Part shown: piece by piece, positions 1 through 64,000 of the stretch
How positions within the stretch are numbered: the first letter of the stretch is position 1
How the letters are laid out: each line of letters starts with the position of its first letter
From: Bdellovibrionota bacterium
GTDB lineage: Bacteria > Bdellovibrionota_C > UBA2361 > OMII01
Reading direction: 5' to 3'
Assembly: GCA_044337105.1 (NCBI GenBank)
Contig: JBIIOE010000001.1
Span: 16,309 to 80,308 of the forward strand
Length of the DNA: 64,000 bases
Made by a program: the position numbers and the translations under genes
The notes under the pieces: model-generated
What the model was told of the DNA's origin: nothing
The model's input: the letters and a program-made list of their open reading frames with translations, nothing else
The model's database searches: none

Positions 1-1505
1 GTCTCCTTGCCGCGCAGCGAGGTCGAGAGCAGCTAGCTCCTCACCTGCTCTCCGAGGTGAGTGAGTTGTGCGATGCAATAGGGGTTTCTCCGCCTGAGTA
101 TTTCAAACGGCTACGAGATGGGCTCGATCGGATCGCGTCGATCCCCGATGCGGAGCTCCCCCCCGAGCTAACAGCAACGCTGCGACCTTATCAGCGTCAG
201 GGCGTCAATTGGCTCTCGTTCCTGCGTGAGTACGGATTGAACGCGCTGTTAGCCGACGACATGGGTCTCGGAAAAACGCTACAGGCTATCTGCATTATGC
301 GCGGGCGCACGCTGGTAGTTGCGCCCACCTCGGTTGTTCACAGTTGGCGCGACCAGATCCAGCGCTTCCGTCCGAACATGCGCGTATCTCTGTACCACGG
401 GCCGAATCGGGAGCTGTGTAGTGAGGCGGCAGTGACGATCACGACCTATGCTGTAATGCGCCTCGACATAGAGAAACTCATCGATGCAGGATGGGAGATG
501 GTCGTTCTTGACGAGGCGCAGACTATCAGGAATCCCGATAGCCAGGTTGCGCGCGCTGCCTACCGTCTTCGAGCCCCTTTCAAAGTAAACTTGAGTGGTA
601 CGCCGGTCGAGAATTCCCTCGAAGATCTGTGGAGCCAATTTTATTTCCTCAATCCTGGATTGCTTGGGTCGCGGCGCGATTTCGAGGAAGGGTTCTCGCG
701 GGCAGTCCGATCGGGCGATGCTAACGCAGCAACTCGGTTACGTAGCCGGGTTACGCCCTTTATCCTAAGACGTCTCAAGCGAGATGTCGCCAAGGAATTA
801 CCGCCCAAGACCGAAGTGGTGTTAGCGTGCGAGTTGAGCGCGGACGAGCGCACGTTGTACGAGGCGGTGCTCGGTGCTTCGCGTACCGAACTCTTGCAGC
901 GCCTTGAGCAGGGGGAGAGCGTCTTCTCGGTTTTGGAGATCTTATTACGTTTGCGACAGGCGTGTTGTCATCCGGCTTTGTTGCCTGGTCACAACGCTCC
1001 ATCCTCCAGTAAAGTTGACATGCTTGTCGAATCGCTTGCTGCTTCGATTGTACAAGAGCACCGCGCGCTGGTGTTTTCCCAGTGGACCTCTCTGCTCGAC
1101 CTCGTGGAGCCGCATCTACTCGAACGCGGGATTTCGTTCTCACGAGTCGACGGTTCGACACTCAATCGTGCCGAGCTTGTCGAGCAGTTTCAACGGCCGG
1201 ATGGCCCGAACGTGATGCTGTTGTCGCTCAAGGCGGGGGGATTAGGGCTTACGCTGACGGCAGCCGACCACGTGTATATTCTCGACCCGTGGTGGAATCC
1301 CGCTGTTGAGGATCAAGCTGCCGACCGCGCCTACCGTATCGGTCAGGAAGATCCGGTCATCGTGCACCGCTTGGTGGCTCAAGATAGTATCGAGGAGCGC
1401 ATCCTCGAACTGCAGCAGCGTAAGCGTGAACTTCTCGCAGCGGCTCTCGGCGAGAGTGGCGAAGTGGCACTTTCACGGGAGGATGTCTTGCAGCTTTTGG
1501 CGTGA
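1..1505 (+). CDS. SNF2-family helicase, 5'-truncated by the window edge
   Basis: The frame is open from nt 3, with no stop before the listed GTG at 57. Motifs: LRPYQRQGVNWL, DDMGLGKT (motif I), VLDEAQTIRN (DEAQ box), LSGTPVEN. C-terminal lobe: GGLGLTLTAADHVYILDPWWNP..QAADRAYRIGQ. Confidence 0.9.
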   Translation, partial: LLAAQRGREQLAPHLLSEVSELCDAIGVSPPEYFKRLRDGLDRIASIPDAELPPELTATLRPYQRQGVNWLSFLREYGLNALLADDMGLGKTLQAICIMRGRTLVVAPTSVVHSWRDQIQRFRPNMRVSLYHGPNRELCSEAAVTITTYAVMRLDIEKLIDAGWEMVVLDEAQTIRNPDSQVARAAYRLRAPFKVNLSGTPVENSLEDLWSQFYFLNPGLLGSRRDFEEGFSRAVRSGDANAATRLRSRVTPFILRRLKRDVAKELPPKTEVVLACELSADERTLYEAVLGASRTELLQRLEQGESVFSVLEILLRLRQACCHPALLPGHNAPSSSKVDMLVESLAASIVQEHRALVFSQWTSLLDLVEPHLLERGISFSRVDGSTLNRAELVEQFQRPDGPNVMLLSLKAGGLGLTLTAADHVYILDPWWNPAVEDQAADRAYRIGQEDPVIVHRLVAQDSIEERILELQQRKRELLAAALGESGEVALSREDVLQLLA

Positions 1506-1658
1506 GCGGGGTGGGGCACACAAAGGAGGACGTGAGGGCGGCGAGAGGGGAGAAATTGCGTTGCTAACGTGTTGGTTCGTGTTGGTATCTGTTTGGAATG
1601 GAACTTGATTTCGAGGAATACTGAAGCATCCTGACCGCTTATAGCGATAGGGGGTGAC

Positions 1659-2606
1659 ATGGAACGGGCTCGCTCTCAGACAGATACAGATGCATCGGGC
1701 ATCTCATCAGGGTACCCGCACGGCGTCCCGCGTGGACGGCTTGTGCGGCGATCGCCACCGAAGCTTGCAAGCAGCGATGTACGCCCGCCCCGTCTCAACA
1801 TGCGATCGGCTCGTCTGCGCCTGCGTATTCGGAGGCTTCTTCCATCCTTTTTGTCGGTCGTGTGTTTCTGTGCCGGTGCGAGCTATATGGCGCTCCTTCC
1901 AGAGCAAGGCGATGCACTTGGTGCCGCTCCGCAAGACTCCTCGCTTTTACAAGCTGTCGAAGAGGTCGCGCGCTCGTATTCCCGTTTGCGCATAGAGCCG
2001 GTCCGCTACCTCGGGCCCGAGGCGATGGCCCCGGTTGAGGTGGTGAGCGTTGCGCCAAACGAGGAGGAACCAAACACAGAGGAGTTCAGGGCCCCGCATC
2101 ACGGGGAACCGCCGGCGTTTTCGAGGAGCGTGCTGGTCAGAAAGGTTCTGCAGATCATACAAAAACACGCCCCACGCAATCAGAATGCCAACGCCCTTGC
2201 GGAAGCGATTGTGCAGGAGAGCACGGAGCAACGCTACGATCCGCTCTTCGTCGCGGCCGTCATTAAGTCGGAGAGTACATTCAATGCGTTCGCGCGTTCG
2301 CACGTTGGCGCGCAGGGATTGATGCAGATCATGCCAAAAACAGGGGCATGGCTTGCAGATATAGGAGATATGCCGCGCGGGAATCTTACCCATGTCGGCT
2401 ACAACTTGAAGCTCGGAATCAAATATCTCAAGCAACTCGAGCAGGGGTATGGAGGAGACCGAGTCTTCACGTTGATTGCGTACAATTGGGGGCCGGGGCG
2501 TGTAGAGTCTGCTGCGGACGGAAAGCGCCGAGTGCCGCCCGAGGTTATGACGTACGCCATCAAGATCCTCAACGACTATCGTCGCTGGCGTCGAGAGATA
2601 CTTTGA
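1659..2606 (+). CDS. Lytic transglycosylase (SLT domain), membrane-anchored
   Basis: SLT motifs AVIKSESTFN, GAQGLMQIMP and AYNWGPG. Hydrophobic anchor LLPSFLSVVCFCAGASYMALL. G-rich SD-like run 5 nt upstream of ATG 1659. An alternative start is ATG 1800. Confidence 0.85.
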   Translation: MERARSQTDTDASGISSGYPHGVPRGRLVRRSPPKLASSDVRPPRLNMRSARLRLRIRRLLPSFLSVVCFCAGASYMALLPEQGDALGAAPQDSSLLQAVEEVARSYSRLRIEPVRYLGPEAMAPVEVVSVAPNEEEPNTEEFRAPHHGEPPAFSRSVLVRKVLQIIQKHAPRNQNANALAEAIVQESTEQRYDPLFVAAVIKSESTFNAFARSHVGAQGLMQIMPKTGAWLADIGDMPRGNLTHVGYNLKLGIKYLKQLEQGYGGDRVFTLIAYNWGPGRVESAADGKRRVPPEVMTYAIKILNDYRRWRREIL

Positions 2607-2611
2607 TTTGC

Positions 2612-2670
2612 CCTTCGTGGAGTCGAGTGGGTGATAATGTGGCAGGCGGGGGTTTCGCCTCGCTTCCCTA
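2612..2670. repeat. Composite repeat: CTTCGTGGAGTCGAGTGGG module plus solo MITE terminus
   Basis: ccttcgtggagtcgagtggg (2612-2631), a 17-nt spacer, then gggggtttcgcctcgcttcccTA (2648-2670). Confidence 0.6.
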
Positions 2671-2704
2671 GACTCCCTTCCATACTTCACGTTACACTTA
2701 AGGT

Positions 2705-2941
2705 ATGAAGCCGACGAACGACAGCACCGATGAAGGTATTGAGGTCGAGGTTGAGCGCTCGCGCTTAGCCGAAGAGATCGACGATTTAAGAACGACAATT
2801 CTCCGTTTGGCAAAAGATAGGGACCGCTTGCCCCAACCACTTTTTTGGTCCCTGTTTAACTCACGGCTGAAGGAAATCAAACGAAACAAAGAGTTGTCTA
2901 GATTGGTCAGCGAAGTGTTCAACGGAACCGAGGAGTCTTGA
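2705..2941 (+). CDS. Small hypothetical protein (coiled-coil-like, acidic)
   Basis: 78-aa ORF in an otherwise empty gap. No recognisable motif. It lies just after a repeat module at 2612-2670. Confidence 0.3.
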   Translation: MKPTNDSTDEGIEVEVERSRLAEEIDDLRTTILRLAKDRDRLPQPLFWSLFNSRLKEIKRNKELSRLVSEVFNGTEES

Positions 2942-3280
2942 GGTTCCTTCTCAAAGCTTCCATGTACCTCGGGCTTCCGGCCGCAAAGCACTGCGTCAAA
3001 CTGACCAGAGGTGCGTGCCAAGCGCAGAGTAACGGTGGGTTAGTTCTCTAGCTGTACACCTCTGCGCGTCGGCGCGATTTCGCTAATCTTCTCTGAAGCC
3101 TTGTCTGGAACCGTATTTCCCCCTGCTTTGCTATTCTCTCGTCGCAGCTCTCGGCCCGACTGCGGAAACAGGGTGCCGAATCGGGTATGTGTACGAAGGA
3201 GCTTTCTCATGACAAGGACGACAATAATTCCAGCGATTGACGCATCTTTACAGGTCACGCTCCCAGCGCCAGGGTAATGC

Positions 3281-5038
3281 GTGGAAGGCTGGCACCTTGC
3301 GCGCAGGGATATGCCTGGTTTTCGTGAAAGCGTTGTAAAAGGGCCGCATGGCGATGTTGTACAATTGGAGGTGTCTTCGTGGGTTCAAGTGCCGTACGTG
3401 CTGCAAAGGCTTCATTGTGCGCCGATGAGGGTCGTGTTTGTCGATGACAGCAACCCGCAACAAGCGGGCATTAGAGACTTTCTGCGCATTAGTAACTCTA
3501 CCAACATCAAAGAGATACTTGAAAAGCTCAAGGGACATCTCGATGCAGCGGAGTCCTTCAAGCCGCACGAGCTGCCACCGCCGGGGAGTATAACGTGCGC
3601 CGCTGACTGGATGTGTGCGCACGATTTTTCGCAGATCGTAGGGCGGCGTCTGGCAACTACGGAGGTGCTTCGGGTGCCAGAGACGGAAGAGCGCCTTGAT
3701 GCGGAGTTCAGGAGCGCCGCTGTGGCGGCGTTCTCCTCGGGGAGGCCGGTGATAGTAACACTTCCTGTTGGGATGCAAGCGCAGGCTGTCGCCGCTGTTC
3801 TCAGAGATGCGTGTTCCTACGTTGCGGATAGTGATGCGCTCAAGTCGAGGGTAAAGGTATGGATGCCAGACTCGGTAAGCTCGTACACTCAGGCGTGGAA
3901 TGCGGAGCTCTCTCTGCAACAGTTTTTCGAGACTACGGCGGGATCGTCCCAGACGCCTCACGAGCCGATTCCTGCAATGAGAGAGGAATTGCCAGAGCCC
4001 ACACAAGAGCCGACAGAGGACGGCTCTGAGCGTGCGCCTTCGCCTAGTGAGCGGCTCAAGGATGCATATGAGGATGCTCTCGTGTTGAGTCTAACGTCAG
4101 AAGGTTTCGGTGGTGAACAGCCGGAGGTTTCGGATACGCTTGATCAACAGCTGCCGGTCGGTGGAGTTTTAGGCACCCAGTCCGAGGGAGTCTCGTTGAC
4201 TGAGGATTCTCCAAGTCTTGATACCTCCAAGCCGTCTGAGTGTGCTCCGAATGCGCTTGCGGTGAAAAATCTGAACGAGACACAAAATTATGTATCTCGA
4301 GCGCTCGATATTCTCCTCGATCCGCCCAAGGAGTTTGCTGACGAAGTTACGTTTCGGATCGAGCATCTCGAGGGGTTCTTCACGTACAAGCTCGAACCTT
4401 ATGCGAGGTCGCCCGTTACGGACGAGACCACGGTTATTCGTGAGTCGAAGGGAGCAGTAGAGCCGGCCGTAGTCTCTCCCGGACCTGCCGCACGGATTCT
4501 GGATCGATGTCGTATGCGGTCATTCGATGATACCGCACAGATGCTGTTCGAGGCACATGAGCACCTATGCGCTAAGTTTTCCGAGGAGCATCGCCCCGGC
4601 AACTCCGTGCAAGACGGGCATCTCGTGACGCTGCCGAACCACGGTAAAGCGATATTCGTGAGCGATCTCGAGGGGGATGTCGCGAAGCTCGCCTTGCTCA
4701 TCGACCAGTACGATCTGATCGATGCATGGAGACGCGATGAACCCATTTTTCTGTGTGTCCTTGGCGATATGGTAGACCGATCTACCACAGGCTCGCTCTT
4801 AGTTGAGTTCCTACTGGAGCTCAAGGTCCGCGAGGGATTTTCGCGTCAGGTCATTATCCTGCCTGGGAACCACGAGCTTTCGTTGGAGATGAATTTCCAG
4901 AAGACCAAGAATTACAGAAGTGACGAACCTTCTCTCCTTGGAGACATCTCGGAAGGGAGTATCCCCGTGGAGCCGACACGCAGAGTGGGCAAGACGCTAT
5001 CAAGATGCTTCATGAACTTTGCCCTAACCCGGCGCTAA
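3281..5038 (+). CDS. Metallophosphatase (PPP/calcineurin-like) family protein, N-terminal portion of a frameshifted gene
   Basis: Longest ORF on either strand here. The C-terminal part has phosphatase motifs I-III: FVSDLEGD (DxHG with H->E), LGDMVDRS (GDxxDR) and LPGNHE (GNHE). The N-terminal ~420 aa are unrecognised and include an acidic/Pro-rich linker. The ORF stops at 5036-5038, before motifs IV/V. Confidence 0.6.
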   Translation: MEGWHLARRDMPGFRESVVKGPHGDVVQLEVSSWVQVPYVLQRLHCAPMRVVFVDDSNPQQAGIRDFLRISNSTNIKEILEKLKGHLDAAESFKPHELPPPGSITCAADWMCAHDFSQIVGRRLATTEVLRVPETEERLDAEFRSAAVAAFSSGRPVIVTLPVGMQAQAVAAVLRDACSYVADSDALKSRVKVWMPDSVSSYTQAWNAELSLQQFFETTAGSSQTPHEPIPAMREELPEPTQEPTEDGSERAPSPSERLKDAYEDALVLSLTSEGFGGEQPEVSDTLDQQLPVGGVLGTQSEGVSLTEDSPSLDTSKPSECAPNALAVKNLNETQNYVSRALDILLDPPKEFADEVTFRIEHLEGFFTYKLEPYARSPVTDETTVIRESKGAVEPAVVSPGPAARILDRCRMRSFDDTAQMLFEAHEHLCAKFSEEHRPGNSVQDGHLVTLPNHGKAIFVSDLEGDVAKLALLIDQYDLIDAWRRDEPIFLCVLGDMVDRSTTGSLLVEFLLELKVREGFSRQVIILPGNHELSLEMNFQKTKNYRSDEPSLLGDISEGSIPVEPTRRVGKTLSRCFMNFALTRR

Positions 5039-5766
5039 GGGTGGAGGGTCGGGTGCCATCGATCGACGAGGAGTCGTACAGAGCGCGCTGGGGCCTTTTC
5101 ACGCTCTTCCACAGCATCTTCCACGCTTTACCGCGGAGCATAATCTCCGAGAATGGGCTGTTTGCGGCTCACGCGAGTTTCCCCATGCATGGACCTCTGG
5201 CGGAGCTCTTCGACGAACAAGTGCTAGTGATTACTGATCCGAGTAGGTATCGCGCAGCGCTCGCCCGTGAGATATTCGACGGCGAGCATGCGAGGGCCTC
5301 AACGGATAATTTGACGTGGAATGACCTTGACGCGGATCTTGGTGGTGATGGTGTGTTCGTTCCGATCTCCGACCAGCGTCGTCAATCCGACAGTGGTGGG
5401 GGATTATTCTCGCCCCTTGATTTCGAGCGTTTTTGCCGTGGAACTGGGACATCGTTAATGATTCGAGGTCATCAGTCGACGGGACCTAAAGGGGCCAGCG
5501 TTCCACAGGTGGTGAAAGCCTTTTACGAGCGGGAGGGCCTTCGGCATCCGGAGGTATGGACCCTCGGAGGTGTCGTAACGGTCGAGTCTCGTGCAACGTG
5601 GAGCGCACTGCTCGATCTTTCTATTCCACAACCAACTCCGACTGATGTTGAGTGGATTGGACTCGTCAGAAAAGGCTCCCTACAAGGGGCAGGAACGCAC
5701 GAGAACGGCAGGTTGCTCCCGCTTGGGCCTGCCAAGAGTTTTCTCATGCGCCTGCCCCCTCTATGA
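5005..5766 (+). CDS. Metallophosphatase C-terminal portion (continuation of 3281..5038 in the -1 frame)
   Basis: This frame is open from 4924. It carries the missing downstream motifs: LFAAHASFP (HGG-type position) and MIRGHQS (RGH). It overlaps the previous ORF by 34 nt from its first ATG, or 115 nt counting the open frame. Confidence 0.55.
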   Translation: MLHELCPNPALRVEGRVPSIDEESYRARWGLFTLFHSIFHALPRSIISENGLFAAHASFPMHGPLAELFDEQVLVITDPSRYRAALAREIFDGEHARASTDNLTWNDLDADLGGDGVFVPISDQRRQSDSGGGLFSPLDFERFCRGTGTSLMIRGHQSTGPKGASVPQVVKAFYEREGLRHPEVWTLGGVVTVESRATWSALLDLSIPQPTPTDVEWIGLVRKGSLQGAGTHENGRLLPLGPAKSFLMRLPPL

Positions 5767-5788
5767 AGTGCGGTCTACGCTGAGGCAG

Positions 5789-6535
5789 CTATTCCATGCG
5801 TGTAGGGTCCGCGAGAATTCGGCGGGCGATCTGAATTCGTGCTTCGATTCGGCCGTCTGGAACCCCGAAGCGTTGCCACAGAGGCCTATCCTCCATAATG
5901 CGCACCACTTCTCTGAAATCTCCAGCTACGAGTGGCGGATGGAGCAGCTTTCTCGTTGTCGGCGTGTAGTCACCTCGATAACGCAGATCGAAAAGCAGCT
6001 CTTGGGCCGCGCGTGGGAGAGCACCCCAGGAGGTAGTCCCATATGCGCGCACAGTCTCAGGCTTACTCATTATTCGCTGAATGTCGGCGATTATCGCTGG
6101 TCGAATAATCTCGGTAAAGATGCGCTGTTGGGCCTCTGCGGTAATAGTTGGAGAGCTATCGCGGTATTGCTTCACGAAAGCTTGCGCCGTAGCGCCCCGT
6201 AAACCTGCGGCGTAGGAGAAGAAGAGTGCGTCTCGGGGAGCTACGCCGGCGCGTGTGAGATCGTTGATGATAGACTTCGCAGATCGTTGCCCCATGTCGT
6301 AGCCGGGGCCTAGGGTGACCCCGCTAGCTGCTCCGCTCGGCCAGTGAATGACGCGGCTGAAGTAGCGCGTCCCCTCTTTACCGACCTCGGCTTGAAAGGT
6401 GTCACTACCGAACGCCGCTGGAGACTTATGCGTTGGAGCGGCGGGCTTGCCTGTGGTCGTAGCGGTCCTGGTAGTGGTGGTGGTCGGCGTGTCGGATTGG
6501 CGATACGGGAAGCAATAGTTACAGTCGGGTCTCAT
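5789..6535 (-). CDS. Lysozyme-like (pesticin-type muramidase domain) protein with Thr-rich linker
   Basis: SGVTLGPGYDMG, PTITAEAQ and LPRAAQELLFDLRYRGDY resemble the phage-lysozyme-like pesticin C-terminal family. I prefer ATG 6535 (GGAGA 8 nt upstream). The TTG 6661 extension would read through a dispersed repeat at 6633-6652. Confidence 0.5.
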   Translation of the reverse strand: MRPDCNYCFPYRQSDTPTTTTTRTATTTGKPAAPTHKSPAAFGSDTFQAEVGKEGTRYFSRVIHWPSGAASGVTLGPGYDMGQRSAKSIINDLTRAGVAPRDALFFSYAAGLRGATAQAFVKQYRDSSPTITAEAQQRIFTEIIRPAIIADIQRIMSKPETVRAYGTTSWGALPRAAQELLFDLRYRGDYTPTTRKLLHPPLVAGDFREVVRIMEDRPLWQRFGVPDGRIEARIQIARRILADPTRME

Positions 6536-6632
6536 GAGAGCATTCTCCAAGCGATAAGTTGTAGAGGATGAGTTCGGCACGCGAGGAGCGTTGTTGCTAG
6601 CGGATGGCAGTACGCTCGTTTTTTTTCTCGGC

Positions 6633-6652
6633 CCTTCGTGGAATCGAGTGGG
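6633..6652. repeat. CTTCGTGGAATCGAGTGGG module (solo)
   Basis: ccttcgtggaatcgagtggg, preceded by a T8 run. Nearly identical to the modules at 2612, 25645, 26211 (reverse complement) and 55564 (reverse complement). Confidence 0.6.
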
Positions 6653-6756
6653 CGGCAACAAGGATAGAGGCAGCGCAAGTACTTATTTTAAGACATAAAT
6701 CGGGCCATTTTTACGTTTTCAAGCTCCCACTAGATCCGTCGATGAGCCTGGAAAAT

Positions 6757-9700
6757 TTACCGACGGGGTCTGGAACGTATCCCCAAATTCCTAAGCCGTC
6801 TCCCTATAACGCCCACCAAGACCAGAAAGAATACCAGCGAAGGAAGTGGTCGTAGCGATGCAAGTGTGCCAGCCGGGGCGGGGAGTGTTGCGCGCGCTTG
6901 CTCGGCCCAGGTGCGCAGAGCGCTGCTGCGGCGGGCGGAATCGCTTCCCCATCGACCGCCGTCACTCAGGCGCACTGACTCCTCGTAGGATACGGATATG
7001 GGTGGGTAGTTTACCAGCTGCTGATCGTGTTGCAGCGCATCTACGTGTCTCTTTGCCCGAAGTACGAGTCGCTCGTGGAGATCGAGTATGAATACACCAA
7101 AGAGATCGTTGACGAGGTTCCAGCGCGAGCCTGCTAGCTCTGCGTCGTACTTCAGGATGCCCTTCCAGGTGAAAGGGCTCTGCGAAACGACGGATCGAGT
7201 CGGAGTTGACCCGTATAAAGACGGGAGCAGGGGGAGCTTGGCGAGGTCGTATTCCAGTGGCCCGCCTGGTGACCCTTTCTCAGCGTAAAAGAGTCGCTGT
7301 CCTTTCTCCGAAAGAACAAACTCTACGAAAGCTCGCGCAAGCTCGCGATTCGGTGCTCCCTTCAGCACGGCGATGCCGTCGCCGTTGACGGAGGCATAAT
7401 CCTCCGGAACCACAAATCCGATCCTCTCGGCGCCGACACGGTAAATGATGTCGCTGGCGTATGTATCGATCGCCAAGCCGTATACGATCTCCGCCGTGGC
7501 GATCTCTTTTCCGACCTGCGTACCTCCGCCGGAGAAGTTGCGCACGTTGCCGCCGAGCCTTTGCAGCAACGTCCAGCCCTCGTCCCAGCCAGCTCCCTGT
7601 AGGATGATCTCGTACATCGCGTGCATACTGCCGCTCTTGCGTGGGTCGCCGGCGCCGATGAGATCGAAATAGGCGGGGTGTGCGAGGTCGTGCCAGGTAC
7701 GCGGAGTGGGAAGATGCAATCGCTCAAGAGCGACCTTGTTATACAGGATTCCAAAGGTGTTCAAGGCGGCGGCGAACCAGTCGCGCGAGGGAGAAACGAG
7801 CGGAACGCCGAATACACTGTGAGGAATGCGCTCTATAACGTCAGGAGCCAGCTCAATCGACTGCAGGTTCCCATCGCGGGCGAGCTCGAGAAAATTATCG
7901 AGACCTCCACCGAACAGGAGATCGATTCCAACCCCGGACGGGCTCTTGCGATAGTTGGCTTTGAGGTACTTCGCGATGTCCGAAGATCCCCCAATGTCGT
8001 ACCAGCGGATGACTACTGTATCTCCTGTGCGCTCATGCCAGTGCTCGGAAAACGCACGTTCGAATTCGCGTCGTATTCCCTCCCAATGAGGAGATGCGGC
8101 GATTAGCTCACGCTGTTCGGCATGGCCAATACTGGCGGTAAAGAGCACAGCGCCTGTGGCGACGATCTTCGAGATGCTCCGCGCATCGGGCTTCGAAGAG
8201 AGCCGCTCGGCCAGATAAAATGCGACAATCAGAGCGAGCATCACGATCGAGCCCAGGGCAGACGCCAGCTCGACCCCGTCCGGACGGGCCATCAAGGCGT
8301 AGATCGCTTTGCTAATCGGGTAGAAGCGCTCCTCCATGGCTAGGAGTATTCCGTCGCTCACCTCAATCATAGAGTATGCAAAGGTGAGAACCGCGCCTAC
8401 CGCGAGGTGTCGACTCATCAAGGGAAAGAGTATCCGCCATGCGACTTGCGGGGGGCGTGCACCTACCATGAGAGCGGCCTCCTCCAGCGAGACATTCGCC
8501 TCTTGAAGGCCGGCATATGCAGAACGCACCATGGCAGGGGTGCGTCTTACGATGTACGCAGCGATCAATAGCGGAAATGGATTGATGCGGTTGTCGAGCG
8601 GGGTTCCCGAAAATGCCCCAATATAACCGAAAGCAAAGACGATACCGGGTATCGCAAGGGGGATGATAGTAATTACCTCAAAGAGCCAGGAGGCCCTGGT
8701 GCGACCACGCGCCACGAGGTAGGCGCTGAGAAATCCTATGATGACGGTCAGTATGCTGGCCACAGCGCTCAACCAGAGGCTGGTCATCAGACTATGAGCA
8801 GACAGGGGATGTCGCAGCACGTCGATGAAGTGCATGACGGTCCAACGTTGAGGAAGTACGGACATGAACCAATCGTCACTGATGGCAACGAGTAGCACTG
8901 CGATCTGAGGAATCGACGAGAGCGCCACATACAGGGCGATAGCTGCAACGGTGCCATACGCCGCGAAGCTACCCATAGGGCGCCGCTCCTGCGATTCACG
9001 AGATCGCCCCGACCCTGCATACGCTCCCTGCAGGAGCGAAGCCTTCGAGAGGTAAAAGAGCGTGAGAGAGATCAGGCACACGAAAACTATGAAGGAATAC
9101 CCAACCGGGTTTTCGTTGAGGTCAGCCAGCATATTGAAGATCTGTACCGAGATTACATTTCGATATTCGAATACGAGTGGCGTTCCAAGGTCTGTGAAGC
9201 TCGAGATAAAGACCAACACCGCGCCTGCAAACCAGCCGGGGTAGGAGAGCGGGATAGTAATGCGCCTCAATGTCCTCCAACGTGAAGCACCGCTCATGAT
9301 GGCGGCCTCCTCAAGCGCGACATGAGAGGTTGCCAGCGACGCCCTCAGACTAAGGTAGAGCACGGGTACTACGTGAATCGTTTGGAGTGCGATGATCCCT
9401 AGTACGTTACCGCCACCGAGCCATGCGATAGGGCGCTCGATTATGCCGGCATCGAGGAGCGCCATATTCACGCTACCGAAGCGACCGAAAAGCTGTCTCA
9501 CGCCCAGCACACCCACAAACGGCGGCACTACCAGCGGCATGAGCAGAAGCGGGTGTAGGATGAATCCAAAAGGTATTTTAAAACGGGCTAGTCCGAGAGC
9601 TAGCGGATAGGCTATCAAGGTGCTCAGTAGAGTGACTGCTAGAGCAATATTGAGCGAGTTGTAGATAACCTCTCGAAAAAACTGAGTGCTGGCCATCACG

Positions 9701-9828
9701 GTAAAGAAGTGCAGGGAAGGTGAGCCATTGACAAAAAAGGCCCGTAAGAGCACATGACCTAGTGGAAAGCCCATAAAGATCAGAAAGAAGGCCCCGAGAA
9801 GCAGGGGCGAGGATCGGAAGATCTTCAT
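6757..9828 (-). CDS. ABC importer fused permease (two BPD-type TM domains) plus periplasmic solute-binding domain
   Basis: The N-terminal ~560 aa form a duplicated 6-TM permease of FbpB/ThiP type. Next come an extra TM (IVATGAVLFTASIG), a family-1 SBP-like domain (VVIRWYDIGGSSDIAKYL.., GIDLLFGGG) and a C-terminal TM with a basic tail (LVFFLVLVGVIGRRLRNLGIRSRPRR). ATG 9828 is preferred; a TTG at 9879 is possible. Confidence 0.8.
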   Translation of the reverse strand: MKIFRSSPLLLGAFFLIFMGFPLGHVLLRAFFVNGSPSLHFFTVMASTQFFREVIYNSLNIALAVTLLSTLIAYPLALGLARFKIPFGFILHPLLLMPLVVPPFVGVLGVRQLFGRFGSVNMALLDAGIIERPIAWLGGGNVLGIIALQTIHVVPVLYLSLRASLATSHVALEEAAIMSGASRWRTLRRITIPLSYPGWFAGAVLVFISSFTDLGTPLVFEYRNVISVQIFNMLADLNENPVGYSFIVFVCLISLTLFYLSKASLLQGAYAGSGRSRESQERRPMGSFAAYGTVAAIALYVALSSIPQIAVLLVAISDDWFMSVLPQRWTVMHFIDVLRHPLSAHSLMTSLWLSAVASILTVIIGFLSAYLVARGRTRASWLFEVITIIPLAIPGIVFAFGYIGAFSGTPLDNRINPFPLLIAAYIVRRTPAMVRSAYAGLQEANVSLEEAALMVGARPPQVAWRILFPLMSRHLAVGAVLTFAYSMIEVSDGILLAMEERFYPISKAIYALMARPDGVELASALGSIVMLALIVAFYLAERLSSKPDARSISKIVATGAVLFTASIGHAEQRELIAASPHWEGIRREFERAFSEHWHERTGDTVVIRWYDIGGSSDIAKYLKANYRKSPSGVGIDLLFGGGLDNFLELARDGNLQSIELAPDVIERIPHSVFGVPLVSPSRDWFAAALNTFGILYNKVALERLHLPTPRTWHDLAHPAYFDLIGAGDPRKSGSMHAMYEIILQGAGWDEGWTLLQRLGGNVRNFSGGGTQVGKEIATAEIVYGLAIDTYASDIIYRVGAERIGFVVPEDYASVNGDGIAVLKGAPNRELARAFVEFVLSEKGQRLFYAEKGSPGGPLEYDLAKLPLLPSLYGSTPTRSVVSQSPFTWKGILKYDAELAGSRWNLVNDLFGVFILDLHERLVLRAKRHVDALQHDQQLVNYPPISVSYEESVRLSDGGRWGSDSARRSSALRTWAEQARATLPAPAGTLASLRPLPSLVFFLVLVGVIGRRLRNLGIRSRPRR

Positions 9829-9906
9829 AAGGTAGTGCGTTGGATCGCTCGGGTGGTTTGTGAGTTCCGTCCAGATCAACTACTATCGGAGGCGCTCGAG
9901 GGAAAT

Positions 9907-10350
9907 ATGCTAAAGACCAGTTTCATTGCACTTTCTGTCTTTTGTATCGCGACGGTTGCACCCTGCCTAGCCCAAACTCGCGTTGAGGGTCAGGTGTTGA
10001 GCCCGACTCCATGTCATTTGAGTGAGAAGGGCGCAGCAGATATGTGCGCGCAGATAGCCGTGGCAGTTCCTGGGAAGCTGAAATTTCACCGCATCGGAGA
10101 CCGAAGAGGCAGGGCGATCAAAGCGGCTGTAAGCCACGAGGGCGACTTCGCTGCAAAGTTCCGGCAGCGCGGCCGCTACAAGGTCTCGTTCGACTCCTCT
10201 TCGGGTGATGTCAAGTCTCTTAAGATTTCGCCGACGCTCATCACGGTGCGGGGTCGCAAGGCGGCTCAGGCTGAACTGTTTCTCGTGGCTCACAAGAGCT
10301 ACGGAGAGCTGCCGGCAGCTGCGATATCTACCGGCTGCGAGATCGAGTAA
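9907..10350 (+). CDS. Secreted hypothetical protein
   Basis: ATG 9907 gives the signal peptide MLKTSFIALSVFCIATVAPCLAQ. No recognisable catalytic motif. Confidence 0.5.
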   Translation: MLKTSFIALSVFCIATVAPCLAQTRVEGQVLSPTPCHLSEKGAADMCAQIAVAVPGKLKFHRIGDRRGRAIKAAVSHEGDFAAKFRQRGRYKVSFDSSSGDVKSLKISPTLITVRGRKAAQAELFLVAHKSYGELPAAAISTGCEIE

Positions 10351-10383
10351 GACGCTCCTGCCGGTTTCCGAAGAGCAAAGTTT

Positions 10384-11031
10384 TTAATCGACAGCAGATC
10401 TCTCTTTGCACGCAAGATGCAAACGGGATTGGGTTGTGTAGATCGAGCACCGCTCGACGATATCCTGGGTAAGCAGCTCATCGACTCCGAGTGCATCAGC
10501 TATATCTTGTGAGGAGATCAGTCTGGTAAGCCATGCGAACGCTGGTCCGCGGTCACCCTCGGGGCGTATGTCAGCCAGCGCAAAACGTAATGAACCGTCT
10601 TGGAGCGCCCCTGAGAAGTCCACGGTGCCGTTAAAGAACCTGCCGGGTGCCCCGAATGAATCGAGGGGGACAGCGAGGTTTGCCTTTACAGAATCGTTCT
10701 CCAGGGCGAACCACGCATGCTCCGCGATGACTCGCAATGCGCGGTAAGAGGTCAACCGGATCCACGAGTTGAAGATCTCTGCCGGAACGATGACCTCTCC
10801 AGCGGCACCGTCGGTCGTAATCTCACGAATCCGGGAGTCTATCTCCTCGATAGTGCGCTCGTGCTCCTCCGAGACCTCAGGGACCGGTAGCGGTTGAGGC
10901 TCGGTGTCCATGGTTTTGAGAACCGAGCGAAAGCTGGCGTACCCAAAGCCGACGAATCCGATCGTGCCCACAGCGCACATGAGCGCTATAACGACGAAGA
11001 TGCTCACTCCTTTTCGAAACGACTCAACCAT
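10384..11031 (-). CDS. Membrane-anchored hypothetical protein (paralog of 21235..21954)
   Basis: ATG 11031 overlaps the upstream ATPase stop by 8 nt. It has an N-terminal TM (VSIFVVIALMCAVGTIGFVGF). It shares KT..T....PVP and RFFNG(T/S) blocks with the 21235 product. Confidence 0.6.
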   Translation of the reverse strand: MVESFRKGVSIFVVIALMCAVGTIGFVGFGYASFRSVLKTMDTEPQPLPVPEVSEEHERTIEEIDSRIREITTDGAAGEVIVPAEIFNSWIRLTSYRALRVIAEHAWFALENDSVKANLAVPLDSFGAPGRFFNGTVDFSGALQDGSLRFALADIRPEGDRGPAFAWLTRLISSQDIADALGVDELLTQDIVERCSIYTTQSRLHLACKERSAVD

Positions 11032-12157
11032 AACCTTCCGTGTCTTCAGTGGGATTGGGGATGATAACGGCGTCCTCGGCCTTCCATCCCACACGTACTC
11101 GGTCACCGATCCGTGGTGTCCCTACCTCTTTTGATGCAGAAACGGCCCTAATGCGTAGTGAAATTCCTTCAGGACTACCAACTACGAAATCACACCACCC
11201 GCCACGATACGTAAGTTGGTGAATTTCGGCCTCAAAAGAGATATCTGTAGGCGTAGTCTCGTACGCTACAAAGGCAACCGACTCGGGACGAACACACAGG
11301 AGGGCAGGGCCGGCTGACAAGGGCTTCACGGAGTACGACGCTGCGAGATAAGGCGGTACGGTGTAGCCTTTGCTCGGCAAGCCTCGTAAGTGTGCAACAA
11401 GGTGCCCTCCGTCCGAGCCACTCTCCAGGTTGCAGGGCATCAGGTTCGCGTCACCGAGAAATTGGGCAACAAAGACAGACGACGGGTTTTCATACAACTC
11501 GCGAGGAGAGCCTACCTGGGCGAGGCCGCCGCGGTTGAGCAGTGCTATCCGGTTTCCGAGGGTCAAGGCATCTTCTTGGTCGTGAGTCACGTAGACCATG
11601 GTGAGCCCGAGCCTCGCATGCAGCGCGGAGAGCTCCTGACGGATTTCGTCACGCAACCTGGCGTCGAGATTTGATAGAGGCTCGTCAAGAAGGACCACGG
11701 AGGGGCGCAGCGCAAGGGCGCGGGCGAGTGCAACACGTTGCTGCTGTCCGCCGGAGATCTCGTGGGGATAGCGGTGCTCAAAGCCTCCGAGCCGCACCAA
11801 TTCCAGCGCCTCATCGACCCGACTACGAATCTCATGCCCCGAGACCCGCTTGACCTCCAAGCCGAAGGCTATGTTTTGAGCGACCGTCATGTGCGGCCAC
11901 AGGGCGTAGTTCTGAAACACCATCCCGATTCCGCGCTCCTGAGGAGCAACAGGGTCGAGCGCGCGGCCGTCCATGAGCACTGAACCCGTATCGGCACGCT
12001 CGAGACCGGCGATGATACGAAGCAGCGTTGACTTACCGCACCCAGACGGTCCCAAGATAAAGAAGAACTCGCCCGAGCCGATCTCGAGCGACACGTCGTT
12101 TAGCACGGACGTTTGTCCAAAGCGTTTGGAGATAGTGCGGAGGGAGAGAGAGCTCAC
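11024..12157 (-). CDS. ABC transporter ATP-binding protein (PotA/FbpC/MalK type)
   Basis: Walker A GPSGCGKST, signature LSGGQQQRVALARAL, Walker B VVLLDEPLSNLD, and a C-terminal TOBE-like regulatory domain. Confidence 0.92.
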   Translation of the reverse strand: MSSLSLRTISKRFGQTSVLNDVSLEIGSGEFFFILGPSGCGKSTLLRIIAGLERADTGSVLMDGRALDPVAPQERGIGMVFQNYALWPHMTVAQNIAFGLEVKRVSGHEIRSRVDEALELVRLGGFEHRYPHEISGGQQQRVALARALALRPSVVLLDEPLSNLDARLRDEIRQELSALHARLGLTMVYVTHDQEDALTLGNRIALLNRGGLAQVGSPRELYENPSSVFVAQFLGDANLMPCNLESGSDGGHLVAHLRGLPSKGYTVPPYLAASYSVKPLSAGPALLCVRPESVAFVAYETTPTDISFEAEIHQLTYRGGWCDFVVGSPEGISLRIRAVSASKEVGTPRIGDRVRVGWKAEDAVIIPNPTEDTEGYG

Positions 12158-12215
12158 GAGTTGGGTATAACGGTGGTCTCTGTTTCCATCAAGACTCTAT
12201 CGTATGCCCGCTCGC

Positions 12216-12244
12216 CTGTAGGGAAGCGTGAAGACGCCCCTCCC
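12216..12244. repeat. Solo MITE terminus (TAgggaagcg...ccctccc)
   Basis: ctgTAgggaagcgtgaagacgcccctccc. Matches the extended terminal-repeat consensus. Confidence 0.5.
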
Positions 12245-12326
12245 TGTTGATAAAACGAATCTCGCTATGTCACTCTTAGGGCCGATAACGCCATAAATCC
12301 AAAGAGAGAAGAGCGGTAGAGGGTCG

Positions 12327-12355
12327 TCTCTAAGGAAGCAAGGCAAAATCCCTCC
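12327..12355. repeat. Solo MITE terminus, direct copy of 12216 site
   Basis: ctcTAaggaagcaaggcaaaatccctccc. Same orientation as the 12216 site, ~110 bp downstream of it. Confidence 0.5.
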
Positions 12356-12417
12356 CTTGGAGGACTCAGTACGCGCATCCTCAATTCGTAGCCACTCTTC
12401 AAAAAGCGGGATTCATC

Positions 12418-12780
12418 ATGGCCATTTCGATTCCTCAGATTATCGCGCAACTGTCTAGCGAGCTGCGAATTACCAGGCAGGAGTGCGCCAAGGTGTTGGG
12501 GATCAGTGAAGCTACGCTTTCTAGCTATGAACAAGGTGCTGTGCCTACCAGTGCAGACCGAATGCTCATCGAAAAGCTCGTATCGCCCCTTGCTGTGGTG
12601 CAGATGCTCAAGGGAAAAGAGCGGCTTTTGGGTGTTAAGCTGCACGAGCGCCTCATGCGAGTTGCGGTGTCAAGGGTCTCTCAAGGAGAGCTTCTTGAGT
12701 CAAAGGGCAAACTTGAGCATCGGGAACAAATGGAGTTCCTTGATCGCCTGATTCCGCGCCCGTCTGGCTTTGACAAATAG
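12418..12780 (+). CDS. XRE-family helix-turn-helix protein
   Basis: N-terminal HTH: LRITRQECAKVLGISEATLSSYEQG. 120 aa. Confidence 0.6.
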   Translation: MAISIPQIIAQLSSELRITRQECAKVLGISEATLSSYEQGAVPTSADRMLIEKLVSPLAVVQMLKGKERLLGVKLHERLMRVAVSRVSQGELLESKGKLEHREQMEFLDRLIPRPSGFDK

Positions 12781-12857
12781 GACCACTCTGCTCGTGGCTG
12801 TTTTTGGAAACTCTAAAGATTGGGGCAGGGGGAAGGCCTTGCGAGTAAGAGCTGCTT

Positions 12858-13047
12858 TAGAGGGGAAGCGGGGGAAACCTACCCGTCACGAGAAAGTCGA
12901 GGTTGGTTTGATATTCGATTTTCGTGATGTGGAAAACCGCTGGTGTATCCGCTGCGAGACACCGAGGACTTTTCCACATCGCCCAAGTCGGAGAGCGGCC
13001 TAAGATCCGCCTTCGCGGCAGGAAGAAGGGGATTGCCTCGCTTCCTG
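12858..13047. mobile_element. MITE-like element, type 2
   Basis: Left end TAgaggggaagcgggggaaacctaccc, right end ggggattgcctcgcttcctga. The interior cgagaaagtcgaggttggtttgatattcgattttcgtgatgtggaaaacc is shared with copies at 26236 and 54701. Internal hairpin gatgtggaaaa/ttttccacatc. Confidence 0.7.
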
Positions 13048-13138
13048 AGGGATGACGTTCACTAAGAGAGCGGAGGTCTGGCCCTTTCCGAAGAAAGAGC
13101 GAAGAGGGGTATCGATACGTGCAACTATCGTGCTGCCC

Positions 13139-14209
13139 TCAGCCGCGCTTCGAGGGGGCGCCGCGTTTCATCAGCTCGAACAATTTAAGCATATCGCTAA
13201 GGCTTCTCTTTTGGTCATCTGCTAGCTGCTCGTCGGCGTAGTAGGGGTCTCCTTGAAAGCGTATCGTTGCAGTTTGAGCGCGCGCTAGAGCTTTGGCTGC
13301 CTCGATATGTTTGCTGGATGCGGTCAGGTCAACCCACTCCCAGACGTCTCCTGAGGAGTGATCTCGTTCAAAAGACAGAGCAGGAGATTGCCAGCGGTAG
13401 TCATCGGCGGCTACTTTAAAAGAATTCACAAAGAGCCAGTCGCTCCCGTAGTATTTCACCTTGAAGCGTAGCCACAGGTCACCCTTATTGAAGCCGATAT
13501 ATAACAGGGCGCCACTGCGGAGAGTGTCACCTTTTGGAGTTATGAAGAAGCGATATTCAACGGTATCCCTTTCGATATCCATCCCGAGCAGAAGCTCGGC
13601 TACTTCCGGATTGTTACCAAACCTCCTGTAAACCTCTCGAATCAGGCTTAGTTGATCTTCAGAGAGTCCGTTTCCGTTGCTGAGCTTAAACGACTTTGAC
13701 CCGTATGCGCCGCTAACAGAGGTAAGCAGAGTTTTCGCTCCTGGTACTACAGGCTCGGGGGAAAAAGCCTTTACTTCCTGATACAGTTTGAGTGGCAGTA
13801 TGGAAGAGGTCGATTTGTATTTATTTCCCGCTTTTGCATACGAGCGGAACACGAGTCTTTCTCCGTTTTCCAATACTACCGGGTAAAAATCGAATCCCTG
13901 TGAATCAGTTTTAGCTGGCTGAGAACTCTCAAAATAGCCTTTCATGGCTCTGTATTTTTCGTACGGAAGCGTCTGGCTGAAACAGGTGCTTGACTCCATA
14001 CCTGAACAGAAGCCGCTATAACCTTCCTTCTCTGAAGGATTGCCTAAATCGGCGAAGACGAAGAGCTCTTTCCCGTTCGGCTCAAATACAGCGGCATCTG
14101 GCGTCCCCTCTTTTGTCGGAGAGCCTGCAAGAATCTCAGCATTTCTATTTGCATGGCAGCTGGTCAGAACAGCAAGGAGAAAAAGTGTAGTCACCGCGTG
14201 CCGTTTCAT
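13139..14209 (-). CDS. Hypothetical lipoprotein
   Basis: ATG 14209 (AGGAAA 7 nt upstream) gives MKRHAVTTLFLLAVLTSC, which contains a lipobox. The gene looks AT-richer than its neighbours by eye. Confidence 0.6.
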   Translation of the reverse strand: MKRHAVTTLFLLAVLTSCHANRNAEILAGSPTKEGTPDAAVFEPNGKELFVFADLGNPSEKEGYSGFCSGMESSTCFSQTLPYEKYRAMKGYFESSQPAKTDSQGFDFYPVVLENGERLVFRSYAKAGNKYKSTSSILPLKLYQEVKAFSPEPVVPGAKTLLTSVSGAYGSKSFKLSNGNGLSEDQLSLIREVYRRFGNNPEVAELLLGMDIERDTVEYRFFITPKGDTLRSGALLYIGFNKGDLWLRFKVKYYGSDWLFVNSFKVAADDYRWQSPALSFERDHSSGDVWEWVDLTASSKHIEAAKALARAQTATIRFQGDPYYADEQLADDQKRSLSDMLKLFELMKRGAPSKRG

Positions 14210-14374
14210 AATTCGATTTCCTATCTTGAGGTACATTTCCTTGTTGTATCAGACCAACTCCTTACCGCAAAAAAGATTCCGAGAATAGCAAGATGTGATT
14301 GCGGCCTTATATGTAGATGTTATCCGAATAGGAGCCGAGACTAGGGCGGGGGCACGGCCTCGTCGGAACTCCTA

Positions 14375-14995
14375 TCAGCCGCGATAGCTCCTAAAGGCAT
14401 CGAGGATCTTCACAGCCGCTTGGTTTAGCGCAACACGTTGTGCTTGGGATGCTACACTGCGTGCAAATGCATGCTGCTCAGCAAGAGGTAGAATCACCCC
14501 CGCAGAGAAGCGCTTGTCTTGGCTGATAAAAGTTCCCTCGGTCGGAAACGCAGCGACGAGTGCTCCCGTGCGTCCATCGAGCACAGTGATATCCATAACA
14601 ACGACACCTTGAAGCTCTGAACTCTTGCTTGAGATTGCCCCAGGGACGAAGATGCGACTTTGGCCTCCTTCGACCTCATGCACTTCCTCTGTTACGAGCG
14701 CTTTGAGAATAAAAGGTCCCACTGCGCCTTGTGGTAGATCGGCCTGATACTTACCGGAGCCAAGCGGCTTTGCTGCTGTAGGGGTAAGAAGCACGAAATT
14801 GCCGACTCCGGCTAGAGACGACGTGAACTGCGCTGCGATGTTAATGTCTCGACGTGAGACCTGCCACGAACGTTGGGTGACATCAAGGGCACCGTCAGTG
14901 TGCTGAGTAAGATGATTTTGTGCGTTACTCTTAGTGATGCTTTGACCTGACAACTCTCCTTCTATCTCTCTGTTGTAGCTCCGATCTCGCTGCAC
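14375..14995 (-). CDS. Hypothetical protein (possibly CsgG/LpoB-like periplasmic domain)
   Basis: 206-aa ORF with a GTG start. The block VVVMDITVLDGRTGALVAAF is reminiscent of CsgG-family beta-strand segments, but the match is weak. It overlaps the upstream lipoprotein ORF by 34 nt. Confidence 0.45.
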   Translation of the reverse strand: MQRDRSYNREIEGELSGQSITKSNAQNHLTQHTDGALDVTQRSWQVSRRDINIAAQFTSSLAGVGNFVLLTPTAAKPLGSGKYQADLPQGAVGPFILKALVTEEVHEVEGGQSRIFVPGAISSKSSELQGVVVMDITVLDGRTGALVAAFPTEGTFISQDKRFSAGVILPLAEQHAFARSVASQAQRVALNQAAVKILDAFRSYRG

Positions 14996-15486
14996 GGTTG
15001 ACGTGTGGTGGCTGTTTGGTCTGCAGCTTGTCGTAGAGCCAAAGTCTTAGTCTGCGATTCGGATGCTTCCTTTTCGCGGGTTCGTACTGTATCCCGAGCG
15101 ACTCCGCGTAACGAGTCGGTTGATTCAGCCTTGTCCGATTGGCTGCCGTGCTGTTGCGAAGACTGATGGGCTCGTATCTTTATATGGTATCTCGATCCGC
15201 TCAACACTGCTCGAGCAGTGCCAACGATAACCCCAAAAAGACCCGTGAACGGCAGGAAGTAGATACCGGTCGCTCCTTGTCCCTGAAGATGCTGTAAAGG
15301 CCAGAGTGTATAGAAGGCACCACACGTCACCGGCGCGGAGGCTCCCGCCGCGATCGATCCAAGGCCGAGGCCGAAGGACTCGAGCATAGAGCGGTCGTAC
15401 TCACTCGATACTCGAGGATTGATCTCCCGAGCGCTACATGAAGCGATAAAGCTCGCGAGCAATACGAGATAGATTTCCTTGAACAC
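14962..15486 (-). CDS. Lipoprotein with glycine-zipper-like hydrophobic region
   Basis: MFKEIYLVLLASFIASC contains a lipobox. The Gly-rich segments GLGLGSIAAGASAP and GLFGVIVGTA follow. The C-terminal tail is polar and low-complexity. Confidence 0.55.
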   Translation of the reverse strand: MFKEIYLVLLASFIASCSAREINPRVSSEYDRSMLESFGLGLGSIAAGASAPVTCGAFYTLWPLQHLQGQGATGIYFLPFTGLFGVIVGTARAVLSGSRYHIKIRAHQSSQQHGSQSDKAESTDSLRGVARDTVRTREKEASESQTKTLALRQAADQTATTRQPCSEIGATTER

Positions 15487-15522
15487 TCCCAGTAGATCGG
15501 CTGCGATTTTCTAAACTTAACA

Positions 15523-15548
15523 ATAGGGCGGAGCAAAACGCCCGTCAC
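15523..15548. repeat. Degenerate MITE terminus downstream of htpG
   Basis: aTAgggcggagcaaaacgcccgtcac resembles the type-2 left end (gggaagcgggggaaacctacccgtcac). Confidence 0.35.
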
Positions 15549-15562
15549 TCCGGGCTTGCTTT

Positions 15563-17452
15563 TTATCCTCCAACCATCATCTTGGTCATCTTCTTCACGA
15601 AGCCCGCGGGATCCTCGAGCTTCGTTCCTTCGCTGAGAAGTGCCTGACAATACAGCAGCTCGGACCACTCCTTTTGCGTGTCTCGCGGCAGGTCCTTCAT
15701 GCGAGTGAAGACCGGATGTTCTGGATTGAGCTCCATCACCCGCTTGGTTTTCGGCATCTCCTTACCCATCTGCCGATAAAACTGCTCCATATACTGTGAG
15801 TTGCCATCGTCGTTTACCAAGCAAACAGCGGAGTCGGTGAGGCGGGTCGACAGGCGTACGTCTTTGACGTGCTCAGACAGGGCGGATTTCACGATTTCCA
15901 TGAGGGACCCGAGCTGCTCTTGCTGCTCTTTGAGCTTCTCTTCGCGCTCTCTCTTTTCGTCATCGGAATCGAGTTCGAGCGAGGGGTCGGATACGGATTT
16001 GAACTCGAAGTCCTGATACTTGTCGAGGCGTGGTGCAACGAACTCGTCGACTGGGTGATCGAAGAGTAGCACTTCGTATCCCTTCTGGTTTAGTCGCTCG
16101 AGCAGCGGACTGCTCTTGAGTACCTCAAGTGCGTTGCCCGAGAGATAATAGATCGCCTTTTGTTCATGCTTCATGCGGGCGACATACTCAGCGAGTGTTG
16201 TCGGCTCGCTCTGAGTCGATGAATTAAAGAGAAAAATCGGCAAGAGGGAGTCCTTTTTGTCGAACTCTCGGACCAGCCCTTCCTTCAGTGTAGCACCGAA
16301 GTTGGCCCAAAACGCCTCGTATTGCTTGCGGTCATCGGTGAGCATGTCTGCGAGCGTCTTGAGAACCTTCGTCGTCAGCGCGCGTCGTATCTGGGCGATC
16401 TGTCGGTCCTGCTGAAGTATCTCTCGAGAAACGTTCAATGAGAGGTCGCTACTGTCAACCACGCCTTTCACGAAACGAAGATAGGGGGGTAGCAGCTCTT
16501 CGCAGTCATTCATAATCAGAACGCGCTTCACGTACAGTGAGAGTCCACGCTCGCTACCTTCGTAATCGAAATTCCAAGGGCGGGAAGGGGGGATGAACAT
16601 CAGAGCGTGAAACTCCATCGTTCCTTCCGCTTTGTAGTGAACCGTCTTGAGTGGTTCGGAGCGATCGTGTGTGAGGTGTTGATAGAACTCTTGGTACTCT
16701 TCGGTGCTAACGCTCGAAGCAGGCTTAGTCCAGATAGCTTTCTGACTATTGAGGACCACATCCTCTGTGGTCGTCACCTCCTGCGAGGGGTCTATCGTGC
16801 TCTTTTCCTTGCGTGATACCTCCATCTTCACCGGGTAGCCGATGAAGTCCGAGTGTTTCTTGATGATTGAACGGAGTACCCATTCGTCGGTGTAATCTTC
16901 GAGTCCACCTTCCTCGCCTGTGCTCGGTTTGAGGTGTAGGGTAATGGAGGTTCCTGTGCCAGCCTCGCGAACCGTGGGCTCGATGGTGTAGCTTCCCTTG
17001 CCATCCGACTCCCATCGCACGCCCTCGGACATACCTGCCCTCTGTGTCTCCACCGTGACCTTATCGGCTACGATGAATGCAGAGTAGAACCCCACACCGA
17101 ACTGGCCGATCAGATCGGCGTTCTTTTCCTTTGCCAGCTTGAACTGCTTGGTACCTGAGTGCGCTATCCGCCCCAGGTATTCTCGAATCTCCTCGGCGTT
17201 CATACCGATGCCGTTGTCCGATACCGTGAGCGTTCTAGCCTGCGGGTCTGGGGTAAGGCGAATGACGGGCTCGTACCCCTGCGGCATGAGGTCGGTGTTA
17301 GTAAGGGCTTCGATCTTCAATTTGTCGAGAGCGTCGGATGCGTTGGATACGAGCTCTCTCAAGAATATCTCTGGGTGCGAATAGAGAGAGTGGATAATAA
17401 GGTGAAGGAGCTCGTTAACTTCGGTTTGAAATTGTTCGGTTGTTTTTTCCAT
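15563..17452 (-). CDS. htpG: Molecular chaperone HtpG (Hsp90)
   Basis: N-terminal GHKL ATPase motifs EIFLRELVSNASDALDK, DNGIGM and GQFGVGFYSAF. Full-length, 629 aa. Confidence 0.97.
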   Translation of the reverse strand: MEKTTEQFQTEVNELLHLIIHSLYSHPEIFLRELVSNASDALDKLKIEALTNTDLMPQGYEPVIRLTPDPQARTLTVSDNGIGMNAEEIREYLGRIAHSGTKQFKLAKEKNADLIGQFGVGFYSAFIVADKVTVETQRAGMSEGVRWESDGKGSYTIEPTVREAGTGTSITLHLKPSTGEEGGLEDYTDEWVLRSIIKKHSDFIGYPVKMEVSRKEKSTIDPSQEVTTTEDVVLNSQKAIWTKPASSVSTEEYQEFYQHLTHDRSEPLKTVHYKAEGTMEFHALMFIPPSRPWNFDYEGSERGLSLYVKRVLIMNDCEELLPPYLRFVKGVVDSSDLSLNVSREILQQDRQIAQIRRALTTKVLKTLADMLTDDRKQYEAFWANFGATLKEGLVREFDKKDSLLPIFLFNSSTQSEPTTLAEYVARMKHEQKAIYYLSGNALEVLKSSPLLERLNQKGYEVLLFDHPVDEFVAPRLDKYQDFEFKSVSDPSLELDSDDEKREREEKLKEQQEQLGSLMEIVKSALSEHVKDVRLSTRLTDSAVCLVNDDGNSQYMEQFYRQMGKEMPKTKRVMELNPEHPVFTRMKDLPRDTQKEWSELLYCQALLSEGTKLEDPAGFVKKMTKMMVGG

Positions 17453-17686
17453 ACGTCACGATCGTAAAGTTCAGTGGTTTCGATAGGAGGGGCAATAAGC
17501 ATTGGGCAGCAAAAATTCAAGGGGGTGGCCGCTGGGTGGATATAAATACAGCGGCTACGACGGAATTTGCGGGCAGTGCCGAGCTGTGAGAGGGTCAAAT
17601 CACTGTTTCGGGGCGCACGCCACCCTACGGAGACAAGGCAAAACCCCTCCCAGCTGCGAAGACGGAACTTGTCAAGGAGGCTAATC

Positions 17687-18025
17687 GTGAATTGTATCTA
17701 TCACATTACAACGAAAGCAGAAGCCGAAAGCGCCTTGCGCCGAGGAGAATACCTTCCCGCTGACTTCGAGAAAGACACCTTCATACACTGCTCCTATTCG
17801 CAGCAGATTGAACGCGTAGCGAATTTGAGATTTCGCGGGTGCTCCGATCTGGTACTGCTGAAGATAGACCGGTCTCGTGTGATGTGTCCGATAATCGACG
17901 AGAACCTCGAAGGAGGATCGGAGCTTTTCCCTCACATCTATGGCCCCTTACCAAGGGAGGCGATTGTGGAGGTGCTGGAGCTTCCATGCCAATCGGACGG
18001 AACGTTCGAGATCCCGAGTTTGTAG
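17687..18025 (+). CDS. DUF952 family protein
   Basis: IYHITT..W......Y.P..F..DTFIHCS....L.LL.ID......PIIDENLEGGSELFPHIYGPL matches the DUF952 pattern. GTG 17687 sits 6 nt downstream of AAGGAGG. The longer ORF from 17567 is probably an over-extension. Confidence 0.75.
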   Translation: MNCIYHITTKAEAESALRRGEYLPADFEKDTFIHCSYSQQIERVANLRFRGCSDLVLLKIDRSRVMCPIIDENLEGGSELFPHIYGPLPREAIVEVLELPCQSDGTFEIPSL

Positions 18026-18185
18026 CAGAGTTAAAAGATCTCTCTGGTTCCACTGTGAGGTACCAATCGAATCTGCTCGAGCTCGTTACAAGCGGTAGTC
18101 AAAAGAGGCGCAACACTTCATCGTCACTGCCGATTACTACCAGCATATTCCGTCTCGTGCCTTATTGTGGCAGCATCGGTGAGGT

Positions 18186-20948
18186 ATGCCTCCGCGTCGT
18201 TCGTTCCGTCAAAAACCAGCTTGGCAGAGTGCCGGCACCCCGATCGTCTCGTATGTGCGCGAGGGGGCTCGGGTACGGGTTGATTTCTCGTACTCGCCGA
18301 CCCGAGTGAAAGCGGTCAAGGCCGTCCAAGGGGCTCGCTTTCACCCCGACGACAAAAGTTGGTCTGTACCCTTCACAGCGATTGAAAGTCTTCAGACCTC
18401 GAAGGAGTTTCCAGCTATACAGGTACTCAACGGACTCGGCGATGGTAGCGTTGCGCCAGAACCGCTCGACCACGCCATGACGACGTTACGTGAGAATCCG
18501 TTCAGAGTTTTAGAAGGTGTAATCGCTGCCGTCTGTCCGGAGGTTGTGATACGGCTTCATCCTGAGAAGCGACGCTTGCGGGTTGTTCCACGCTTGAGTT
18601 CGACCGGCCATAAGATCGTCATGAAGAGTCCGGGAGCTCTTTTTTCGGCCTTCGATTGTTCCTATGTGGTGCCCACGGAGAGGCTTGGCGCTCTTTTAAA
18701 GAGGCTTCGCGATTCGCGCGTTACCTTCGCCGTGGATGAGGCGGCGGGTGAGGAGCTGGCTCTCTCGGCATCGTTGCGAAATGAGATCATCTCGTCACCA
18801 ACGCTCTTTGGCTCGGAGCAGCTCGGCGAAGCCCTTTTGGTCCCGTTCGTAACTGCCGTTCAGCGTGAAGGGCGAACCTTCCGGCCGTGCTACTTCACCT
18901 CTGAACAGTTCAAGCTCGCATTCCCCGGTGTACAGCGAAAAGGAACACAGAAGCCATTTGAACTCGACGAAAAGGGGCTCTTGAAGCTCAGTGCGCGTCT
19001 CGATGCGTTACCGTTTACGGTGTGGCTCACGCGAGATGTGCACGACTTCCTGGAGCGTAAACGTGCGGATCTCCTGGCTGAGGTGAGTAACGTCGAAGGA
19101 CCGCTCGAGGATTCGGCGCTCGAGGTGCTCTCGCTGCCGCTCATGTGGCGCATCTCCACTTCGGGACGCGGTTCTCTGGTGATCCATCTACCGCCCGAAA
19201 GTGAGGTGCGTGAGCTCGTCGTCTCGCGCTGTATGGAGCTGCTCGGAACGCGCTACGATCGCGAGGCGAAGTGTTTGATTATCGAGATACCGGACTCGAA
19301 GCTCTCCTCAGTGGTCGCAGAGGTGACTCACTTATGCGAGGTGCACGGCCTTTCTCTGATTCCCAAGAGTGAGAGCTTTGCCGAGCTGGAGACGGAGGTG
19401 CGTAAGCGAACGGCGCTGCGTGAAGTGGGTGCGTATTACGCGTCGCTCGACGATATTCCGGCGGAAAATGTGACGGGGCTCGACCCTGAACACTCTGCAC
19501 GACTTTTTCCTCATCAACGGGTGGCGGTGCAGTGGCTTTCGCAGGTTCCGCACGCTTTCCTCGGTGACGACATGGGGCTGGGAAAGACACTCTCAGTTCT
19601 TTCGTACTTCTCTGCATTGCGGCGCTCCTCTGGCTTTCAATTACTGCTTGTCGTGTGTCCGAATTCACTGACACGCAACTGGCTGCGGGAAGCTAAGATG
19701 TGGTTTCCCGAGCTACGAGCAACAGTGCTCGCTGGGGACAAGAGCTCAAAGGCGTGGGCTCTGCGGCTCCTGACGAGCGGGGCGATCGATTACGATGTGC
19801 TGGTCGTCAATTACGAGGCCGTGCGGCTAGATTACGTCATCCCGGAGTTGGAAAAGCTCACCGAGCAACGCACGACACTTCTGTGTCTCGATGAATCGCA
19901 ACGCGTCAAGAACCCACAGGCAAAGACCTTCAAGGCGCTGGTGGATCTGGCGCCGCGGTGTAGTCGTCGGGTGCTCCTGAGCGGAACTCCGACACCTAAA
20001 GATGTAACCGATCTGTGGGCGCAGATGCGTATCCTGGACGGTGGTGAGAGGTTCGGTAAGAGTTTTTACAAATGGCTCAACTCCGTAGCGGAGCTTGGAA
20101 CGGAGTACAGCGACTTCGCGGTGAAGAAGTTTCACGACGAAGCGGTCAACGAGAGCATCCTGCGCGTTCACGAGATTATGCTGAGACGGCGTAAGGAGCG
20201 GGTTGTAGATCTACCCGAGAAGACCTTCACGATCCGTGAGATTGAGCTCTCTGGGAGCCAGCGCGAGCGATACGACGAGATTCGCGAAGGGCTCATCCTG
20301 CGCATGCGAGCCCTATCTGGGGAGCAGTTCGTTCGTGAGATTACAAACATCCTCGAGGAGTACCTACGCGCGGTTCAGGTTGCTTCAAATCCTCGCTTGA
20401 TAGATCCGCAGTGGAAAGGAGAGCCGGCCAAGTTTCTCGAGCTCGACGAGATCGTCGACGAACTGGTTCGAGAGCAGGGTCAGAAGCTCGTGGTGTGGAC
20501 CAACTACCTGGGCAATGTCCGGGAGCTGGCAGAGCGCTATAAGGATCTCGGAGCCGCGCAGTTTAGCGGGGAGGTGTCGGCGTCCGATCGAGAGGTCACG
20601 GTGCGCGCCTTTCAGGAGCACGAGACTCCGCGGATTCTCGTGGCGGTTCCGGCCGCTGGTGGTGTGGGAATTACTCTCACGGCCGCTCAGACCGCTGTGT
20701 ATATCGACAAGACGTGGAACGCCGAACACTGGATGCAGTCGGTCGACCGGATACACCGCATAGGCCAAAAGGGCACGGTAAACATCGTTTCTCTCTTGGG
20801 ATGCAAGGTCGACGAGATCATTCATTGGAACCTACGTCGCAAGGAGCGAACGCAGGCTGAGGTGCTCGGCGACGAAAAGCGAAGCGGGAAGGGGGATATC
20901 GGACTGCCATCACGAGCTGAGCTGCTTGAGGCGCTCGAGGGGGATTGA
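18186..20948 (+). CDS. SNF2-family helicase with ~430-aa N-terminal HARP-like modules
   Basis: Helicase core motifs LFPHQRVAVQWL, DDMGLGKT, LCLDESQRVKN, LLSGTPTPKD and GGVGITLTAAQTAVYIDKTWNAEHWMQSVDRIHRIGQ. N-terminal block VRVDFSYSPTRVKAVKAVQGARFHPDDKSWSVP resembles the HARP pattern. Confidence 0.9.
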   Translation: MPPRRSFRQKPAWQSAGTPIVSYVREGARVRVDFSYSPTRVKAVKAVQGARFHPDDKSWSVPFTAIESLQTSKEFPAIQVLNGLGDGSVAPEPLDHAMTTLRENPFRVLEGVIAAVCPEVVIRLHPEKRRLRVVPRLSSTGHKIVMKSPGALFSAFDCSYVVPTERLGALLKRLRDSRVTFAVDEAAGEELALSASLRNEIISSPTLFGSEQLGEALLVPFVTAVQREGRTFRPCYFTSEQFKLAFPGVQRKGTQKPFELDEKGLLKLSARLDALPFTVWLTRDVHDFLERKRADLLAEVSNVEGPLEDSALEVLSLPLMWRISTSGRGSLVIHLPPESEVRELVVSRCMELLGTRYDREAKCLIIEIPDSKLSSVVAEVTHLCEVHGLSLIPKSESFAELETEVRKRTALREVGAYYASLDDIPAENVTGLDPEHSARLFPHQRVAVQWLSQVPHAFLGDDMGLGKTLSVLSYFSALRRSSGFQLLLVVCPNSLTRNWLREAKMWFPELRATVLAGDKSSKAWALRLLTSGAIDYDVLVVNYEAVRLDYVIPELEKLTEQRTTLLCLDESQRVKNPQAKTFKALVDLAPRCSRRVLLSGTPTPKDVTDLWAQMRILDGGERFGKSFYKWLNSVAELGTEYSDFAVKKFHDEAVNESILRVHEIMLRRRKERVVDLPEKTFTIREIELSGSQRERYDEIREGLILRMRALSGEQFVREITNILEEYLRAVQVASNPRLIDPQWKGEPAKFLELDEIVDELVREQGQKLVVWTNYLGNVRELAERYKDLGAAQFSGEVSASDREVTVRAFQEHETPRILVAVPAAGGVGITLTAAQTAVYIDKTWNAEHWMQSVDRIHRIGQKGTVNIVSLLGCKVDEIIHWNLRRKERTQAEVLGDEKRSGKGDIGLPSRAELLEALEGD

Positions 20949-21008
20949 CCCTTCATACGTCGATTTTCCCCTACCGAGAGCCCCGAGGGTGTGTTAGTCC
21001 TCAGCCGC

Positions 21009-21221
21009 ATGAGACTGATCTGTATCGTAACAATAGTTGCCCTTCTGTCCGGATGTTCCACGGCTCGCAAACAGTGTGAGGTCTGGCAAAAGGAGGGGTA
21101 TATGTTTTCGACCCCCGAAGCGTGCGTTACCTGTGTGAAGAAGCTCGGTTCGAGCAACCGAGATGCCATTCGTGGATGCGCGCTCGGACTCGACAGCGCC
21201 GCACTGATGAATCTGAAGTAA
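21009..21221 (+). CDS. Small Cys-rich lipoprotein
   Basis: MRLICIVTIVALLSGC contains a lipobox. The mature part has 4 further Cys. An alternative GTG start lies at 20991. Confidence 0.55.
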   Translation: MRLICIVTIVALLSGCSTARKQCEVWQKEGYMFSTPEACVTCVKKLGSSNRDAIRGCALGLDSAALMNLK

Positions 21222-21234
21222 CGGAGCCCAAGAA

Positions 21235-21954
21235 ATGAATCAAGTAGTAGCACAGGCGCAACCTAAGCGCTCAGGATGCGGATGTCTCGGGTTAGGGTGT
21301 CTTGTCGCAACGATCCTCGCATTGCTAGTAGGCGGTGGGTTGACGTGGTTCATGGTCAGCAGTATCCGCGGGGCCGTGAAAACCTACACTACCGACCAGG
21401 CGGTACCGGTGCCGACTGCTCAGGTAGACGAGGCTACTCGCAGCTCTGCTCAGGAGAAGCTCTCTGACCTCCGTGAAGTGCTGGCGTCGCCGCAGGGAAG
21501 CGGGAGCTTTTCGTTTTCGGGGACGGAGCTGCAAGCACTCGCACTCAGTGATGGTATCGGACAGCGGGTTTCCCTCGAGACCAAAGGCGATACCCTACAC
21601 GCTACATTCTCGTTTTCGTTGGCAGATTTCCACAACCCTGCGTTCGATCTCCTACTTTCCAAGGATCTTACGCAGCGCTTCTTCAACGGCTCGGCGGTGG
21701 CGAAGCTTGCGGTGACCGATGGACACTTGGAGGTGAAGTTCGACGAGTTGGTGCTGAACGGGAAATCGCTCGCGGGGGAGGCTCTGAGCCAGGCAGGCTG
21801 GTTCGTTGGTGGGGCTATCGAGAGCTCCCTTGGAAGTCTCGCCGCTGCAAATGCTAATGAGGAATCTGCTGAACAGGGCAGCTCCGGACGCATTACCAAT
21901 GCTGGGATAAATGATGGTGTAGTGAGGCTTGATATCGGGCCCCGACGACCCTGA
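21235..21954 (+). CDS. Membrane-anchored hypothetical protein (paralog of 10384..11031)
   Basis: N-terminal TM LGLGCLVATILALLVGGGLTWFMV. Shared blocks VKTYTTDQAVPVP and RFFNGS. Confidence 0.6.
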   Translation: MNQVVAQAQPKRSGCGCLGLGCLVATILALLVGGGLTWFMVSSIRGAVKTYTTDQAVPVPTAQVDEATRSSAQEKLSDLREVLASPQGSGSFSFSGTELQALALSDGIGQRVSLETKGDTLHATFSFSLADFHNPAFDLLLSKDLTQRFFNGSAVAKLAVTDGHLEVKFDELVLNGKSLAGEALSQAGWFVGGAIESSLGSLAAANANEESAEQGSSGRITNAGINDGVVRLDIGPRRP

Positions 21955-22211
21955 TGCGTTCACTCGATGGCTGCAGAGGAGTTCATTGAGCAGCCCAGAG
22001 CGTTGTCGCAGTGGCGGTAATCATACGGATCTCTTAGAGAAATTGGATACTGCGTATGTCTTTGCTCGCAGTCCGCTCAACACCAAGGTGTTCTGTTAAA
22101 ACAGCTTCTGACCATCATTAAATCCGCAGCCCGTCCCGATACATCTAAGGGTGTATAGGCATTGAAGAAACTCGTCCTCGCACGCGAGGAGGTTCAGCAC
22201 AGGAGAGTCCG

Positions 22212-23366
22212 TTGGTTAAGGTCGATCGCCATGGGGGAGATTCATACTCTGATTTTTGCATCCTAAACGGACGCGACGACGCTCGTCTGAGCGATGTCGA
22301 GCGCTTGACTATAGTCGGAGGAGGGGGACTCGACCGTGTGCTATCTACCCTGGCGCGCAGTATCTCCTCGGTAACCTTGGAGAGCCTCGTACCCGGGCTC
22401 GATCTGGCGAAGATTGTGGAGAACCACGAGCGCTACGTCGAGCTGCGAAACTCGGGAGAGTTATCGCGACTACTTGAGCCCCCTGGTGAGCTTTACTCTC
22501 CGCGCGTAACGCAGATCCATGGATTCCCGAGCGGCGGGGTATATGACCTCGAATTCCCATCTGCATTTCCCGTAAGCGAACTGAAGTTCTCGAGCGAGTA
22601 CTGTACCATAAAGGAGAACCAGACCTCCTACGTGCGCCTCTGGGAGCACGCTGAACCGAACCCTGCGCGCCCCACCATCGTCGCAATTCATGGGTGGACT
22701 ATGGGCGATCAGCGGGTCAATTCGTTGGCCTTCCTACCAGGGTTCCTATTCTCAATTGGATGTAATGTAGCGCTCGTAGAGCTTCCTTTTCACGGCAGAC
22801 GTAAGGCTTCGGGGGTTCCTGCCGCGCAGGTCCCGTTTCCGAGCGCTGACCCCGTGCATACGACCATTGGCGTGGCGCACTCCTTGAGAGACCTACGCAC
22901 TCTCCGAGAGTACCTTGTCAGCAGGGGACATGTGCGGATGTGTTGCGTAGGAATGAGCTTGGGAGCATATGTGGCGGCGTTGTGGCTGTCGCTCGATAGG
23001 CTGGACAGAGCTGCCCTCTTGGTGCCTCTAGTTTCGATGGGGGATATGGCCTGGGAGCTGCTCAAGGCTCGTCAGCGAGCGGGTAGCCCCATTCCGAAAG
23101 ACCTGACGCGCTCCCTTCTTCGAGACCTCTTTTGGGAGCATTGTGCACTGGCGCACACGCCCAAGACCGAGCAAGAATCGATTATGGTGATAGCGGGACG
23201 GGGGGACCATCTGGTCCCGAGCTCTCAAGTCGAACTCCTCAGCAAGCACTGGCCTAAGGCGCACTTTGTGTGGGCCGCCGGAGGTCACGCTGCGGCCACA
23301 CAGCGTGGAGAGGCGTTCGAAGTAATGCTGCGGTTTTTACTCGATTGGGGAGAAGGCTATGTCTAA
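22212..23366 (+). CDS. Alpha/beta hydrolase
   Basis: IVAIHGW oxyanion region, nucleophile elbow GMSLGA (GxSxG), and late GDHLVP and GGH. TTG start with AGGAGA 5 nt upstream. It overlaps the next gene by 8 nt. Confidence 0.75.
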   Translation: MVKVDRHGGDSYSDFCILNGRDDARLSDVERLTIVGGGGLDRVLSTLARSISSVTLESLVPGLDLAKIVENHERYVELRNSGELSRLLEPPGELYSPRVTQIHGFPSGGVYDLEFPSAFPVSELKFSSEYCTIKENQTSYVRLWEHAEPNPARPTIVAIHGWTMGDQRVNSLAFLPGFLFSIGCNVALVELPFHGRRKASGVPAAQVPFPSADPVHTTIGVAHSLRDLRTLREYLVSRGHVRMCCVGMSLGAYVAALWLSLDRLDRAALLVPLVSMGDMAWELLKARQRAGSPIPKDLTRSLLRDLFWEHCALAHTPKTEQESIMVIAGRGDHLVPSSQVELLSKHWPKAHFVWAAGGHAAATQRGEAFEVMLRFLLDWGEGYV

Positions 23367-25125
23367 GGATCAGCGTGACAAGGGTGTTTCGTCGCGGGTC
23401 GTATCGGATAGTCCGGCGAAGGGGCTCTTCCTCGGCGAGGTCCGAGAGGACAAGCTCTTCCCGTTTCCGACGATTAGACCCGAGGAGCGTGAGACCTTGC
23501 AGATGGTAATCGAATCGATCGACCGCTTCATGGGAGAGAAGGCCGAAGATTTCCGGCGCTACGACGAGAAAGGAGAACAACCGCAGGAGTATGTCGAGGA
23601 ATTAAAGGCCTTAGGGCTTTTCTCGCTTATCATCCCCGAGGAGTTCGAGGGGCTCGGGCTTTCGAATTCGGGGTATTCACGCGTCCTCCAGCAGACGAGC
23701 CGCTACGATGCCTCTACATCACTCACGATCGGCGCGCACAGCTCTATTGGTATGAAGGCCCTGCTTCTCTTCGGCACTCCGGAGCAGAAAGCCGCATATC
23801 TACCCCGTCTCGCCACAGGTGAGCTCATCGCGGCTTTCTGTCTGACCGAGGCAGGAGCGGGTTCCGACGCAGCTTCGATTAAAACTCACGCCGTTCGGCA
23901 ACAAGATGGCAGCTGGATTCTCAACGGTGAGAAGATCTGGATCACCAACGGCGGCACTGCCGGATTCTACACGGTGTTCGCACGTACTGAATCGGACGAG
24001 GGAAAAATTACGGCCTTTATCGTTGAGCGAGGATGGAACGGAGTCTCCTCTGGTCCGAAAGAGGACAAGATGGGAATTCGCGCCTCGTGCACCACTACGG
24101 TTCGCTTCGACGATGTACGGGTTCCTCCCGAGGGTGTGTTGGGCGAAGTCGGTAAAGGGTTCAAGGTCGCCATGGCGGTGCTCAACAACGGGCGCACCGG
24201 CCTCGGTGGCGGGTGTGTGGGAGCCATGAAGCGACTGATTGAGCTCTCCATCGCGCAGGCCACTCAGCGCAAGCAGTTCGGTAAGAGTATCGCGAGTTTT
24301 CAGCTCATCAAAGAGAAGATAGCGACCATGACGATGCTGTGCTTCGCATCGGAGAGTATCGTTAGCGTTGTGGGACATCTGATCGATTCCGAGGTAGAGG
24401 ATTTCTCTGTCGAGGCGGCGATGAGCAAGGTTTTCGTGTCCGAGGCGCTCTGGACCGTAGCCGACGAGGCGCTTCAGATCGCGGGCGGAAATGGGTTCAT
24501 GAAGGAGTTCCCTTACGAGAAAGTTGTGCGCGACTCTCGGATTAATCGCATCTTTGAGGGCACCAACGAGATTCTTCGTCTGTACATCGGATTGTCTGGA
24601 ATGAAGGACGCTGGGGATCAATTGAAGGACGTAGCGCGGGGCGTGAGCGGAATCTTCAACGATCCGATTAAAGGATTCGGAGTACTCTCGGAGTATGCCT
24701 CCAAGAAGATGGGGCAACTTACCTCACTCGGGCGTCAGCGCCTAACAAAGGTCTCAGACCCGCTCGAGAACGAGGCCGCAACATGCGCCCTCGGGGTCGC
24801 GAAGTTGTCGCAGGCTGTAGAGAGCGCGTTGCGGCGTTATGGCAAGGATATCATTGGACAACAGCTCGTCACCCGCCGCCTCGCTGATACTGCGACTGAG
24901 CTCTTTGTGGGCATGTGCGTACTGGCGCGAGTGTCTTCACTTCTGAAGGAGAAGGGCGTAGAGGGTTGCCAGGATGAACTGAGGATTGCACGAATCTATT
25001 CACATCACGCCAAAGGACGCATCGCAGGCTACCTAAAGGAGCTTACGAGGAATACAGATCAGGACGCGTTAGCTCTGGCGGATAGTATGGTGGAGCGCGG
25101 AGCGTTCACTTGGGACGTGCTCTAG
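23359..25125 (+). CDS. Acyl-CoA dehydrogenase (long, VLCAD/ACAD9-like with C-terminal extension)
   Basis: AFCLTEAGAGSDAASIKT, KIWITNGG, QIAGGNGFM and RIFEGTNEILRLYI. Confidence 0.92.
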   Translation: MSKDQRDKGVSSRVVSDSPAKGLFLGEVREDKLFPFPTIRPEERETLQMVIESIDRFMGEKAEDFRRYDEKGEQPQEYVEELKALGLFSLIIPEEFEGLGLSNSGYSRVLQQTSRYDASTSLTIGAHSSIGMKALLLFGTPEQKAAYLPRLATGELIAAFCLTEAGAGSDAASIKTHAVRQQDGSWILNGEKIWITNGGTAGFYTVFARTESDEGKITAFIVERGWNGVSSGPKEDKMGIRASCTTTVRFDDVRVPPEGVLGEVGKGFKVAMAVLNNGRTGLGGGCVGAMKRLIELSIAQATQRKQFGKSIASFQLIKEKIATMTMLCFASESIVSVVGHLIDSEVEDFSVEAAMSKVFVSEALWTVADEALQIAGGNGFMKEFPYEKVVRDSRINRIFEGTNEILRLYIGLSGMKDAGDQLKDVARGVSGIFNDPIKGFGVLSEYASKKMGQLTSLGRQRLTKVSDPLENEAATCALGVAKLSQAVESALRRYGKDIIGQQLVTRRLADTATELFVGMCVLARVSSLLKEKGVEGCQDELRIARIYSHHAKGRIAGYLKELTRNTDQDALALADSMVERGAFTWDVL

Positions 25126-25144
25126 CGAGTCTCGTCGTAGACGT

Positions 25145-25495
25145 TCAGCTGGCGACCCCGACCTTGTCGAGCGACATTCCCCGACTAAGACCTGTGATGT
25201 TTTCGAGTTTCTCGCAGAACTGGTCAGCTGCGGATTTAGCCTGCTCCTCTGTCCAGCCGACCGCAGTGAGCTCGGAGACGTAGGAGTCCGCGAAGTCGAG
25301 ATAATATTGAATCATCTCGGCATCGTTGGCGATTTCGAAGAATCCCTGGCGTGGCATCATGGGGATATCCTTCACGTGAAATATCTCACGTTGCGAGATA
25401 AGACTGCTAAAATACACCCAAGCATCCCGTGTCAGTAATTGGGCGATGCGCTCCTGGTCCTTTGAAAGCTGCAAACAATACGAAAGCGTATTCAT
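25145..25495 (-). CDS. Hypothetical protein
   Basis: 116-aa ORF, convergent with the ACAD gene. No recognisable motif. Confidence 0.45.
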   Translation of the reverse strand: MNTLSYCLQLSKDQERIAQLLTRDAWVYFSSLISQREIFHVKDIPMMPRQGFFEIANDAEMIQYYLDFADSYVSELTAVGWTEEQAKSAADQFCEKLENITGLSRGMSLDKVGVAS

Positions 25496-25647
25496 AGAGA
25501 TAGTCTCTCGTGTGCTCGTGGGTTTATGGTAGCTGCCCGGATCGACCCCCTTTACGTGAGCGAAGTAGCCGGGACCCTACGACCGAATCCTCTGTATGTA
25601 GGATGCAGTCGACCTTCCTAAGGACGCGAGACAAAATAGGGGTTCAT

Positions 25648-26226
25648 CGTGGAATCGAGTGGGGAGTACCGAGGTCAGGGAGGGCACAAGTCGTTGTTTT
25701 AACTATAAATAGCACCTTTCCACGTGAACGTGCTCGTGCACGTAAACGTGAACGTACCCGAACGAGCAACTTTATCTCTTCGCTCCCGAACTAGAGCAGT
25801 ATGCTCGACTATGAAAAACTAGACGTCTATCGAACGGCGCTTGAGTTCGTCATAACTACGATTGAGATTCGCGATCATCTTCCTAGAGGAAGCGGGGAAC
25901 TCGTAGATCAGTTCAAGCGCGCATCTTTCTCGATAGTGCTCAACATTGCCGAAGGTGCTGGCAGGTTCAAACAGGCAGACAAACAGCGCTATTTCTCAAT
26001 AGCACGGGGTTCCGTCATGGAGTGTGGCGCACTCTTTGACCTGTTAAACGCTCTAAACTATCTCTCCCCCGACGAGTATCGCGCTGGTAAGCGTTTGCTT
26101 ACAAGGATTGCAGCCATGCTTTCCAAGCTATGCCTGCAGCCCGCATGATGCCTGTTTCGGGTACGTTCACGTTTACGCGCACGTTCCCGTGGGGATAACA
26201 CCGAGCCCTACCCACTCGATTTCACG
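25648..26226. mobile_element. Palindromic cassette carrying the four-helix-bundle ORF (rRNA-IVS-like architecture)
   Basis: Outer stem: 25648-25663 cgtggaatcgagtggg pairs with 26211-26226 cccactcgatttcacg (15/16). Inner stem: 25720-25763 pairs with 26154-26192. The reverse complement of the right arm, ccacgggaacgtgcgcgtaaacgtgaacgtacccgaaac, matches ccacgtgaacgtgc[tcgtgc]acgtaaacgtgaacgtacccgaac. The ORF 25801..26148 lies in the loop. Confidence 0.7.
25801..26148 (+). CDS. Four-helix-bundle protein (TIGR02436 / 23S rRNA intervening-sequence protein family, Avd-like)
   Basis: Family hallmarks LVDQFKRASFSIVLNIAEGAGR, DKQRYFSIARGSVMEC and an ~115-aa length. The ORF sits between long inverted repeats. 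Confidence 0.85.
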   Translation: MLDYEKLDVYRTALEFVITTIEIRDHLPRGSGELVDQFKRASFSIVLNIAEGAGRFKQADKQRYFSIARGSVMECGALFDLLNALNYLSPDEYRAGKRLLTRIAAMLSKLCLQPA

Positions 26227-26235
26227 AAGACCCAA

Positions 26236-26352
26236 AATAGGGAAGTAAGGCAAACCCGATCCCTGCTGCGGAAGCGGATCTTGGGTTGCCCTCCGATTTT
26301 TGCGATGTGGAACCATCGAATAGTTTTAGGAACGGCCCCAGCTGCCTTCCTG
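26236..26352. mobile_element. MITE-like element, type 2, degenerate right end
   Basis: TAgggaagtaaggcaaaccc..cggaagcggatcttgggttgccctccgatttttgcgatgtggaacc aligns with the 12858 copy. A possible right terminus, gctgccttcctgcgg, lies inside the 3' end of the BON gene. Confidence 0.5.
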
Positions 26353-26826
26353 CGGCACGCGTTCAACGAGATCCTCGACCCCATGTACCCCCCGCACACG
26401 TCGAATCACCGATACAACCCGTTGCGCCTGGTCCTGTTTTAGTTTTCCCTTCGCAACGACGCGCCCATCCATAACCTCGATCTCGATGGCGCTTGGATGA
26501 AGGAGTACACGTCCTATCTTCGAGCGAATCCTCTCCGCTAGCTTACGGTCATTGACTGGCTCTTCTCCTCGGAGCGCCTTGCGGGTCTCGGCAACTAACC
26601 CCTGAAGATGATTCCGAGCGTTACGGGCCTGCTTTTCAGCGAGCGCAATCGAACGGTTGGCGATGCTGGTAGTCCTATCCCGCGCGATGCCGCGTCTGTA
26701 TGGCCCCAAACGCGGGTCGAGGAAATACATTAGTGCTGCGCCGACCCCCATACCAGTCAACAACGATCCGACCGTCTGGCCTGCCGCGCCTACTACAGTT
26801 CCCTGTTGCTTTGTTCTCCGTTGCAT
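26326..26826 (-). CDS. BON domain-containing protein
   Basis: C-terminal BON pattern SAIEIEVMDGRVVAKGKL..QAQRVVSVIRRVRGVHGVEDLV. N-terminal Gly-rich hydrophobic segment. ATG 26826 has GGAG 5 nt upstream; an alternative GTG lies at 26868. Confidence 0.7.
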   Translation of the reverse strand: MQRRTKQQGTVVGAAGQTVGSLLTGMGVGAALMYFLDPRLGPYRRGIARDRTTSIANRSIALAEKQARNARNHLQGLVAETRKALRGEEPVNDRKLAERIRSKIGRVLLHPSAIEIEVMDGRVVAKGKLKQDQAQRVVSVIRRVRGVHGVEDLVERVPQEGSWGRS

Positions 26827-26934
26827 TGCCGCTCCACTGATGAGTTTGAGTCTTGTTTGATTCCTCACATACTCACCGCATCTTCAGTCAAGCTGGAATG
26901 AGCGGGCTTACACGAGAGCCGGCCTCAAGCGACC

Positions 26935-27285
26935 TCAGCTGTCTCTGCGCACTGCTTCTATGAAGTACGCATAGCGGGTAAAGTCGAAGTTGATCGGTGC
27001 CTCCAGCGCCTCGTGCAGGAAGGAGACGTCCATTGGCCCTACGGCATAGCGGTCGAGCATTTCAGGATCACTCTGTACGGGAACATCGAACTGTTCCCGG
27101 AACTCCGAGAGAACGAAGCTGGGAATCTCCCAAAACTCCACCATCTCTTCCGTAGCGCCATCGATCATGGTCAGCACATGGCAAACCTGGTAGTCGTCGT
27201 TTTTCATACAAACAGAAGTATAGAACAGTCGTATTATCTCGCCATCATACAGGCTGTCAAAAATGGCTTCGTCACAGAGAGACAT
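26935..27285 (-). CDS. Hypothetical acidic protein
   Basis: 116-aa ORF with no recognised motif. Its size and charge are reminiscent of small immunity-type proteins; that is speculation only. Confidence 0.45.
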   Translation of the reverse strand: MSLCDEAIFDSLYDGEIIRLFYTSVCMKNDDYQVCHVLTMIDGATEEMVEFWEIPSFVLSEFREQFDVPVQSDPEMLDRYAVGPMDVSFLHEALEAPINFDFTRYAYFIEAVRRDS

Positions 27286-27355
27286 TTTTCCGCAGTCCTA
27301 TAAGGTGCACAGCCTACATTCCTCTTTCAGAGAAAAATAAGGTAGCATACCCGTC

Positions 27356-29380
27356 GTGATAACTCATTCTAGTCCAACACCGAAACTCGTAGAGATCGAT
27401 CCTTGGCTTCAACCGTATGCTGGGGCGATAGCAGCTCGCGGACGCTTGGCTCAAGACCGCGCTCAGCTCCTGACTCAGGGGCGAGGCTCTTTGGCAGATT
27501 TCGCCTCGGGGCACGAGTACTTCGGGCTACATCGAACCACAGATGGATGGGTACTACGAGAGCGCGCTCCGAATGCGAGCCGAATCGCACTCGTGGGGGA
27601 CTTTAGCGCATGGCAACCCGAACCTGGCCTGGTGTTCTCGAGGCTCGAGCACGGCACGTGGGAGCTCTCTCTTGCATCAGAGCGAATAAAGCACGGGGAC
27701 CATTACAAGCTACTTGTTTCATGGATCGAGAACGGGGTCGAGGTTACGGCAGAGAGGATCCCCTCGTTTTGTAGGCGTGTAGTGCAGGATCCCGCTACTC
27801 ATCTGTTTAGCGCGCAAGTATGGGCTCCTGCGATCCCTTATGCGTGGAAGCACAAAGGATTTCGTGTTCCGCGCGCCGCACCGCGTGTGTATGAGGCGCA
27901 TGTAGGTATGGCCCAGGAAGAGGCGAAGGTCGGAACCTATCGCGAGTTTACGGATAAGATACTGCCCCGCATCGCAGATGCGGGCTACAACACGATTCAG
28001 TTAATGGCCGTACAGGAGCATCCGTATTACGGTTCTTTTGGATACCAGGTCTCTAACTTCTTTGCTCCGTCCTCGCGCTTTGGCACCCCCGAGGATCTCA
28101 TGGAGCTCGTGGACACAGCGCACGGCCTCGGACTCGCAGTAATCATGGATCTCGTGCACTCACACGCAGTGAAGAACGAGATCGAGGGCTTGAGTAGATT
28201 GGATGGGTCTTACACACTCTATTTCCACGGTGGCATGCGTGGTGAGCATCCCGCATGGAATACCAGGCTCTTCGATTACGGCAAGATCGAGACCCTGCAC
28301 TTCCTTCTCTCCAATTGCCGCTACTGGCTCGATGCATTCCGATTCGACGGATATCGCTTCGACGGAGTAACCAGCATGATCTATCACGATCACGGGCTTG
28401 GCTCCTTCGCAGCGTCTTACGGTCACTACTTCAGCACTAATGTCGACGAAGACGCCGTCGCCTATCTGGCCCTTGCCAACCGAGTCGTGCACGAGGTTCG
28501 TCCGGATGCGATCACTGTGGCAGAGGAGGTCTCGGGGATGCCGGGCCTCGCGGCTCCGGTCGAGCACTGCGGAGTCGGCTTCGATTATCGGTTAGCTATG
28601 GGGGTGCCCGATTACTGGATCAAGCTACTCAAGCACGTGCGAGACGAGGATTGGAGCGTGTCTGACATCTGGTGGGAACTCACCAACAGGCGAGCCGACG
28701 AGAAGACCATAAACTACGCAGAGTCCCACGATCAGGCACTCGTGGGCGACAAGACGCTGATCTTTTGGCTTGCCGATCAGGAGATGTATTGGCACATGCG
28801 TGTTAACGATGCGAGCCTCGTGATCGACCGAGCTCTCGCCCTTCACAAGCTAATCCGCCTCGTAACTTTCGCAACCGCTGGCCACGGCTACCTCAACTTC
28901 ATGGGGAACGAGTTTGGCCATCCCGAGTGGGTCGATTTTCCACGCGAGGGAAACAACTGGTCTTACTATTATGCTCGCCGGCAATGGAGTTTGAGGGACG
29001 ATAAGAGCTTAAAATACCATTTTTTGGCGGATTTCGATAAAGCAATGATGCGTATGGCTACCGAGTTTTCAGCTTTGGAGACAGAGTGGCCATACAAGCT
29101 TTATGAGCATGTGTCCGATATGGTGCTCGCGTTCGAGCGGGCTGGACTACTCTTTGTTTTGAACTTTCATCCGACGAAGTCTTACGAGGGACGCAAGATT
29201 CCGATACGTGCACAGCACGGCGAGGGACCATACCGTGTCGTACTCGAGTCCGACGCTTCGGAGTTCGGAGGCTTCAATCGTATCGAGCGCCAGGTGGACT
29301 ACGACGTGAGCGGAGATGAGCCAGCGGTACATCTATATCTACCGGCCCGAACTGCGCTGGTTTTGGCGCCGTTTGCTTGA
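27356..29380 (+). CDS. glgB: 1,4-alpha-glucan branching enzyme (GH13, eukaryote/Bacteroidota-like type)
   Basis: YEAHVGM, NTIQLMAVQEH, GSFGYQV, VIMDLVHSH, FRFDGYRFDGVTSMIYHDHG, VAEEVSGMP, YAESHDQ and FMGNEFGHPEW. Confidence 0.93.
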   Translation: MITHSSPTPKLVEIDPWLQPYAGAIAARGRLAQDRAQLLTQGRGSLADFASGHEYFGLHRTTDGWVLRERAPNASRIALVGDFSAWQPEPGLVFSRLEHGTWELSLASERIKHGDHYKLLVSWIENGVEVTAERIPSFCRRVVQDPATHLFSAQVWAPAIPYAWKHKGFRVPRAAPRVYEAHVGMAQEEAKVGTYREFTDKILPRIADAGYNTIQLMAVQEHPYYGSFGYQVSNFFAPSSRFGTPEDLMELVDTAHGLGLAVIMDLVHSHAVKNEIEGLSRLDGSYTLYFHGGMRGEHPAWNTRLFDYGKIETLHFLLSNCRYWLDAFRFDGYRFDGVTSMIYHDHGLGSFAASYGHYFSTNVDEDAVAYLALANRVVHEVRPDAITVAEEVSGMPGLAAPVEHCGVGFDYRLAMGVPDYWIKLLKHVRDEDWSVSDIWWELTNRRADEKTINYAESHDQALVGDKTLIFWLADQEMYWHMRVNDASLVIDRALALHKLIRLVTFATAGHGYLNFMGNEFGHPEWVDFPREGNNWSYYYARRQWSLRDDKSLKYHFLADFDKAMMRMATEFSALETEWPYKLYEHVSDMVLAFERAGLLFVLNFHPTKSYEGRKIPIRAQHGEGPYRVVLESDASEFGGFNRIERQVDYDVSGDEPAVHLYLPARTALVLAPFA

Positions 29381-29384
29381 AGCG

Positions 29385-30605
29385 TCAGAAGTCCTCGAGC
29401 ACGGCCTGCGCCACGCGACGCCCGGCTCGAAGCGCGCCGTTCTGAGAGCCGTACGAAAGGTAATCTCCTGCGAAGAATACCCCCTCGTGCTCGATCCACC
29501 CGCACCCTAATCGAGGTCGAGCCGGCACTGCCGAATCGATCAAAAAGGAGCGAATGAACTCCCAGCTCTCGACGTGCGAGCCGTACCATTCCCGGAGCTG
29601 ACACTCGATCCGCTCTTTGAGCGCTTCCTCTGATGGTCGCTCGAGTGCGCCAAGCACAGTGACAGATATCAGGGATCTCCCCGCCGGCGCATACGATGGT
29701 TGTACGTTGGTAAGAACCGCAAGGTTATTAATTGGTCCGACGCCGTCGCCGTTTAGCACTAACACCGGTTCCGAAAACGGTGCAGTACAGGATGAGTAAT
29801 AGAATACCCCCACGCTGTGGGAAGGCATCGTCTGTTCAGGGCACCCGAGACGGGCTGCGCCGAGGAAATCGAGCGCGCACACAACCCGTCTCGCTCGCAA
29901 TGTTTCACCGCTCTCGAGGATTACCTCACGAGCAGAGATCTCAGCCGCTGAAGCTCCGAGGAGAATGTGGGACGAGCCTACGTGAGTCGCCAGAAGCTGC
30001 GGAAAGGCCTGCATGCCGTTGTGTGGAAGCACAGCCGGCCCTTCAGCGAAGACCTTCAAATAGAAGCGAGTCATGGCGGCGTCTGCAGAGAGGTTTCGAT
30101 CGAGAAGAACTCCTCCTAAAAATGGCTGGAGGAAGGCTTCACGGAAGCTCGGCGAAAATCGGTAGCGTTCGAGAAGCTGGGCGGTGGTCTCTCCATCAGA
30201 GCGCACCTCGTCGTCGCGATAGAAGGTCGCGAGTCGAGCCATCTGTGCGAGGTCGCGAGGTGACGCGAAAGGAAGTGTGAAGGCTGTTAGAAGGGCGGAA
30301 AGCTTTGCACGCGGATCGAGGAGGTCGTAGAAGCGCCCCTTCCAACGGATACGAGCGCCTGAGGTGAATGGTTTAGACTGAAGGGAATCAATCCCGCTTA
30401 TCAGGGTTAACTCTGGATAGCCACTCAGCAGAACCTGAAATCCGTGGTCGAGCTTGAAGCCATCTACGTCTGAAGTGCGCACACGCCCGCCGACTGAGTT
30501 TCCGCGCTCAACGAGCAGCACGCTGAGCCCACCTCGACTTATCTCGAGAGCTGCTCTAAGGCCGGTAAGCCCACCTCCCACAACAACTACATCTGCGTCA
30601 TGCAT
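29385..30605 (-). CDS. NAD(P)/FAD-dependent oxidoreductase (amine-oxidase/phytoene-desaturase-like)
   Basis: The start MHDADVVVVGGGLTGLRAALE..LLVERGNSVGGR is a Rossmann GxGxxG dinucleotide motif. The longer ORF to 30683 is probably an over-extension. Confidence 0.8.
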   Translation of the reverse strand: MHDADVVVVGGGLTGLRAALEISRGGLSVLLVERGNSVGGRVRTSDVDGFKLDHGFQVLLSGYPELTLISGIDSLQSKPFTSGARIRWKGRFYDLLDPRAKLSALLTAFTLPFASPRDLAQMARLATFYRDDEVRSDGETTAQLLERYRFSPSFREAFLQPFLGGVLLDRNLSADAAMTRFYLKVFAEGPAVLPHNGMQAFPQLLATHVGSSHILLGASAAEISAREVILESGETLRARRVVCALDFLGAARLGCPEQTMPSHSVGVFYYSSCTAPFSEPVLVLNGDGVGPINNLAVLTNVQPSYAPAGRSLISVTVLGALERPSEEALKERIECQLREWYGSHVESWEFIRSFLIDSAVPARPRLGCGWIEHEGVFFAGDYLSYGSQNGALRAGRRVAQAVLEDF

Positions 30606-30728
30606 AGCTCCACGAGTGTAGCCCATGCAGCGCTGGGAGGGGAGCGCAATTGCGCTCGAAGAGTTGAGTACGCAGCGCCGCACATGCTGTCGAGCGATGG
30701 GCCTATGACCGCCAGCAGGCCGCCAATT

Positions 30729-31736
30729 CTAGCTCAGGCCGGTAGCCCATTGCGTGAGAAGGTACATCACGTAGGCACACCCTGCGCTGATCGGAATGGT
30801 GAGTACCCAAGCATAGAGAATTCGAACGGTGATTCCCCACCTAACGGCCGAAACGCTCTGACTGGCGCCAACCCCGAGGATTGCGCCGCTGATACAGTGA
30901 GTGGTCGAGACGGGTAAACCGAGGTGCGAGGCGGTGAAAATCACAGATGCAGCAGCTGTTTCAGCGGCGAATCCATGCACCGGCTTGAGGTCGATAATCT
31001 TTGTTCCGAGGGTCTTGATGATGCGCACACCACCTGCGGCCGTTCCCAAACCCATCGCCGCAGCGCTGGACAAGATAACCCACGTCGGAACCACCAACTT
31101 TGGTCCCGTCATTTCTAGAGCGCCGTAGGCCACAAGCGCCATGGTGATTACGCCCATGGTCTTCTGTGCATCGTTGCTGCCGTGCGAGAGAGCCATGAAC
31201 CCTGCCGAGGCCATCTGTAGACGGCGGAAGAGGACGGATACTCCGACTGGAGCCGCTTTACGAAAGACCCAGAAGAGGATCAGCATAAAGACAAAAGCCA
31301 CCAACATTCCGATGAGGGGGCTCAAGACGAGGCTGAAAAGGATCTTCATGAGCCCGGGGCCTTGTACCGAGGAGATTCCGCTGTGAGCCCACCCCGCCCC
31401 GATCAAACCACCGACCATGGCGTGGGACGAGGATGAGGGAATACCGAAGTACCACGTGAACAGGTTCCAAAAGATAGCGCCGATCAGGGCTGCCAACATC
31501 ACCAACAAAGTAATCGTCTCGGGAGTTATTATCCCTTTGCCGATAGTGCTCGCAACGGCTGTGCCGGTAAGCGCTCCGACGAAGTTCAACACGGCGGCAA
31601 GGTATATAGCTGTGCGTAACGGCAGCACTCCTGTGCTTACCACTGTAGCAATGGCGTTTGCCGTGTCATGAAAGCCGTTGATAAAATCGAAGATAAGCGC
31701 GGCGAGTATTACGGTAATGACGAGCGTAAGGAGCAT
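30729..31736 (-). CDS. Inorganic phosphate transporter, PiT family
   Basis: FDFINGFHDTANAIATVV and the repeated GSNDAQKTMG signature. Multi-TM. Confidence 0.92.
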   Translation of the reverse strand: MLLTLVITVILAALIFDFINGFHDTANAIATVVSTGVLPLRTAIYLAAVLNFVGALTGTAVASTIGKGIITPETITLLVMLAALIGAIFWNLFTWYFGIPSSSSHAMVGGLIGAGWAHSGISSVQGPGLMKILFSLVLSPLIGMLVAFVFMLILFWVFRKAAPVGVSVLFRRLQMASAGFMALSHGSNDAQKTMGVITMALVAYGALEMTGPKLVVPTWVILSSAAAMGLGTAAGGVRIIKTLGTKIIDLKPVHGFAAETAAASVIFTASHLGLPVSTTHCISGAILGVGASQSVSAVRWGITVRILYAWVLTIPISAGCAYVMYLLTQWATGLS

Positions 31737-31738
31737 GG

Positions 31739-32386
31739 CTAAGAGTTTTTGATAACGATCGTAGAGAGCGCGTTGGACACATCGTCACACAGGTCGAGAC
31801 TACGCTCGAGGCCTTCGAGAAACTCCTTGTGCTTGAGCAGCCGGATCGCGTCGGATTCGTGCTTGAACATTTCAGCTATCTGGGTGCGAAAGATTCTGTC
31901 GCCCTCGTCCTCGAGTGACTTGATACTCTTGCAATGCTTGCGTATCTCGAGGTGGCTGTTCTTCTTCTGAATCTTGGAGACTGCGTCGAACACCTCTCCA
32001 GACGCCTTCTGTATCAAGGTGGCTATCTCCACGCTACCCGCAGGGAGATCCTCCATAGCATGAACACTAATCTGCAGCGCAGTTGAGTAAATTAGGTCGG
32101 TCATGCTTTCGAGTTCAGAGGCGAGATTGTAGATGTCTGAACGATCGATAGGGGTGACAAAGGTTCGATTGAGCTCTTTGTAGACCTCTATGATGACGCG
32201 GTCTGCATCGTGCTCGACCTCTTTGAGCCGCTTAATCGTCTCTTCCCGCGAGGCCGGGTTGGTATCTTGAACGCACTCGACCAAGAGCGCGCTGGCGTTC
32301 TTGGCGCATTGAGCGCCACGAGCCAAAAGCTCGAAAAAGTGATCTTCGCGCGGGAGAAGCCATCTGATAGCACGGTCGAGCCACAT
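31739..32386 (-). CDS. DUF47 / PhoU-like phosphate-transport regulator (TIGR00153 family)
   Basis: Its start is 3 nt upstream-adjacent to the PiT gene. Typical HFFELL, EHDADRV and ESDAIRL helices. Confidence 0.85.
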   Translation of the reverse strand: MWLDRAIRWLLPREDHFFELLARGAQCAKNASALLVECVQDTNPASREETIKRLKEVEHDADRVIIEVYKELNRTFVTPIDRSDIYNLASELESMTDLIYSTALQISVHAMEDLPAGSVEIATLIQKASGEVFDAVSKIQKKNSHLEIRKHCKSIKSLEDEGDRIFRTQIAEMFKHESDAIRLLKHKEFLEGLERSLDLCDDVSNALSTIVIKNS

Positions 32387-32676
32387 AGTCGCAGGTCCAA
32401 AAACGTAACCGATTCTAAGCGCTTCTCTAACCGAAATTTAATCAAATGGGTAGCGCCTTAACAAAATACTAACACAAGCAAACCCGTCGGTTACCGACAC
32501 TGCTCTTATCCTCACACCTCCCGGTCAAACCGCGCGACTCCGCGTAAGGGTTCGAATATTGCTTTCCAAAGGAGAGTGTGCGCTGCAGCACCCCATGACG
32601 GGAGCGCCGCAGGGGAGCGTAAAAGAAGCCGCACTCTTGGTGGACAAGGCGCAACAAATCGCTACACAATGCCCGC

Positions 32677-33477
32677 GTGGAAGAGCGATTCAAAGGATTC
32701 AGACAACTTGTAGGCGACGAGCCCTTCGCGCGCATTTCGAGCGCTTCTGTATGTATCGTGGGGCTTGGAGGGGTCGGCTCCTGGGTTGTAGAGGCACTCG
32801 CTCGGAGTGGGGTCGGGGCACTAACCTTGGTGGATCTCGACGAGGTGTGTGTGACCAACATCAATCGACAGATCCATGCCCTCACGGGCACTGTCGGGAC
32901 CTCCAAGGTCGATGCCCTGGTCGAGCGCGTTCAGCAGATTAATCCAAACTGTGTCATCACCCCGATGAAGCGCTTCTTTACCTCAAGTACTGCCGATTTG
33001 ATCTTTTCGCACCATTACGACCTCGTAATCGATACCATCGACAGGGTGGAGAACAAGGCGCTCCTGCTGGCAACGTGCGTAGAGCGCGGTCTGCCCGTGA
33101 TAGCCGTCGGTTCCGGTGGTGAGCGGCTCGATCCGAGCTCGGTAGTGGTGGCCGATCTTGCACGGACGATTCACGACCCCTTGCTGCAGTGCGTACGCAA
33201 AACGCTCCGACAACAACACGCATTCCCAAAAGGCGAGGGTGCTACATTCGGCATACGGTGTGTCTATGCGCCATTACAGCGCGGCCAGCGGCTACCACAG
33301 GGCGAAGCTCAGGTGGCAAGTAGTTGCGAGACCGATCCACGTGATGCTCGAGGGCGCAAAAGCTGCAACGACGGTTTAGGGAGCGCTGTGTTCATGACGG
33401 GAACTCTAGGCTTCACGGCGGCGGCTGAAGCGGTGCGCCTGTTGACACAAACTCCGTGCTCTAAAGCACTTTGCTAA
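32677..33477 (+). CDS. tcdA: tRNA threonylcarbamoyladenosine dehydratase (ThiF/E1-like)
   Basis: VCIVGLGGVGSWVVEALARSGVG.LTLVDLD.VCVTNINRQIHA and DLVIDTIDRVENKALL. GTG start. Confidence 0.85.
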   Translation: MEERFKGFRQLVGDEPFARISSASVCIVGLGGVGSWVVEALARSGVGALTLVDLDEVCVTNINRQIHALTGTVGTSKVDALVERVQQINPNCVITPMKRFFTSSTADLIFSHHYDLVIDTIDRVENKALLLATCVERGLPVIAVGSGGERLDPSSVVVADLARTIHDPLLQCVRKTLRQQHAFPKGEGATFGIRCVYAPLQRGQRLPQGEAQVASSCETDPRDARGRKSCNDGLGSAVFMTGTLGFTAAAEAVRLLTQTPCSKALC

Positions 33478-34261
33478 AGAGCCGCGCGAAGTTCTCAGCG
33501 ACCAAGGTTGTCAGATCCACGAGGGGAATCCCCAAGAGCTGCGCTACGCCCTCATAGACAGAGGGGAGCAGGGCAGGATGATTAACCCTGCGACCCTGCT
33601 CGTCGCGGAGTCCGTAAAGGTCGAGCGCCTCTGGTAAGCACTGGTCTGGAGCGTCCGTTTCTATTAGGAGTCGATCCGATGGCACGCAGCGGAAGACCTC
33701 TAATTTTTTTCGCTTGCTCTCTCCGAGAAAATATCCCGGACATGAGAAGTAGGCCCCGAGCTTGGCGAGCTGAGGAATCATCTCAGCCGAGCCCCCGTAG
33801 GAGTGCAGCAAGAAACCACACCGAGGAGTGCGGTGCGAAGAGAGGAGCTCGAGCAATCGCCCCCACGCTTTCAGACAATGAATAGTGACAGGAAGGTCGC
33901 GCTCGACGGCGATCTCGAGCTGGGCAAGGAAGAGCTCCTCCTGCTGAACGAGGTCGAGTCCCTCTTTCCACCGGTCTAAGCCGATCTCTCCGACACCGGA
34001 GGGGGCCGAATCGAGATGGCGCAGTAATCTATCTTTCCAGCTCTTGGTGGCCTCGTGCAGGTACCAGGGGTGATAACCGAAAGAGGGCAAAACCCAGGGG
34101 TGTGATGCTGCCAAAGCCAGAACATCCTGCCAGTCGTTCTCGCACGATCCGTTTACCACCGCACCCGCAACCCCGACACGTTGGCACTCCCCAACAATAT
34201 CAGTCAGCCGTGGGCGCAAGCGCTGATCGTGCAGATGGTTGTGCGCGTCGAAAAATCGCAT
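33461..34261 (-). CDS. TatD-family metal-dependent hydrolase
   Basis: MRFFDAHNHLHD, GEIGLD, VTIHC, FLLHSY, and ETDAPD. Confidence 0.88.
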   Translation of the reverse strand: MRFFDAHNHLHDQRLRPRLTDIVGECQRVGVAGAVVNGSCENDWQDVLALAASHPWVLPSFGYHPWYLHEATKSWKDRLLRHLDSAPSGVGEIGLDRWKEGLDLVQQEELFLAQLEIAVERDLPVTIHCLKAWGRLLELLSSHRTPRCGFLLHSYGGSAEMIPQLAKLGAYFSCPGYFLGESKRKKLEVFRCVPSDRLLIETDAPDQCLPEALDLYGLRDEQGRRVNHPALLPSVYEGVAQLLGIPLVDLTTLVAENFARLFSKVL

Positions 34262-34266
34262 GAGAT

Positions 34267-34734
34267 TTAGGCGGCGCAGTCCGAGGCAAGGAGCGTAGAC
34301 TCTGCGCCGGCTACGGCCGTCGCGTGATGCAAGACGAAACTAACGATACTCGACACCGCCCGACGCCGGGTTAGTGTCAGCAGTCCATCCAGCCTTAACT
34401 CCCTAGCGAAGGCCGCCTCGACCCGCAGAATCTCAGAAGGAGGGCGATTGCTGTAGAGATCACAGAGAAGGGAACCTATCCCCTGCACCACTTCTGACTC
34501 TGAAGCGCAGCTGAAGAAGCATCGACCCGCTTGCGTGTGAGCCTCAAGCCAAAGCCCCGAAAGACAACCCGGCACCCGTCGCTCTGAGGTACGACTACTA
34601 GCCGCAACGGGTAGGTGGATCGCCTCCCGCTCCATGAGCCAGGTGAGCTTGTCTTCAGCGCTCTCAAGAGCAAGATACTCCTCGACGAGGGCTGCGTGTT
34701 CAGGCTGACTAAGAAATGGTGTCAGGGTGTTCAT
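34267..34734 (-). CDS. SufE/CsdE-like sulfur acceptor protein
   Basis: RVPGCLSGLWLEA matches the SufE active-site Cys loop (pGCqSqvWl). ATG 34734 is preferred. The extension to 34770 would approach the repeat at 34755. Confidence 0.75.
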   Translation of the reverse strand: MNTLTPFLSQPEHAALVEEYLALESAEDKLTWLMEREAIHLPVAASSRTSERRVPGCLSGLWLEAHTQAGRCFFSCASESEVVQGIGSLLCDLYSNRPPSEILRVEAAFARELRLDGLLTLTRRRAVSSIVSFVLHHATAVAGAESTLLASDCAA

Positions 34735-34754
34735 ACAATGCTTCGTAGCACACC

Positions 34755-34917
34755 TAGGGAAGCGCGGCAAAACCTACCCCATAGTCTCACTTTTGAAATA
34801 ACCACGTGAACGTGCTCGTGCTCGTAAACGTGAACATACCCGAAAAACTTGAGGTTTTTGTTTCGGGTACGTTTACGTTCACGTGCGAGGAAACATAGGT
34901 TTTGCCTCGCTTCCCTA
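34755..34917. mobile_element. MITE-like element, type 1, containing the 71-nt hairpin module
   Basis: TA-gggaagcgcggcaaaacct...aggttttgcctcgcttccc-TA terminal inverted repeats (1 mismatch). The flanks reconstruct CTAG. The interior hairpin ccacgtgaacgtgctcgtgctcgtaaacgtgaacatacccgaaa/tttcgggtacgtttacgttcacgtgcgagg is homologous to the arms at 25720 and 26154. Confidence 0.75.
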
Positions 34918-34996
34918 GCGCTGGAAGTGCAGGGGGCTGCTATCCAGTCGAAAATTCAAAGATTTGACGCTTGAACAGCGTAGTCGCGCGCTGTCT

Positions 34997-35338
34997 CTAT
35001 GTGCCGGTTCGTTTGTAGCGACCGAGATCGGCCCCGCTTATCTCTATGATTTCATCGAGCTCCAATGGGGCTGGTGAAAAGATAAAGCGCCCCTCTCCCT
35101 CGATAGGCGGCTTGGCAGTCATACGATATGCCCCTTCGTGCAACGAAAGATCGGTCTCAATCTGGCGAAAGTCAGGCGCTCCTTTCGGTCGCAGGTGCAC
35201 AGCCTTTACCTTTTGATGTCTAACCGAGAACCCACTGTCGTTGAGTAGGTAGACATAACCGGCCCACCGGGCCCTTCGGGAGAGCTCCCACACCAGAGCT
35301 GCACTAATAATCGAAACGACGATTGTGAACACAAGCAT
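34997..35338 (-). CDS. Hypothetical membrane-anchored protein
   Basis: 113-aa ORF with the N-terminal TM MLVFTIVVSIISAALVW. Confidence 0.45.
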   Translation of the reverse strand: MLVFTIVVSIISAALVWELSRRARWAGYVYLLNDSGFSVRHQKVKAVHLRPKGAPDFRQIETDLSLHEGAYRMTAKPPIEGEGRFIFSPAPLELDEIIEISGADLGRYKRTGT

Positions 35339-35620
35339 AATACCACCGTTCGTGGATAGGATGCGGAATTCTACGCCCGGTATTCCGACGGATCCACTCC
35401 CCTAGCAAAAATAATGGCATGAAACTACTTCTAGTCGACATCCTGAACCTTCGCGTAACGCCGTGCTCGAGTAGGTCAACTACGAATTTCCTCTATGGCG
35501 GCGGCCGCAGATTAAAGTGCCCAAGTTGCCGGCCGCCTTTGTAAGGCACACATAAACTCACTGTAGGGCAGAAAAAGAGCTGGAGTGCTCGGTCAAGCCA
35601 TCGAACTCTCTCCGCCTACA

Positions 35621-37231
35621 TCAATGTACAAAATCGCGGAACTGATGGTGAGGATTTTTTTCACGCAGGTAATTCTTCTCCCACTCAGCCTTTAGAAGCA
35701 CCACCGTTCGCTCGCGCGCATCAAGGGCTACCATTGCCCCCATCGGCAATACAAGGCTCGGCATATCTCCTTCGACGTACACGCTGAATCGATACGGCAA
35801 GAAATCCACCGCGCTGGTGACTCCGTACTCGTCCTTGAGACGATACTGAAGAACCTCGAATTGGAGTTTGCCGACTGCTGCGACAAGCGGAGGATCCTTC
35901 GGATTGCGATACGAGCGCAGTATTTGCACCGCACCCTCTGACGCTAGCTGCATAATCCCTTTGTCGAACTGCTTGTGGCGCAAGACATCGGTCGGTCGAA
36001 TCTGAGCTACGATCTCGGGTGGAAACTGCGGCATCGGCTTGAAATCGAACCCGCCCATCACCGATACCGTGTCTCCGATTGCAAACACACCGGGATTAAT
36101 CACACCGATAATGTCTCCGGGATAAGCCTGATCGACGGTGTTTCGGTCCTGGGCCACCATGCTGTATGAGCGCGAGAGGCGAATCTCCTTTCCTGTGCGG
36201 TGATGTCGCACTACCATGTCTCTCTCGAATTGCCCGGAGCACACCCGCATGTACGCCATACTGTCACGATGGCGGGGATTCATGTTCGCTTGGATCTTGA
36301 AGACGTACGCGGAGAAGGGGGTCTCCACTGGATCGATACTGACGGTCTCCCCAGCCTTGGTCGTAGCCTGGTAGGCGTGCGGAGAGGGGGCGAGCTGCGT
36401 AAAGCGGTCGAAGAACGGCTCGACTCCAAAATTCGTCAGCGCAGAACCGAAAAAGACCGGTGTGAGCTCGCCTGCTAGGTAGAGCTCGAGATCAAAAGGA
36501 TTCCCCGCCGTAGCGAGTAACTCGAGCTCATCGGCAAGTGCTTGCGCTTCTGTGGAGTCTAATTCGCCGGAACTGATGGCGTCTTGGAGTTTCATTGACC
36601 GAAAAGTAGCCTTGCCGGCTCCACCGATCTCAGAGCGCGAAAAAAGGATCACCTCATTAGTGTGTGGCGAGACCACCCCCTTAAACGACGACCCGCTTCC
36701 GATCGGCCAACTCATCGGCGAAGCCACGATACCAAGAACCTCCTCTACCTCTTGCAGCAGCTCGAGGGGGTCCTTGCTCGGCAGGTCCATCTTGTTGATG
36801 AAGGTCAGGATAGGGGTCTTCTGCATCCGGCACACCGCGAACAGCTTTCGCGTTTGCGCCTCGACGCCTTTGGCTGCATCGAGCACCATTACTGCGCTGT
36901 CGGCCGCCGTCAACGTGCGATAGGTGTCCTCGCTGAAATCCTGATGGCCCGGGGTATCGAGCACGTTGATGATCGAGTCCTTGTAGGGAAACTGCATCGC
37001 CGAGGCCGATACCGAGATGCCACGTTCCTGCTCGAGCGCCATCCAATCCGAGCTCGTCGCGCGGCCGCCCTTACGAGCGCGAACCATACCGGCAACGGCT
37101 ATCATCCCGGAGTAGAGGAGTAACTTCTCAGTCAGGGTAGTTTTACCCGCATCCGGATGGCTGATGATAGCGAAGGTACGCCTTTTCGCGGTCTCAGCGG
37201 CGACCTCTTTGTTTGTTGGAGAGTCTGACAT
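35621..37231 (-). CDS. prfC: Peptide chain release factor 3
   Basis: RRTFAIISHPDAGKTTLTEKLL (G1), DTPGHQDF (G3), NKMD (G4), and a typical RF3 length from ATG 37231. The ORF extension to 37567 is Ser/Arg-rich and unlikely to be translated. Confidence 0.95.
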   Translation of the reverse strand: MSDSPTNKEVAAETAKRRTFAIISHPDAGKTTLTEKLLLYSGMIAVAGMVRARKGGRATSSDWMALEQERGISVSASAMQFPYKDSIINVLDTPGHQDFSEDTYRTLTAADSAVMVLDAAKGVEAQTRKLFAVCRMQKTPILTFINKMDLPSKDPLELLQEVEEVLGIVASPMSWPIGSGSSFKGVVSPHTNEVILFSRSEIGGAGKATFRSMKLQDAISSGELDSTEAQALADELELLATAGNPFDLELYLAGELTPVFFGSALTNFGVEPFFDRFTQLAPSPHAYQATTKAGETVSIDPVETPFSAYVFKIQANMNPRHRDSMAYMRVCSGQFERDMVVRHHRTGKEIRLSRSYSMVAQDRNTVDQAYPGDIIGVINPGVFAIGDTVSVMGGFDFKPMPQFPPEIVAQIRPTDVLRHKQFDKGIMQLASEGAVQILRSYRNPKDPPLVAAVGKLQFEVLQYRLKDEYGVTSAVDFLPYRFSVYVEGDMPSLVLPMGAMVALDARERTVVLLKAEWEKNYLREKNPHHQFRDFVH

Positions 37232-37457
37232 ACTGCAATCCAGAGATATGGTTGAGCCCCTTGAGGCGGCTGCGCGCTGGCCAGCACTCCGAGGCCCCGC
37301 GGTGCGGCCGTGATTGTGTACGGAGCGGCGTAATTTAGCAATCGTTAGTAGTGTTTTCAGGGCCCTACTAGTACTCGACCTGGTCTCGGGTGGCCCGCGT
37401 GAGGCCCACGACAAGCCAGTGGTGGTCATGGACGTGTGGTGTTGGTATAGTTTCTGG

Positions 37458-37739
37458 ATGATTATTCCATACACTGCACTCTCTCCAGAGGTATTGCGCG
37501 GCGTCATTGAGGAGTTCGTTCTACGCGAAGGAACCGAGTACGGCGATGGAGAGGTATCGCTCGACACGAAGGTGCTTCAAGTGATGCGTCAACTCGAGCG
37601 TGGGGATATTTTCGTTCTTTTTGATGCTGAGAACGAAAGTTGCGATATCGTCACAAGGGGCAGTGCGCGATACCGCGCGGCGGAGGTCGGAGTGTCCGAC
37701 GATTCGCAGCCGCGTCGAGAAGAGGAGTACGAGGCATGA
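37458..37739 (+). CDS. YheU family protein (UPF0270)
   Basis: MIIPYTALSPEVLRGVIEEFVLREGTEYGD matches the YheU family N-terminus. The start was chosen at ATG 37458. Confidence 0.75.
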   Translation: MIIPYTALSPEVLRGVIEEFVLREGTEYGDGEVSLDTKVLQVMRQLERGDIFVLFDAENESCDIVTRGSARYRAAEVGVSDDSQPRREEEYEA

Positions 37740-38239
37740 AGTTGAAGTTCGTTTCGTTGTCGAGTACGACCATCGCTGCCGTCGTAGCGCTGTGCGGGTG
37801 TAGTTTTACCTTTGTGGAGGACTATGAACTGCCGCCCGGTGAAGAATCACGAGTGGTATTGATCCGTAGCAATCCAAATGCCGAGGTCGAGTCGGTGTCG
37901 GTCAATCAGGTGCCTGTATCGATGTCAGCCAACACCCTCTCGGTGCCAGCGGGAGAGCATCAGATAGCGCTGCGTTACCGCGTAGAGGCGGGACCAGGAT
38001 GCGACACGATAGACGACCTGTGTGCCACAACAACCCTCCGGGGTGAGTGCTCCGGTAGGGTAAGAACGCTTCCTGGGCGAGCATATCTGCTCAATCTGGA
38101 GACCCGCTTCGGCGAGGTGTCTGCGCAGATGAACGCCAAGGGGCTCTTTGATCTCTTGAGCCGACAGGACGAACCAAATCTAGGAACGCTTACCTGCAAT
38201 GTGCCGCTTCGCAACGACGCGCTACGTCGACGGCTCTAA
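37736..38239 (+). CDS. Hypothetical lipoprotein
   Basis: MKLKFVSLSSTTIAAVVALCGC contains a lipobox. The ATG overlaps the yheU-like stop (ATGA). Confidence 0.65.
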   Translation: MKLKFVSLSSTTIAAVVALCGCSFTFVEDYELPPGEESRVVLIRSNPNAEVESVSVNQVPVSMSANTLSVPAGEHQIALRYRVEAGPGCDTIDDLCATTTLRGECSGRVRTLPGRAYLLNLETRFGEVSAQMNAKGLFDLLSRQDEPNLGTLTCNVPLRNDALRRRL

Positions 38240-38251
38240 GGAGATCGGAGC

Positions 38252-39301
38252 GTGACAGACACACCGCCCACCGAACCTCACACAATCGACCCGGGCAACC
38301 TGAACACCTTGACTGACGAACAGCTCTTGAGTGTCAGGATGTGCGACCTACCTGTGCGGATCGAGGGCTCAATGCTCGAGGGACGAATCGAAAGGGTACT
38401 CTTCGAGCTTCGGCAGCGGGAGCTCCTTTTCACGCCGCATTTCTGGCTCTCCGACGAATGGTTCTGTCCGGACGGAATCCCGGGGATCGCAATCCCGTTT
38501 TACCTGGCTCATCCGCGCCTCGAGAAGCTCGAGCGAGCGCAGTTGCTCGATGTCGAAGGGGGTGAAGAGGCTTGGTGTCTCAAGATTTTGAGACACGAAG
38601 TTGGGCACGCCATCGAAAACGCATATCGATTGCGCCGTAAAAAATTCAGACGCGCTATTTTCGGCAGCACAACCGAGCCGTATCCGGAGTACTATACGCC
38701 GAGGCCCTACAGTAAGAGTTTCGTGCTACACCTCGACTCCTGGTACGCGCAAAGTCATCCGGACGAGGATTTTGCCGAAAGCTTTGCAGTGTGGCTCACC
38801 CCTGACTTCCCCTGGCGAGAGCGCTATGCCGATTGGCCCGCACTAAAGAAGATCGAGTGTGTCGATACACTGATGCAAGAGATCTGCGGAAAAGAGCCCC
38901 CTCTGCAAAACAAGAACGAGCTCGATCCTCTTTCGTCGTTGACCAAGACCCTTGGAGAGCACTACGAACAGCGCAAGCGCAGATACGGTAAAGAGCACCC
39001 GAGCTTCTACGATCGCGATCTACGAAGGCTCTTTTCCGACAACCCCGAGCACCACAAAAACCTACTCGCCTCGACCTTCATCCGTCGCAAGAGAAAGATC
39101 CTCCGCGGTTTGGTAACCAACTGGACCGGTACGTATCAATACATGATTGATCAGGTGCTCGACTCGATGACGCAGCGAAGCTCCGAGCTCCGATTGCGCT
39201 TAATGCTCTCCGAGGATGAGACCTTGACCCAATTCGCTGTGCTGCTTACCGTACAGACTATGAACTACCTTCACAGCGGGCGGCACAGGATCGCACTATG
39301 A
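38252..39301 (+). CDS. Putative zinc-binding metallopeptidase-like protein (HExxH)
   Basis: ILRHEVGHAIENAY is an HExxH motif. It is translationally coupled to the downstream ATP-grasp gene (ATGA overlap at 39298-39301). Confidence 0.65.
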   Translation: MTDTPPTEPHTIDPGNLNTLTDEQLLSVRMCDLPVRIEGSMLEGRIERVLFELRQRELLFTPHFWLSDEWFCPDGIPGIAIPFYLAHPRLEKLERAQLLDVEGGEEAWCLKILRHEVGHAIENAYRLRRKKFRRAIFGSTTEPYPEYYTPRPYSKSFVLHLDSWYAQSHPDEDFAESFAVWLTPDFPWRERYADWPALKKIECVDTLMQEICGKEPPLQNKNELDPLSSLTKTLGEHYEQRKRRYGKEHPSFYDRDLRRLFSDNPEHHKNLLASTFIRRKRKILRGLVTNWTGTYQYMIDQVLDSMTQRSSELRLRLMLSEDETLTQFAVLLTVQTMNYLHSGRHRIAL

Positions 39302-40305
39302 GGAAACTTCGGGTGTTGTGCCTCACCCATGAAACGTTGATACCACCCGAGCAGCTTGCGGCTGACGTGTCTTTTCATCACGAGGAGTGGCGCACTGAGC
39401 AGTACGTGCTCTCTACGTTGCGTCAAATAGGGCACGAGGCTCGAATAGTAGGAGTACGCAGCGACCTCGCGGTAATTCGTTCCGCCATAGACGAATTCCG
39501 ACCCGATATCGTTTTCAACTTACTCGAGGAGTTTCACGATCAGGTGCTCTACGATCAGAACGTCGTGAGCTACCTCGAGCTCGTTCCGATCCCCTACACC
39601 GGATCCAATCCGCGGGGGCTTATCCTTTCTCGAGACAAAGCGTTAGCGCGCAAGGTCTTGAGCTATCATCGAATCGCTGGTCCCGATTTCATGGTCTTCA
39701 AGCGTGGTAGGAAGATCCGTCGCCCGCGCTCTCTTACCTTTCCGCTAATCGTGAAATCTCAGATCGAAGAGGCATCGCTCGGTATCTCTCAGGCGTCAAT
39801 AGTGGAGAGCGATGAAGAGCTTGTCGAGCGAGTTATTTTCATGCACGAGCGTTGTAAGACCGACGTTATCGTGGAGGAGTATATCGAGGGGCGCGAGCTA
39901 TACGTGGGCGTGCTTGGCGAGGATCGTCTAACGGTGTTGCCGATCTGGGAGTTGAGCTTCTCGAACATGCCGGACGGGCAAGCCCGGATTGCGACCCGCA
40001 AAGCGAAGTGGGATCCCAAGTACCAATTGAAGCACGGAATCAAAAGTGGTCCCGCCCAGGATATTCCACCCGATGTTCAGCATCGCATCGCCACGATCTG
40101 CAAGCGCACCTACAAGACCCTAGGGCTCAGTGGGTATGCGCGACTTGACCTACGCTTGAAGCCCAGCGGTGAGCCCTTCGTGATAGAGGCGAATCCCAAT
40201 CCCGAGATCGCAAAGGGGGAAGACTTTGCATCTGCTGCCGCCCACGCAGGGTTCAGCTACGAGGAGCTTCTTCAGCGCATTCTTTCGATAGGGCTGAGTC
40301 GTTAA
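39298..40305 (+). CDS. ATP-grasp enzyme, D-alanine--D-alanine ligase-like family
   Basis: Ddl-like layout: PDIVFNLLEE, IPYTGS, SRDKALARKVL, PLIVKS..EEASLGIS, VIVEEYIEGRELYVGVLG and RLDLRL...GEPFVIEANPNP. Confidence 0.85.
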   Translation: MRKLRVLCLTHETLIPPEQLAADVSFHHEEWRTEQYVLSTLRQIGHEARIVGVRSDLAVIRSAIDEFRPDIVFNLLEEFHDQVLYDQNVVSYLELVPIPYTGSNPRGLILSRDKALARKVLSYHRIAGPDFMVFKRGRKIRRPRSLTFPLIVKSQIEEASLGISQASIVESDEELVERVIFMHERCKTDVIVEEYIEGRELYVGVLGEDRLTVLPIWELSFSNMPDGQARIATRKAKWDPKYQLKHGIKSGPAQDIPPDVQHRIATICKRTYKTLGLSGYARLDLRLKPSGEPFVIEANPNPEIAKGEDFASAAAHAGFSYEELLQRILSIGLSR

Positions 40306-40708
40306 TGAGGCGCAGCAAAACCGTTGCGGTCCACCCCTGGCTCGTGATTCTGCCGTCTTAAATCAAGATGCGGTGAGAGTTCTGGCTCTATGAGCTGCTT
40401 AGCAACCGATTGACGCTTTCCGGCGGCAGCACGGTGCTCCCTCCAGCCCACGCAGAGTGTGGGGGAGATTTGACCCGTAGGCTCGTTTCAGTCTTTGCAA
40501 ACGAGCTCCCAAGGTGCGTTGTTCCTGGGGAGTATCTAGGAAACTACGTAGGAAACGTCGATAAACTGGATCGAACTTCCGTACGCATAGAGTAAACACG
40601 TAGGTGGATGTCTTAACAGACTACAGTCAGCGTTTGCTCTTCGTTCGGTTGTCTCTTCTCTGCCCGCATTTTCGTGGTGTCACAAAAACAAAAACGAAGG
40701 AGAGACGT

Positions 40709-40864
40709 ATGGCATTAGTAGTTGGCCCCACCGACAAAGAGAATCGAGAGGGATTTGGCGAGTTTTTACGGGAACAACAAAAGCAGGTCACCGAGCTTAG
40801 AGGAAGCGATGGTACTTCCGTGTTCGCACTCGCAGACTACCTTCTGGGGGACTGGACAATCTAA
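40709..40864 (+). CDS. Small hypothetical protein
   Basis: 51 aa from ATG 40709, with AAGGAGAG 6 nt upstream. No motif. Confidence 0.3.
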   Translation: MALVVGPTDKENREGFGEFLREQQKQVTELRGSDGTSVFALADYLLGDWTI

Positions 40865-40916
40865 GCCTTTCATCGTGTTCTCTACGCGAGTCGGAACTCG
40901 CCGATGCGCTCGGCCC

Positions 40917-40949
40917 TAGGGAAGGGAGGGGGTTTGCCTCGCTTCCCTA
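40917..40949. mobile_element. Minimal MITE remnant (terminal repeats only)
   Basis: TAgggaagggagggggtttgcctcgcttcccTA. An 11-bp perfect inverted repeat ccctagggaag/cttccctaggg includes the flanks. Confidence 0.6.
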
Positions 40950-41306
40950 GGGGACTTGGGCTTATGAACGCATGAAGGCTGTGAGCCCCGAAGTTTTCTC
41001 GTGCGACGGAAAGCTTCCGGCTCCCGGCACATGCCTGTTCTTACCAATTCCAGACACTGCAGAAAGGATGGTGTCAATTTTTCATCTCCACACAGAGGTG
41101 CAATATCAACCACTTTGCCCAGACAAAGACCGGTATAGACTTGTTTGCGTAAGCTCCTAGCTGTTTGCCCATCTCGGGGCTTTCGGCAGTGCGGTATCCA
41201 TATCAAACCGACATATCAGAGATTGCTGACTATCCTTCCGCGCGTGTCACCTGTAGGCTCTTTGTCGTACCTTCGTTAGAGTACATCATCAATCGGAGAT
41301 ATTATC

Positions 41307-42194
41307 ATGATAGGCTTGAGTGCTCGGACGATTGCGCGCGTTTTTGACTCGGTTGTAACCCCCAAGAACACTCGTTGGTTCGAGGTGTGCATTATCCGGC
41401 TTGCCATAGTGGGGTTCGTCGCCCACTTACTCTTTCTTTTTCTTTTCAATCATGTCCCCGGCCTCTATCGAGGACATTCCTTCAACTACCTCAAGGCGAT
41501 TTACACTCCCTTTAGCTTCATTCTCGTATACGAGGTGTTTCTCCTTGTCATCATTCTCCCCGAATCGATGACCGAATTTATCGGAAAGCAGTTTGAGATT
41601 GTGACGCTGATCACGCTTAGAAGCTTCTTTCACGATATCGCAGGTATCAATATGCATGCCCCGGTGCACATCGGGGATCCTGAGGTGCTCTGTTTGGGGT
41701 ATGATCTGCTCGCATCACTGGTTATGTTTACTCTGACGATATGCTTCCATCGACTTCACTCGAGGCAGAGAGATCATCACCAGCAACCTACCCTCCTGCA
41801 CTTCATCGAGTTGAAAAAGTCTGTTTCAGCCTGTTTGATAATTATCTTAGTGATCACCAGCGCATACAGTGTCTGGCTGTGGGCCTCGGGGGCATTGCCT
41901 GCGCTGCTCAACAACTCGGATTTTCCAAACCCAAACACCTTTTTCTATCTCGATTTCTTCAACGTAATGATCTACGCCGACGTGCTGCTTTTGATTATCT
42001 CCTTCTTGTACGACTCCTCCTTTTATAACGTAGTGCGTAACGCTAGCTTCATTATCTCTACGATACTTCTGCGGATGTCGCTCAGTATGGAGAGGCCGAT
42101 GAATCATCTCGTTGCCATATCCGCCTTCAGCTTTTCAGTGATGGTTATGTTAATCATACACCTGAAGATGAAGTACCCCATCCGAAGTGCCTGA
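41307..42194 (+). CDS. Polytopic membrane protein, unknown function
   Basis: 295 aa with ~7-8 hydrophobic helices. Visibly AT-richer than the surrounding DNA. Confidence 0.6.
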   Translation: MIGLSARTIARVFDSVVTPKNTRWFEVCIIRLAIVGFVAHLLFLFLFNHVPGLYRGHSFNYLKAIYTPFSFILVYEVFLLVIILPESMTEFIGKQFEIVTLITLRSFFHDIAGINMHAPVHIGDPEVLCLGYDLLASLVMFTLTICFHRLHSRQRDHHQQPTLLHFIELKKSVSACLIIILVITSAYSVWLWASGALPALLNNSDFPNPNTFFYLDFFNVMIYADVLLLIISFLYDSSFYNVVRNASFIISTILLRMSLSMERPMNHLVAISAFSFSVMVMLIIHLKMKYPIRSA

Positions 42195-42202
42195 CAAGAG
42201 CA

Positions 42203-42210
42203 GGGGGGGG
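42203..42210. repeat. G8 homopolymer tract
   Basis: caGGGGGGGGcttt, 9 nt after the stop of the 41307..42194 membrane gene. Confidence 0.8.
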
Positions 42211-42484
42211 CTTTGAGCGGGTTCGAGTGGGCAATTCACGGAATTGTTCTGCTGGGGACCGAAACGTCGGGAAATCGATTACGTGAGTTCAAAGCCTGCT
42301 AGACGACAGAGGCCTCATCTCTGTGTCCTCGAGAGGATCTCTTCGAGGGTAGGGTAAAGAGAATCCGACCGAATAATACTTCCGCCGCCACGTTGCTCGA
42401 TGGTTTAGCCTGGGGTGAAGCCTCCCCTGTCAGCAAACACAGGGACCATGCAGCTGGCGATAATATAGGCGTGGTCGGAGGCCT

Positions 42485-42494
42485 CCCCCCCCCC
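42485..42494. repeat. C10 homopolymer tract bracketed by two GAGGCCTC palindromes
   Basis: cgGAGGCCTCccccccccc GAGGCCTCgaac, intergenic. Confidence 0.8.
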
Positions 42495-42567
42495 CGAGGC
42501 CTCGAACAAGCTCAAGAAGTGAACGGAACGGAAGCGCAAGGCAAGTACTTAGTCGAGATTGATATCG

Positions 42568-42659
42568 GTAAGGAAGCGCGGCAAAACCTACCCCATAGTC
42601 TCACTTTTGAAATAACCACGTGAACGTGCGAGGAAACATAGGTTTTGCCTCGCTTCCCT
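42568..42659. mobile_element. MITE-like element, type 1, lacking the hairpin module
   Basis: Apart from the first TIR base after the TA (a vs g), it is identical to 34755-34917 except for the absence of 71 nt bounded by acgtgc direct repeats. TA flanks both ends. Confidence 0.75.
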
Positions 42660-42845
42660 AAGGTTGCTGACGAGGTTCGCCAATCCTTCGCAGGCTCTTC
42701 CTTCGGCAACCGCAGCCAAACAAATACAGCGCTGTCCGAGGAAAGCGAGGTATACCAAGGATTGAGAGAAACTTGTACGCATGAATGTCAATAGGGCAGT
42801 CTGAGGTTGTTCTAGTTCGGTTGCACAGGCGCTTCGGTGTGAGGA

Positions 42846-43304
42846 TTGTGTCAGCCTCTATTCGAGCCCTTGAGTAGTGTCGATCGAACGGCTATTGATT
42901 CACTCATGCAGCAAGAGTTTCGCAGTTTTAAGGACTTGGCATCGTCCATAGGCCTAGAGCCGGAAGAAGGGGTATCGCCACGGCGTTCCTCGCTGCCTTG
43001 CCTCCAAGTTCCTGGGCGATATACATCCTCCAGTCTGCTCGACTTCCTGCGAGACCAATGCGCGCCCGAGAGCGTTGCTGCATGCCCGTTGGGGCCTTCG
43101 CCGGGCCTGATGCCCGAGCTTTTGGTCCACGCTAGAGAGCAGGCGAATACTGTATATGCCGTGTCGCGGGGAGGCGGCAGACTCGAAGCCTCGGGCTTCG
43201 AAAGCAAGGCGGTCACGGTGATGACGGCACTGAACCCACAGCTACGGATCGAGCCCGAGCCAGCAGCCTCTAATTGTCGACTATTGGCCACTCAGATCAG
43301 ATAA
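42846..43304 (+). CDS. Hypothetical protein
   Basis: 152-aa ORF with a TTG start (alternative ATG 42906), upstream of and co-oriented with the 595-aa gene. The antisense ORF 42851..43291 is Arg/Ser-rich and looks like a shadow frame. Confidence 0.3.
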   Translation: MCQPLFEPLSSVDRTAIDSLMQQEFRSFKDLASSIGLEPEEGVSPRRSSLPCLQVPGRYTSSSLLDFLRDQCAPESVAACPLGPSPGLMPELLVHAREQANTVYAVSRGGGRLEASGFESKAVTVMTALNPQLRIEPEPAASNCRLLATQIR

Positions 43305-43426
43305 GGAGCGGGGTTTTTCAGAGGCTTCATCTAGCCATTCTCGCTTTTCCCTGTCCGGAAGCAGCAGGCTGATAAGAAGATCTTCATGAATGCAGCAGAC
43401 GGTGGTATGTTGCCTAAGCTGGCAGT

Positions 43427-45214
43427 GTGAGCACTATGCAGATTATCGGTCCTCAACCAACTTCAAGCGAACTCCTCTCTGATTTGGGAAGCTTCAGTAA
43501 CGCCCCCAAACGTCGAGTGCTCAACCTGATCACCGGATTACGAGCTGAGGAGCAAGAAGGAGGGCCCCCTAGGCTCGTGGTTGATGTAGGGCCTCTGGCA
43601 CCTGAAAATTACAAGATTGCTGCAAATAGACTGGCCAAGGCCCTTACTGGAGAGCTAACCAAAAACTGCGGCGGTAGGTCTAGCATTGTGGCATCAATAG
43701 ATATCGAGCCGCAGGGGGTAGGGAGGACTGTACCTGCCAACAGACCCGGTCTCGGTATCGACATAGCTCAGCTCGATAACTTTTTGAGCGGCCAACTCGC
43801 TTCGTTGGAGTTATCGCCGCACACAATCACCTTGTTCGAGGTGGGTTTAGATAGCAACAGGTGGATTTTTCTCTCTCTGATGTACTCGAGGGGGCCTCGG
43901 TGTGCCGAGCTTGCATGTCGGCAGCTGAGAGCGGGGCTGAAGGAGCTGTTCGGAGTGCACCTGCGGCTGGTAGCCGCGCCGGAGAGGAACCAGGCGTCGG
44001 CTCTTGCTGGCAGTGGTCTTCATAGTAGTACGCAGTCGAGTGAAGAACCAAATCAGGCTGATTATGGTGTCAGCACGCATCGAGGATTTCGAGCTGGCCG
44101 ACGTGTGGATCGCCCCACGCCCGAAGGGGTTGTTGGGTGGGGAGACGTTTCTTTCACTAGTATCGATGCCGTATGTGCCCAGATACTTGAAGATATGATC
44201 TCCGCAGCTCCGGCTTTCGAGCCGACTCTCGCGGCTGGCGAGCTTACGGATCTGCGAGTGGTCACCCCGTTGCGCATTCCGGGCTTTGAAGCCCTCAGCC
44301 CGGGTGTAACCCTACCTGGCATCGGAGTTCAAGGACTTCTTGCACCGGGAATCGGTCCAGTAGGGACTGGACAAGTCCTGTTAGTCGAGGCCTGTAATGG
44401 CAGAGCATGCGACGTAGACCTCGCCAGTCGGGTAATGTTTGATCTGCCCGCTGGTGCGGAGCTCCGCAGCAGCGGGATAGAGCTGAATGCCGATGAGATG
44501 AAGCTCCACACCCAGCTACAATCTATTCGCGATGCCGCGCGTATTCTCCACGACAGAGATGTGGCTATCGGAGCAGATTTGCCGATTCAAGTAGCACGCG
44601 TGGAACGAGATCCGTCCAAGAGCTTGCGTTTTGTACGAGCGGAGAGAGTTGTTTCCTTGGTCATGAGGTTTATGCAGGAGCAGATCCTCAGATGGCGCGA
44701 TGAATTAGATGAGCCGCCTGCTCTATTGGTATCGCGGCCGAGATTCAAAGATCTGGTATCGGCGGACCGAGTCATTGATAAAGCCGCAGCTCAATTGGCT
44801 CCTTATGGCCAGCTCGGTGTCAACTCTATGCGACTCGAGCCGGCGAGTTTGTTGTGTCCGGAGCATCGCGCGATTATCGTACAAGCACTTATTGCAGGTA
44901 AACATCGCCGAGAGCTGAATTTAATTCCTGGGCTGCTTCACGATGCTTACTGCAATCGCAAGCTGCATCTTTTAGAGCAGGACGAGAGCTCTCTTCCGGG
45001 AGATGCGTTGCACTTGAAGCGCGGTAAGTTCGGGATTGTCAACAACCTCCAGGTTGCGAGCGCGGTCCTCGATTTTCCGCTATTCGATACAGAGCTTTTA
45101 CGCAGAGCTTTTAACGTGAGTGCTCGTCGTAAAAACATCGACGGTGCTAGTGCCACCCTCTTGGGAGGTCTGATTCGAAAGCAGCAGGCGAAATTGCTCG
45201 ATCGCTTGTGGTAA
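43427..45214 (+). CDS. Large hypothetical protein (595 aa), no recognisable domain
   Basis: Uninterrupted 595-aa ORF with ordinary amino-acid composition. I could find no Walker, HExxH, nuclease or other motif. Alternative ATG at 43436. Confidence 0.6.
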   Translation: MSTMQIIGPQPTSSELLSDLGSFSNAPKRRVLNLITGLRAEEQEGGPPRLVVDVGPLAPENYKIAANRLAKALTGELTKNCGGRSSIVASIDIEPQGVGRTVPANRPGLGIDIAQLDNFLSGQLASLELSPHTITLFEVGLDSNRWIFLSLMYSRGPRCAELACRQLRAGLKELFGVHLRLVAAPERNQASALAGSGLHSSTQSSEEPNQADYGVSTHRGFRAGRRVDRPTPEGVVGWGDVSFTSIDAVCAQILEDMISAAPAFEPTLAAGELTDLRVVTPLRIPGFEALSPGVTLPGIGVQGLLAPGIGPVGTGQVLLVEACNGRACDVDLASRVMFDLPAGAELRSSGIELNADEMKLHTQLQSIRDAARILHDRDVAIGADLPIQVARVERDPSKSLRFVRAERVVSLVMRFMQEQILRWRDELDEPPALLVSRPRFKDLVSADRVIDKAAAQLAPYGQLGVNSMRLEPASLLCPEHRAIIVQALIAGKHRRELNLIPGLLHDAYCNRKLHLLEQDESSLPGDALHLKRGKFGIVNNLQVASAVLDFPLFDTELLRRAFNVSARRKNIDGASATLLGGLIRKQQAKLLDRLW

Positions 45215-45215
45215 G

Positions 45216-45437
45216 CACAAGGTCACTACCTTCGGAGAGAAGCCTGTGGGAGACCTGGTAAATCTCGAAATTGAACGAGGCACTCAGGTGGTTGTAGACA
45301 CCATGAGAGACTTCCTCGAAGAGCGATTTGGAAAGCTGCTGCCTGCGTTCGAGAGTCTGCTGGAACGGTCCGGGATGACCGCAGAAAGCCTGGTAGGCGT
45401 TACGGCGCCGGCCTTACCGGGATCGAAGACCGTATAG
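45216..45437 (+). pseudogene. Riboflavin synthase C-terminal remnant
   Basis: Translation HKVTTFGEKPVGDLVNLEIERGTQVVVDTMRDFL parallels the C-terminus of E. coli riboflavin synthase as I recall it (..[31 protein letters not shown]). No N-terminal ~150 aa and no start codon are present. It begins directly after the 595-aa gene stop. Confidence 0.6.
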
Positions 45438-46580
45438 GGACGAGAGGCAAAGACCTCTTCCTGCAGCATAAGCCGATTTTCCCTTCCTACGCAGGTGAAT
45501 CGCCACCTCCGGCAGGGGATCCCTCAACAGATATGGGAGACCGCTTTCGCTCACCTTTGAGATAGCCGATCTCTTTCCTGTCCAGCTCTTAAGAATGAGC
45601 CCGGGAGCGATCTCCGGTTTCGCATACCGTACATGCTGGTAGTCAGGGCAGGTAAATTTTTCTCCCTGGCTCGCCATGCATGCCAGGTGGGGAAAATTTA
45701 CCCCCGCGGCAAGTGAGCCAAGTAAGCTTCTCCAGTAGCGTGGATTGGCCTCGAGCACCTTGGCCTGATTCGCTTCTTCGTCGAACACCAGATCGAAGCA
45801 CGCGACACCGGACCAGCGCACGGAACTCACGAGCCTTTGAATTGAATCGAGCACACCTTCATCATGGATGAACTCGACTGCGGCTGAAGGGCCGAAGGGT
45901 TTGTGTGATCGAACTATGACACGCTGGATCGTATATGCGAGGATCTCGCCCTCCTGACAGAGTACGCTACAACTCAGATCTGGTCCCTTAATGAACTCCT
46001 GAACGAAGAACTCGGCCGGTTCGCCCTGCTCGGCGAGGTAATCCAATACTTGATGCGGATACTCGCACAGCCGAATTCCACTCCCTCCTTCTAAGTTGCG
46101 TGGCTTGACGAGGACCGGAAACCTCATCTCGAAAAGCTTTTCCTCATCAAGGAGCTCGCCTGAGGGCCAAAGGATTCTCGGATGTGGAATGCTTTCGAGG
46201 TTTAGTATTTTCGAGAATCGTAGTTTGTCCGAGAAGGCGTCGAGCACATCCAGAGACGCCAGTGGGGGCAGACGAGAAACCGGCGCCAGCTCGTTCTGGA
46301 ATTCCGCTACCAAGCGAATTCCAGCCAGCCCGGTCGGCACAATGACATCCGCAGACACCTCTCGCGCTGCTGCCTGGATCACCTCGACTCTTGCTCGATT
46401 GAATCCATCGACGCAGTGGGTTAGGAATCGGTAAAGGTGTCGCGAATACCGGATCGGTGCTCGTGCGTCTCGAGACAGCACAGCGATCTTGGTATTCGGG
46501 CTTTGAGCAAGGCACCGCAGGACTCGCAACGCCAATTCATCTTCACCATCGGGTATGAGAACTGAAACTGCTGCCTTCAT
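45414..46580 (-). CDS. ATP-grasp domain protein (carboxylate-amine ligase-like)
   Basis: Pre-ATP-grasp N-domain, then FPVLVKPRNLEGGSGI, FFVQEFIKGPDLSCSV and ACFDLVFDEEANQAKVLEANPRYW. Confidence 0.75.
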   Translation of the reverse strand: MKAAVSVLIPDGEDELALRVLRCLAQSPNTKIAVLSRDARAPIRYSRHLYRFLTHCVDGFNRARVEVIQAAAREVSADVIVPTGLAGIRLVAEFQNELAPVSRLPPLASLDVLDAFSDKLRFSKILNLESIPHPRILWPSGELLDEEKLFEMRFPVLVKPRNLEGGSGIRLCEYPHQVLDYLAEQGEPAEFFVQEFIKGPDLSCSVLCQEGEILAYTIQRVIVRSHKPFGPSAAVEFIHDEGVLDSIQRLVSSVRWSGVACFDLVFDEEANQAKVLEANPRYWRSLLGSLAAGVNFPHLACMASQGEKFTCPDYQHVRYAKPEIAPGLILKSWTGKRSAISKVSESGLPYLLRDPLPEVAIHLRRKGKSAYAAGRGLCLSSLYGLRSR

Positions 46581-46710
46581 GAAGAGCCTCCTACCTTAAA
46601 GCTAAGTTCCAGCATCGACGCTTGCATGGCGTCTGTCGCGCCCGATATGAGCCGACACACGAGCACCCCGCTCTATTGAGCACCTTTAATCAAAGTCTGC
46701 GCGGGGGCTT

Positions 46711-46730
46711 ACGATTCCCCCGGGAATCGT
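46711..46730. promoter_or_regulatory. 20-bp palindrome in a divergent intergenic region (candidate operator)
   Basis: acgattccc-cc-gggaatcgt has 9-bp perfect arms. It lies ~130 nt from both the ATP-grasp start (46580, minus strand) and the DUF892 start (46862, plus strand). Confidence 0.3.
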
Positions 46731-46861
46731 TCTCCCGATTAGTGCAGTGTGCAGTTCGGGCTATCTCATCATGGGTGACAAGGATCATTACTGACACCGC
46801 AGTATGTCGGTAAGGTGTCAGCCCTACACGAGCACTCAAATGACTTTCAGGGGAGGATCCT

Positions 46862-47422
46862 ATGGCTAAATTAGCAACACTACGCGACGCATTGGTTGAG
46901 GAATTGAAGGATCTCTACAGCGCCGAACAACAGCTCCTTCAGGCGCTACCCAAGATGGAGAAGCGCGTTAGTAACGACGACCTCAAAGAAGCTTTTCGCT
47001 CTCACCTGGACGAAACCAAGCAACAGGTAGATCGACTCAATCAGATCGCACACGCGCTTGGCACGAAACTCACTGGTAAGGTCTGCGTCGCTATGCAGGG
47101 TTTAATTGAAGAAGCAAACCAGACTATACAGCGTGAGAGCGACAACGAAGATCTCATTGATACCATCGTGGTGAGCTGTGCGAAGCGGATCGAGCACTAC
47201 GAAATAGCTGGCTACGGAACCGCGCGGGCGATCTCCGATGCGCTCGGAGAGGAGGAGATTGCAGACCTCCTCGACCGTACTCTTGCCGAAGAGTCGGCAG
47301 CGGACGAGAAGCTTTCGGGCATCTTCGAAGAGAGTCTTCTTCCCAAACTCGCACGACTCGACACTGAGTCGGAAGAGGAGCAGGAGGAGGAGGAAGGCGA
47401 GGGCGCAAGCGCGCGGGAATAA
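46862..47422 (+). CDS. Ferritin-like DUF892 (YciE/YciF) family protein
   Basis: LVEELKDLYSAEQQLLQALPKM and IEHYEIAGYGTA. Acidic Glu-rich tail. Confidence 0.85.
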   Translation: MAKLATLRDALVEELKDLYSAEQQLLQALPKMEKRVSNDDLKEAFRSHLDETKQQVDRLNQIAHALGTKLTGKVCVAMQGLIEEANQTIQRESDNEDLIDTIVVSCAKRIEHYEIAGYGTARAISDALGEEEIADLLDRTLAEESAADEKLSGIFEESLLPKLARLDTESEEEQEEEEGEGASARE

Positions 47423-47475
47423 GCCTTCTCATTCCATGCATTGCGCTCCGGCCTGGCTTTGCTACAGTCTCAGCC

Positions 47476-47868
47476 ATGCGTCGCGCAATGTTTATGCTAG
47501 GAATCGTATTATGCCTCATCGGCGGCTACCTATCGGCCTCTACCTATCTGATGCTCGATCGAGCGATAGCGGTAGAGGCCGAGGTGGTTGCTGTCGAGGA
47601 GCGTACGGGCCCCCCCAAGCCCCGCAGTAAGACCCCGATCCACCTTCGCTATACGCTGCCTGACGGAGGAGAACACCTCTCTAAGACCTCTATGCCGATG
47701 CTCCAGAAGGTAGAGGTTGGCGATCGGGTCCGTATACTGGTCGATGGTGCCAATCCTGAAATGGTAACGCTACCGCTGCTCTCAGTGCTCTGGGCTACCC
47801 CGATAACCCTCTGTGTGGTTGGAATAGCCCTGCTTGTCGGATCACGCCTGGCACTCCGCGGGGCTTAA
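47476..47868 (+). CDS. DUF3592-like membrane protein
   Basis: N- and C-terminal TMs flank a beta-rich segment (AEVVAVEER.......IHLRYTLPDG). The pattern recalls DUF3592. Confidence 0.55.
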   Translation: MRRAMFMLGIVLCLIGGYLSASTYLMLDRAIAVEAEVVAVEERTGPPKPRSKTPIHLRYTLPDGGEHLSKTSMPMLQKVEVGDRVRILVDGANPEMVTLPLLSVLWATPITLCVVGIALLVGSRLALRGA

Positions 47869-47966
47869 CGAGGGCTTTTCTGCTGCCTGCTACACGTCGA
47901 TTCTACTGGTGTACGTGCATAGCAAGCGCTACACTATCGAGGTTATTTCTTCTCGGCAGGAGCCCC

Positions 47967-48422
47967 ATGATTCGATCAACTGTCTTCATCATCTCGGCTA
48001 TTGTGGCGCTCTGCGGATGCCATGGAGCCCAGTATCACCGTAATGCGGTCTCTACGGATAGAAACTCGGCTCTCACCGTTGGTACGGTACAGCGAGAAAT
48101 CCGTGTGGGAATGTCAGGCGCAGACGTGGCAGGAGTTCTCGGCTCGCCCAATATGGTGACGAGTGACGACCAGCGTCGAGAAACCTGGGTGTACGACAAG
48201 ATCTCGACAGAGCGTGCATACTCCGCGGATTCTGGTGGGATCTCCACCCTTATCCTTGGTGGTGCCACGATAGGCGACGGTCTAGTCGGGGGAGGCGCCG
48301 GGCCTTCGTATGGCTCTGGTAGTGGTGCTTCATCGACAACTCAAAAGACCCTTACAGTGATCATCAAGTTCGACTCTGATAGACGCGTGCGGGACTTCGC
48401 CTATCACTCTAGTCAGTTTTAG
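47967..48422 (+). CDS. Lipoprotein with SmpA/OmlA (BamE-like) domain
   Basis: Lipobox IVALCGC. LTVGTVQREIRVGMSGADVAGVLGSPN....ETWVYD fits the BamE-like fold pattern. Gly-rich insert. Confidence 0.6.
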   Translation: MIRSTVFIISAIVALCGCHGAQYHRNAVSTDRNSALTVGTVQREIRVGMSGADVAGVLGSPNMVTSDDQRRETWVYDKISTERAYSADSGGISTLILGGATIGDGLVGGGAGPSYGSGSGASSTTQKTLTVIIKFDSDRRVRDFAYHSSQF

Positions 48423-48436
48423 GTGGCGAGGGCTAG

Positions 48437-48967
48437 ATGGTGAGGACCTGGCTCGTAGGTTTGATATCTCTCTGTGCATTTGGTTGCATAGGATGCGCTC
48501 CTCAGGTCCCGCGTGGTGCTCTCGAGCTCAGTCCGGAATCACTCACGCAGCGGCGTTTACAGACCAGAAGGTTTGACACCCCTGACGAGGTCCGGTTGCT
48601 GCAGGCGTCGCTGGGAGTCTTGCAAGACCTTGGGTTCAACATCGACGAATCGGAGTCTCGACTGGGAATAATAGTTGCCTCGAAAAATCGTGATGCTACC
48701 GATCCTACGATGGTCATTGGAGCGATAGCCATCGGGGCTTTGGTCGGGCAGGACATCCAATACGATACCACGCAACGTATTCGCGCATCTCTCGTTACAC
48801 GACCAGTTTCGCGCGGCGAAACCCTCGTGCGCGTCACGTTCCAACGCACGGTATGGAATCAAGCGGGACAGATTACGAGGAACGAAAGCCTCGACGGTCC
48901 GGAACTATACCGCGAGTTCTTTTTTAAGCTTTCGAAATCGGTATTTCTCGACGCCCACGGTATTTAG
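48437..48967 (+). CDS. Hypothetical lipoprotein (paralog of 48991..49407)
   Basis: Lipobox region CAFGCIGC. Shared block LQTRRFDTPDEVRLLQASLGVLQDLGFNIDESESRLGIIVASK. Confidence 0.6.
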   Translation: MVRTWLVGLISLCAFGCIGCAPQVPRGALELSPESLTQRRLQTRRFDTPDEVRLLQASLGVLQDLGFNIDESESRLGIIVASKNRDATDPTMVIGAIAIGALVGQDIQYDTTQRIRASLVTRPVSRGETLVRVTFQRTVWNQAGQITRNESLDGPELYREFFFKLSKSVFLDAHGI

Positions 48968-48990
48968 GTAGAGGATTATAGGTAGCGGAC

Positions 48991-49407
48991 ATGGTGCAGA
49001 AGCTGTTGTGTACTCTCGGCCTTGTATTTGCTCTCCACGGGTGTGTTCCCCTAAACCAGCGTGTGCTGGACTCCGATCAGTCGCAGCTCCAGCTACGCCA
49101 GATCCAGTCGCGTGTATTCGACACTACCGAGAGGGAGAAGACGCTACGAACGGTGATAGCTACCCTCCAAGATCTCAACTTCGTGGTCGACAAGGCGGAC
49201 CTCGGTTTGGGGACCGTAACCGCTACGAAGCTCGACGGTTACGCTCTGCGAATGACGGTAAGCGTGTATCCACGTGGTCAGCGTCAGCTCGTTGTTCGAG
49301 CGAATGGGCAATTCAACGATCAGCCTGTAGTCGATGCCGTTCCGTATCAAAGTTTCTTTGCCGCGCTGTCGCGGGCGATGTTCCTGACTGCTCACGCATT
49401 GGACTGA
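48991..49407 (+). CDS. Hypothetical lipoprotein (paralog of 48437..48967)
   Basis: Lipobox FALHGC. Shared block IQSRVFDTTEREKTLRTVIATLQDLNFVVDKADLGLGTVTATK. Confidence 0.6.
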   Translation: MVQKLLCTLGLVFALHGCVPLNQRVLDSDQSQLQLRQIQSRVFDTTEREKTLRTVIATLQDLNFVVDKADLGLGTVTATKLDGYALRMTVSVYPRGQRQLVVRANGQFNDQPVVDAVPYQSFFAALSRAMFLTAHALD

Positions 49408-49480
49408 TAGCGATTAGGCAGCGGGTGAGCCCCGCAGCACATGTTGAAGGCCTAGGCGCCCCGTAGTAGGCTACCGCCTT

Positions 49481-50497
49481 ATGACCTCTTTTGTTGCAAT
49501 CTCTCCTGGCACGCGAGTGCTCGTGACCGGAGCAACCGGCTTTACTGGCCAGGCGCTCACCAAAAAGCTCCTCGCACAGGGAGCTCGGGTTCGAGCCATC
49601 GCGCGCGGAAGCTCAGATCTGTCGCCGTTTTCAGGGTGCGATATCGAGTGGGTGCGCGGAGAAGTTTTCAATCCAACGGTGATATCCGAAGCTGTTAACG
49701 GCATCGAATATGTCTTTCACGTTGCGGCCGCGTACAGAGAAGCCAAAATCAGCGACGCTGTGTATGAGAACGTGCACGTCAAGAGCACGCAGGAGCTCGC
49801 TCGGGCGCTTCGAGGAAGACCAGAGTTCCAGAGGTTCGTGCACGTCTCTACGGTCGGGGTACACGGTCACATCGACGAGCCCCCAGCCTCTGAGACCTAT
49901 CGTTTCAGCCCGGGGGATATCTATCAGAGAACCAAAGCTGCTGCTGAGGTATGGCTGACTGAATATGCAAGAGAGCAGGGGCTTCCGTACACGGTTGTAC
50001 GCCCAGCCGCGATCTACGGGCCTGGGGACAAACGCCTTCTAAAGATCTTCAAAATGGCGCGCAGGCCTTTGTTCCCGCTGTTCGGAAAGGGTAAGGGGCT
50101 CTATCACCTGATTCATGTCGACGACCTCACGAATATCTTCATCCAGGCGGCGCTCCATCCGCGGGCGCTCGGAGAGGCGTTCATCGCCGGGAATGCCGAT
50201 CCGCATCGGCTGCAGGATATCGTGACGACTGTCGCGGACGAATTAGGCAATTCGAAGATCACGTTCGTGCGCTTTCCCGCTTGGCCGCTCTTTTTGGCCG
50301 CAGATGTGTGTGAGGCAGTGTGCAAGCCGCTCGTAATCTCCCCGCCTTTATACCGTCGCCGCGTCGCCTTCTTTACCAAGGACAGGGCGTTCGACACGCG
50401 CAAGTTGCGGGACGTTTTGGAGTATCACAGCGGTGTAGAGACTCAGGCTGGATTGCGCGGTACTGCTCGCTGGTACCGAGAGCAAGGGTGGCTGTAA
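49481..50497 (+). CDS. NAD-dependent epimerase/dehydratase (extended SDR)
   Basis: VLVTGATGFTGQAL Rossmann motif and YQRTK (YxxxK) catalytic motif. Confidence 0.88.
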   Translation: MTSFVAISPGTRVLVTGATGFTGQALTKKLLAQGARVRAIARGSSDLSPFSGCDIEWVRGEVFNPTVISEAVNGIEYVFHVAAAYREAKISDAVYENVHVKSTQELARALRGRPEFQRFVHVSTVGVHGHIDEPPASETYRFSPGDIYQRTKAAAEVWLTEYAREQGLPYTVVRPAAIYGPGDKRLLKIFKMARRPLFPLFGKGKGLYHLIHVDDLTNIFIQAALHPRALGEAFIAGNADPHRLQDIVTTVADELGNSKITFVRFPAWPLFLAADVCEAVCKPLVISPPLYRRRVAFFTKDRAFDTRKLRDVLEYHSGVETQAGLRGTARWYREQGWL

Positions 50498-50525
50498 GAA
50501 ACGCCATCACCCGACAGAGCTGTCT

Positions 50526-51116
50526 CTATCGCTCCAGCGTTTTCACATAACTCCGACCCTGGAAGATGTTCACACCAATGGCAAAAGCCACGGTCATCGT
50601 ACTTACGAACAAGATCGCGCCGACTACGTGCGCAGTGAAGACTATTCGCACGTCTCTCCACAGCTGAGATTCCTCACCCTCGCGCATGGCATACACGATC
50701 CGCTTGTAGATGAGCGGCGGACAGATCAATGCGAGTTTGCCACACTGCGTCTCGTGTTGTTTGACGGTCAGCCACACGGTAGCCCACGATCCGACCATCA
50801 AGATGAAGGTGACCGCTGCGGTTATCGCCAGGAGAAGCGTCACCTCGGATACCCCGTACCGCTTGGCGAGTACTATAACTCCGAGGATCGCGATTGCCGA
50901 AGCCAAAACTGCAGAGAACGCGAACGTTGCCGGCATCGTCATAATGCGGAAGACGAACGGATCGCTCTCGCCGGTCGTGTCGATGTGAAGCTGTTGACGA
51001 AGCTTGGAGCGCTTCTCGGCGTACGAAGCGGCGCACGACGGGCAGAGGCGCTGAAAGCTGCCTTCGGCGGAGCCGCATTGGTAACAGCCCTGATTTTGCG
51101 CATCAATTATCGTCAT
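50526..51116 (-). CDS. Zinc-ribbon plus 4-TM membrane protein, unknown function
   Basis: N-terminal CYQCGS....CPSC, followed by four hydrophobic helices. Confidence 0.55.
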   Translation of the reverse strand: MTIIDAQNQGCYQCGSAEGSFQRLCPSCAASYAEKRSKLRQQLHIDTTGESDPFVFRIMTMPATFAFSAVLASAIAILGVIVLAKRYGVSEVTLLLAITAAVTFILMVGSWATVWLTVKQHETQCGKLALICPPLIYKRIVYAMREGEESQLWRDVRIVFTAHVVGAILFVSTMTVAFAIGVNIFQGRSYVKTLER

Positions 51117-51263
51117 CGTATCCCCTCCGGGTACATGCCCGACAAAACCCAGAGGTATATCGTCAAAAACCGTGTCGAACTTTACGAAGTGGTAGACAAT
51201 TGAAGATTAAGTCCCCTTCGCCGTCCGGTGTACGATGAGCTGCCATGGCATGCCCCCGCCCGA

Positions 51264-51854
51264 TCAGGCGCCGCCAGCTCGGACCGCCCGGGCCACCTCA
51301 TCGCAGAAGGAGGCTACGGTTCGACTCAGTGCCGCGACCCGTGCCTCTGACGATTCGCCATCGAGCTTCTCGCGGTAGACCGAGAGCCGGGGCGATAGGG
51401 CCGTCTCGGCGCTTCCACCCAAGAGTCCCCAACGAATCTTTAGCACCGCTTCTCCCTCCTCAGAGACATCGAATTGCAGCACTTCGAGACGTATCGACCG
51501 AGCCGAATCTGAAACTTGGTATGTTTGAACCACTACCACAGATGCATTGTCGAGCCGCGTTACGAGGTTCTCCATGACGGTACGTTCGAAGTTACTCTCG
51601 AGCTCCTCGACCCAGCGCTCGTACTCGTCCACTACGATCTCTCCGTTGGTCCGACGCAGCGCCATTTGGGGATTGTTGAGATACCCTGGAAAGGCGACCG
51701 TGACTACTTCAATCCGCGGGCCGTTCGTACGTATGGCCCCTTGAATCTCCGTGGGGATGGGATGCAAAGAGTAGAAGTGGGTTGGAGGCGAACGGAAGCA
51801 TCCAACCATCATTAGAGCTGCTACGACGGTCGACACACACACTACGGTTCTCAT
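51264..51854 (-). CDS. ABC-type transport auxiliary lipoprotein (PqiC/YmbA-like, DUF330)
   Basis: Lipobox LMMVGC followed by PPTHFYSL, typical of this family. Its start lies 3 nt after the stop of the upstream MCE gene on the minus strand. Confidence 0.75.
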   Translation of the reverse strand: MRTVVCVSTVVAALMMVGCFRSPPTHFYSLHPIPTEIQGAIRTNGPRIEVVTVAFPGYLNNPQMALRRTNGEIVVDEYERWVEELESNFERTVMENLVTRLDNASVVVVQTYQVSDSARSIRLEVLQFDVSEEGEAVLKIRWGLLGGSAETALSPRLSVYREKLDGESSEARVAALSRTVASFCDEVARAVRAGGA

Positions 51855-51857
51855 GCT

Positions 51858-52772
51858 TTACTCCTTGGCCCGTAACAGAGCCTCTGGGTTTCGTTCGATG
51901 TAGTCGGCCAACCGGCGCACTGTTCGAGCCGTCGAAGAGAGCTCATCCAGGGTAGCTGCGCCCTGGTTAACCACGGGCTCCGCCCTCTTCAACAGGGCAT
52001 CGAGGCTTTCGAGGGTCTTAGTCGCCTGAGCCGCGGCCTGAGTCGAGCGATCGGAGAGCTGCCTCACGTCACGCGAAAGGCTCGTGCTGTGAGCATCCAG
52101 ATGCCCTGCGAGTGCTTTGACATCCACTAACAGCGTCGTGAGTTTGTGTATCGTATGCTCGTCTTGTGCAGCCGCAAGGATCGACTCGAGTTTGGTGATC
52201 GACGAGACCGTCTTGTTGGCGAGTTCCGTCAGAGGGATCTCTTGGAGCGTGGCCTGCACCTTCTCGAAAGAGGAGGGTGCAGTGGGTATCTCTGCATACC
52301 CATCGGCGTATTCAGGGTGGTACCTGGGAGGGATGTTGGACATGAAATCGAGCTGGACGAATAGCTGTCCTGTGACGATACTTTCGAGCGCCAACTGAGC
52401 CCGCAAACCTTTGTTAATCATCCGATCCACGAGTGGTACTCGGCGTGCCTTACGATCCTCTGATGCGGTCGCCACTACGCTGAGCCCCTTGATGGATTCC
52501 CCGTCGAGCTCGACCAAGACAGGGATAAGGAGCTCGTCTCTATCCTGCCTGTACACGATAGAGACATCTTTGACTGTGCCAACACGGGCCCCTCGAAAAT
52601 TCACCGGGGCGCCCTCAACCAAGCCTTTTACAGAGCCCGAGAAAAAGGTGACAAAGACAGCCGTATCCTCGAAGAATTTCCCGCGTCCAAACGCGAGCAC
52701 GGCAGCGACAAGGACGGCAGCTGCGCCAACCACAAAAGCGCCAATCCAAGCATATCGGGGTTCGTTACTCAT
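51858..52772 (-). CDS. MlaD/MCE-domain protein
   Basis: N-terminal TM, then the MCE core GSVKGLVEGAPVNFRGARVGTVKDV. C-terminal helical region. Confidence 0.85.
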   Translation of the reverse strand: MSNEPRYAWIGAFVVGAAAVLVAAVLAFGRGKFFEDTAVFVTFFSGSVKGLVEGAPVNFRGARVGTVKDVSIVYRQDRDELLIPVLVELDGESIKGLSVVATASEDRKARRVPLVDRMINKGLRAQLALESIVTGQLFVQLDFMSNIPPRYHPEYADGYAEIPTAPSSFEKVQATLQEIPLTELANKTVSSITKLESILAAAQDEHTIHKLTTLLVDVKALAGHLDAHSTSLSRDVRQLSDRSTQAAAQATKTLESLDALLKRAEPVVNQGAATLDELSSTARTVRRLADYIERNPEALLRAKE

Positions 52773-52780
52773 AGCACTCC

Positions 52781-53584
52781 CTATGTATCGCGTTCCCCGC
52801 GGGTGAGAAAGCGGATAACACGCGGGTCCGCCGAACGTTCTAACAATTCGTCTGGAGGACCGAGCGCGGTCATCGTCTTTGTCTCGGCATCGAGAAATAC
52901 TGAGTTCGTGGCTATGGCGAAGATGCTGGCCAGCTCGTGAGTGACTATCACAACTGTGGAGCCCAGGCTCTTGTTCAACTCGACTATCAGATCATCGAGA
53001 AGCTTAGAGCTGATAGGATCCAACCCGGCGGAGGGCTCGTCGAAGAAAAGCACCTCGGGATCGAGGGCCATTGCCCGAGCAAGTCCGGCCCGCTTTTGCA
53101 TCCCGCCACTTATCTCTGAAGGATAATACTCCTCGAATCCTGCTAACCCGACCAAAGCAAGTTTGTACTCGACGATGGCTCGAATCTCTGCCTCCGATCT
53201 CTGGGTGTAGTGCCGAAGCGGCATGGCGACATTTTCAGCCAAGGTCATAGATGTCCATAGGGCGCCCTTCTGATACAGAATCCCCATGTTACGAAGCAGG
53301 GCTTCGCGTTCCTGGGACGACGATGCCCAAAAGCTCCGACCGTTGTAGAGGATCCGTCCGGAGCTCGGCGCCACGAGCCCGATCAAGTGCTTCAGGAGCG
53401 TGCTCTTTCCGCAGCCACTCCCCCCCATGATTACAAAGATGTCACCCTTGCGAACAGAGAAGCAGAGATCGCGTTGGATCAGTACCTCGCCGTACTTCAT
53501 AGTGAGACCATCCACAACGATATGAGCTTCACTCGTCGTCACGTCAGATCCCCAAAATCTCGGTAATGACTGCAAACACGGCAT
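52781..53584 (-). CDS. ABC transporter ATP-binding protein (MlaF-like)
   Basis: Walker A GGSGCGKST, signature ISGGMQKRAGLARAM and Walker B VLFFDEPSAGLD. An alternative GTG start at 53542 lies 1 nt past the upstream stop. Confidence 0.9.
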   Translation of the reverse strand: MPCLQSLPRFWGSDVTTSEAHIVVDGLTMKYGEVLIQRDLCFSVRKGDIFVIMGGSGCGKSTLLKHLIGLVAPSSGRILYNGRSFWASSSQEREALLRNMGILYQKGALWTSMTLAENVAMPLRHYTQRSEAEIRAIVEYKLALVGLAGFEEYYPSEISGGMQKRAGLARAMALDPEVLFFDEPSAGLDPISSKLLDDLIVELNKSLGSTVVIVTHELASIFAIATNSVFLDAETKTMTALGPPDELLERSADPRVIRFLTRGERDT

Positions 53585-54671
53585 CGGCCAGTACGATAGA
53601 GACTATGCCCGAAACGACCGCAGTCGTCACGGCGGTGCCAACCGCAGATGCGCTCCTACCGCAGCGCATCCCGGCGATACAGCCCGCCAGGGCAACTAGG
53701 ATACCGAACACCCCACTCTTTAATACCCCTAACCACACGTCGATCAGATGCACCGCTGATACCGTCTGATGGTAGTACTGTGCAAGAGAGATGTCCAAGG
53801 TAAGCGCGGAGACGAGCGCTCCACCCAGAATACCGAGGCAATCGGCGTACAGACACAGCAGTGGCATCATGACCACAAGCGCCAGCACCCGCGGAATCAC
53901 CAAATACTGCATCGGGGAGAATCCGAAGGTCTTCAAGGCGTCGATCTCTTCGTTCACCTGCATGGTACCGAGCTGGGCGGCGAAGGCTGCTCCGGTCCTA
54001 CCGGCCATGATCACGGCTGCCATCACGGCACCCATTTCACGCAACATTCCGACACCGACCAGATTCGCTACATAGATCGTCGCCCCGAACTGCCTAAGTT
54101 GTTGCGCGCCGATGAACGCCAGGATCACACCAACCAAGGTGCTGATGAGCGTTACGATCGGCAAGGCCGAAGGGCCGCATTGATCCAGGGTCTGCCAGAT
54201 GTCCCGCACCGGAACCCGTGCGCGACCACGCAAGAAGTTAAGAACCTCAGCCAGGAGCTCTCCAGTGAATGCAAGCCAATCTCTGACGGTATGGAGTAGA
54301 ACAAGCGCCGCGCGCCCCACAGCGACCAAGAACGAGTCGTTCCGCGCCAGGCGCCGCGCCCCCTTTCTCTCCGGCACCGAGAGTGCGAGTCCGAGCAGTC
54401 TCTGCGCGCTTGGCGGAAGATCTTGTGCTGTGAAGGCGAGGCCCCGATCGTTGCACAAGCGTACCACGCGCAAGAGCCATGCGACCACCGCACTATCTAT
54501 ATCGAGGTTTTTCGCCCCTGAAACGAAAACCTTAGCCCCGCGCGCAAGAGACATGAGCTGCGACTCGAGCTCAGAAAAACTGTGTCCCGATCGCTTCTGA
54601 TCGCTCGAAGTCTCGAACGAGATCGAGAGGTCGCCGTTGACTATGGTAGAAGATGCTAGTAGCGCTGCCAT
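53544..54671 (-). CDS. MlaE-family ABC permease with N-terminal STAS-like domain
   Basis: The C-terminal ~260 aa are a MlaE-type permease (QLRQFGATIYVANLVGVGMLREMGAVMAAVIMAGRTGAAFAAQLGTMQVNEEIDAL). The N-terminal ~100 aa have an anti-sigma-antagonist/STAS-like layout. Confidence 0.85.
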   Translation of the reverse strand: MAALLASSTIVNGDLSISFETSSDQKRSGHSFSELESQLMSLARGAKVFVSGAKNLDIDSAVVAWLLRVVRLCNDRGLAFTAQDLPPSAQRLLGLALSVPERKGARRLARNDSFLVAVGRAALVLLHTVRDWLAFTGELLAEVLNFLRGRARVPVRDIWQTLDQCGPSALPIVTLISTLVGVILAFIGAQQLRQFGATIYVANLVGVGMLREMGAVMAAVIMAGRTGAAFAAQLGTMQVNEEIDALKTFGFSPMQYLVIPRVLALVVMMPLLCLYADCLGILGGALVSALTLDISLAQYYHQTVSAVHLIDVWLGVLKSGVFGILVALAGCIAGMRCGRSASAVGTAVTTAVVSGIVSIVLADAVFAVITEILGI

Positions 54672-54700
54672 TCCTGGCGATCACCGTATCGGTAGGGGCG

Positions 54701-54822
54701 TAGGGAGGCAAGTCCCTGACTCGGCGAAATACAAGAAGTCGCTGATTTTCGTCCTGCCGAAAGTCGAATATCAACCCAATCTCCACCTTCTCGCTACGGG
54801 CAGGTTGTGCCTCGTCTCCCTA
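54701..54822. mobile_element. MITE-like element, type 2 (inverted relative to 12858 copy)
   Basis: The reverse complement ctttagggagacgaggcacaacctgcccgtagcgagaaggtggagattgggttgatattcgactttcg aligns with 12855-12923. TA at both ends. The right-hand TA is part of the radC stop codon. Confidence 0.65.
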
Positions 54823-55488
54823 AAGCTCCCCCTGCTCCTGAAAGCTGTAATATCCGCGCCTGGCGAAAACGATGTGATCGAGGAGTCGGATTCCCAGGGT
54901 GGTCGCGGCAGCTTTGAGTTGCCGAGTCACCTTACGATCCTCTTCGCTCGGAGCCGGGTCGCCAGACGGGTGGTTGTGCGCCAAGATGATCGAATACGCA
55001 TGGTCTGATATCGGTCCGACGAACACCTCCCGCGGATGTATCGGACAACTGGTGAGCAGGCCAATACTAACCGTTCGGACCCGGATGACTTCGTGGGCTC
55101 CACTGAGCGATATCGTGAGGACGTGCTCCTGGGGCCGATCGAGCAGGTGATTAACGAGTGGCAGAACATCTCGCGCGCACGTAATCCTCGTCCCTTCTGG
55201 ACGAATGCGCCGTCGCGCAAACTCCAGCGCCGCCGCGATCAGATACGCTTTGGACGGCCCGATACCGGATATCTCTTGAAGGGCAGTCAGATCGATGTGC
55301 TCGGCCGTATTTTCAAGGAGCGGCAATACCCGCCCTGCCAGTGCGTTGACCGGCAGTCCCCGTGTTCCCGTTCCCAGCATGACAGCTAGAAGCTCCTGGT
55401 CGGAGAGCGAGCGTGCGCCCTGCCGAGCTAGCTTCTCGCGAGGCAGGGTTTCGATATCGATGGTGTCGTGTTCAATCTCGGTGTGCAT
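54820..55488 (-). CDS. radC: RadC-like JAB-domain protein
   Basis: LSDQELLAVMLGTGTRG, and the JAMM motif ILAHNHPSGDPAPSEED. ATG 55488 gives the usual ~220 aa. The ORF extension to 55794 reads through a repeat hairpin (55537-55579). Confidence 0.85.
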   Translation of the reverse strand: MHTEIEHDTIDIETLPREKLARQGARSLSDQELLAVMLGTGTRGLPVNALAGRVLPLLENTAEHIDLTALQEISGIGPSKAYLIAAALEFARRRIRPEGTRITCARDVLPLVNHLLDRPQEHVLTISLSGAHEVIRVRTVSIGLLTSCPIHPREVFVGPISDHAYSIILAHNHPSGDPAPSEEDRKVTRQLKAAATTLGIRLLDHIVFARRGYYSFQEQGEL

Positions 55489-55536
55489 AGCTCGCTGTAT
55501 ATCGGCATCTGCAGCACAAAGTTTCCGGGCTTTTTT

Positions 55537-55579
55537 GTGGAATCGAGAGATCTCTGTTCTCGGCTCGATTCCACGAAGG
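55537..55579. repeat. Hairpin formed by two inverted GTGGAATCGAG modules (cargo-less)
   Basis: gtggaatcgag-16 nt-ctcgattccacgaagg. An 11-bp perfect stem in the radC upstream region. Confidence 0.6.
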
Positions 55580-55829
55580 CCCAGTTTCCGACAGAACCTC
55601 TGTTGCACCGATAGTACACGGCCCTCACATACGGCGATCTCAACCGATTTTTGTTGGAACATCGCCGTTTTTCCGGTGGCTATAGTCTCGCCATGCTCTA
55701 GGAGCTTTGATACCGTGTTGCCTGAGCCCTGATCCTCGTCATTTGACCCACGTAAGCTCGACGGCGCGTACGGTGTGTCAGGCAGGACTCTCAAGATTGA
55801 CAGGTTGTTTTGCTTGCGGAGGTTTTTTC

Positions 55830-56075
55830 ATGCGGAAAGAGTCGCGCGAAGAGAAGGTAATCCGGTTCCTCTTTGGAACATCGAAATTCCGGAGTCATCA
55901 ACACGAGATGCTCACGTATACTCTGGGATTTCTCTTCGTGGGTCTAGTGACCTTCGTATTAATGGACTCAGTTGGTCTTCGAGACTGCTTCTACGGCGCA
56001 GCGATGTGGGTGTGCGCGCCGATCTACCTACTCACTGCCTGGGCGGTTTGGAAAGACGCCAATGACAACTCGTAA
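55830..56075 (+). CDS. Small two-TM membrane protein
   Basis: 81 aa from ATG 55830 (GGAGG 7 nt upstream). Helices LTYTLGFLFVGLVTFVLM and GAAMWVCAPIYLLTAWAVW. Confidence 0.45.
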   Translation: MRKESREEKVIRFLFGTSKFRSHQHEMLTYTLGFLFVGLVTFVLMDSVGLRDCFYGAAMWVCAPIYLLTAWAVWKDANDNS

Positions 56076-56109
56076 GCTGCACGTGGTTTGGCCAGAACGC
56101 TTTCTCTGA

Positions 56110-58785
56110 CTAGGCACAAAGCGTTCGACGGGGACGGGCAGAAATTTGGTATTTCGAGCCTCCTTCGAGCACGAGGCGTGCTGCTACCTTGCTGACGGTC
56201 CTCGTCATCAATTCGCGGCTCGCCACGTTGTGAGCGAGGGGATTGAGCGAACCCTGCCATACTATTTCGTCGTCGATACAGACAAGATTGCACTGAAAGT
56301 TGCGCTGTTCGATTACTTGGACCCCGATAGCCTCTAAAGACTCGCGAGCTTGTTGATAGCTCTCAGAAGAAATCGTGCCGTTTTGGTCCCGAGGAGGCAC
56401 GACGACGATCACCGCAACCTGCTCGGCTCGCTTGCGCCGCAAGAGGTCGACGAAGGTCGCCACCCGTGTCATCGAGAGAAGCGCCGAAACGACGACGACC
56501 GTTCGGGAGGCGTCTCGAAGATCACTAAGGAGAGCGGGCACGAGCGCGGCCTCGTCGAAGCCTTGGAATGCGGCCGCACTTGCGTTCACGGCACCGCTCA
56601 ACGATTGGGTCTCTAGACCTAGCGGAGCGAGCAGTTCTCCTGCGCGTAGTCTGAGCGCGGCGCGCTCCAGATCCTCGAGCACACCGTGCATGATGTGCGC
56701 CGGACGGGTCGCCGCGTGGAGAAACGAGAGGTTCGCCACCACTAGTAGATTGCTCCGTGCCCTGCTCAGGGCAACGTTGATGAGCTTCGCGCCAGGTTCT
56801 CTTAAGGTACTCGCGCTCAAAAAGCTTCCGAGCGAGTGGGGCGGACTCTCCGTAAGGTCGAGAATCATTATCTTGCGCTCTTCACCTTGGAACCGGTGCA
56901 CAGTGCCCACGCAGACCCCATGCAGCCCTGCCTCGCTCAGGAGCTCCTCGATCAAGTCGACCTGCGCTCGATAAGGACTAATAACCCCAATCTGCGATTC
57001 GTTTTCCCTCGACCCACCCGCTCGAAGGCTGAGGCACACTCGCCGCACAAGAAGCGCATGCAGCATGTTCGCTCGCGAGCGTCCAACGCTTTGTCCGACG
57101 GGTGACAGATCCGAAGAATCAATCAACACCAGGGGATGATCGGCCAAGAATGCAAGCGACAGGGAGAACTGTATCGGATCGCGATCCACATAGCGAGAGG
57201 CTAGCCCCCCTCCGTAGAAGCGCTCGTTGATCAACGAGCACAGCTCCGCACGGCTGCGAAACTGGGTGACAAGCTTGGCTAGGTGCGGGAGAGATTCGCC
57301 TTGATCGACTGCCTCAACGATTCCAGCCGCCTCAAATACGTCGCGCGAATACCAGCGTGCGACGACATCAGTTCGAGATATTGCGATCGGCGGCAACTGG
57401 CGAAAATCACCGGCTATGACCACGCTAAGGTTCGCCATTCCACTCAACCGATACACGAGCGGCAAGGGAAGCATCGAAGCCTCGTCGATTAGCACTGTAT
57501 CAAAATCGGTAAGCTCGTGTGCACGCAGGACAGCTTGGGTAGCCGTGGCGGCGACAACCCGTGCGTGAGACAGGAGCTTCGCCCTAAGTTCGCGCAGGAA
57601 TTTTTCTAGCAGCGCGATGCCGGTGGCAAGCTCCCGTTGACGGTCCCCCAGCTCGCCTAACAGACGCTCTATCTCCTCGCGGTTAGAGGCAGTCAGCGAG
57701 CGCTCGATCTCGGAGATGCCGGCCTCCAAGAGAGATATCGCTTCACGGATATCGCCTCCTTCCGAAGTGTCCGCGACAGATGCGCGCGCCGTAGGGCCGA
57801 TTATGCGACCTACGAGCCCTTTGAGTCCAAGATGAGGCTTTTGGAGAGTGGGAATGAGAGAGCGCAACTCATTCTGAAGCCCAGCCCGTGCGTCCCACAG
57901 GTTAAGCTGCTTGGAGGTCGCCCACATCTTCTTCCTGATGACCGATTGTTCCCTTTTGAGATCTGAAATTCGAGCTGCTACCTTACCCTCGCTGCGCGCT
58001 ATCACCTGATCGAACGAAATAGCTGGGCCGTAGTCTTGTTCGAGAGAGGCACGAGCTATAGCTCCGATGCGCAGGATTGAGTTCTCAGGTAGCGAGGCAT
58101 GCCCCTTCGGAGCCACGTGCCGACAGAGACTCTCTACTACCCCGTCCACTGCTCGATGAGTATGGGATACGATCAGCACCCGACGATGAGAACAGAACAG
58201 CCTCCAGGCGAGGGCAGCGAGGGTCACGGTCTTTCCCGTGCCCGGCGGGCCCCATAGATAGGTGACGGCGTTGCCTTCGGCAATCTGCAGCGCCGCGCGC
58301 TGATCATCGGTGAGCTCCTCTGGAGCTTCGAAGCGAAGCCCTTCTTGTTTGATAGACCGGACGGCTCCTGTAAGGGCTGAGTGCGCGAGTTCGGAGTTCC
58401 ACCCAGGCGCGTCCCCGGATTCACGAACCTGTTGCAGCGAGTAGCCCAGCTGTCGAAGCAGGGGGGATTCATCCGCACGAAGCATCGCTCCTCGTACAGA
58501 GGCCCCCAGGTCGCAGGACAGCGAGACGGTGATCTCTACCTCGCTTGCGGAGACCACGGTTGCTGCGTACGGGCGCCCTGCAACTGTCACAGTGCAAAAG
58601 CTGTCATCTTTCAGAACGAGGCGGTGTTTGAGAGAAAAACGGTAGGCGTGTCGGAGGCCTTCGATCGCGATTCTCTCTCCGCATTCAAGGCGAAATTCGC
58701 GTCCGGTGCGTTCGGCCTCCTTAGACTCCTGTTCGACCGCTTGGAGGAGCGAATCAAAGATGTGTTCATTCGAGCTTTTTGTCAT
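56110..58785 (-). CDS. SF1 (Upf1/DNA2-like, AAA_11/AAA_12) helicase fused to a C-terminal PLD-like domain with degenerate HKD motif
   Basis: Walker A WGPPGTGKT, Walker B VLIDEASMLP, AGDFRQLPPI and TVHRFQGEER. In the C-terminal ~150 aa, QCNLVCIDDEIVWQGSLN has the exact spacing of HxKxxxxDxxxxxxGSxN but with H->Q and K->N. Confidence 0.85.
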   Translation of the reverse strand: MTKSSNEHIFDSLLQAVEQESKEAERTGREFRLECGERIAIEGLRHAYRFSLKHRLVLKDDSFCTVTVAGRPYAATVVSASEVEITVSLSCDLGASVRGAMLRADESPLLRQLGYSLQQVRESGDAPGWNSELAHSALTGAVRSIKQEGLRFEAPEELTDDQRAALQIAEGNAVTYLWGPPGTGKTVTLAALAWRLFCSHRRVLIVSHTHRAVDGVVESLCRHVAPKGHASLPENSILRIGAIARASLEQDYGPAISFDQVIARSEGKVAARISDLKREQSVIRKKMWATSKQLNLWDARAGLQNELRSLIPTLQKPHLGLKGLVGRIIGPTARASVADTSEGGDIREAISLLEAGISEIERSLTASNREEIERLLGELGDRQRELATGIALLEKFLRELRAKLLSHARVVAATATQAVLRAHELTDFDTVLIDEASMLPLPLVYRLSGMANLSVVIAGDFRQLPPIAISRTDVVARWYSRDVFEAAGIVEAVDQGESLPHLAKLVTQFRSRAELCSLINERFYGGGLASRYVDRDPIQFSLSLAFLADHPLVLIDSSDLSPVGQSVGRSRANMLHALLVRRVCLSLRAGGSRENESQIGVISPYRAQVDLIEELLSEAGLHGVCVGTVHRFQGEERKIMILDLTESPPHSLGSFLSASTLREPGAKLINVALSRARSNLLVVANLSFLHAATRPAHIMHGVLEDLERAALRLRAGELLAPLGLETQSLSGAVNASAAAFQGFDEAALVPALLSDLRDASRTVVVVSALLSMTRVATFVDLLRRKRAEQVAVIVVVPPRDQNGTISSESYQQARESLEAIGVQVIEQRNFQCNLVCIDDEIVWQGSLNPLAHNVASRELMTRTVSKVAARLVLEGGSKYQISARPRRTLCA

Positions 58786-59011
58786 CTGGGCGGCACTCTA
58801 GCACGACAGCGCACGAGATCTGCACAGAAGTTACACCCTCAGCCGCGTAGCGCAACCTCCTGCTCTCGCCAGAGTGGACCGTGGGTCAAGGAGAGATATT
58901 TTCGGCTTGCACAGATGGATCTCTGTGTCTAAAAAAGGTAAACGCAGTGGGTTGAAGCGTCTTAAAGTAAGAGCTATTCGAAAGCTCCGCTGCTACCTGA
59001 GAGAGACCCAC

Positions 59012-60445
59012 ATGCTTCTTTGTATGCAGGTGAATGTAAACCCGTATAAATTGCTTCGGTCATGCCTTGTGCTGATCGCCTGGTGGACACTCGCGTTCAC
59101 GGCAAGCTATGCACAGTCCCACGAGCCAGGTGACGGGGGCGAGCCCCCTCCACAACGACCTAATTTTCTGCTGATCATTGCAGATGACCAACGCCTTGAC
59201 GGCGTCGGAGCGTTCATGCCCCGAACTCAGCAACGGTTGTTTGATGAAGGGGTCAGTTTCGAGCGAGCCTATATAACCACGTCTTCCTGTGCACCGAGTA
59301 GGGCCAGCATGCTCACCGGACTGTACGCGCGCAACCATGGCGTGCAGGTGAACAGCGATCGCTTTGCCAAGCAATCGATCTCCGAGCTGTTGCAAGCAGA
59401 CGGCTATTCAACGGCGCTGGTCGGAAAATACATGAATGTGAGCACAGGAGCGCCGGTACCAGGATACGATTTTTGGGTTTCTTTTGCTGGTGGGAGCGGT
59501 CCCTTTATAAATCCCGCGCTGTTCGTAGGGGCAGAGCGAGCAGTCAGGCCGGGGTATATCACCCATCTTTTGAGGGATTACGCTCTTCAGTTCCTCGAGC
59601 AGGCAGCAGGGGAGAAGAAACCCTTCTTTTTGGTCTTCGCGCCGACTGCACCGCACAACCCAGCGACGCCGGACGCCGAGGCAGCACAGCTCTACAAAGG
59701 GCTCGCGAAACATCGGCCGCGGAGCTTCAATGAATCTGACATTAAGGACAAACCAACCTGGATGCAGCAGGTCAAGAGCCTTACGTCGTTACGCATGGCC
59801 CAAATCGACAATTTCAGAATGCGGCAACTGCGTACCCTGTGGCCTCTCGACAGATCGGTGGACGATCTGCTCACCAAGCTTGAGGATCTTGATGTATTGG
59901 ACAACACCGTCGTGCTGTACATCTCTGACAACGGAATGATGTGGGGCGAGCACCGGTTGATGAGCAAAAATGTGGTATACGAGGAATCGACTCGCGTTCC
60001 ATTTGCTGTCCGTTATCCTAAGTTTATCAAGGGCGCTGTCCGTCCAGAGGTCGTAGCCAATATCGATATCGCTCCTACAATCCTCGAACTAGCCGGGGTA
60101 CAAAGCCCTTGGAAGATAGATGGGCGCTCGCTAGTGCCGTTACTGACTGGGGAGGCTACCGAGTGGCGCCCAGGGGTTGTCCTCGAAGGCTGGCTAAAAC
60201 GAGACCTGCGCGAGCCATTCACCGCCTTCCACTCCGGCCGCTTTGTGTATGTTGAGAACGAATCGGGAGACAAGGAGATCTACGACCTCCAGATAGATCC
60301 AGGTCAACTAACGAACCTGGCGGGACGTTCTCGGACATATCTTGAGATAGAAAAGCAGATGGCTAAGCATCTGCGAGAGGCGGGGGTTGCCCCAGTCGGC
60401 ACCTCCATAAAGGGCGGAGGAAAGCGCAAGAAGCGCTCTGCCTAA
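59012..60445 (+). CDS. Sulfatase (formylglycine-dependent)
   Basis: Signal peptide from ATG 59012. NFLLIIADDQR, the CAPSRASMLTG motif (CxPxR) and YISDNG. Confidence 0.9.
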   Translation: MLLCMQVNVNPYKLLRSCLVLIAWWTLAFTASYAQSHEPGDGGEPPPQRPNFLLIIADDQRLDGVGAFMPRTQQRLFDEGVSFERAYITTSSCAPSRASMLTGLYARNHGVQVNSDRFAKQSISELLQADGYSTALVGKYMNVSTGAPVPGYDFWVSFAGGSGPFINPALFVGAERAVRPGYITHLLRDYALQFLEQAAGEKKPFFLVFAPTAPHNPATPDAEAAQLYKGLAKHRPRSFNESDIKDKPTWMQQVKSLTSLRMAQIDNFRMRQLRTLWPLDRSVDDLLTKLEDLDVLDNTVVLYISDNGMMWGEHRLMSKNVVYEESTRVPFAVRYPKFIKGAVRPEVVANIDIAPTILELAGVQSPWKIDGRSLVPLLTGEATEWRPGVVLEGWLKRDLREPFTAFHSGRFVYVENESGDKEIYDLQIDPGQLTNLAGRSRTYLEIEKQMAKHLREAGVAPVGTSIKGGGKRKKRSA

Positions 60446-60668
60446 GTCGCGTGACACGTTGAGATGACGGCTGATCTCAATGCTACTGATAGGAACCTGA
60501 CCCAACAGATGCGTGGATTTTAAGCTACATGAGGCTAGCTCGATAGGCAGCATGCTCCACAAAACGCGGATTGTAAATGAAAGACACTGATGCACCGGGG
60601 TTTTTTTTCTGTAAATGGGGTTCGTAAGTCCGGCGATTCGTATATGCTGGGGCTTAAGAGCCTTTGAT

Positions 60669-61652
60669 ATGAATATTCGTTTGATCGGCACCTCTCACCG
60701 TCTCGGTTCAGAGGTGGTACACGCAGAAACAATAGAGAACTATTTCAAACGCGATCCCGGCACAATCGCTGCGCTGTCTGGGGTAACGCGGTTGCATCGC
60801 ATCGGCCCTGGCGAGTCCTTGGTGAGCCTGTCCCGGGACGCGGCGCTCGATGTACTGTCGAAATGCAAGGTGTCCCTGTCGCAGGTGACAGGGATCTTCT
60901 CGTCGTGCAACCCCACCACTGACTACCTTATCCCTTCTCTCGCACCGATGGTTGCGGCCGCTCTCGAGCTCACCCATCTGCAGGCATGCAACATAGGCAT
61001 GGGGTGTGCCGGTGGGGTACAGGCCCTTCAGGCCGCTTTCAATCAGCTGGCGGTGGACAGCCTTAAGAAGCGAACGTCGTACTACCTCGTAGTGGCGGGG
61101 GACCACATCAGTCGCATGCTCGACCACGAGGCATGGAAAACCGCGATCCTCTTCAGCGACGGCGTGTCGGTCGCAATCGTAACCAACGACCCGGAGAGCA
61201 CTGACGGTTTTCTCATCGAAGGGGTGACATCCGAGTGTTACGCAGGTGAGAACGTTGACGTAATCAATCTTCCAAATGTGCTCGCACGAGAGACCCCCGG
61301 CGACCGGTCGACCTATACCCTTCAGATGAGGGGTCGCGGGGTATTTGAATTCGGTACCCGCGTAGCTCCCAGAGTACGAGAATTAGCTGGACTAGAAACC
61401 TTCGAGGATTGCTACATCGTTCCTCATCAAGCGAACATCCGAATGATTCGCGAGTTGGTTCCCGCTTTCGGCATTCGCGAGGATCAGCTTTACATGGAAG
61501 GTATAACTACTGTGGGCAACATCTCAGGAGCCGCATGTTTCCTGGGGCTTGAGGATGGTATGCGTCGTGGGCTATTCCAGGACGCGGCTAAAATTCTGTT
61601 AGTCGCATTTGGCGCTGAGCTTCAGGTGGCCGTAGCGGTTTTGCGTCCATAA
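60669..61652 (+). CDS. 3-oxoacyl-ACP synthase III (KAS III/FabH-like) family enzyme
   Basis: Active-site Cys in GMGCAGGVQAL, His in VPHQANIRMI and Asn in GNISGAACF. ATG 60669 preferred. Confidence 0.8.
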   Translation: MNIRLIGTSHRLGSEVVHAETIENYFKRDPGTIAALSGVTRLHRIGPGESLVSLSRDAALDVLSKCKVSLSQVTGIFSSCNPTTDYLIPSLAPMVAAALELTHLQACNIGMGCAGGVQALQAAFNQLAVDSLKKRTSYYLVVAGDHISRMLDHEAWKTAILFSDGVSVAIVTNDPESTDGFLIEGVTSECYAGENVDVINLPNVLARETPGDRSTYTLQMRGRGVFEFGTRVAPRVRELAGLETFEDCYIVPHQANIRMIRELVPAFGIREDQLYMEGITTVGNISGAACFLGLEDGMRRGLFQDAAKILLVAFGAELQVAVAVLRP

Positions 61653-61660
61653 TGTCCGAG

Positions 61661-61690
61661 AGGGCCGGAATGCCCTGATCGATTTTTTTT
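61661..61690 (+). terminator. Weak candidate intrinsic terminator after the KAS III gene
   Basis: agggc-cggaat-gccct is a 5-bp GC stem. A 6-nt spacer and a T8 run (61683-61690) follow. It starts 9 nt after the stop at 61650-61652. Confidence 0.3.
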
Positions 61691-61755
61691 GAGATTAGAA
61701 AGGTCCCGTCCGCCTCCGCGCGACATACCGCACGAGAAGCGGACGTACGCCGTAA

Positions 61756-62142
61756 CTAGCGCTTTACGCAGCCGAGACCACTTGGCAATCTGACGTCCTT
61801 ACAACCATTTTGACGCTCTCGTGGCGAGCACTTCTGCTCACTCGGTTCAAAGCCAGCTGGGCACCTGTCCTGCGAGGGCTGTGGGCGGCCGTAATTTGGT
61901 CGGGAGGCGTTATTTGCTTGCTCAATCCTTTCCATCTCGAGGGCTACCTGCATCCCCTTCTTGGTGAGATCCACACAACATACGCCGCGAGACGCATTCG
62001 CCTCGCTGCAATCCTTACGGCCCAAGCCAAGGTCGTAACACGAGTAGGGGCAAGGCCGGCAATGTACATCGGCCTGAGCAACATTAGTGTTGACCACAAA
62101 GGCGCTCGCGCACACGAGAGACAGAAGCATTCCACGTATCAT
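61756..62142 (-). CDS. Secreted cysteine-rich hypothetical protein
   Basis: Signal peptide MIRGMLLSLVCASAFVVNTNVAQA. ~12 Cys in the mature 100 aa. Confidence 0.5.
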   Translation of the reverse strand: MIRGMLLSLVCASAFVVNTNVAQADVHCRPCPYSCYDLGLGRKDCSEANASRGVCCVDLTKKGMQVALEMERIEQANNASRPNYGRPQPSQDRCPAGFEPSEQKCSPRERQNGCKDVRLPSGLGCVKR

Positions 62143-62425
62143 ACGATCACTATCCCTTTTGATTCGGGGAGGGGGTATTACCTACGTTGGACGGACTCCT
62201 CCTCAGTTTCGACTCCTAGCTTCGGCGCCTATCCCTCCGTCCACTTCCAGATAGGCGAAGAGGTCATAACACCAGCTCGGGATACTGTCGATGGTCTTTA
62301 GACCTCGTCGCGTGCGCTACAGGGGAGGTTTCCCAGTGGCCCATACTGTTGCGAAGAGATACCATCAGCTCCTGTGAGCGGCAGCACTCCGAGGGGCGGG
62401 CCGAGAATCTCTTAAGAGAAATACG

Positions 62426-63145
62426 ATGAAGAACTACGATACCTTTGCGGAACATTACGATACCGTCGTGGGCCAGCGCCGCGACGTAGCCTCGTTCCTT
62501 CGGCAAATCCTCACCACCTTTGCGCCTCAGGCCAAGACGGTGCTCGAGTTGGGATGCGGTTCCGGCAGTATGCTGACAGTGCTCTCGCGACACTACCGAA
62601 TGACAGGTATCGATCGCTCGTCTGGGATGCTTTCGGTTGCACGTCGCAAGGCGCCCAAGGCACGGCTTCTACATTCGGACATCACTGAGTTCGAGCTCGA
62701 TGAACACTTCGACGCCATCGTGTGCCCCTTCGATACTATCAACCACATCACTTCATTACGCGGATGGCGGCAGGTGTTCGAGAATGCTCACCGACACCTC
62801 AATCCAGGGGGGATATTCGTGTTCGACGTAAACACCGAAACAAAGATGGAGCGCTATCGATTGGAACCGGCAGCCGCGGATCTCGGCGAGAACTCGGTAG
62901 CGATCGTGGATGTTCGTCGGACCGCGCGACACAGGTACCAGGTGATGCACAAGGTATTCGAGCGGGTGAAGGGGAACCGCTTCGTACTGCACGAGATGGA
63001 GATCCCGGAGTTCATCCTTCCGACGTCCAAAATCTTGACCGAGATTAAGCCTCTGTTTCGCAAGGTCTTGGTTGTGGACCCGGATCGGAGGCGCCCAGGC
63101 GTAGCTTCAGAGGAGCTCTTTTTCATCTGTCAGTTGCCACGCTGA
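62426..63145 (+). CDS. Class I SAM-dependent methyltransferase (small-molecule type)
   Basis: Motif I VLELGCGSGSM and post-I LHSDI. No DPPY/NPPY or other DNA-MTase motif. Confidence 0.8.
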   Translation: MKNYDTFAEHYDTVVGQRRDVASFLRQILTTFAPQAKTVLELGCGSGSMLTVLSRHYRMTGIDRSSGMLSVARRKAPKARLLHSDITEFELDEHFDAIVCPFDTINHITSLRGWRQVFENAHRHLNPGGIFVFDVNTETKMERYRLEPAAADLGENSVAIVDVRRTARHRYQVMHKVFERVKGNRFVLHEMEIPEFILPTSKILTEIKPLFRKVLVVDPDRRRPGVASEELFFICQLPR

Positions 63146-63204
63146 AGCCGACTCGTTCAGATATACTGGTCAGAAAGCCTCGCATCATTAGGAGCTCTAA
63201 CAAT

Positions 63205-64000
63205 ATGGATACTTCCACTTTCCTTAAGCGCGCACTGGTGTTTCAGTCGGAAATCAAGCGCGGCTCGTTTCCGAACGCTTCGACGTTAGCGGACCTGTGT
63301 GGATGTTCGCGCAGCACCGCGATGCGGACCATCGATCGATTACGCTACGAGTTCGGCGTTCCGATCGATTACGACGAGTCAAAGCGCGGATACTACCTCA
63401 CGAACAAAGACTTTTCGTTCTCCACGTTACCTCCGGGCCGTGACGAGCTCGTGGCGCTCGTATTGATGAGCGAGTTAGCCGGGATAATAGACGACTCGAA
63501 TTTACACACCGCAATAGACTCGCTATGGAGGCACATCACCACCGGCCGCTCCGACGTCACCTTCGACCTTCAACCTCTACGGGAGCGGTTTTCGTCCGAT
63601 ACCACCTCGATCGCCAAGTTGGCAGATATCGACCTGCTGTACCTCCTTTCGCTCTGCCATACAGGGCAGGGGGTGTCGGTACAATATCGCTCTCCCTGGC
63701 GCCACAACGAGGATCGCACATACGCCGGGTCCTTTGAGCGCGTACATTACTCGGATGGCATCCTCTATGGACGCTTCAATGAGTCTACGGGACGCTCGCT
63801 CGTGCTGAACGTCTCTTTCATCAAGAGCATAGAGCCGGTGGACTCCCTTCCGGTGCCGGCCGAGCAGCCTGCGTCACTTGAATACCCCAAAGACCACTGG
63901 CTCGAAGGATTTGGAGTCTGGGCGGGAGCAAAACCGGAGACGATCGAGGTTACGATCTCTGCTCCAGCATCCCGGTACTATGCCGCGCAGGTTTGGCATA
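63205..64000 (+). CDS. HTH-WYL domain transcriptional regulator, 3'-truncated by the window edge
   Basis: I translated this myself; it is not in the ORF track because no stop lies in the window. MDTSTFLKRALVFQSEIKRGSFPNASTLADLCGCSRSTAMRTIDRLRYEFGVPIDYD is the HTH. VSVQYRSPW....RTYAGSFERVHYSDGILYGRFNESTGRSLVLNVSFIKSIE is a WYL-like beta domain. The frame is open to nt 64000. Confidence 0.75.
   Translation, partial: MDTSTFLKRALVFQSEIKRGSFPNASTLADLCGCSRSTAMRTIDRLRYEFGVPIDYDESKRGYYLTNKDFSFSTLPPGRDELVALVLMSELAGIIDDSNLHTAIDSLWRHITTGRSDVTFDLQPLRERFSSDTTSIAKLADIDLLYLLSLCHTGQGVSVQYRSPWRHNEDRTYAGSFERVHYSDGILYGRFNESTGRSLVLNVSFIKSIEPVDSLPVPAEQPASLEYPKDHWLEGFGVWAGAKPETIEVTISAPASRYYAAQVWH

Follow-up and report, generated by a model that had tools for sequence, protein, structure and literature searches.

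An ISL3-type mobile cassette carrying a PF05635 gene between tandem-repeat arms in Bdellovibrionota

We have analysed a 64,000-nucleotide stretch of Bdellovibrionota DNA (the window) and find that its positions 25641-26233 are, with high probability, a non-autonomous element of the ISL3 family, presumably mobilised in trans, whose sole passenger is a PF05635 gene module bracketed by inverted arms. The locus combines two known kinds of unit, an ISL3 cassette and a gene module of the type found in intervening sequences (IVSs) of 23S rRNA. We found no description in the literature of an ISL3-ended cassette with a PF05635 gene and tandem-repeat arms. Both the origin of ORF-bearing 23S IVSs and the function of their S23p/four-helix-bundle protein have been open for about 30 years, and a gene-in-stem module located outside rRNA, within bona fide transposon ends, offers a concrete route for the movement of such modules. 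The main value of the locus is that it exposes a general architecture, in which the gene is accompanied by tandem-repeat arms.

Results

The element is 593 bp long and is bounded by 24-nt terminal inverted repeats (TIRs) of ISL3 type on the forward strand. The left TIR, GGTTCATCGTGGAATCGAGTGGGG, occupies 25641-25664, and the right TIR, which reads GGGTCTTCGTGAAATCGAGTGGGT in reverse complement, occupies 26210-26233 and matches the left at 20 of 24 positions. Homology between copies begins exactly at the first and stops at the second, and the ends match those of elements that encode ISL3 transposases, which identifies the unit as a transposon. The octamer AAAATAGG abuts the element at 25633-25640 and can be read again, directly in the sequence, at 26234-26241, forming an 8-bp target-site duplication. 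Published ISL3 elements have 24-bp inverted repeats beginning GGCTCTTCG and 8-bp direct repeats (PMC6305408). The initial annotation had described a 16-bp outer stem (25648-25663 / 26211-26226) and had taken it, together with an inner stem, as the two-tier RNase III geometry of an IVS. A repeat does exist there, but its real extent is 26 nt (25641-25666 / 26208-26233, at 85%), and only the inner tier survives from that comparison: the outer tier is the ISL3 TIR pair, a DNA-level signal for a transposase and not the base of an RNase III stem. Between the ends the only ORF is that of a 115-aa protein, and no transposase gene was detected in the window by tblastn. On the forward strand, the left spacer (25665-25719) is 51-71% conserved overall among complete copies, and the right spacer (26193-26209) is poorly conserved in most of them (29-88%, mostly below 50%).

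Relatives of the element are hosted by a group of freshwater Bdellovibrionota MAGs, three of which contain full or partial copies of the gene at no fewer than 16, 15 and 22 loci, respectively, many of them at contig ends. The contigs that carry close relatives of the protein are mostly very short, and the relative itself is often truncated. When positions 25300-26600 were compared with 80 loci by blastn, similarity always ran from about 25641 to about 26233-26238. The copies end sharply (GGCTCATCGTGGAATCGAGTGGGT ... ACCCACTCGATTCCACGAAGAGCC), and the flanks beyond are A/T-rich and unrelated from one copy to another. About ten copies besides that in the window have an 8-bp direct repeat of their own, different at each site: AAAATAGG in the window, AATTGATT at L003, ACAAAAAA at L006, TCTTTCTT at L007, GAAATTTT at L010, ACAAAAAC at L033, TAGAAAAG at L043, ATTTGAAG at L046, TCTAAAAG at L050 and TTTTTTCT at L053. 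The cassette inserts at A/T-rich sites. Four of these loci (L033, L043, L046 and L050) hold internally deleted copies of 402-458 bp that are also flanked by the 8-bp duplications, and one deletion class, missing 25842-25981, occurs at five or more loci in one MAG with differing flanks. The recurrence of this class with different flanks means that ORF-less derivatives spread as well.

Sites without the element were also recovered. When the cassette and one copy of the duplication were removed from L033, the joined flanks aligned across the junction to uninterrupted hairpins of a second repeat family, E3; one such hairpin is found in the window, at 34800-34879. Furthermore, five orthologous BON/116-aa loci in relatives, with the same gene order and BON proteins 73-89% identical, lack the insertion; their spacers measure 164-318 nt, whereas that of the window measures 830 nt, and have neither a TIR nor an arm nor an ORF. 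Because these spacers are too diverged for a base-exact alignment of the junction, the absence of the element and the length of the spacer were scored. The duplicated target sites, the many copies scattered over different loci and the orthologous sites that are empty demonstrate past mobility and bear out the earlier suggestion of a free-living mobile cassette, for which presence or absence in related genomes had been proposed as a check.

A metagenome scan for the core of the TIR returned at least about 20 elements of approximately 1,590 bp, and others of 1,379 bp, with the same ends. These encode one protein each, with DDE_Tnp_ISL3 (PF01610; E ~1e-70), HTH_Tnp_ISL3 and Zn_ribbon_ISL3 domains. 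One full-length ISL3 element is located on a contig (L192) alongside a 185-bp repeat typical of these MAGs; its transposase carries an internal stop codon, and intact relatives were used for the domain calls. No clean duplications were seen around the full-length elements, which lie on short, low-coverage metagenome contigs with possibly chimeric flanks. Two of the contigs (L087 and L184) have only one flank in common. By tblastn, the window and ~0.93 Mb of MAG loci contained neither an ISL3 transposase nor a remnant of one; a search of the MAG loci for an autonomous partner, as TIR pairs 0.8-4 kb apart or multi-copy long ORFs, was negative, and viral contigs gave 0 matches to the TIR. From the identity of the TIRs, we infer that an ISL3 DDE transposase encoded elsewhere would move the cassette in trans.

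The passenger gene (25801-26148, forward strand) had been assigned by its motifs to the PF05635/TIGR02436 family, and both profile searches place it there, with scores above the curated cut-offs (PF05635: E 9.8e-25, 87.3 bits against 33.8; TIGR02436: E 2.1e-21, 76.2 bits against 24). An AlphaFold2 model of the 115-aa protein as a monomer (42 homologs in the alignment; pLDDT 95.8) has four long helices arranged as an up-down four-helix bundle like those of XCC0516 and BT_0352, with TM scores of 0.92 to XCC0516 (2gsc; rmsd 1.0-1.2) and 0.83 to BT_0352 (2rld). Similarity extends to Avd, the accessory protein of diversity-generating retroelements (DGRs), at TM 0.77-0.80 and 10% identity (4dwl, 8ub7), and the protein gave a weak PHROG match to Avd (E 6.5e-4). 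All solved relatives in the PDB have five chains (A-E) per entry. No PADLOC defence model matched. Among copies, the ORF, TIRs and arms are more conserved than the spacers, and dN/dS is about 0.13 in a comparison of only 5 intact ORFs. On this sequence evidence, the four-helix-bundle gene is judged to be functional cargo under purifying selection.

The gene is enclosed by an inner inverted repeat, which we found where the initial annotation had placed it (25720-25763 / 26154-26192, both arms on the forward strand; 35 nt at 89% complementarity). The left arm reads CC ACGTGA ACGTGC TCGTGC ACGTAA ACGTGA ACGTAC CCGAAC, and the right arm is the complementary hexamer array. The arms had been described as near-perfect apart from a 6-nt bulge; the arms are real, but what looked like a bulge arises because one ACGTGN array has one unit more than the other. 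The fold of the RNA from 25630 to 26245 has a minimum free energy (MFE) of -231.3 kcal/mol, compared with -187.0 +/- 6.9 for shuffles (z -6.5), and both tiers are paired in the MFE and centroid structures. The proposed folding check thus returns a stable predicted helix, a long stem in which the complementary arms pair around the ORF. The 5' leader from the left arm to the ATG (25764-25800, forward strand) contains GAGCAACTTT and TAGNAGTATG, which are conserved among copies, and no Shine-Dalgarno sequence is evident. Within the left spacer, a conserved block, TTGTTTT (25694-25700) ... TATAAAT (25704-25710), persists in diverged copies; among copies this TTGTTTT...GATRAAT block lies about 10 nt upstream of the left arm. 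The initial annotation had considered a transcript starting at TATAAAT. The sequence is there and is conserved, but a consensus scan recognised no sigma-70-type promoter at this position and no usable -35 element.

The surroundings are ordinary protein genes, as previously reported: the hypothetical and BON-domain genes are confirmed, and a DUF7683 gene and an acyl-CoA dehydrogenase gene are added to them. An IVS would lie in helix 9, 25 or 45 of a 23S rRNA gene, whereas this module has protein-coding neighbours. Rfam searches agree with the earlier statement that no rRNA is nearby, with no rRNA in the 64 kb and no match at E<=1 within 25500-26400. The sole Rfam match in the 64 kb is a SAM riboswitch at 40357-40474. 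Similarly, no family of reverse transcriptases appears in the Pfam gene tables, which reach ~10 kb to either side, in line with what had been reported.

The combination of gene and arms is not confined to these MAGs. Homologs with 41-52% identity from Haliangiales, Kofleriaceae, Chloroflexota and Solirubrobacteraceae have (CGTGCN)n upstream and its complement downstream, in arms of up to 89 nt (z 8-51). Period-6 arms occur around homologs in Myxococcota, Chloroflexota and Actinomycetota, making four phyla in all. In 156 kb of loci with hexamer homologs, period-6 runs were found only beside the gene (0.1 expected by chance). Plasmid homologs from cultured bacteria (28-37% identity) have 7-mers in Azospirillum, Anabaena and Nostoc and 8-mers in Gemmatirosa. 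Of 14 genes on contigs of a viral collection (25-44% identity), nine have strong arms (z >=9), four have weaker arms in which at least one side is a 7-mer array, and the last has an array upstream but none downstream. Among 27 distant homologs, a non-random sample, 16 have a flanking inverted repeat with z>=8 and the other 11 are without strong arms; among other small ORFs at the same loci the count is 0 of 146. By the inverted-repeat test, two Calothrix loci (L203 and L205) have no arms (z near 0-1), and the repeat at L034 is weak and lacks periodicity (z 4.1).

The period of the unit follows the protein subfamily. It is 6 in all 13 genes of the MLDYEKLDVY type and 7 or 8 in all 17 others, and the similarity of the repeat unit drops as the proteins diverge. 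Hexamer arms have 4-15 units, and 7- or 8-mer arms about 4-6. In 50 kb of the Anabaena plasmid pANA02 there are three tandem arrays, of which two are heptamer arrays; both lie around the stand-alone gene, and the true DGR avd gene of the same plasmid has no tandem-repeat arms. These sequence comparisons show that tandem 6-8-mers upstream, with their complement downstream, recur around stand-alone homologs across phyla and not around DGR Avd, and that the arms belong to the gene and not to the transposon. We could not find this family-wide architecture of gene plus arms described in the literature; searches for a link between S23p/four-helix-bundle genes and tandem or inverted repeats, or for the hexamer sequence, gave only the Coxiella heptamers.

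The window also contains an ORF-less hexamer palindrome with a 17-nt loop (34802-34886), which is 95% identical to the left arm over 43 nt. It is the core of an element of the E3 family (34757-34915), a second, MITE-like family with ends GGGAAGCGAGGCAAAAC... and TA flanks. ISL3 cassettes have inserted into the A-rich loop of E3 (L004 and L033), and the two families recombine through their shared arms (L004). One E3 copy has an unrelated core.

Discussion

The element shares with ISL3 insertion sequences such as ISArsp7 (IR GGCTCTTCGCGGTTGGTGGTGAAT, 8-bp DR; PMC6305408) a 24-nt TIR starting GGCTCTTCG and an 8-bp duplication, here at A/T-rich sites, and near-identical ends bound elements that encode PF01610 transposases. 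However, it has no transposase, is only 593 bp long and has only its terminal ~24 nt in common with the full-length elements. TIR-bounded, transposase-less cassettes with passenger genes are already known, for example those carrying qnrD and qnrS2 (PMC3913671, PMC5444012). Like these mobile insertion cassettes and like MITEs, the element is short, with TIRs of an IS family, no transposase, a target duplication, multiple copies and deletion derivatives, and is presumably trans-mobilised. It differs from the qnrD/qnrS2 type in its ISL3-type ends and in a PF05635 cargo that has palindromic tandem-repeat arms of its own, and its copy number, in the tens per genome, is closer to a MITE burst than to a rare cassette.

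The passenger module resembles the ORF-bearing 23S IVSs of Coxiella burnetii and Leptospira (PMC4990558) in its protein family and in having the ORF in the loop of a long stem. In Coxiella, three to four tandem GACAGAT heptamers lie just upstream of the S23p ORF, and RNase III cuts at the first of these repeats, inside the stem (PMC4990558). Tandem short repeats in the arm upstream of the ORF are thus a further point of likeness. The window module differs in that it is outside rRNA, between protein genes and antisense to them, and in that its repeats are hexamers within transposon ends. The origin of IVSs is unresolved, and their descriptions as a 'remnant of transposition' or as a 'mobile element whose ORF serves mobility' are untested ideas (PMC4990558). 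With DGR Avd (4dwl, 8ub7) the protein shares the four-helix-bundle fold, and the five chains of its relatives agree with the pentamer of the literature; at 10% identity, and with no reverse transcriptase in the Pfam tables for ~10 kb each side, it is nonetheless distinct from Avd.

What do the arms do? By analogy with Coxiella, they may pair in the transcript and form a stem that RNase III cuts. Such a cut would free the ORF-bearing loop from whatever transcript holds it, which would fit a module that lands in operons or in rRNA. The Anabaena homolog sits between cas6 and cas4. Cleavage by RNase III would not by itself account for arms made of tandem repeats, nor for the conservation of their unit. 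The mismatches in the arms showed no sense-strand G·U bias when tested (38 vs 36, p 0.9). This and the conservation of the unit sequence across phyla speak against a purely structural role of the RNA and allow for recognition of the sequence itself, for which the oligomeric protein would be the simplest candidate; it could act in addition to RNase III or in its place. The lack of an evident canonical promoter or Shine-Dalgarno sequence also counts against the RNA-stem reading. The survey of arms therefore yields two testable hypotheses, excision by RNase III or binding of the protein to the repeats.

In its fuller form, this second hypothesis would make the arms putative recognition sites for a four-helix-bundle oligomer, one unit per subunit as in TRAP, with the stem secondary; gene and arms would constitute a self-recognising selfish or regulatory module, and arrays of that unit without an ORF would count as satellites of the module. 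We consider this possible but, on balance, doubtful. It would suit the conservation of the unit, beyond mere complementarity, among homologs of 41-52% protein identity, the covariation of period and unit with protein subfamily, and the presence of ~4-6 units in 7- and 8-mer arms where every solved relative has five chains per entry. The place of Avd in an RNA-protein complex (8ub7), the lack of RNA strand bias in the mismatches, the ORF-less E3 palindromes of this genome and the Xanthomonas repeats discussed below point the same way. Against it, hexamer arms vary from 4 to 15 units, and neither pANA02 nor the 156 kb from other lineages contains ORF-less arrays. The E3 palindromes could also be taken to mean that the arms are simply the core of an E3-type MITE, with the gene inserted by chance in the A-rich loop; E3 elements have that palindrome without an ORF, ISL3 cassettes do enter E3 loops (L004, L033), and an E3 copy with an unrelated core exists. 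Yet the period-6 arms of homologs in Myxococcota, Chloroflexota and Actinomycetota have no E3 ends, other subfamilies have 7- or 8-mer arms of their own and the cassette's arms themselves are not surrounded by E3 ends, so that we think this origin very unlikely.

The stable stem and the purifying selection on the ORF would be compatible with an ordinary host gene that does not move and is regulated through a long 5'/3' stem. Such a gene is contradicted by the target duplications, by dozens of dispersed copies with differing flanks, by deletion derivatives that have spread and by empty orthologous sites, and we regard it as extremely improbable. Finally, the name of the family, the weak PHROG match (E 6.5e-4) and the structural similarity to Avd (TM ~0.78) might suggest a relic, either of a degraded rRNA operon (a leftover 23S IVS) or of a DGR (an Avd without its reverse transcriptase). 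This we believe to be almost certainly wrong: there is no Rfam rRNA match even at E<=1 and no reverse-transcriptase family in the Pfam tables for ~10 kb on either side, identity to Avd is 10%, and on pANA02 it is the stand-alone gene, not the true avd, that has arms.

A bolder generalisation, in which our confidence is low, is that stand-alone PF05635 genes form a widespread, so far unrecognised class of self-contained module, in which the pentamer would specifically recognise its own 6-8-mer arrays with one unit for each subunit, the modules would hitch-hike between phyla on transposons, and both 23S IVSs and ORF-less satellites would be included. RAYT/REPIN systems are comparable in that a gene is flanked by inverted copies of a repeat that is also dispersed through the genome, without the gene, as hairpins. 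The E3 cores, as gene-less dispersed hairpins, are the likeness here. The four-helix-bundle protein differs in that it is not a Y1/HUH transposase and has no known catalytic motif, and ORF-less satellites of its module are seen only in some lineages.

If the generalisation held, 23S IVSs would be a special case of landing in an rRNA helix, and many dispersed tandem-repeat palindromes would be ORF-less satellites, among them the E3 cores, the GGGAATC pairs of Xanthomonas and, in Geobacter, the paired 'global regulator sites'. More generally, the gene-arm architecture may explain the abundant orphan tandem-repeat palindromes of several genomes. The Xanthomonas gene XCC0516 has four GGGAATC units in tandem across its annotated start, and the genome has ~70 ORF-less inverted pairs of this heptamer (PMC4692102). 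Geobacter metallireducens has dozens of paired tandem 7-9-mers on opposite strands, often with IS elements between them (PMC2700814). No link to PF05635 is drawn in the papers that describe the Coxiella, Xanthomonas and Geobacter repeats (PMC4990558, PMC4692102, PMC2700814). The supplement to the Geobacter study names no four-helix-bundle genes; the elements between its paired sites are of the IS110 and IS481 types (PMC2700814).

Repeat families and possible element remnants in the window and related loci

A second MITE-like family, E3, of approximately 175-184 bp, was found in the window, and its members have the ends GGGAAGCGAGGCAAAAC...GTTTTGCCTCGCTTCCC with TA at either flank. E3 sequences lie at 34757-34915, 42571-42658, 12863-13046, 40916-40950, 2650-2672 and 26238-26258. 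Their cores vary by copy, and consist of the hexamer palindrome, a reduced core, an unrelated sequence or no core at all, with the two ends back to back. In addition, solo sequences resembling the terminal inverted repeats (TIRs) of the ISL3-type cassette (GCCCTTCGTGGAGTCGAGTGGGT and GGCCCTTCGTGGAATCGAGTGGGC), together with a short hairpin of two TIR cores, are present at 2609-2632, 6630-6653 and 55536-55583, and these may be remnants of other cassettes.

Public contigs that carry exactly this locus end inside the element or right beside it (the start of L001, where the break point is the inner arms, and a JGI contig of 10,324 bp from sample 3300059473), consistent with assembler failure at a multi-copy repeat. 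A further dispersed repeat of approximately 185 bp is characteristic of these Bdellovibrionota MAGs and frequently adjoins cassette copies; it occurs at 1168-1353 of L192, the contig with the ISL3 transposase element, and at more than 15 MAG loci (for example L005 9808-9991, L049, L060 and L078). The cassettes of L005 and L007, from different MAGs, have an additional insert of approximately 190 nt in the 5' leader, past the left arm and ahead of the ATG.

Four-helix-bundle genes in other lineages

The four-helix-bundle (4HB) proteins of a Haliangiales MAG (L024; Myxococcota) and a Solirubrobacteraceae MAG (L028; Actinomycetota) are 82% identical and their genes have CGTGCT-type arms in common, a likeness in sequence that suggests recent inter-phylum transfer. 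A stand-alone 4HB gene with arms of AGGTGAC heptamers is found on plasmid pANA02 of Anabaena sp. 90 (L204/L228, record 44152-44780), co-directional between cas6 and cas4 in a CRISPR-Cas operon of type I-D. Elsewhere pANA02 has a separate diversity-generating retroelement (avd and RT), which lacks heptamer-type arms.

Finally, the window contains a SAM riboswitch (RF00162) at 40357-40474, scoring 45 bits, barely over the gathering score of 44.4.

Follow-up and report, generated by a model that had tools for sequence, protein, structure and literature searches.

Two copies of one short sequence in the DNA of a Bdellovibrionota bacterium differ by a 71-nt hairpin, and the question is whether this hairpin was gained by the one copy or lost by the other. 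The stretch of 64,000 nucleotides that was analysed is called the window here. A reading made from the sequence alone had described a hairpin module in three states, namely an empty site, a bare hairpin and a hairpin enclosing an ORF, and had offered two explanations, that a mobile hairpin inserted and made a short duplication, or that a palindrome was lost by microhomology-mediated deletion. The reading that we prefer, with a probability of about 0.8, is that both copies (A and B) are insertions of a Type II element, that their hairpin core is the stem of a PF05635 cassette carried elsewhere in the window by a Type I element, and that B arose by deletion. The features of the two copies are as follows.

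34755..34918, + strand: Type II non-autonomous terminal inverted repeat (TIR) element, copy A (from sequence read, folding and TIR complementarity)
34802..34886, + strand: internal hairpin of copy A, with left arm CCACGTGAACGTGCTCGTGCTCGTAAACGTGAACATACCCGAAA and right arm TTTCGGGTACGTTTACGTTCACGTGC
34816..34886, + strand: the 71 nt in A that are missing from B, TCGTGC...CACGTGC, with flanking ACGTGC at 34810-34815 and 34881-34886
42569..42661, + strand: Type II element, copy B, with the duplicated target TAA at 42569-42571 and 42659-42661
42616..42629, + strand: left-arm remnant CCACGTGAACGTGC in copy B, 14 nt

When 34816-34886 is removed from A, a 92-nt string is left with one mismatch to B (G versus A, at base 3), which bears out the claim that about 92 nt are shared with a single G/A difference. 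It also holds, as had been stated, that the extra 71-nt hairpin in A is bounded by ACGTGC on both sides. On the other hand, the G/A base had been taken for the first base of the TIR, and this has to be revised, since both flanks show it. The flanks of A are TAG-GGAAGCG...CGCTTCCC-TAG and those of B are TAA-GGAAGCG...CGCTTCCC-TAA; the right flank is CTTCCC-TAG in A and CTTCCC-TAA in B, so that the difference is mirrored. Because it co-varies as a direct and not as an inverted repeat, the base is part of a target duplication of 3-4 bp. In related genomes most Type II copies have TAG on both sides, and L053 and L091 have TAA on both sides. A 2-bp TA duplication combined with a mutated first TIR base was considered and rejected, as TAA is a two-sided direct repeat in three elements. 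The target duplications TAG..TAG and TAA..TAA therefore identify A and B as independent insertions. They are two separate insertions of one small transposase-less Type II element and, the 71 nt aside, they are identical elements at different targets. In A, the duplicated target TAG lies at 34755-34757 and 34916-34918, and the TIRs are GGAAGCGCGGCAAAACCTA (34758-34776) and TAGGTTTTGCCTCGCTTCCC (34896-34915), with 96% complementarity over 23 nt.

At the sites of A, B and the ORF-bearing element, the window is matched at 100% identity by six contigs, which come from four independent samples, and an assembly artefact is thus ruled out. Several of the six terminate within the repeats, at 25770 and 34779, as is expected of dispersed repeats.

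The ORF-bearing element has the following parts.

25631..26233, + strand: Type I non-autonomous TIR element with the intervening-sequence protein (IVP) cassette, 603 nt, with ends GGTTCATCGTGGAATCGAGTGGG and CCCACTCGATTTCACGAAGACCC
25720..25765, + strand: left arm of the ORF-enclosing stem, a 6-nt repeat with one hexamer more than the right arm
25801..26148, + strand: 115-aa ORF, PF05635 / TIGR02436 (23S rRNA intervening sequence (IVS) protein, four-helix bundle), from profile matches and dN/dS
26153..26192, + strand: right arm of the ORF-enclosing stem, from repeat analysis and folding

On either side of the element stands AAAATAGG (25623-25630 and 26234-26241), a target duplication of 8 bp without mismatches. 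Its arms are homologous to those of A, as had been noticed: 25720-25762 matches 34802-34844 over 43 nt at 95% identity, and 26153-26180 matches 34859-34886 over 28 nt at 89% identity. The assignment of the ORF to a four-helix-bundle type also stands, with matches to PF05635 (23S_rRNA_IVP, E = 1e-24) and to the four-helix-bundle family TIGR02436; among solved structures 2GSC is nearest, an entry of five chains. When 25712-26200 was folded as RNA, a stem of about 37 bp was obtained around the ORF (z = -5.75). In a terminator scan of 25450-26400, three terminator-like matches were found, where shuffled sequences gave an expectation of about 0.9. Purifying selection acts on the ORF, with dN/dS of 0.06-0.14 among five full-length ORFs, for which dS is saturated. 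In the three closest full-length copies (window, L101 and L095) the arms are 81-92% identical, as against 41-58% for third codon positions, and arm identity falls to 65-77% when L099, a more distant copy, is compared. Of 30 predicted pairs in the arms, only 3 have any two-sided change, and the covariation term is +0.26 kcal/mol; with no informative covariation, selection on pairing is not separable from conservation of the sequence. By analogy with rRNA intervening sequences, the stem may be kept as it serves the cassette, and its most likely role would be that of an RNase III-type processing stem which releases the ORF transcript.

Many close homologues of the ORF (74-94% identical) exist in the database, mostly on very short contigs, and there are many truncated versions as well. 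More distant homologues (41-53% identical, from unrelated assemblies) have long inverted repeats of short tandem units on both sides. The unit differs between them: (CGGGCT)n in L107, (CACGTN)n in L108, NNCGTN/GAACNT in L118 and the 7-nt (GAAGTGA)n in L113, and L115 has left-arm remnants only. In L108 the cassette takes up the whole of an intergenic gap, has no TIR backbone and lies between the copies of a 10-bp direct repeat, GCGGCGCTAG. A scan of viral contigs for homologues gave two loci, one of them informative. In the literature that was searched, neither TIR elements with a PF05635 cassette as cargo nor the periodic arms of such cassettes are described.

The hairpin stem, with or without remnants of the ORF, is present in three unrelated TIR backbones (Types I, II and III), and the sequence that is shared begins and ends at the base of the stem. 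Type I has the ends GGYTCATCGTGGAATCGAGTGGG and CCCACTCGATTYCACGAAGASCC, with TIRs of 26 nt (85%) that are conserved across loci. Besides AAAATAGG in the window, its perfect or near-perfect 8-bp target duplications include TCAATAAT (L101, a full-length ORF copy), AAATTTCA (L085, with different cargo), AAATACTT (L071) and CAGATTTT (L057). Type III, with ends GAGACTGTAACGCAAACTGTGGATG... and ...CCATACACACTTTCTGTTACAGTCTC, also carries the hairpin and has 8-bp duplications. A Type II backbone with a partial ORF was found in L091, and hybrid ends in L017 and L040. Other members of the family in the window are the following.

6630..6748, + strand: Type I element that has lost nearly all of the stem and ORF, with ...TTTTTACGT left at the junction
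2610..2671, + strand: short chimera in which the Type I left end GCCCTTCGTGGAGTCGAGTGGG is joined to the Type II right end GGTTTCGCCTCGCTTCCCTAG
40917..40950, + strand: minimal Type II element of TIRs only, CTAGGGAAGGGAGGGGGTTTGCCTCGCTTCCCTAG
12862..13048, + strand: element with Type II-like ends, a different interior and no hairpin, with a homologue at L073 6892-7075

An inverted relative of the 12862-13048 element begins at 26239, adjoining the IVP element.

The elements range from 86 to 603 nt, and their sole ORF is that of the 115-aa PF05635 protein, with no transposase. In about 0.7 Mb of related loci we found no autonomous element and no TIR pair more than 650 nt apart. Since no element with matching ends that could move by itself was seen there, mobilisation in trans is something that we can only infer: transposases of ISL3-like and IS5-like kinds would recognise the element ends and move the elements. 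Comparison of orthologous loci in related strains had been proposed, and it agrees with mobility. The syntenic relative L111, whose SufE is 81% identical, is without the A element and without the IVP element, as judged from intergenic lengths (58-100 versus 263 nt, and about 200 versus 830 nt); its intergenic regions are too diverged for base-level alignment, and the comparison is one of presence or absence only. We regard this as a real family of non-autonomous elements that carries an IVS-like cassette.

How the same stem came to lie in three backbones is where the strongest competing explanation applies. The unit of stem plus ORF may itself be mobile through its periodic arms, possibly with the protein as a cofactor, and the backbones would then be landing sites that were later amplified. 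This would account for one stem in three unrelated backbones with homology ending at the stem base, for the partial ORF in the Type II backbone of L091, for the periodic arms of L107, L108, L113 and L118, which have no recognisable TIR backbone, for the 10-bp direct repeat around L108 in its intergenic gap, and for the purifying selection on the ORF. However, no target duplication is visible at the junctions of stem and backbone, the repeat around L108 is a single case, and derivatives without the ORF still spread, with the duplications of the backbone. Chimeras such as 2610-2671 show that recombination could also shift the stem between backbones. Furthermore, PF05635 proteins are not known to act as nucleases or recombinases, which also weighs against movement of the cassette by its own means. 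We consider a self-mobile cassette rather unlikely on balance, although it has the best standing among the alternatives, and it is compatible with B being a deletion product.

The reading of A and B as derivatives of the cassette gains from the range of loop lengths that was found outside the window. When reference genomes were scanned for the motif of the arm tips, at least 88 loci were obtained, mostly in MAGs that are labelled as Bdellovibrionota or are unclassified 'Proteobacteria/Pseudomonadota'; the copies number at least 6-13 per genome, and matches in other phyla were treated as chance. Pairing of arm tips among the matches listed gave 45 hairpins, with at least 19 distinct inner lengths from 11 to 401 nt. 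The lower end consists of at least 7 copies of 11 nt and at least 13 copies of 16-17 nt, A included. It is followed by lengths of 22, 41, 68, 84, 92 (at least 2 copies), 99 (at least 2 copies) and 109 nt, by at least 8 copies of 128-155 nt, and then by 200, 220-221 and 244-245 nt. At the top of the series stand the ORF copy of the window, with 393 nt, and one length of 401 nt.

Several of the shorter forms map as deletions within the ORF. With the window copy as reference, 25868-26016 is lost in L065 and L078, which belong to one genome; since their flanks differ, the deletion came first and the derivative was then copied. The stretch 25868-26037 is lost in L086 and L091, deletions beginning at 25841 are found in L056, L051 and L036, and in L080 a few codons at either end are all that is left of the ORF. 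Forms with the ORF, with fragments of it and with a bare hairpin thus make up a graded series of loop lengths, and some of the deletion derivatives were re-amplified at new sites. No microhomology was found at the ORF-internal deletions when the window copy was used as reference, so these call for a different mechanism, such as interrupted gap repair. Several loops contain sequence unrelated to the ORF, and one family with at least 5 copies among the matches listed has a variable (ACCT)n tract in the loop. Therefore, deletion alone cannot account for every form. The loop of the bare hairpin, ...CTTGATGTTTTTGTTTCGGG, and the 3' end of the ORF, CATGATGCCTGTTTCGGG, are alike, and this likeness is suggestive at most. 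Judged by such sequence comparisons, the hairpin appears to be the leftover stem of an ORF-enclosing cassette.

For the A/B pair, the direction of change can be followed in relatives of the subfamily. At least nine Type II elements in related MAGs have a core hairpin of about 100 nt or more, and the right arm of Type II in related genomes, ...ACGTTCAGGTGCACGAGCACGTTCACGTG, is longer than that of A. When metagenomes were scanned with CTCACTTTTGAANNNNNCACGTG, five loci were obtained: two siblings, which are informative, a truncated relative, and two matches that are put down to chance. Sequences specific to A and B occur in the siblings, CCCCATAGTCTCACTTTTGAAATAACC in L102 and L106 and CGAGGAAACATAGG in L102. 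The four copies can be arranged as a series in which the 102-nt hairpin is complete in L102, L106 has lost one hexamer (6 nt) from the left arm and 13 nt from the right spacer, A is short of 18 nt, its right arm TTTCGGGTACGTTTACGTTCACGTGC being shorter by this amount than that of L102, and 89 nt are gone from B. The arms consist of tandem 6-nt units (NNCGTN), with CGT every 6 nt in both arms and 18 hexamers that are present more than once within the hairpin, and the deletion ends within the arms of this subfamily fall in this strict 6-nt repeat. There has thus been stepwise erosion of the arms by deletions that end in the hexamer repeat.

The periodicity of the arms also changes the meaning of the boundary repeat. 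As the arms are built of 6-nt units, the ACGTGC at the boundaries is built into them and is not a target duplication, so the proposal that a mobile hairpin inserted and duplicated its target is not supported; the supposed target was already the base of an arm. Nor is B the empty site that it had been taken for. It retains 14 nt (42616-42629), CCACGTGAACGTGC, the base of the left arm, which in the ORF copy is part of the paired stem, and the site is better described as a deletion scar. In L087, an independent Type II copy that also has no hairpin, the junction reads CACGTG|CACGTG and differs from that of B. From the long hairpin as the normal Type II core, the siblings, the retained CCACGTGAACGTGC, the repeated hexamers and L087, slipped-strand or hairpin-stimulated deletion is favoured over insertion of 71 nt. 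It is supported by these comparisons that B is the deletion product of a hairpin-bearing form, and of the two proposals made earlier, the microhomology-mediated deletion of a palindrome is the one that agrees with the normal long core, the arm deletions of the siblings and the retained arm base. B would have arisen from an A-like copy through a deletion, slipped-strand or hairpin-stimulated, with its ends in the two ACGTGC repeats (6 nt of microhomology), and this may have happened either in the source copy or after insertion.

The same loss might instead have come about by gene conversion or unequal recombination between dispersed copies, by which B (or A) would have been made. There are many dispersed near-identical copies, and recombined forms do exist, such as the chimera at 2610-2671 and the hybrid ends of L017 and L040. 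Against this, no donor copy with the junction of B was found among the loci from the genome and metagenome scans, and 6 nt of microhomology with a hairpin spanning the interval is the classic setting for slippage. We hold recombination between copies to be improbable as the origin of B. Its outcome would be the same, that is, loss of the hairpin.

Insertion of the 71-nt unit into a B-like element, with ACGTGC duplicated as a 6-bp target, is largely refuted and has a very small probability left. It draws on the perfect 6-nt direct repeat around the 71 nt, on the identical flanks and on the occurrence of the hairpin in three different backbones. However, its "target" CCACGTGAACGTGC is the arm base in the ORF copy and in all relatives, so that the part of the arm left of the insertion point would need to have been in place beforehand; repeats of the ACGTGC type follow from the 6-nt periodicity; the siblings have other arm deletions of different sizes; L087 lost its hairpin with a different junction; and there are no direct repeats at the junctions of the stem with Type I or Type II.

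Deletion is thus the reading on which the three states have to be placed. What stood of the sequence-only reading is a separable hairpin module, seen in three TIR backbones; what did not stand is the discreteness of its states, given the at least 19 inner lengths between 11 and 401 nt. A continuum of random internal deletions had been named as the pattern that would point to decay rather than to a discrete module. The length series comes close to it, but a stem module with sharp limits at its base remains. The "three states" are points on a continuum of decay by deletion and not the result of hairpin insertion.

Both copies form stable folds. The fold of A has -72.4 kcal/mol (z = -7.5), with a nested hairpin, and none of 200 shuffles was as stable, and that of B has -35.4 kcal/mol (z = -6.1). 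The start codon of sufE is 21 nt downstream of A. A search of the window with all Rfam families gave a SAM riboswitch at 40357-40474 as the sole match and nothing at the elements. No promoter-like sites were found in the regions around the ORF element and A, and the terminator scan of 34600-35100, the region of A, gave zero matches. That the hairpin is a terminator, an attenuator or a REP-like element by which the host controls neighbours such as sufE, as its very stable fold and its position 21 nt before the start could suggest, is barely credible, since it is missing at the orthologous sufE locus of the syntenic relative, lies inside a TIR element with target duplications, is multi-copy in unrelated contexts, and has no U-tract, no terminator or promoter match and no Rfam family.

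Two practical points can be drawn for the analysis of repeats: a filled-versus-empty pair of repeats can be the product of deletion, and what looks like a boundary repeat can result from the periodicity of an arm. The repeats also explain the breaks of MAG assemblies at these positions. Of more interest than the A/B pair is that a selected cassette of the IVS type is carried by three kinds of transposase-less element. Four properties are relevant here, namely fresh target duplications, multiple copies, a full deletion series and an ORF under purifying selection, and the system lets one ask what moves the cassette, what the stem does and what the protein does. The layout of stem plus ORF outside rRNA bears on the origin of rRNA IVSs. 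We put forward only tentatively, as a wider view that may well be wrong, that PF05635 genes with periodic arms form a widespread selfish cassette, mobile or readily captured and resident outside rRNA genes too, for which ORF-bearing 23S rRNA IVSs would be one landing site and the hairpin-cored MITEs of these Bdellovibrionota-type genomes would be decay products. On this view the cassette would be maintained or spread through an action of its protein on the stem, in either RNA or DNA form.

We finally compare the family with known systems. The ISL3 family provides ISArsp7, with IRL GGCTCTTCGCGGTTGG..., GGCTCTTCGCGG... and a direct repeat of 8 bp (PMC6305408). The Type I ends GGCTCATCGTGGAATCG... 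/ GGCTCATCGTGG... (GGCTCTT-type) and the 8-bp, mostly AT-rich duplication are similar, but this is a resemblance only, and Type I differs in having no DDE transposase gene, its longest copy being about 600 nt. For Type II, the comparison is with the IS5 family, which has GGAAG... ends and a YTAR-type duplication of 3-4 bp: the ends GGAAGCGAGGC share 5-6 nt with GGAAGGTGCGAA of ISKpn26, and the CTAG or TAA flanks fit a duplication of either 3 or 4 bp. The proteins called Avd in diversity-generating retroelements are likewise four-helix-bundle proteins of PF05635. No reverse transcriptase is present in the Pfam matches of the called genes between about 15.9 kb and 44.7 kb in the window, which covers about 10 kb before the ORF and 19 kb after it, so the element is not a diversity-generating retroelement. 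REP/BIME sequences with RAYT are also different: the GTAG head of their palindromes of about 35 nt is missing from the arms, TIRs and target duplications are present here instead, and no family of RAYT type is among the Pfam matches listed for the neighbouring called genes.

The Correia elements of Neisseria are small intergenic TIR elements whose transcripts fold into long hairpins and whose targets are short and contain TA. Compared with these and with other hairpin-forming MITEs, the present elements are unrelated in sequence and have an extra inner stem of 6-nt repeats derived from a gene cassette. With MITEs and mobile insertion cassettes in general they share TIRs, target duplications, the lack of a transposase, a length of 90-600 nt, multiple copies and intergenic location, together with presence or absence between relatives, families of internal deletions, and nesting or chimeras. 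Of the features by which MITEs are recognised, TIRs, a target duplication, small transposase-less multi-copy elements and presence/absence at orthologous loci were found. The difference from MITEs is that the cargo here is an IVS-type stem plus ORF, common to three unrelated backbones, and that no cognate autonomous element was found.

The closest counterpart of the cassette itself is the 23S rRNA IVS of Leptospira and of Coxiella burnetii (with S23p), in which a PF05635 ORF of about 115 aa also lies inside a long inverted-repeat stem. In Coxiella, a 28-bp stem surrounds the S23p ORF in an IVS of 428-444 nt that is cut by RNase III, and the cassette here is of similar layout with about 470 nt (PMC4990558). 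The origin of ORF-bearing rRNA IVSs has been open since the early 1990s; they are viewed as selfish, with their origin unexplained, and the proposals are that they are remnants of transposons or a mobile element whose ORF aids movement (PMC4990558). By location, the present element is not an rRNA intervening sequence. The element has protein-coding genes on either side and is not in helix 25 or 45 of a 23S rRNA, the Rfam search of the window gave no match to rRNA, and no 23S gene was recognised when all the fetched loci were searched for 23S and 16S rRNA motifs; L007 had a lone 16-mer like the sarcin-ricin loop, which was treated as chance, the other two 23S motifs being without a match. Thus, in contrast to the known IVSs, the cassette described here sits outside rRNA, has a stem of 6-nt repeats, and is carried inside TIR elements with target duplications, in multiple copies and with a range of deletion derivatives.

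The contents of the hairpin differ among Type I copies (TIR elements with ISL3-like ends and an 8-bp target duplication). In the Type I element at the related locus L055 (4729-5303), only a few codons remain at either end of the PF05635 ORF, and the ~330 nt between them are swapped for unrelated sequence of similar length. One MAG (JBIIHY) holds a Type I subfamily of five copies (L081, L071, L019, L017 and L040), whose hairpin loop is occupied by ~130-155 nt with no relation to the ORF and includes an (ACCT)n tract that differs among the copies, from 2 to 7 units.

The arms, which are inverted repeats of short tandem units enclosing the ORF, and the ORF itself also occur in what may be multiplied forms. 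On an IMG/VR contig (L113), a complete bare hairpin at 1555-1664 lies immediately 3' of the PF05635 ORF and is built from 7-nt units identical to those of the upstream left arm, giving the order left arm, ORF, second left arm, right arm; this extra hairpin may represent a duplication or a nested cassette. In one assembly (ERZ2680843 NODE_906; L097 and L098), identical PF05635 ORFs appear as a tandem array with an exact period of 700 nt and at least 6 units, or 7 if the ORF truncated at the contig edge is included, and each unit carries a 40-aa ORF and extra arms upstream of the PF05635 ORF. Another assembly of this locus (L099) has a single copy followed by the contig end. The array is either a true tandem amplification or an assembler cycle.

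The syntenic relative L111 has neither element A, the hairpin-bearing Type II copy, nor the ORF element, despite having its own TIR-only Type II mini-hairpin at 15617-15668 (TAAGGAAGCGAGGCGAAAC...GTTTCGCCTCTCTTCCCTA).

In the window, a run of ~13 C lies between GGAGGCCTC and GAGGCCTC at about 42485-42500, ~70 nt upstream of copy B; this homopolymer may be prone to slippage, or the site may be sensitive to assembly. Further features of the window are as follows.

12862-13048 and 26239-26320: copies of another element family, in which Type II-like ends enclose a distinct interior of ~185 nt; a homologue lies at L073 6892-7075
40357-40474, + strand: SAM riboswitch (RF00162), 45 bits, barely exceeding the gathering score
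45435: degenerate Type II-like end, TAGGGACGAGAGGCAAAGA
54746-54822: degenerate Type II-like end, GTTGTGCCTCGTCTCCCTA

The riboswitch has a D-Ala-D-Ala ligase-like gene upstream and a small ORF (40604-40864) downstream. The degenerate end at 54746-54822 belongs to a 61-nt inverted match with 12876-12936. The insertion point of the ORF element is just outside the end of the 26239-26320 copy. The GGAAG end of that copy is flanked by a TAG, and this TAG is overlapped by the ORF element's target duplication, AAAATAGG.

What the first reader, a model, noticed from the sequence alone, without database searches (positions are those of the whole stretch)
42568..42659. Dense MITE-like family with GGGAAGCG..GGCAAAACC terminal inverted repeats and TA (CTAG) flanks
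I found about 15 termini in 64 kb.

All but three are purely intergenic. The exceptions are 54822, which forms part of the radC stop codon; 26236-26352, which runs into the BON gene 3' end; and 12858-13047, which lies within the spurious tracked ORF 12770..13003.

Paired copies: 12858-13047, 34755-34917, 40917-40949, 42568-42659 and 54701-54822.

Solo or degenerate ends: 2648-2670, 12216-12244, 12327-12355, 15523-15548, 25615-25642 and 26236-26257.

In almost every case the repeat is immediately preceded by TA. For 34755 and 40917 the two flanks reconstruct a CTAG target.

TA duplication, with CTAG preference for IS630 itself, is the signature of IS630/Tc1-mariner transposition. These are therefore plausibly non-autonomous derivatives. 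No transposase gene is present in the window.

The spurious ORFs 34615..34809 and 42393..42623 share the tail EARQNLPHSLTFEITT only because they read through this repeat.
Basis: partly seen in the sequence, partly recalled or inferred. Interest (0 to 1): 0.6.

Follow-up and report, generated by a model that had tools for sequence, protein, structure and literature searches.

The report
IS5-type miniature transposon family, Bdellovibrionota
The repeat is a real family of small gene-less jumping elements (MITEs) that fills one group of uncultured freshwater Bdellovibrionota. It duplicates four bases (CTAG, CTAA or TTAG) on insertion, which is the signature of IS5-type transposons and not the IS630/mariner type first proposed, so it is an ordinary kind of element in an undescribed family.

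Summary
The terminal repeat GGAAGCGNGGCAAAACC occurs 11 times in the window at up to 3 mismatches, against 0.2 expected. It occurs about 230 to 415 times in the 3.8-Mb genome.

It bounds two MITE subfamilies:
- A is 175 nt, its copies are 98% identical, and it is specific to this genome.
- B is 182 nt, its copies are about 87% identical, and it is shared by part of the genus.

Mobility is shown directly. One copy interrupts ilvD, and seven relatives have the uninterrupted gene, gap-free across the junction.

The IS630/TA reading is not upheld. The flanking direct repeat is 4 bp, YTAR. Both outer positions co-vary in direct orientation (Fisher p = 1e-10 and 5e-8). The counts are CTAG/CTAG 17, CTAA/CTAA 10 and TTAG/TTAG 3.

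YTAR duplication plus GGAAG-tipped ends is the IS5-subgroup signature. Two comparators fit this:
- MITEPsy1/ISPsy2 of Pseudomonas syringae.
- An intact metagenomic IS5 element with end GGAAGCGCTGCAAAAG and CTAG flanks.

IS630 elements in congeners have unrelated ends, and the own genome has none.

The cognate transposase was not found in this assembly, in 35 congeneric genomes, or in the other collections searched. Only decayed IS5-group remnants with similar ends exist.

Verdict: a new member of a known kind, of modest interest.

The parts
42572..42657 (+). Subfamily-A MITE, short form. It is 86 nt and has lost most of the internal hairpin. This is the copy named in the finding.
   Evidence: TIRs at 42572-42588(+) and 42641-42657(-) with 0 mismatches. 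It is 100% identical to consensus A at positions 5-62 and 146-182.
42568..42571 (.). Left flanking 4-mer GTAA. It matches the right-hand CTAA at 3 of 4 positions.
42658..42661 (.). Right flanking 4-mer CTAA (target-site duplication).
34758..34914 (+). Subfamily-A MITE, 157 nt, flanked by a perfect CTAG/CTAG (34754-34757 and 34915-34918). It lies between the sufE start and the next gene's stop.
   Evidence: Congeners lack it at the orthologous intergenic spacer, though the alignment there is not base-precise.
12864..13045 (+). Subfamily-B MITE, full length, degenerate (about 85% to consensus).
40920..40946 (.). 27-nt remnant consisting of two abutted ends, flanked by CTAG/CTAG. The left CTAG supplies a TAG stop for the unannotated ORF 40916..41206(-).
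54758..54819 (-). Subfamily-B remnant (left-end half). The flanking CTAA at 54820-54823 contains the TAG stop codon of radC on the minus strand.
26241..26312 (+). Subfamily-B right-end half, preceded by ATAG. It overlaps the 3' end of the BON-domain gene.
2651..2667 (-). Solo terminus followed by CTAG.
12334..12350 (+). Solo terminus preceded by CTAA.
17629..17660 (+).

Best explanation
[quoted passage not shown] Each element is GGAAGCG(A/C)GGCAAAACC ... GGTTTTGCC(T/G)CGCTTCC. It carries no gene and folds into one long hairpin.

**How it moves (inferred).** A DDE transposase of the IS5 family, IS5 subgroup, acts in trans. It binds the about 17-bp terminal inverted repeats, excises or copies the element, and inserts it at 5'-YTAR-3'. 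The preference is CTAG first, then CTAA or TTAG, and TTAA rarely. Staggered cuts 4 bp apart are repaired into a 4-bp target-site duplication.

**Consequences of the target.**
- Each insertion recreates a CTAG or CTAA on both sides, so new copies often land directly beside old ones.
- Stop codons (TAG, TAA) inside YTAR are frequent landing sites.

**Two subfamilies.** B (182 nt) is old and shared by part of the genus. A (175 nt) uses the same ends around a hexamer-repeat hairpin, and its copies are recent and specific to this genome.

**Shown and inferred.** Shown: the repeat family, its ends, the 4-bp duplication, one base-precise insertion into a gene, and the lineage distribution. Inferred: the identity of the transposase, which was not found.
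For: **Family and anatomy**
- Pairing termini at up to 2 mismatches gives 65 inverted pairs, with size classes 177 and 184 nt when the flanking base on each side is included, plus deletion forms.
- Four recurrent end types occur 40 to 52 times each.
- Consensus A is 175 nt (28 copies, median pairwise identity 98.2%). Consensus B is 182 nt (33 copies, median 86.8%).
- Both fold as near-complete hairpins, with z-scores of -12.9 and -16.6.

**4-bp duplication**
- Class counts are CTAG/CTAG 17, CTAA/CTAA 10 and TTAG/TTAG 3.
- Exact 4-bp direct repeats occur in 61 of 150 copies, against 23.6 in shuffles. Both outer positions co-vary in direct orientation (p = 1.3e-10 and 5.3e-8).
- Young subfamily A has 21 of 31 perfect and 30 of 31 at 3 of 4 or better. 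Old subfamily B has 14 of 47 perfect.

**Real transposition**
- The 184-nt copy at own contig C215:5272-5461 sits inside the ilvD reading frame, flanked by CTAA/CTAA.
- The joined flanks read AGISLTLDD in frame and align gap-free to ilvD of 7 relatives. Two of them carry a single CTAA at that site.
- Both junctions are present in assembler contigs of two independent lake metagenome runs.

**IS5-type ends**
- An intact 1140-bp metagenomic IS5 element (NF033581, 333 bits) has the left end GGAAGCGCTGCAAAAG, 14 of 16 identical to the MITE end, and CTAG/CTAG flanks.
- An IS5-subgroup remnant in the own genome ends in GGAGGCGATGCAAAA, 13 of 15 identical.
- Its more complete homologue in a congener is preceded by CTAA.

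**Literature**
- The IS5 duplication motif is 5'-(C/T)TA(A/G)-3' (PMC5009759).
- MITEPsy1 has ends GGAAGGTCTGAAAAAGCC and a 4-nt CTAG/YTAA duplication. It is attributed to the IS5-family ISPsy2 and was trapped experimentally (PMC3189936).

**Distribution**
- Termini at up to 1 mismatch: 228 in the own genome and 182, 69, 62, 62, 61 and 38 in some congeners.
- About half the genus has 0 to 3, and genomes outside the genus have 0 to 2, which equals the reversed-pattern control.
Against: **No cognate transposase was found.**
- No IS5-subgroup gene reaches E <= 1e-20 in the own genome or in the other MITE-rich genomes.
- None lies between long-range end pairs.
- The single metagenome hit comes from a 66-71% GC host. 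It shares nothing with the MITEs beyond the terminal about 16 nt.
- TIR similarity of 13 to 14 out of 15 to 16 is suggestive, not proof.

**This is uncomfortable for subfamily A.** Its copies are 98% identical, which implies recent activity, yet the assembly holds no candidate enzyme. The genome is a 225-contig MAG in which multi-copy IS are likely to be lost, and 63 of 415 termini lie within 300 nt of contig ends.

**Other gaps.**
- Only one empty site is base-precise. Other cross-species comparisons were too diverged at the junction.
- No insertion polymorphism was seen in four public runs. Assembler contigs break at the repeat.
Confidence: 0.72

Rival explanations
1. One reading: IS630/Tc1-mariner-derived MITEs that insert at TA, with a preference for CTAG, and duplicate only the TA. 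The element proper would be GGGAAGCG...CGCTTCCC.
For: TA is the most conserved part of the flank, with TA/TA in 39 of 65 pairs. For CTAG-flanked copies the two models give the identical string. IS630-type (DDE_3) transposases exist in 4 of the 24 other same-genus genomes searched (10 of all 41 genomes).
Against: The bases outside TA co-vary as a direct repeat on both sides. In 98%-identical copies the supposed first and last element bases vary in about a quarter of copies and always match the opposite flank. There is no DDE_3 gene in the own genome. The intact IS630 of congener G021 has unrelated ends, and none of the 15 DDE_3 loci encloses the motif.
Confidence: 0.06
2. The MITEs are mobilised by an IS701-family transposase. 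That family also makes a conserved duplication of exactly 4 bp.
For: The IS701 family is described as having a highly conserved target duplication of exactly four bp (PMC2266710).
Against: The published IS701 end consensus (---YACT-Y--YR) does not fit GGAAGCGAGG (PMC2266710). No IS701 transposase reaches the curated cut-off in any of the 35 genomes of the genus. The best hit is 43.8 bits against a cut-off of 150.
Confidence: 0.06
3. The MITEs are cross-mobilised by a different IS5-family subgroup (IS427/IS1031-like), such as the 832-bp element at own contig C72:2105-2936.
For: That element (NF033580, 105 bits on the N-terminal part) has ends GAAGCCATCTCAAAAGC and sits between TTAG and CTAG. 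The ends and target are loosely similar.
Against: It is single-copy and carries an internal TAG stop. Its ends need an indel to align with the MITE ends and lack the GGAAG tip. In the cited papers, IS5-family elements with GAG-tipped ends include ISPsy19, which has a 3-nt duplication (PMC3189936, PMC4596501). The subgroup assignment of these elements rests on my own knowledge.
Confidence: 0.08
4. The repeats are not mobile. They would be a conserved regulatory, terminator or REP-like motif kept at fixed positions.
For: The elements are strong hairpins. Most lie between genes, often just after stop codons.
Against: There is an insertion inside the ilvD reading frame with an empty site in 7 relatives. 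Copy number ranges from 0 to 228 within one genus. Copies carry target-site duplications. Subfamily A is absent from other species. No Rfam family matches.
Confidence: 0.03

Closest known systems
MITEPsy1 / ISPsy2 of Pseudomonas syringae pv. phaseolicola (IS5 family; PMC3189936)
   Same: Both are gene-less elements with GGAAG-tipped terminal inverted repeats of about 17-18 bp. MITEPsy1's is GGAAGGTCTGAAAAAGCC and ours is GGAAGCGAGGCAAAACCT, 11 of 18 identical by my own alignment of the two printed sequences, with the same GGAAG...AAAA..C layout. Both make a 4-nt duplication of CTAG or YTAA. MITEPsy1 was shown to transpose in entrapment experiments.
   Different: MITEPsy1 is 100 nt, present in about 6 copies, and has an identifiable parent in the same genome. 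Here the elements are 175-182 nt full-length hairpins, there are more than 100 copies, and no parent is found. There is no sequence homology beyond the ends. The host phylum is different.
IS5 of Escherichia coli and the IS5 subgroup of the IS5 family
   Same: Target and duplication are 5'-YTAR-3', 4 bp (PMC5009759). The ends are of the same type as those of the intact IS5_4 element L150 (GGAAGCGCTGCAAAAG, CTAG flanks).
   Different: The elements here carry no transposase. TTAA is almost never used as target, although it is as frequent in the genome as the others.
IS630-derived and other TA-duplicating MITEs (RUP of Streptococcus, Correia/NEMIS of Neisseria)
   Same: Small size, hairpin shape, intergenic abundance and a TA at the insertion point. 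The comparison rests on my own knowledge of these families.
   Different: Those elements duplicate only TA. Here the duplication is 4 bp, and the ends do not match any IS630 element of the lineage.

Membership tests
MITE (non-autonomous TIR transposon) | Terminal inverted repeats bounding a short element that has no transposase gene | tested here: met
   17-bp arms. Elements are 45-184 nt. No ORF other than read-through artefacts.
MITE (non-autonomous TIR transposon) | Multiple dispersed copies with target-site duplications | tested here: met
   About 100 paired copies and more than 200 termini. The 4-bp direct repeats are far above shuffled expectation.
MITE (non-autonomous TIR transposon) | Occupied and empty sites exist for the same locus | tested here: met
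   The ilvD insertion compared with 7 uninterrupted orthologues, gap-free across the junction. Both junctions are confirmed in independent runs.
IS5 family, IS5 subgroup (as source of the transposase) | 4-bp target-site duplication with consensus YTAR | tested here: met
   CTAG, CTAA and TTAG dominate. Positions 1 and 4 co-vary in direct orientation. The motif is as in PMC5009759.
IS5 family, IS5 subgroup (as source of the transposase) | Terminal inverted repeats of about 16 bp starting GGAAG | tested here: met
   The MITE end is GGAAGCGAGGCAAAAC. It is 14 of 16 identical to the left end of the intact IS5_4 element L150. MITEPsy1 has GGAAGGTCTGAAAAAGCC (PMC3189936).
IS5 family, IS5 subgroup (as source of the transposase) | A cognate autonomous element with the same ends encoding an IS5-type DDE transposase in the lineage | tested here: not met
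   Only decayed remnants with similar (13 of 15) but not identical ends were found. None occurs in MITE-rich genomes. The 1.5-kb TIR-bounded unit in a congener is an IS4-family element nested inside a MITE.
IS5 family, IS5 subgroup (as source of the transposase) | Transposase-dependent mobilisation of the element | not testable with these tools
   Needs a mating-out or entrapment assay.
IS630 / Tc1-mariner-derived MITE | Duplication of the TA dinucleotide only | tested here: not met
   The duplication spans 4 bp.
IS630 / Tc1-mariner-derived MITE | Ends shared with an IS630-family element of the host lineage | tested here: not met
   No DDE_3 gene in the own genome. None of the 15 DDE_3 loci of relatives encloses the motif. 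The intact copy has the unrelated end TAGTGTTTTTCAAAAAGATTGAGAC.
IS701 family | 4-bp duplication, family-typical ends (---YACT) and an IS701 transposase in the lineage | tested here: not met
   The 4-bp duplication is met. The end consensus is not met (PMC2266710). No IS701 gene above cut-off in 35 genomes of the genus.

The most novel reading that the evidence does not exclude
Subfamily A has spread recently (28 copies, 98% identical) in a genome and a genus where no matching transposase can be found. Its interior is a hexamer-repeat hairpin that other notes of this scan link to cassettes carrying '23S-rRNA-intervening-sequence' four-helix-bundle genes. The most novel reading not excluded is that these ends are a shared landing gear. 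They would be used by several unrelated cargo modules and driven by an enzyme that is not an IS5 transposase, or that resides on an unbinned plasmid or phage of the community. That would be trans-mobilisation across replicons or across element types rather than a simple parent-and-deletion-derivative relation.
Probability: 0.1. Interest if true: 0.6.

Novelty: new member of a known kind. Interest (0 to 1): 0.3.

Why it matters
**For annotation.**
- The family and its internal hairpin module match about 0.9% of this genome (420 merged loci).
- It creates spurious ORFs with shared tails.
- It supplies or overlaps stop codons.
- It breaks assemblies at its copies.
- At least once it has disrupted a biosynthetic gene (ilvD).

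Recognising the family cleans up gene calls across a whole genus of uncultured freshwater Bdellovibrionota.

**For transposon biology.** It is a clean natural data set of more than 100 copies of two ages, showing IS5-type YTAR targeting with self-clustering at the regenerated CTAG. It also adds a phylum for which I found no paper describing MITEs.

**As a method point.** For palindromic targets, a TA duplication and a 4-bp duplication give the same string. Only the non-palindromic target classes, through covariation of the outer positions, tell them apart.

Tried and rejected
**Searches for the autonomous parent, all negative**
- Pfam DDE_3 and Transposase_1 in the own genome.
- ORFs between end pairs 0.6-5 kb apart in the own genome and in 70 loci of other species. 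Only host genes were found.
- DDE_Tnp_1 and NF033581 searches over 41 and 124 genomes, with an end scan of every locus.
- End types after the TIR. All recurrent types are MITE interiors.
- A viral-contig scan gave chance hits only.

**A false lead.** L086 (congener G010) is a 1.5-kb unit bounded by perfect MITE ends and encoding a 397-aa DDE protein. It is an IS4-family element (DUF4372 + DDE_Tnp_1, NF033592) with its own ends CCACTACTGTCCAATAG. It is nested in the MITE hairpin with a 6-bp CTCGTG duplication.

**A wasted scan.** My first metagenome pattern had a typing error (21 Ns instead of 19) and so found nothing. The corrected pattern covers only a 30-nt window of spacing, so other architectures were not sampled.

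**Empty sites and polymorphism**
- Cross-species empty sites for three other copies and for the 34758 copy showed shorter spacers without the element. They are too diverged at the junction to be base-precise.
- Insertion polymorphism in public runs could not be seen. Assembler contigs stop at the repeat and no skipping joints appeared.

**Subterminal similarity.** There is none between the MITE ends and the IS5 remnants or L150 beyond the TIR.

Full report

Yes. At 42568-42659 there is a 22-nt inverted repeat pair separated by 48 nt.

The window is contig C24:16309-80308 of a 3.80-Mb, 225-contig, 54.6% GC metagenome-assembled genome. Genome-wide the motif occurs 90 times exactly and 415 times at up to 3 mismatches. 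Pairing facing termini at up to 2 mismatches gives 65 elements. Relaxing to 3 mismatches gives about 100.

BLAST of the two consensus elements against the window supports nine member loci. Hits at 4 mismatches are at chance frequency.

- The radC stop codon overlaps the element's flank.
- The BON-domain gene overlaps a degenerate copy.
- The shared peptide tail is read-through of the repeat.

**2. Anatomy**

Four subterminal sequence types recur 40-52 times each and define two subfamilies.

| Subfamily | Length | Copies analysed | Median pairwise identity | Where found |
|---|---|---|---|---|
| A | 175 nt | 28 near-full copies | 98.2% | 52 ends in this genome, essentially none in 70 loci of other species |
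| B | 182 nt | 33 | 86.8% | several species of the genus |

Subfamily A consists of the common ends, short unique segments, and a central hairpin built from ACGT-containing hexamers. Both subfamilies fold into almost complete hairpins, at -99 and -124 kcal/mol with z-scores of -12.9 and -16.6. The finding's own copy is a subfamily-A element that has lost most of its hairpin.

**3. The target-site duplication is 4 bp, not 2**

For copies flanked by CTAG the two readings give the same string: C-TA-[GGGAAG...] and CTAG-[GGAAG...]. The non-palindromic classes decide between them.

With the element defined as GGAAGCG...CGCTTCC, the flanking 4-mers are:

| Left / right | Count |
|---|---|
| CTAG / CTAG | 17 |
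| CTAA / CTAA | 10 |
| TTAG / TTAG | 3 |
| CTAA / CTAG | 1 |
| CTAG / CTAA | 1 |
| CTAA / TTAG (the inverted combination) | 0 |

Further evidence:
- Over 150 paired copies (99 from this genome, 51 from other species), exact 4-bp direct repeats number 61, against 23.6 in shuffles with a maximum of 41.
- Position 4 co-varies G/A with p = 1.3e-10, and position 1 co-varies C/T with p = 5.3e-8.
- Young subfamily A keeps 21 of 31 perfect and 30 of 31 at 3 of 4 or better. Old subfamily B keeps 14 of 47 perfect. That is the expected decay with age.
- The four YTAR words are equally common in the genome, at 1.35-1.53 per kb. TTAA is almost never used, so there is a real preference for CTAG and for CTAA/TTAG.
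- Many flanks are themselves ends of another copy (...GCTTCC-CTAG-GGAAGC...). Copies therefore cluster at the regenerated target.

**4. Proof of insertion**

At own contig C215:5272-5461 a subfamily-B copy lies inside ilvD, flanked by CTAA/CTAA. Joining the flanks with one CTAA restores the frame ...LHLIAMARAAGISLTLDDIQ.... The joined sequence aligns without a gap across the junction to ilvD of seven relatives at 69-83% identity. Two of them have a single CTAA at exactly that place.

Contigs of two independent public lake metagenome runs carry both junctions, so this is not a binning or assembly artefact.

This rules out the refutation scenario of a fixed regulatory or terminator motif. So do the distribution and the absence of any Rfam match.

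**5. Distribution**

Exact-pattern scanning of one genome per species found the motif almost only in MAGs labelled Bdellovibrionota from lakes and ponds.

Counts of termini at up to 1 mismatch over 124 genomes of the phylum:
- This genome: 228.
- Some congeners: 182, 69, 62, 62, 61, 38, 23, 22, 22, 21, 13.
- The other half of the genus: 0-3.
- Outside the genus: 0-2, equal to the reversed-pattern control.

At least one site is occupied in two species, as a 53-nt remnant here and a 149-nt copy there. The family therefore predates some speciation events. Subfamily A is a recent burst in this lineage.

**6. Which transposase?**

*IS630.* The own genome has no DDE_3 gene. Four of the 24 other same-genus genomes searched have them (10 of all 41 genomes searched). 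The intact copy (G021:C62) has ends TAGTGTTTTTCAAAAAGATTGAGAC, and none of the 15 loci encloses the MITE motif.

*IS701.* It makes an exact 4-bp duplication, but the published end consensus is different (PMC2266710). No gene passes the cut-off in 35 genomes of the genus.

*IS5 subgroup.* The published duplication motif is 5'-(C/T)TA(A/G)-3' (PMC5009759). The experimentally trapped MITEPsy1 has ends GGAAGGTCTGAAAAAGCC and a 4-nt CTAG/YTAA duplication, and is attributed to the IS5-family ISPsy2 (PMC3189936).

Evidence from this lineage and from metagenomes:
- The own genome has a decayed IS5-subgroup remnant at C215, about 3554-4000. Its end GGAGGCGATGCAAAA is 13 of 15 identical to the MITE end.
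- A congener has a fuller pseudogene of the same element (NF033581, 126 bits on the N-terminal 166 aa), preceded by CTAA.
- A metagenome scan combined the MITE end with a back-translated IS5 motif (GRP-x6-MLRI) at IS5-like spacing. It returned one contig, an intact 1140-bp IS5_4 element (333 bits) with left end GGAAGCGCTGCAAAAG and CTAG/CTAG flanks.
- That element comes from a 66-71% GC organism and shares nothing with the MITEs beyond the end. It shows that this end type belongs to real IS5-subgroup elements. It is not the parent.

*A tempting false parent.* A 1.5-kb unit with perfect MITE ends in congener G010 turned out to be an IS4-family element with its own inverted repeats, nested in a MITE.

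**7. What remains open**

No cognate transposase was found in the assembly, in 35 congeneric genomes or in the other collections searched. This sits uneasily with the youth of subfamily A.

The most economical explanation is loss of multi-copy IS from a short-read MAG. Assembler contigs of the source-type runs break at every copy, and summed word depth at the elements is about 100-fold that of the flanks across all organisms. A non-cognate or extrachromosomal enzyme cannot be excluded. I give that 10%.

**8. Verdict**

| Claim | Status |
|---|---|
| Observation | Confirmed |
| MITE interpretation | Supported |
| IS630/TA assignment | Not supported; replaced by IS5-subgroup-type transposition with 4-bp YTAR duplication |
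| Confidence that these are MITEs | About 0.95 |
| Confidence in IS5-type mobilisation | About 0.7 |
| Novelty | New family of a well-known kind in a phylum for which I found no paper describing MITEs |

An earlier agent of this scan, working on another piece of the genome, also named MITEPsy1 as the closest known relative for the roughly 190-nt hairpin family.

Noticed in passing
own genome contig C215:4405-5600 (outside the window; locus L106): ilvD looks like a pseudogene. Besides the 184-nt MITE insertion, which adds 188 nt and shifts the frame, there is an in-frame TAA at about codon 12 (...YSSRIT*PKSQGA...). A decayed IS5-subgroup element lies just upstream.
   Followed up: partly
L086:1200-2700 (congener G010, contig C374): An IS4-family insertion sequence (397-aa DUF4372 + DDE_Tnp_1 transposase, own ends CCACTACTGTCCAATAG) is nested inside the hexamer hairpin of a MITE, with a 6-bp CTCGTG duplication. 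It mimics an autonomous element with MITE ends.
   Followed up: yes
window 25720-25762 and 26153-26191: The hexamer-repeat arms of subfamily A's internal hairpin also occur on their own. They flank the 115-aa ORF 25801..26148, without the MITE ends. Earlier notes of this scan call this a cassette carrying an rRNA-intervening-sequence-type four-helix-bundle gene.
   Followed up: partly
window 42468-42500: A run of 12 C sits inside a short palindrome (GAGGCCTC-C12-GAGGCCTC), about 70 nt upstream of the finding's MITE. Homopolymer tracts of this length are candidates for slippage.
   Followed up: no
own genome contig C72:2105-2936: A single-copy 832-bp IS5-family element of the IS427/IS1031 type (NF033580). 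It has an A7 slippery site between two frames, an internal TAG, ends GAAGCCATCTCAAAAGC and flanks TTAG/CTAG.
   Followed up: partly
window 40357-40474: A SAM riboswitch (RF00162, 45 bits, just above the gathering score) lies about 450 nt upstream of the small MITE remnant at 40920.
   Followed up: no
window 54820-54823 and 40916-40919: Two minus-strand ORFs (radC, and an unannotated 96-aa ORF) end in a TAG that is part of the MITE's flanking CTAG or CTAA. Insertion at YTAR that overlaps a stop codon keeps a stop in place because the target is duplicated.
   Followed up: partly
L128:2260-2440 (G083, another family of the same order): The IS5-subgroup element there appears to be interrupted or followed by a gene for the same four-helix-bundle 'IVS protein' type (EEFGYEKLDVYQCSMEFL...). 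I identified this from the translated sequence only.
   Followed up: no

Follow-up and report, generated by a model that had tools for sequence, protein, structure and literature searches.

The window, that is, the whole stretch of 64,000 nucleotides analysed here, corresponds to contig C24 of a MAG in 225 contigs (G000). Between a Ddl-like gene and an ATP-grasp gene it carries the following features, which are given by window position.

40314 to 45492, no strand: hypervariable patchwork flanked by a conserved gene on either side, with the relic inside it
40357 to 40474, forward strand: SAM riboswitch RF00162 (45.0 bits, gathering score 44.4, E = 5e-8)
42846 to 43304, forward strand: 152-aa ORF without a Pfam match, apparently a longer gene cut down to its 5' part
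43427 to 45214, forward strand: complete 595-aa gene, displaced from its usual operon, with orthologs in the relatives G049 and G015 and no Pfam or PADLOC match
45212 to 45218, forward strand: junction between the stop of the 595-aa gene and codon 167/168 of ribE-B, where one homology ends at 45212-45215 and the other begins at 45216-45218
45216 to 45437, forward strand: remnant of the 3' end of a riboflavin synthase gene of type B, spanning codons 167-239 (of 239) and the TAG stop
45246 to 45437, forward strand: 63-aa ORF within the relic, starting with GTG, listed as a 63-residue product by automatic annotation in three public assemblies but probably no real gene
45438 to 45492, no strand: 55-bp spacer with no detectable homology to the relatives G021, G015 and G049
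45414 to 46580, reverse strand: ATP-grasp gene, 388 aa (Pfam ATP-grasp_3, 3.8e-11)

Directly after the 595-aa gene, whose TAA occupies 45212-45214, a different frame starts at 45216 and reads HKVTTFGEKPVGDLVNLEIERGTQVVVDTMRDFLEERFGKLLPAFESLLERSGMTAESLVGVTAPALPGSKTV up to a stop at 45435-45437. Its 222 bases are the last 73 codons and the stop, about the last third, of a riboflavin synthase gene. An earlier sequence-only reading of this DNA had recognized the riboflavin synthase C terminus in this frame and had proposed a similarity search, and the searches bore it out. Against all PDB sequences (phmmer), the top match was E. coli riboflavin synthase 1i8d (RibE/RibC; E = 5.9e-4), in which the relic aligns to residues 169-202, the end of the second barrel and the C-terminal helix, which we take to be the trimer contact. 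BLASTP against the intact ribE of G000 gave 17/35 identical residues (∼49%) with an E value of 5e-10, and tblastn of the type-B ribE of G021 against the whole of G000 matched the relic site at 80% over 70 aa with an E value of 1.6e-29. Amino acid identity to residues 168-239 of the G021 enzyme is 78 to 80%, collinear to the stop, and DNA identity is 81% over 195 nt (window 45218-45412). The long idiosyncratic tail of the G021 enzyme is shared by the relic, as is the position of the stop. The homology to the C terminus of a bona fide ribE is significant and collinear, as descent implies.

The N-terminal part of the enzyme is missing, as had been noted, although the earlier figure of ∼150 residues has to be corrected to 166 codons: tblastn with both forms of ribE described below found no such sequence in the window or the whole genome, the intact gene on contig C38 excepted. 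A split gene with its N-terminal half elsewhere was rejected, as the window and genome hold no such half. We also rejected an upstream extension of the relic through the tail of the 595-aa protein, 'NIDGASATLLGG', which resembles the ribE motif 'IDGxSLTV' and is correctly spaced at 28 codons; at the DNA level, no homology to ribE-B extends left of 45216-45218. The orthologs of the 595-aa protein read 'NLDRVNATRLGD' at that position and all end in LL(D/E)RLW and the stop, so the tail with its 'IDGAS' motif is native to the 595-aa family.

Of the second barrel, the relic retains only about the last 18 residues. Pfam gave no family at an E value of ≤1 for the 73-aa translation, Lum_binding included, because only the last strands of that barrel remain. 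The two tandem Lum_binding (PF00677) barrels, the MFTGI start, and the first substrate site are all lacking, and without both substrate-binding barrels the relic cannot be an enzyme. With 73 of 239 codons, it derives from the riboflavin synthase family but is not a working member of it. The 73 codons of the relic contain no frameshift or internal stop and preserve every residue that is conserved among type-B enzymes.

The ribE sequences of 40 relatives fall into two forms. Type A has 205 to 212 aa and the tail ...QAIVETVERI..., while type B has 218 to 239 aa and the tail ...TQVVVDTMRDFLEERLGKLLP.... An intact ribE elsewhere in the genome, for which the sequence-only reading had advised looking, was found in G000: it is of type A, encodes 207 aa, and lies on contig C38 directly after engB (all compared genomes are MAGs, and the assignment of C24 and C38 to one organism rests on binning). 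Its two Lum_binding domains (86.6 and 66.4 bits) are the sole PF00677 matches of the genome at an E value of ≤0.001. No intact ribE-B was found in G000 by tblastn of the whole genome. In a maximum-likelihood tree, the relic is sister to the ribE of G021 (support 97/90) within the type-B clade, which includes the ribE of other families of the order, and type A forms a separate clade restricted to this family. Judged by this placement, the relic is derived from the second, type-B lineage and not by descent from the working ribE of G000.

Both ribE lineages are present within a single genus, with one retained by each species. The two forms are distributed among the relatives as follows.

G000: type A and the 3' relic of B
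G021: type B as the sole ribE and a 5' stub of A after engB
G049 and G015: type A alone, no trace of B
G044: intact A; full-length B with a TAA at codon 13 (L077, G044:C25 1537-2211); B fragment with an internal TGA (L090, G044:C63 1438-1734)
G041: A and a B fragment, residues 125-205, fused to an unrelated N terminus (L089, G041:C387 329-571)
G006, G011, G051, and G007, more distant and B-only: engB abuts the thioesterase gene, no trace of ribE-A

Full-length type B is present in G021, G011, G006, G007, and G051, and the two B copies of G044 are ∼90% identical to each other. Among 56 metagenome loci related to the relic, none is closer than 73% and 53 are full-length ribE; the relic is therefore the tail of a normal gene of ∼239 codons and not a conserved small gene. 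The same short ORF as a conserved independent gene in relatives, which the sequence-only reading had named as the finding that would speak against a remnant, did not turn up. The ORF of the G021 stub (L098, G021:C57 1554-1650) has 31 codons: the first ∼20 correspond to the beginning of ribE-A (MFTGIVQGVATVKAVETASD...), and unrelated sequence runs from there to a stop. By eye, an internal deletion in frame, with a C-terminal 'TVE.I.A' kept, is suggestive, without support from a clean DNA alignment.

EngB identity is 84 to 86% among G000, G049, G015, and G021 and 57 to 61% for G006, G011, G051, and G007, and HtpG identity is 92 to 93% between G000 and G021 or G049; by these identities, G000, G021, G049, and G015 form a tight clade. 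The combination of A with a B relic in G000, of B with an A stub in G021, and of decaying B in G044 and G041 indicates that the common ancestor held both genes. The simplest reading of these sequences would be a two-gene ancestor, from which each descendant lost one or the other. The HtpG of G000 is presumably the 628-aa protein at 15563-17452 on the reverse strand, which is HtpG (Hsp90)-like by its N-terminal motif. Of 36 genomes in the family, HtpG is present in only 4 (G000, G021, G049, and, at 75%, G041), a patchy distribution for a chaperone.

Substitution rates were compared between the relic and ribE-B of G021 and between intact orthologs of the two genomes.

Relic against G021 ribE-B, all 72 codons: dS 0.84, dN 0.14, omega 0.17
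Relic against G021 ribE-B, conserved 38 codons: dS 0.74, dN 0.048, omega 0.065 (4 non-synonymous and 13 synonymous)
Six intact G000-G021 ortholog pairs: dS 0.8-1.5 or saturated, dN 0.011-0.147, omega 0.014-0.10

The dS between the relic and G021 (0.84) falls within the genomic background of 0.8 to 1.5; dS is near saturation, and the timing is rough. Neutral evolution since the split would give a dN near half of dS, several-fold above the observed value, so ribE-B was constrained until recently. Measured against G044, the excess of relic dN over that of G021 is small, on 73 codons only. From these rates, the constraint would have acted in the lineage of G000 or in a similarly distant donor, and the truncation would be young.

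If the relic were alive, this would account for the zero disabling mutations in 73 codons and the omega of 0.065 in its core. It could be so as a 63-aa trimerisation-helix peptide with a new function or as a stretch kept as the C-terminal tail and stop of the ATP-grasp protein, and we see a small chance that one or the other holds. The peptide would consist of the last barrel strands and the trimerisation helix and could have been kept for a different task, for instance to bind or regulate a partner. Its frame is open, it is annotated by gene callers, all of its conserved C-terminal residues are intact with a low omega, and an SD-like GGAGAG (45234-45239) lies 6 nt upstream of the GTG. The GGAGAG and the GTG are, however, ordinary ribE codons, in bases that encode F-G-E-K, and a search of 44900-45700 gave no promoter-like site. 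The relatives have no comparable short gene standing by itself, and the 53 full-length metagenome loci point the same way. The other B fragments start elsewhere, at residue 117/127 in G044 and 125 in G041, and that of G044 has a stop; the sole intact ribE of G000 is of type A and just ∼49% identical in this region. The prospects of a living 63-aa gene are accordingly slim.

Homology to ribE-B begins 1 to 3 nt after the stop of the 595-aa gene, and neither a repeat nor a notable microhomology was found at the junction. A MAG of 225 contigs from a habitat with many congeners could in principle contain an assembly or binning artefact that joined two related populations here. Two Logan assemblies from different runs (SRR10955595 and SRR27419734) are, however, 100% identical to the window over 42633-49091 and 43770-49100, across both junctions, and no shared repeat lies at the junction. 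The 41-kb contig of a third public record has the same gene order (592/595-aa gene, 63-aa ORF, ATP-grasp), and all public copies of the relic are identical. Since the junction is identical in two independent assemblies, an assembly chimera is excluded for practical purposes, and we give an artefact negligible weight. A fusion of the 595-aa protein to the ribE tail by frameshift or readthrough was rejected too: no slippery motif could be seen by eye in the overlap at 45174-45214, and the orthologs share the stop.

The 595-aa gene had been regarded as an orphan, but it has orthologs with 62% identity in G049 (C137) and 59% in G015 (C16). There, it is the last gene of a 597aa-1246aa-595aa array that is convergent with tdk (L070 989-8426; L071 750-8128) and whose 1246-aa protein is a multihaem cytochrome c with LVIVD repeats. 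The 597-aa and 1246-aa partner genes and tdk were not detected in G000. The suggestion that DNA to the left of the relic was inserted or rearranged agrees with this result, as the 595-aa gene stands outside its operon and looks displaced. The copies of G049 and G015 are 81% identical to each other, against 60 to 62% for that of G000, whereas the flanking genes are about equidistant. Homology of the G000 gene to its orthologs extends exactly from start codon to stop codon. That it stops exactly where ribE homology starts indicates two pieces with different histories.

DNA synteny with G015 and G049 covers 37458 to 40313/15 and is found again from 45493-45499, at codon ∼365 of the ATP-grasp gene, among its last codons. 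Coding DNA identity among these three genomes is just 68 to 78%, with a dS of about 1, and neutral DNA would not align at such divergence, so that each border can be placed no more precisely than the nearest conserved coding sequence. The junction at 45.21 kb had been proposed as a boundary of an accessory segment. Synteny resumes only at ∼45.49 kb, however, which places the relic inside the patchwork, 55 bp from its right border, and makes 45.21 kb an internal seam between modules; the borders of the segment are at 40313-40315 and 45493-45499.

The interval holds 5.2 kb in G000, an unrelated 1.0 kb with a 192-aa Cys-rich ORF in G015, and other genes in G049, and G044 and G011 are without even the ATP-grasp and DUF892 genes. 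In G000, the order is SAM riboswitch, two MITE copies, an unplaced membrane protein, the 152-aa ORF, the 595-aa gene, and the ribE-B stump. At the left edge of the segment, the riboswitch immediately follows the Ddl-like gene, and a tiny ORF, a mini-MITE, and the membrane protein (295 aa) lie downstream of it. Residues 6-139 of the 152-aa ORF are 54% identical to the N terminus of an ORF of at least 360 aa directly after the Ddl-like gene in G049 (G049:C55, L092 2-1081). Pfam revealed no integrase or transposase domain in any ORF of 40314-45492. Window positions 40340-40902 have a 69% identical paralogous stretch at G000:C89:8531-9108.

On the right of the segment, the ATP-grasp protein is 67 to 70% identical to those of G015 and G049 over residues 1-365 alone. 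Its last ∼23 codons (45414-45485) are lineage specific, and the tail after residue ∼365 differs by genome, with 23 aa in G000, 16 aa in G015, and about 5 aa in G049. The gene overlaps the relic in antisense over 24 nt (45414-45437), which hold its last 7 codons and stop, and its TAA (45414-45416) falls on a Leu codon of the relic, TTA, where G021 has CTG. An ancestral ribE convergent with the ATP-grasp gene, as the sequence-only reading had supposed, finds no counterpart: ribE was not seen beside this gene in G015, G049, G004, G002, G021, G023, or the 56 metagenome loci, so that ribE as ancestral to the site is unproven. It may have stood intact at the relic's spot or have come in a translocated or imported block; no sampled genome has ribE-B here.

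The usual home of ribE-B is next to tRNA genes. In four type-B genomes, ribE is immediately downstream of a tRNA gene (L052 8610-9691; L053 8125-9196; L054 99-985; L055 1268-2178), which is Met(CAT) in G021 and Lys(TTT) in G011, G006, and G007. In the latter three, a conserved ∼210-aa gene, presumably alkA-like, follows ribE-B, and an ATP-grasp neighbour was found at none of the four loci. Contig C204 of G000 is collinear with G021:C8 to the last base of tRNA-Met, then has 13.5 kb of different DNA (6497-20083), and then is collinear again. This stretch replaces ribE-B and three further genes and carries MITE copies and a 1860-aa ORF, and its ORFs look IS/transposase-like. The break in homology after tRNA-Met shows that the G021-type ribE-B site has been overwritten in G000. 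A stop of homology exactly at a tRNA 3' end is also the pattern of an island at a tRNA. A 141-nt conserved block upstream of G021 ribE-B was considered as an FMN riboswitch left behind in G000:C204 and was rejected, since Rfam and ARAGORN identify it as the tRNA-Met gene.

Genes for tRNA are classic hot spots of exchange, and the position of ribE-B beside them in G021 and other species is one of several observations that would suit an arrival of the relic in an already truncated state, as a piece of the ribE-B of a G021-like relative that was imported or translocated, for example, together with the 595-aa gene. The relic lies inside a segment that differs among G000, G015, and G049, its neighbour is out of its native context and unusually divergent (60 to 62% against 81%), and a low omega is what one would expect if the piece had recently come from a genome whose copy was functional. 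On the other hand, the dS of 0.84 to G021 fits the vertical genomic background and no closer donor was found, the best metagenome match being 73%. The 595-aa and ribE homologies meet exactly at the stop, which argues for separate histories, and the ribE-A stub of G021 independently points to an ancestor with both genes. We consider an import of this kind unlikely.

Three genomes contain 3'-side fragments of ribE-B, and that of G044 is ∼90% identical to the full-length B of the same genome. Together with the proximity of ribE-B to tRNA genes, this might suggest an att-site duplicate, left by an integrative element with the 3' end of ribE-B as its target; the element would carry or displace a copy of that end. 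In E. coli, a duplicate of the 3' end of icd lies at the border of the phage-like element e14, and the relic is like it in being a 3' gene fragment at the edge of an accessory segment. It differs in that the variable segment has no integrase or transposase domain, no intact ribE-B target stands at the other border, no repeat flanks the relic, and the fragments share no crossover point, starting at 168 in G000, 117/127 in G044, and 125 in G041. This reading is already refuted for the most part, and we hold it to be highly improbable.

In our view, the relic is quite probably a non-functional 3' remnant of a second riboflavin synthase gene, ribE-B, that was lost from the two-gene ancestor of G000, G021, G049, and G015. 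As found for relics of redundant genes, an intact isofunctional ribE-A is present elsewhere in G000, and relatives carry the sequence in full-length genes. The ancestor of these four genomes would have had isofunctional genes of type A, between engB and a thioesterase gene, and of type B, the latter resembling the ribE of the wider order. Since A and B would have been redundant, each lineage could lose one of them: G000 would have kept A (on C38) and lost B, G021 would have kept B and deleted most of A, and G049 and G015 would have kept A. After G000 and G021 diverged, purifying selection would have acted on ribE-B in the G000 lineage for most of the period, and the truncation of the gene would be recent. 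A deletion or an illegitimate recombination in a recombination-prone interval may then have joined codon 167 to the base after the stop of the displaced 595-aa gene, and the junction base would be the first that could be removed without harm to that gene. The relic would persist as the shared 3' flank of two convergent genes, where the ATP-grasp gene would incidentally draw its last 7 codons and stop from it.

Reciprocal gene loss and displacement is an established concept, and the term appears in passages of PMC4166000 and PMC1274311. The relic is a case of the same kind, in which one member of a redundant, isofunctional gene pair is lost (by xenologous or paralogous displacement or reciprocal loss), with pieces in G000, G021, G044, and G041. 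What sets it apart is the survival of both reciprocal relics in sister species. In itself, it is an ordinary pseudogene fragment of modest evolutionary interest, and it should be annotated as a pseudogene fragment and not as a 63-aa hypothetical protein. The interval between the Ddl-like and ATP-grasp genes appears as a hot spot that accumulates gene pieces of different origin. Taken together, the relic, the A stub of G021, and the decaying B copies of G044 and G041 would represent the isofunctional replacement of a housekeeping gene caught in progress.
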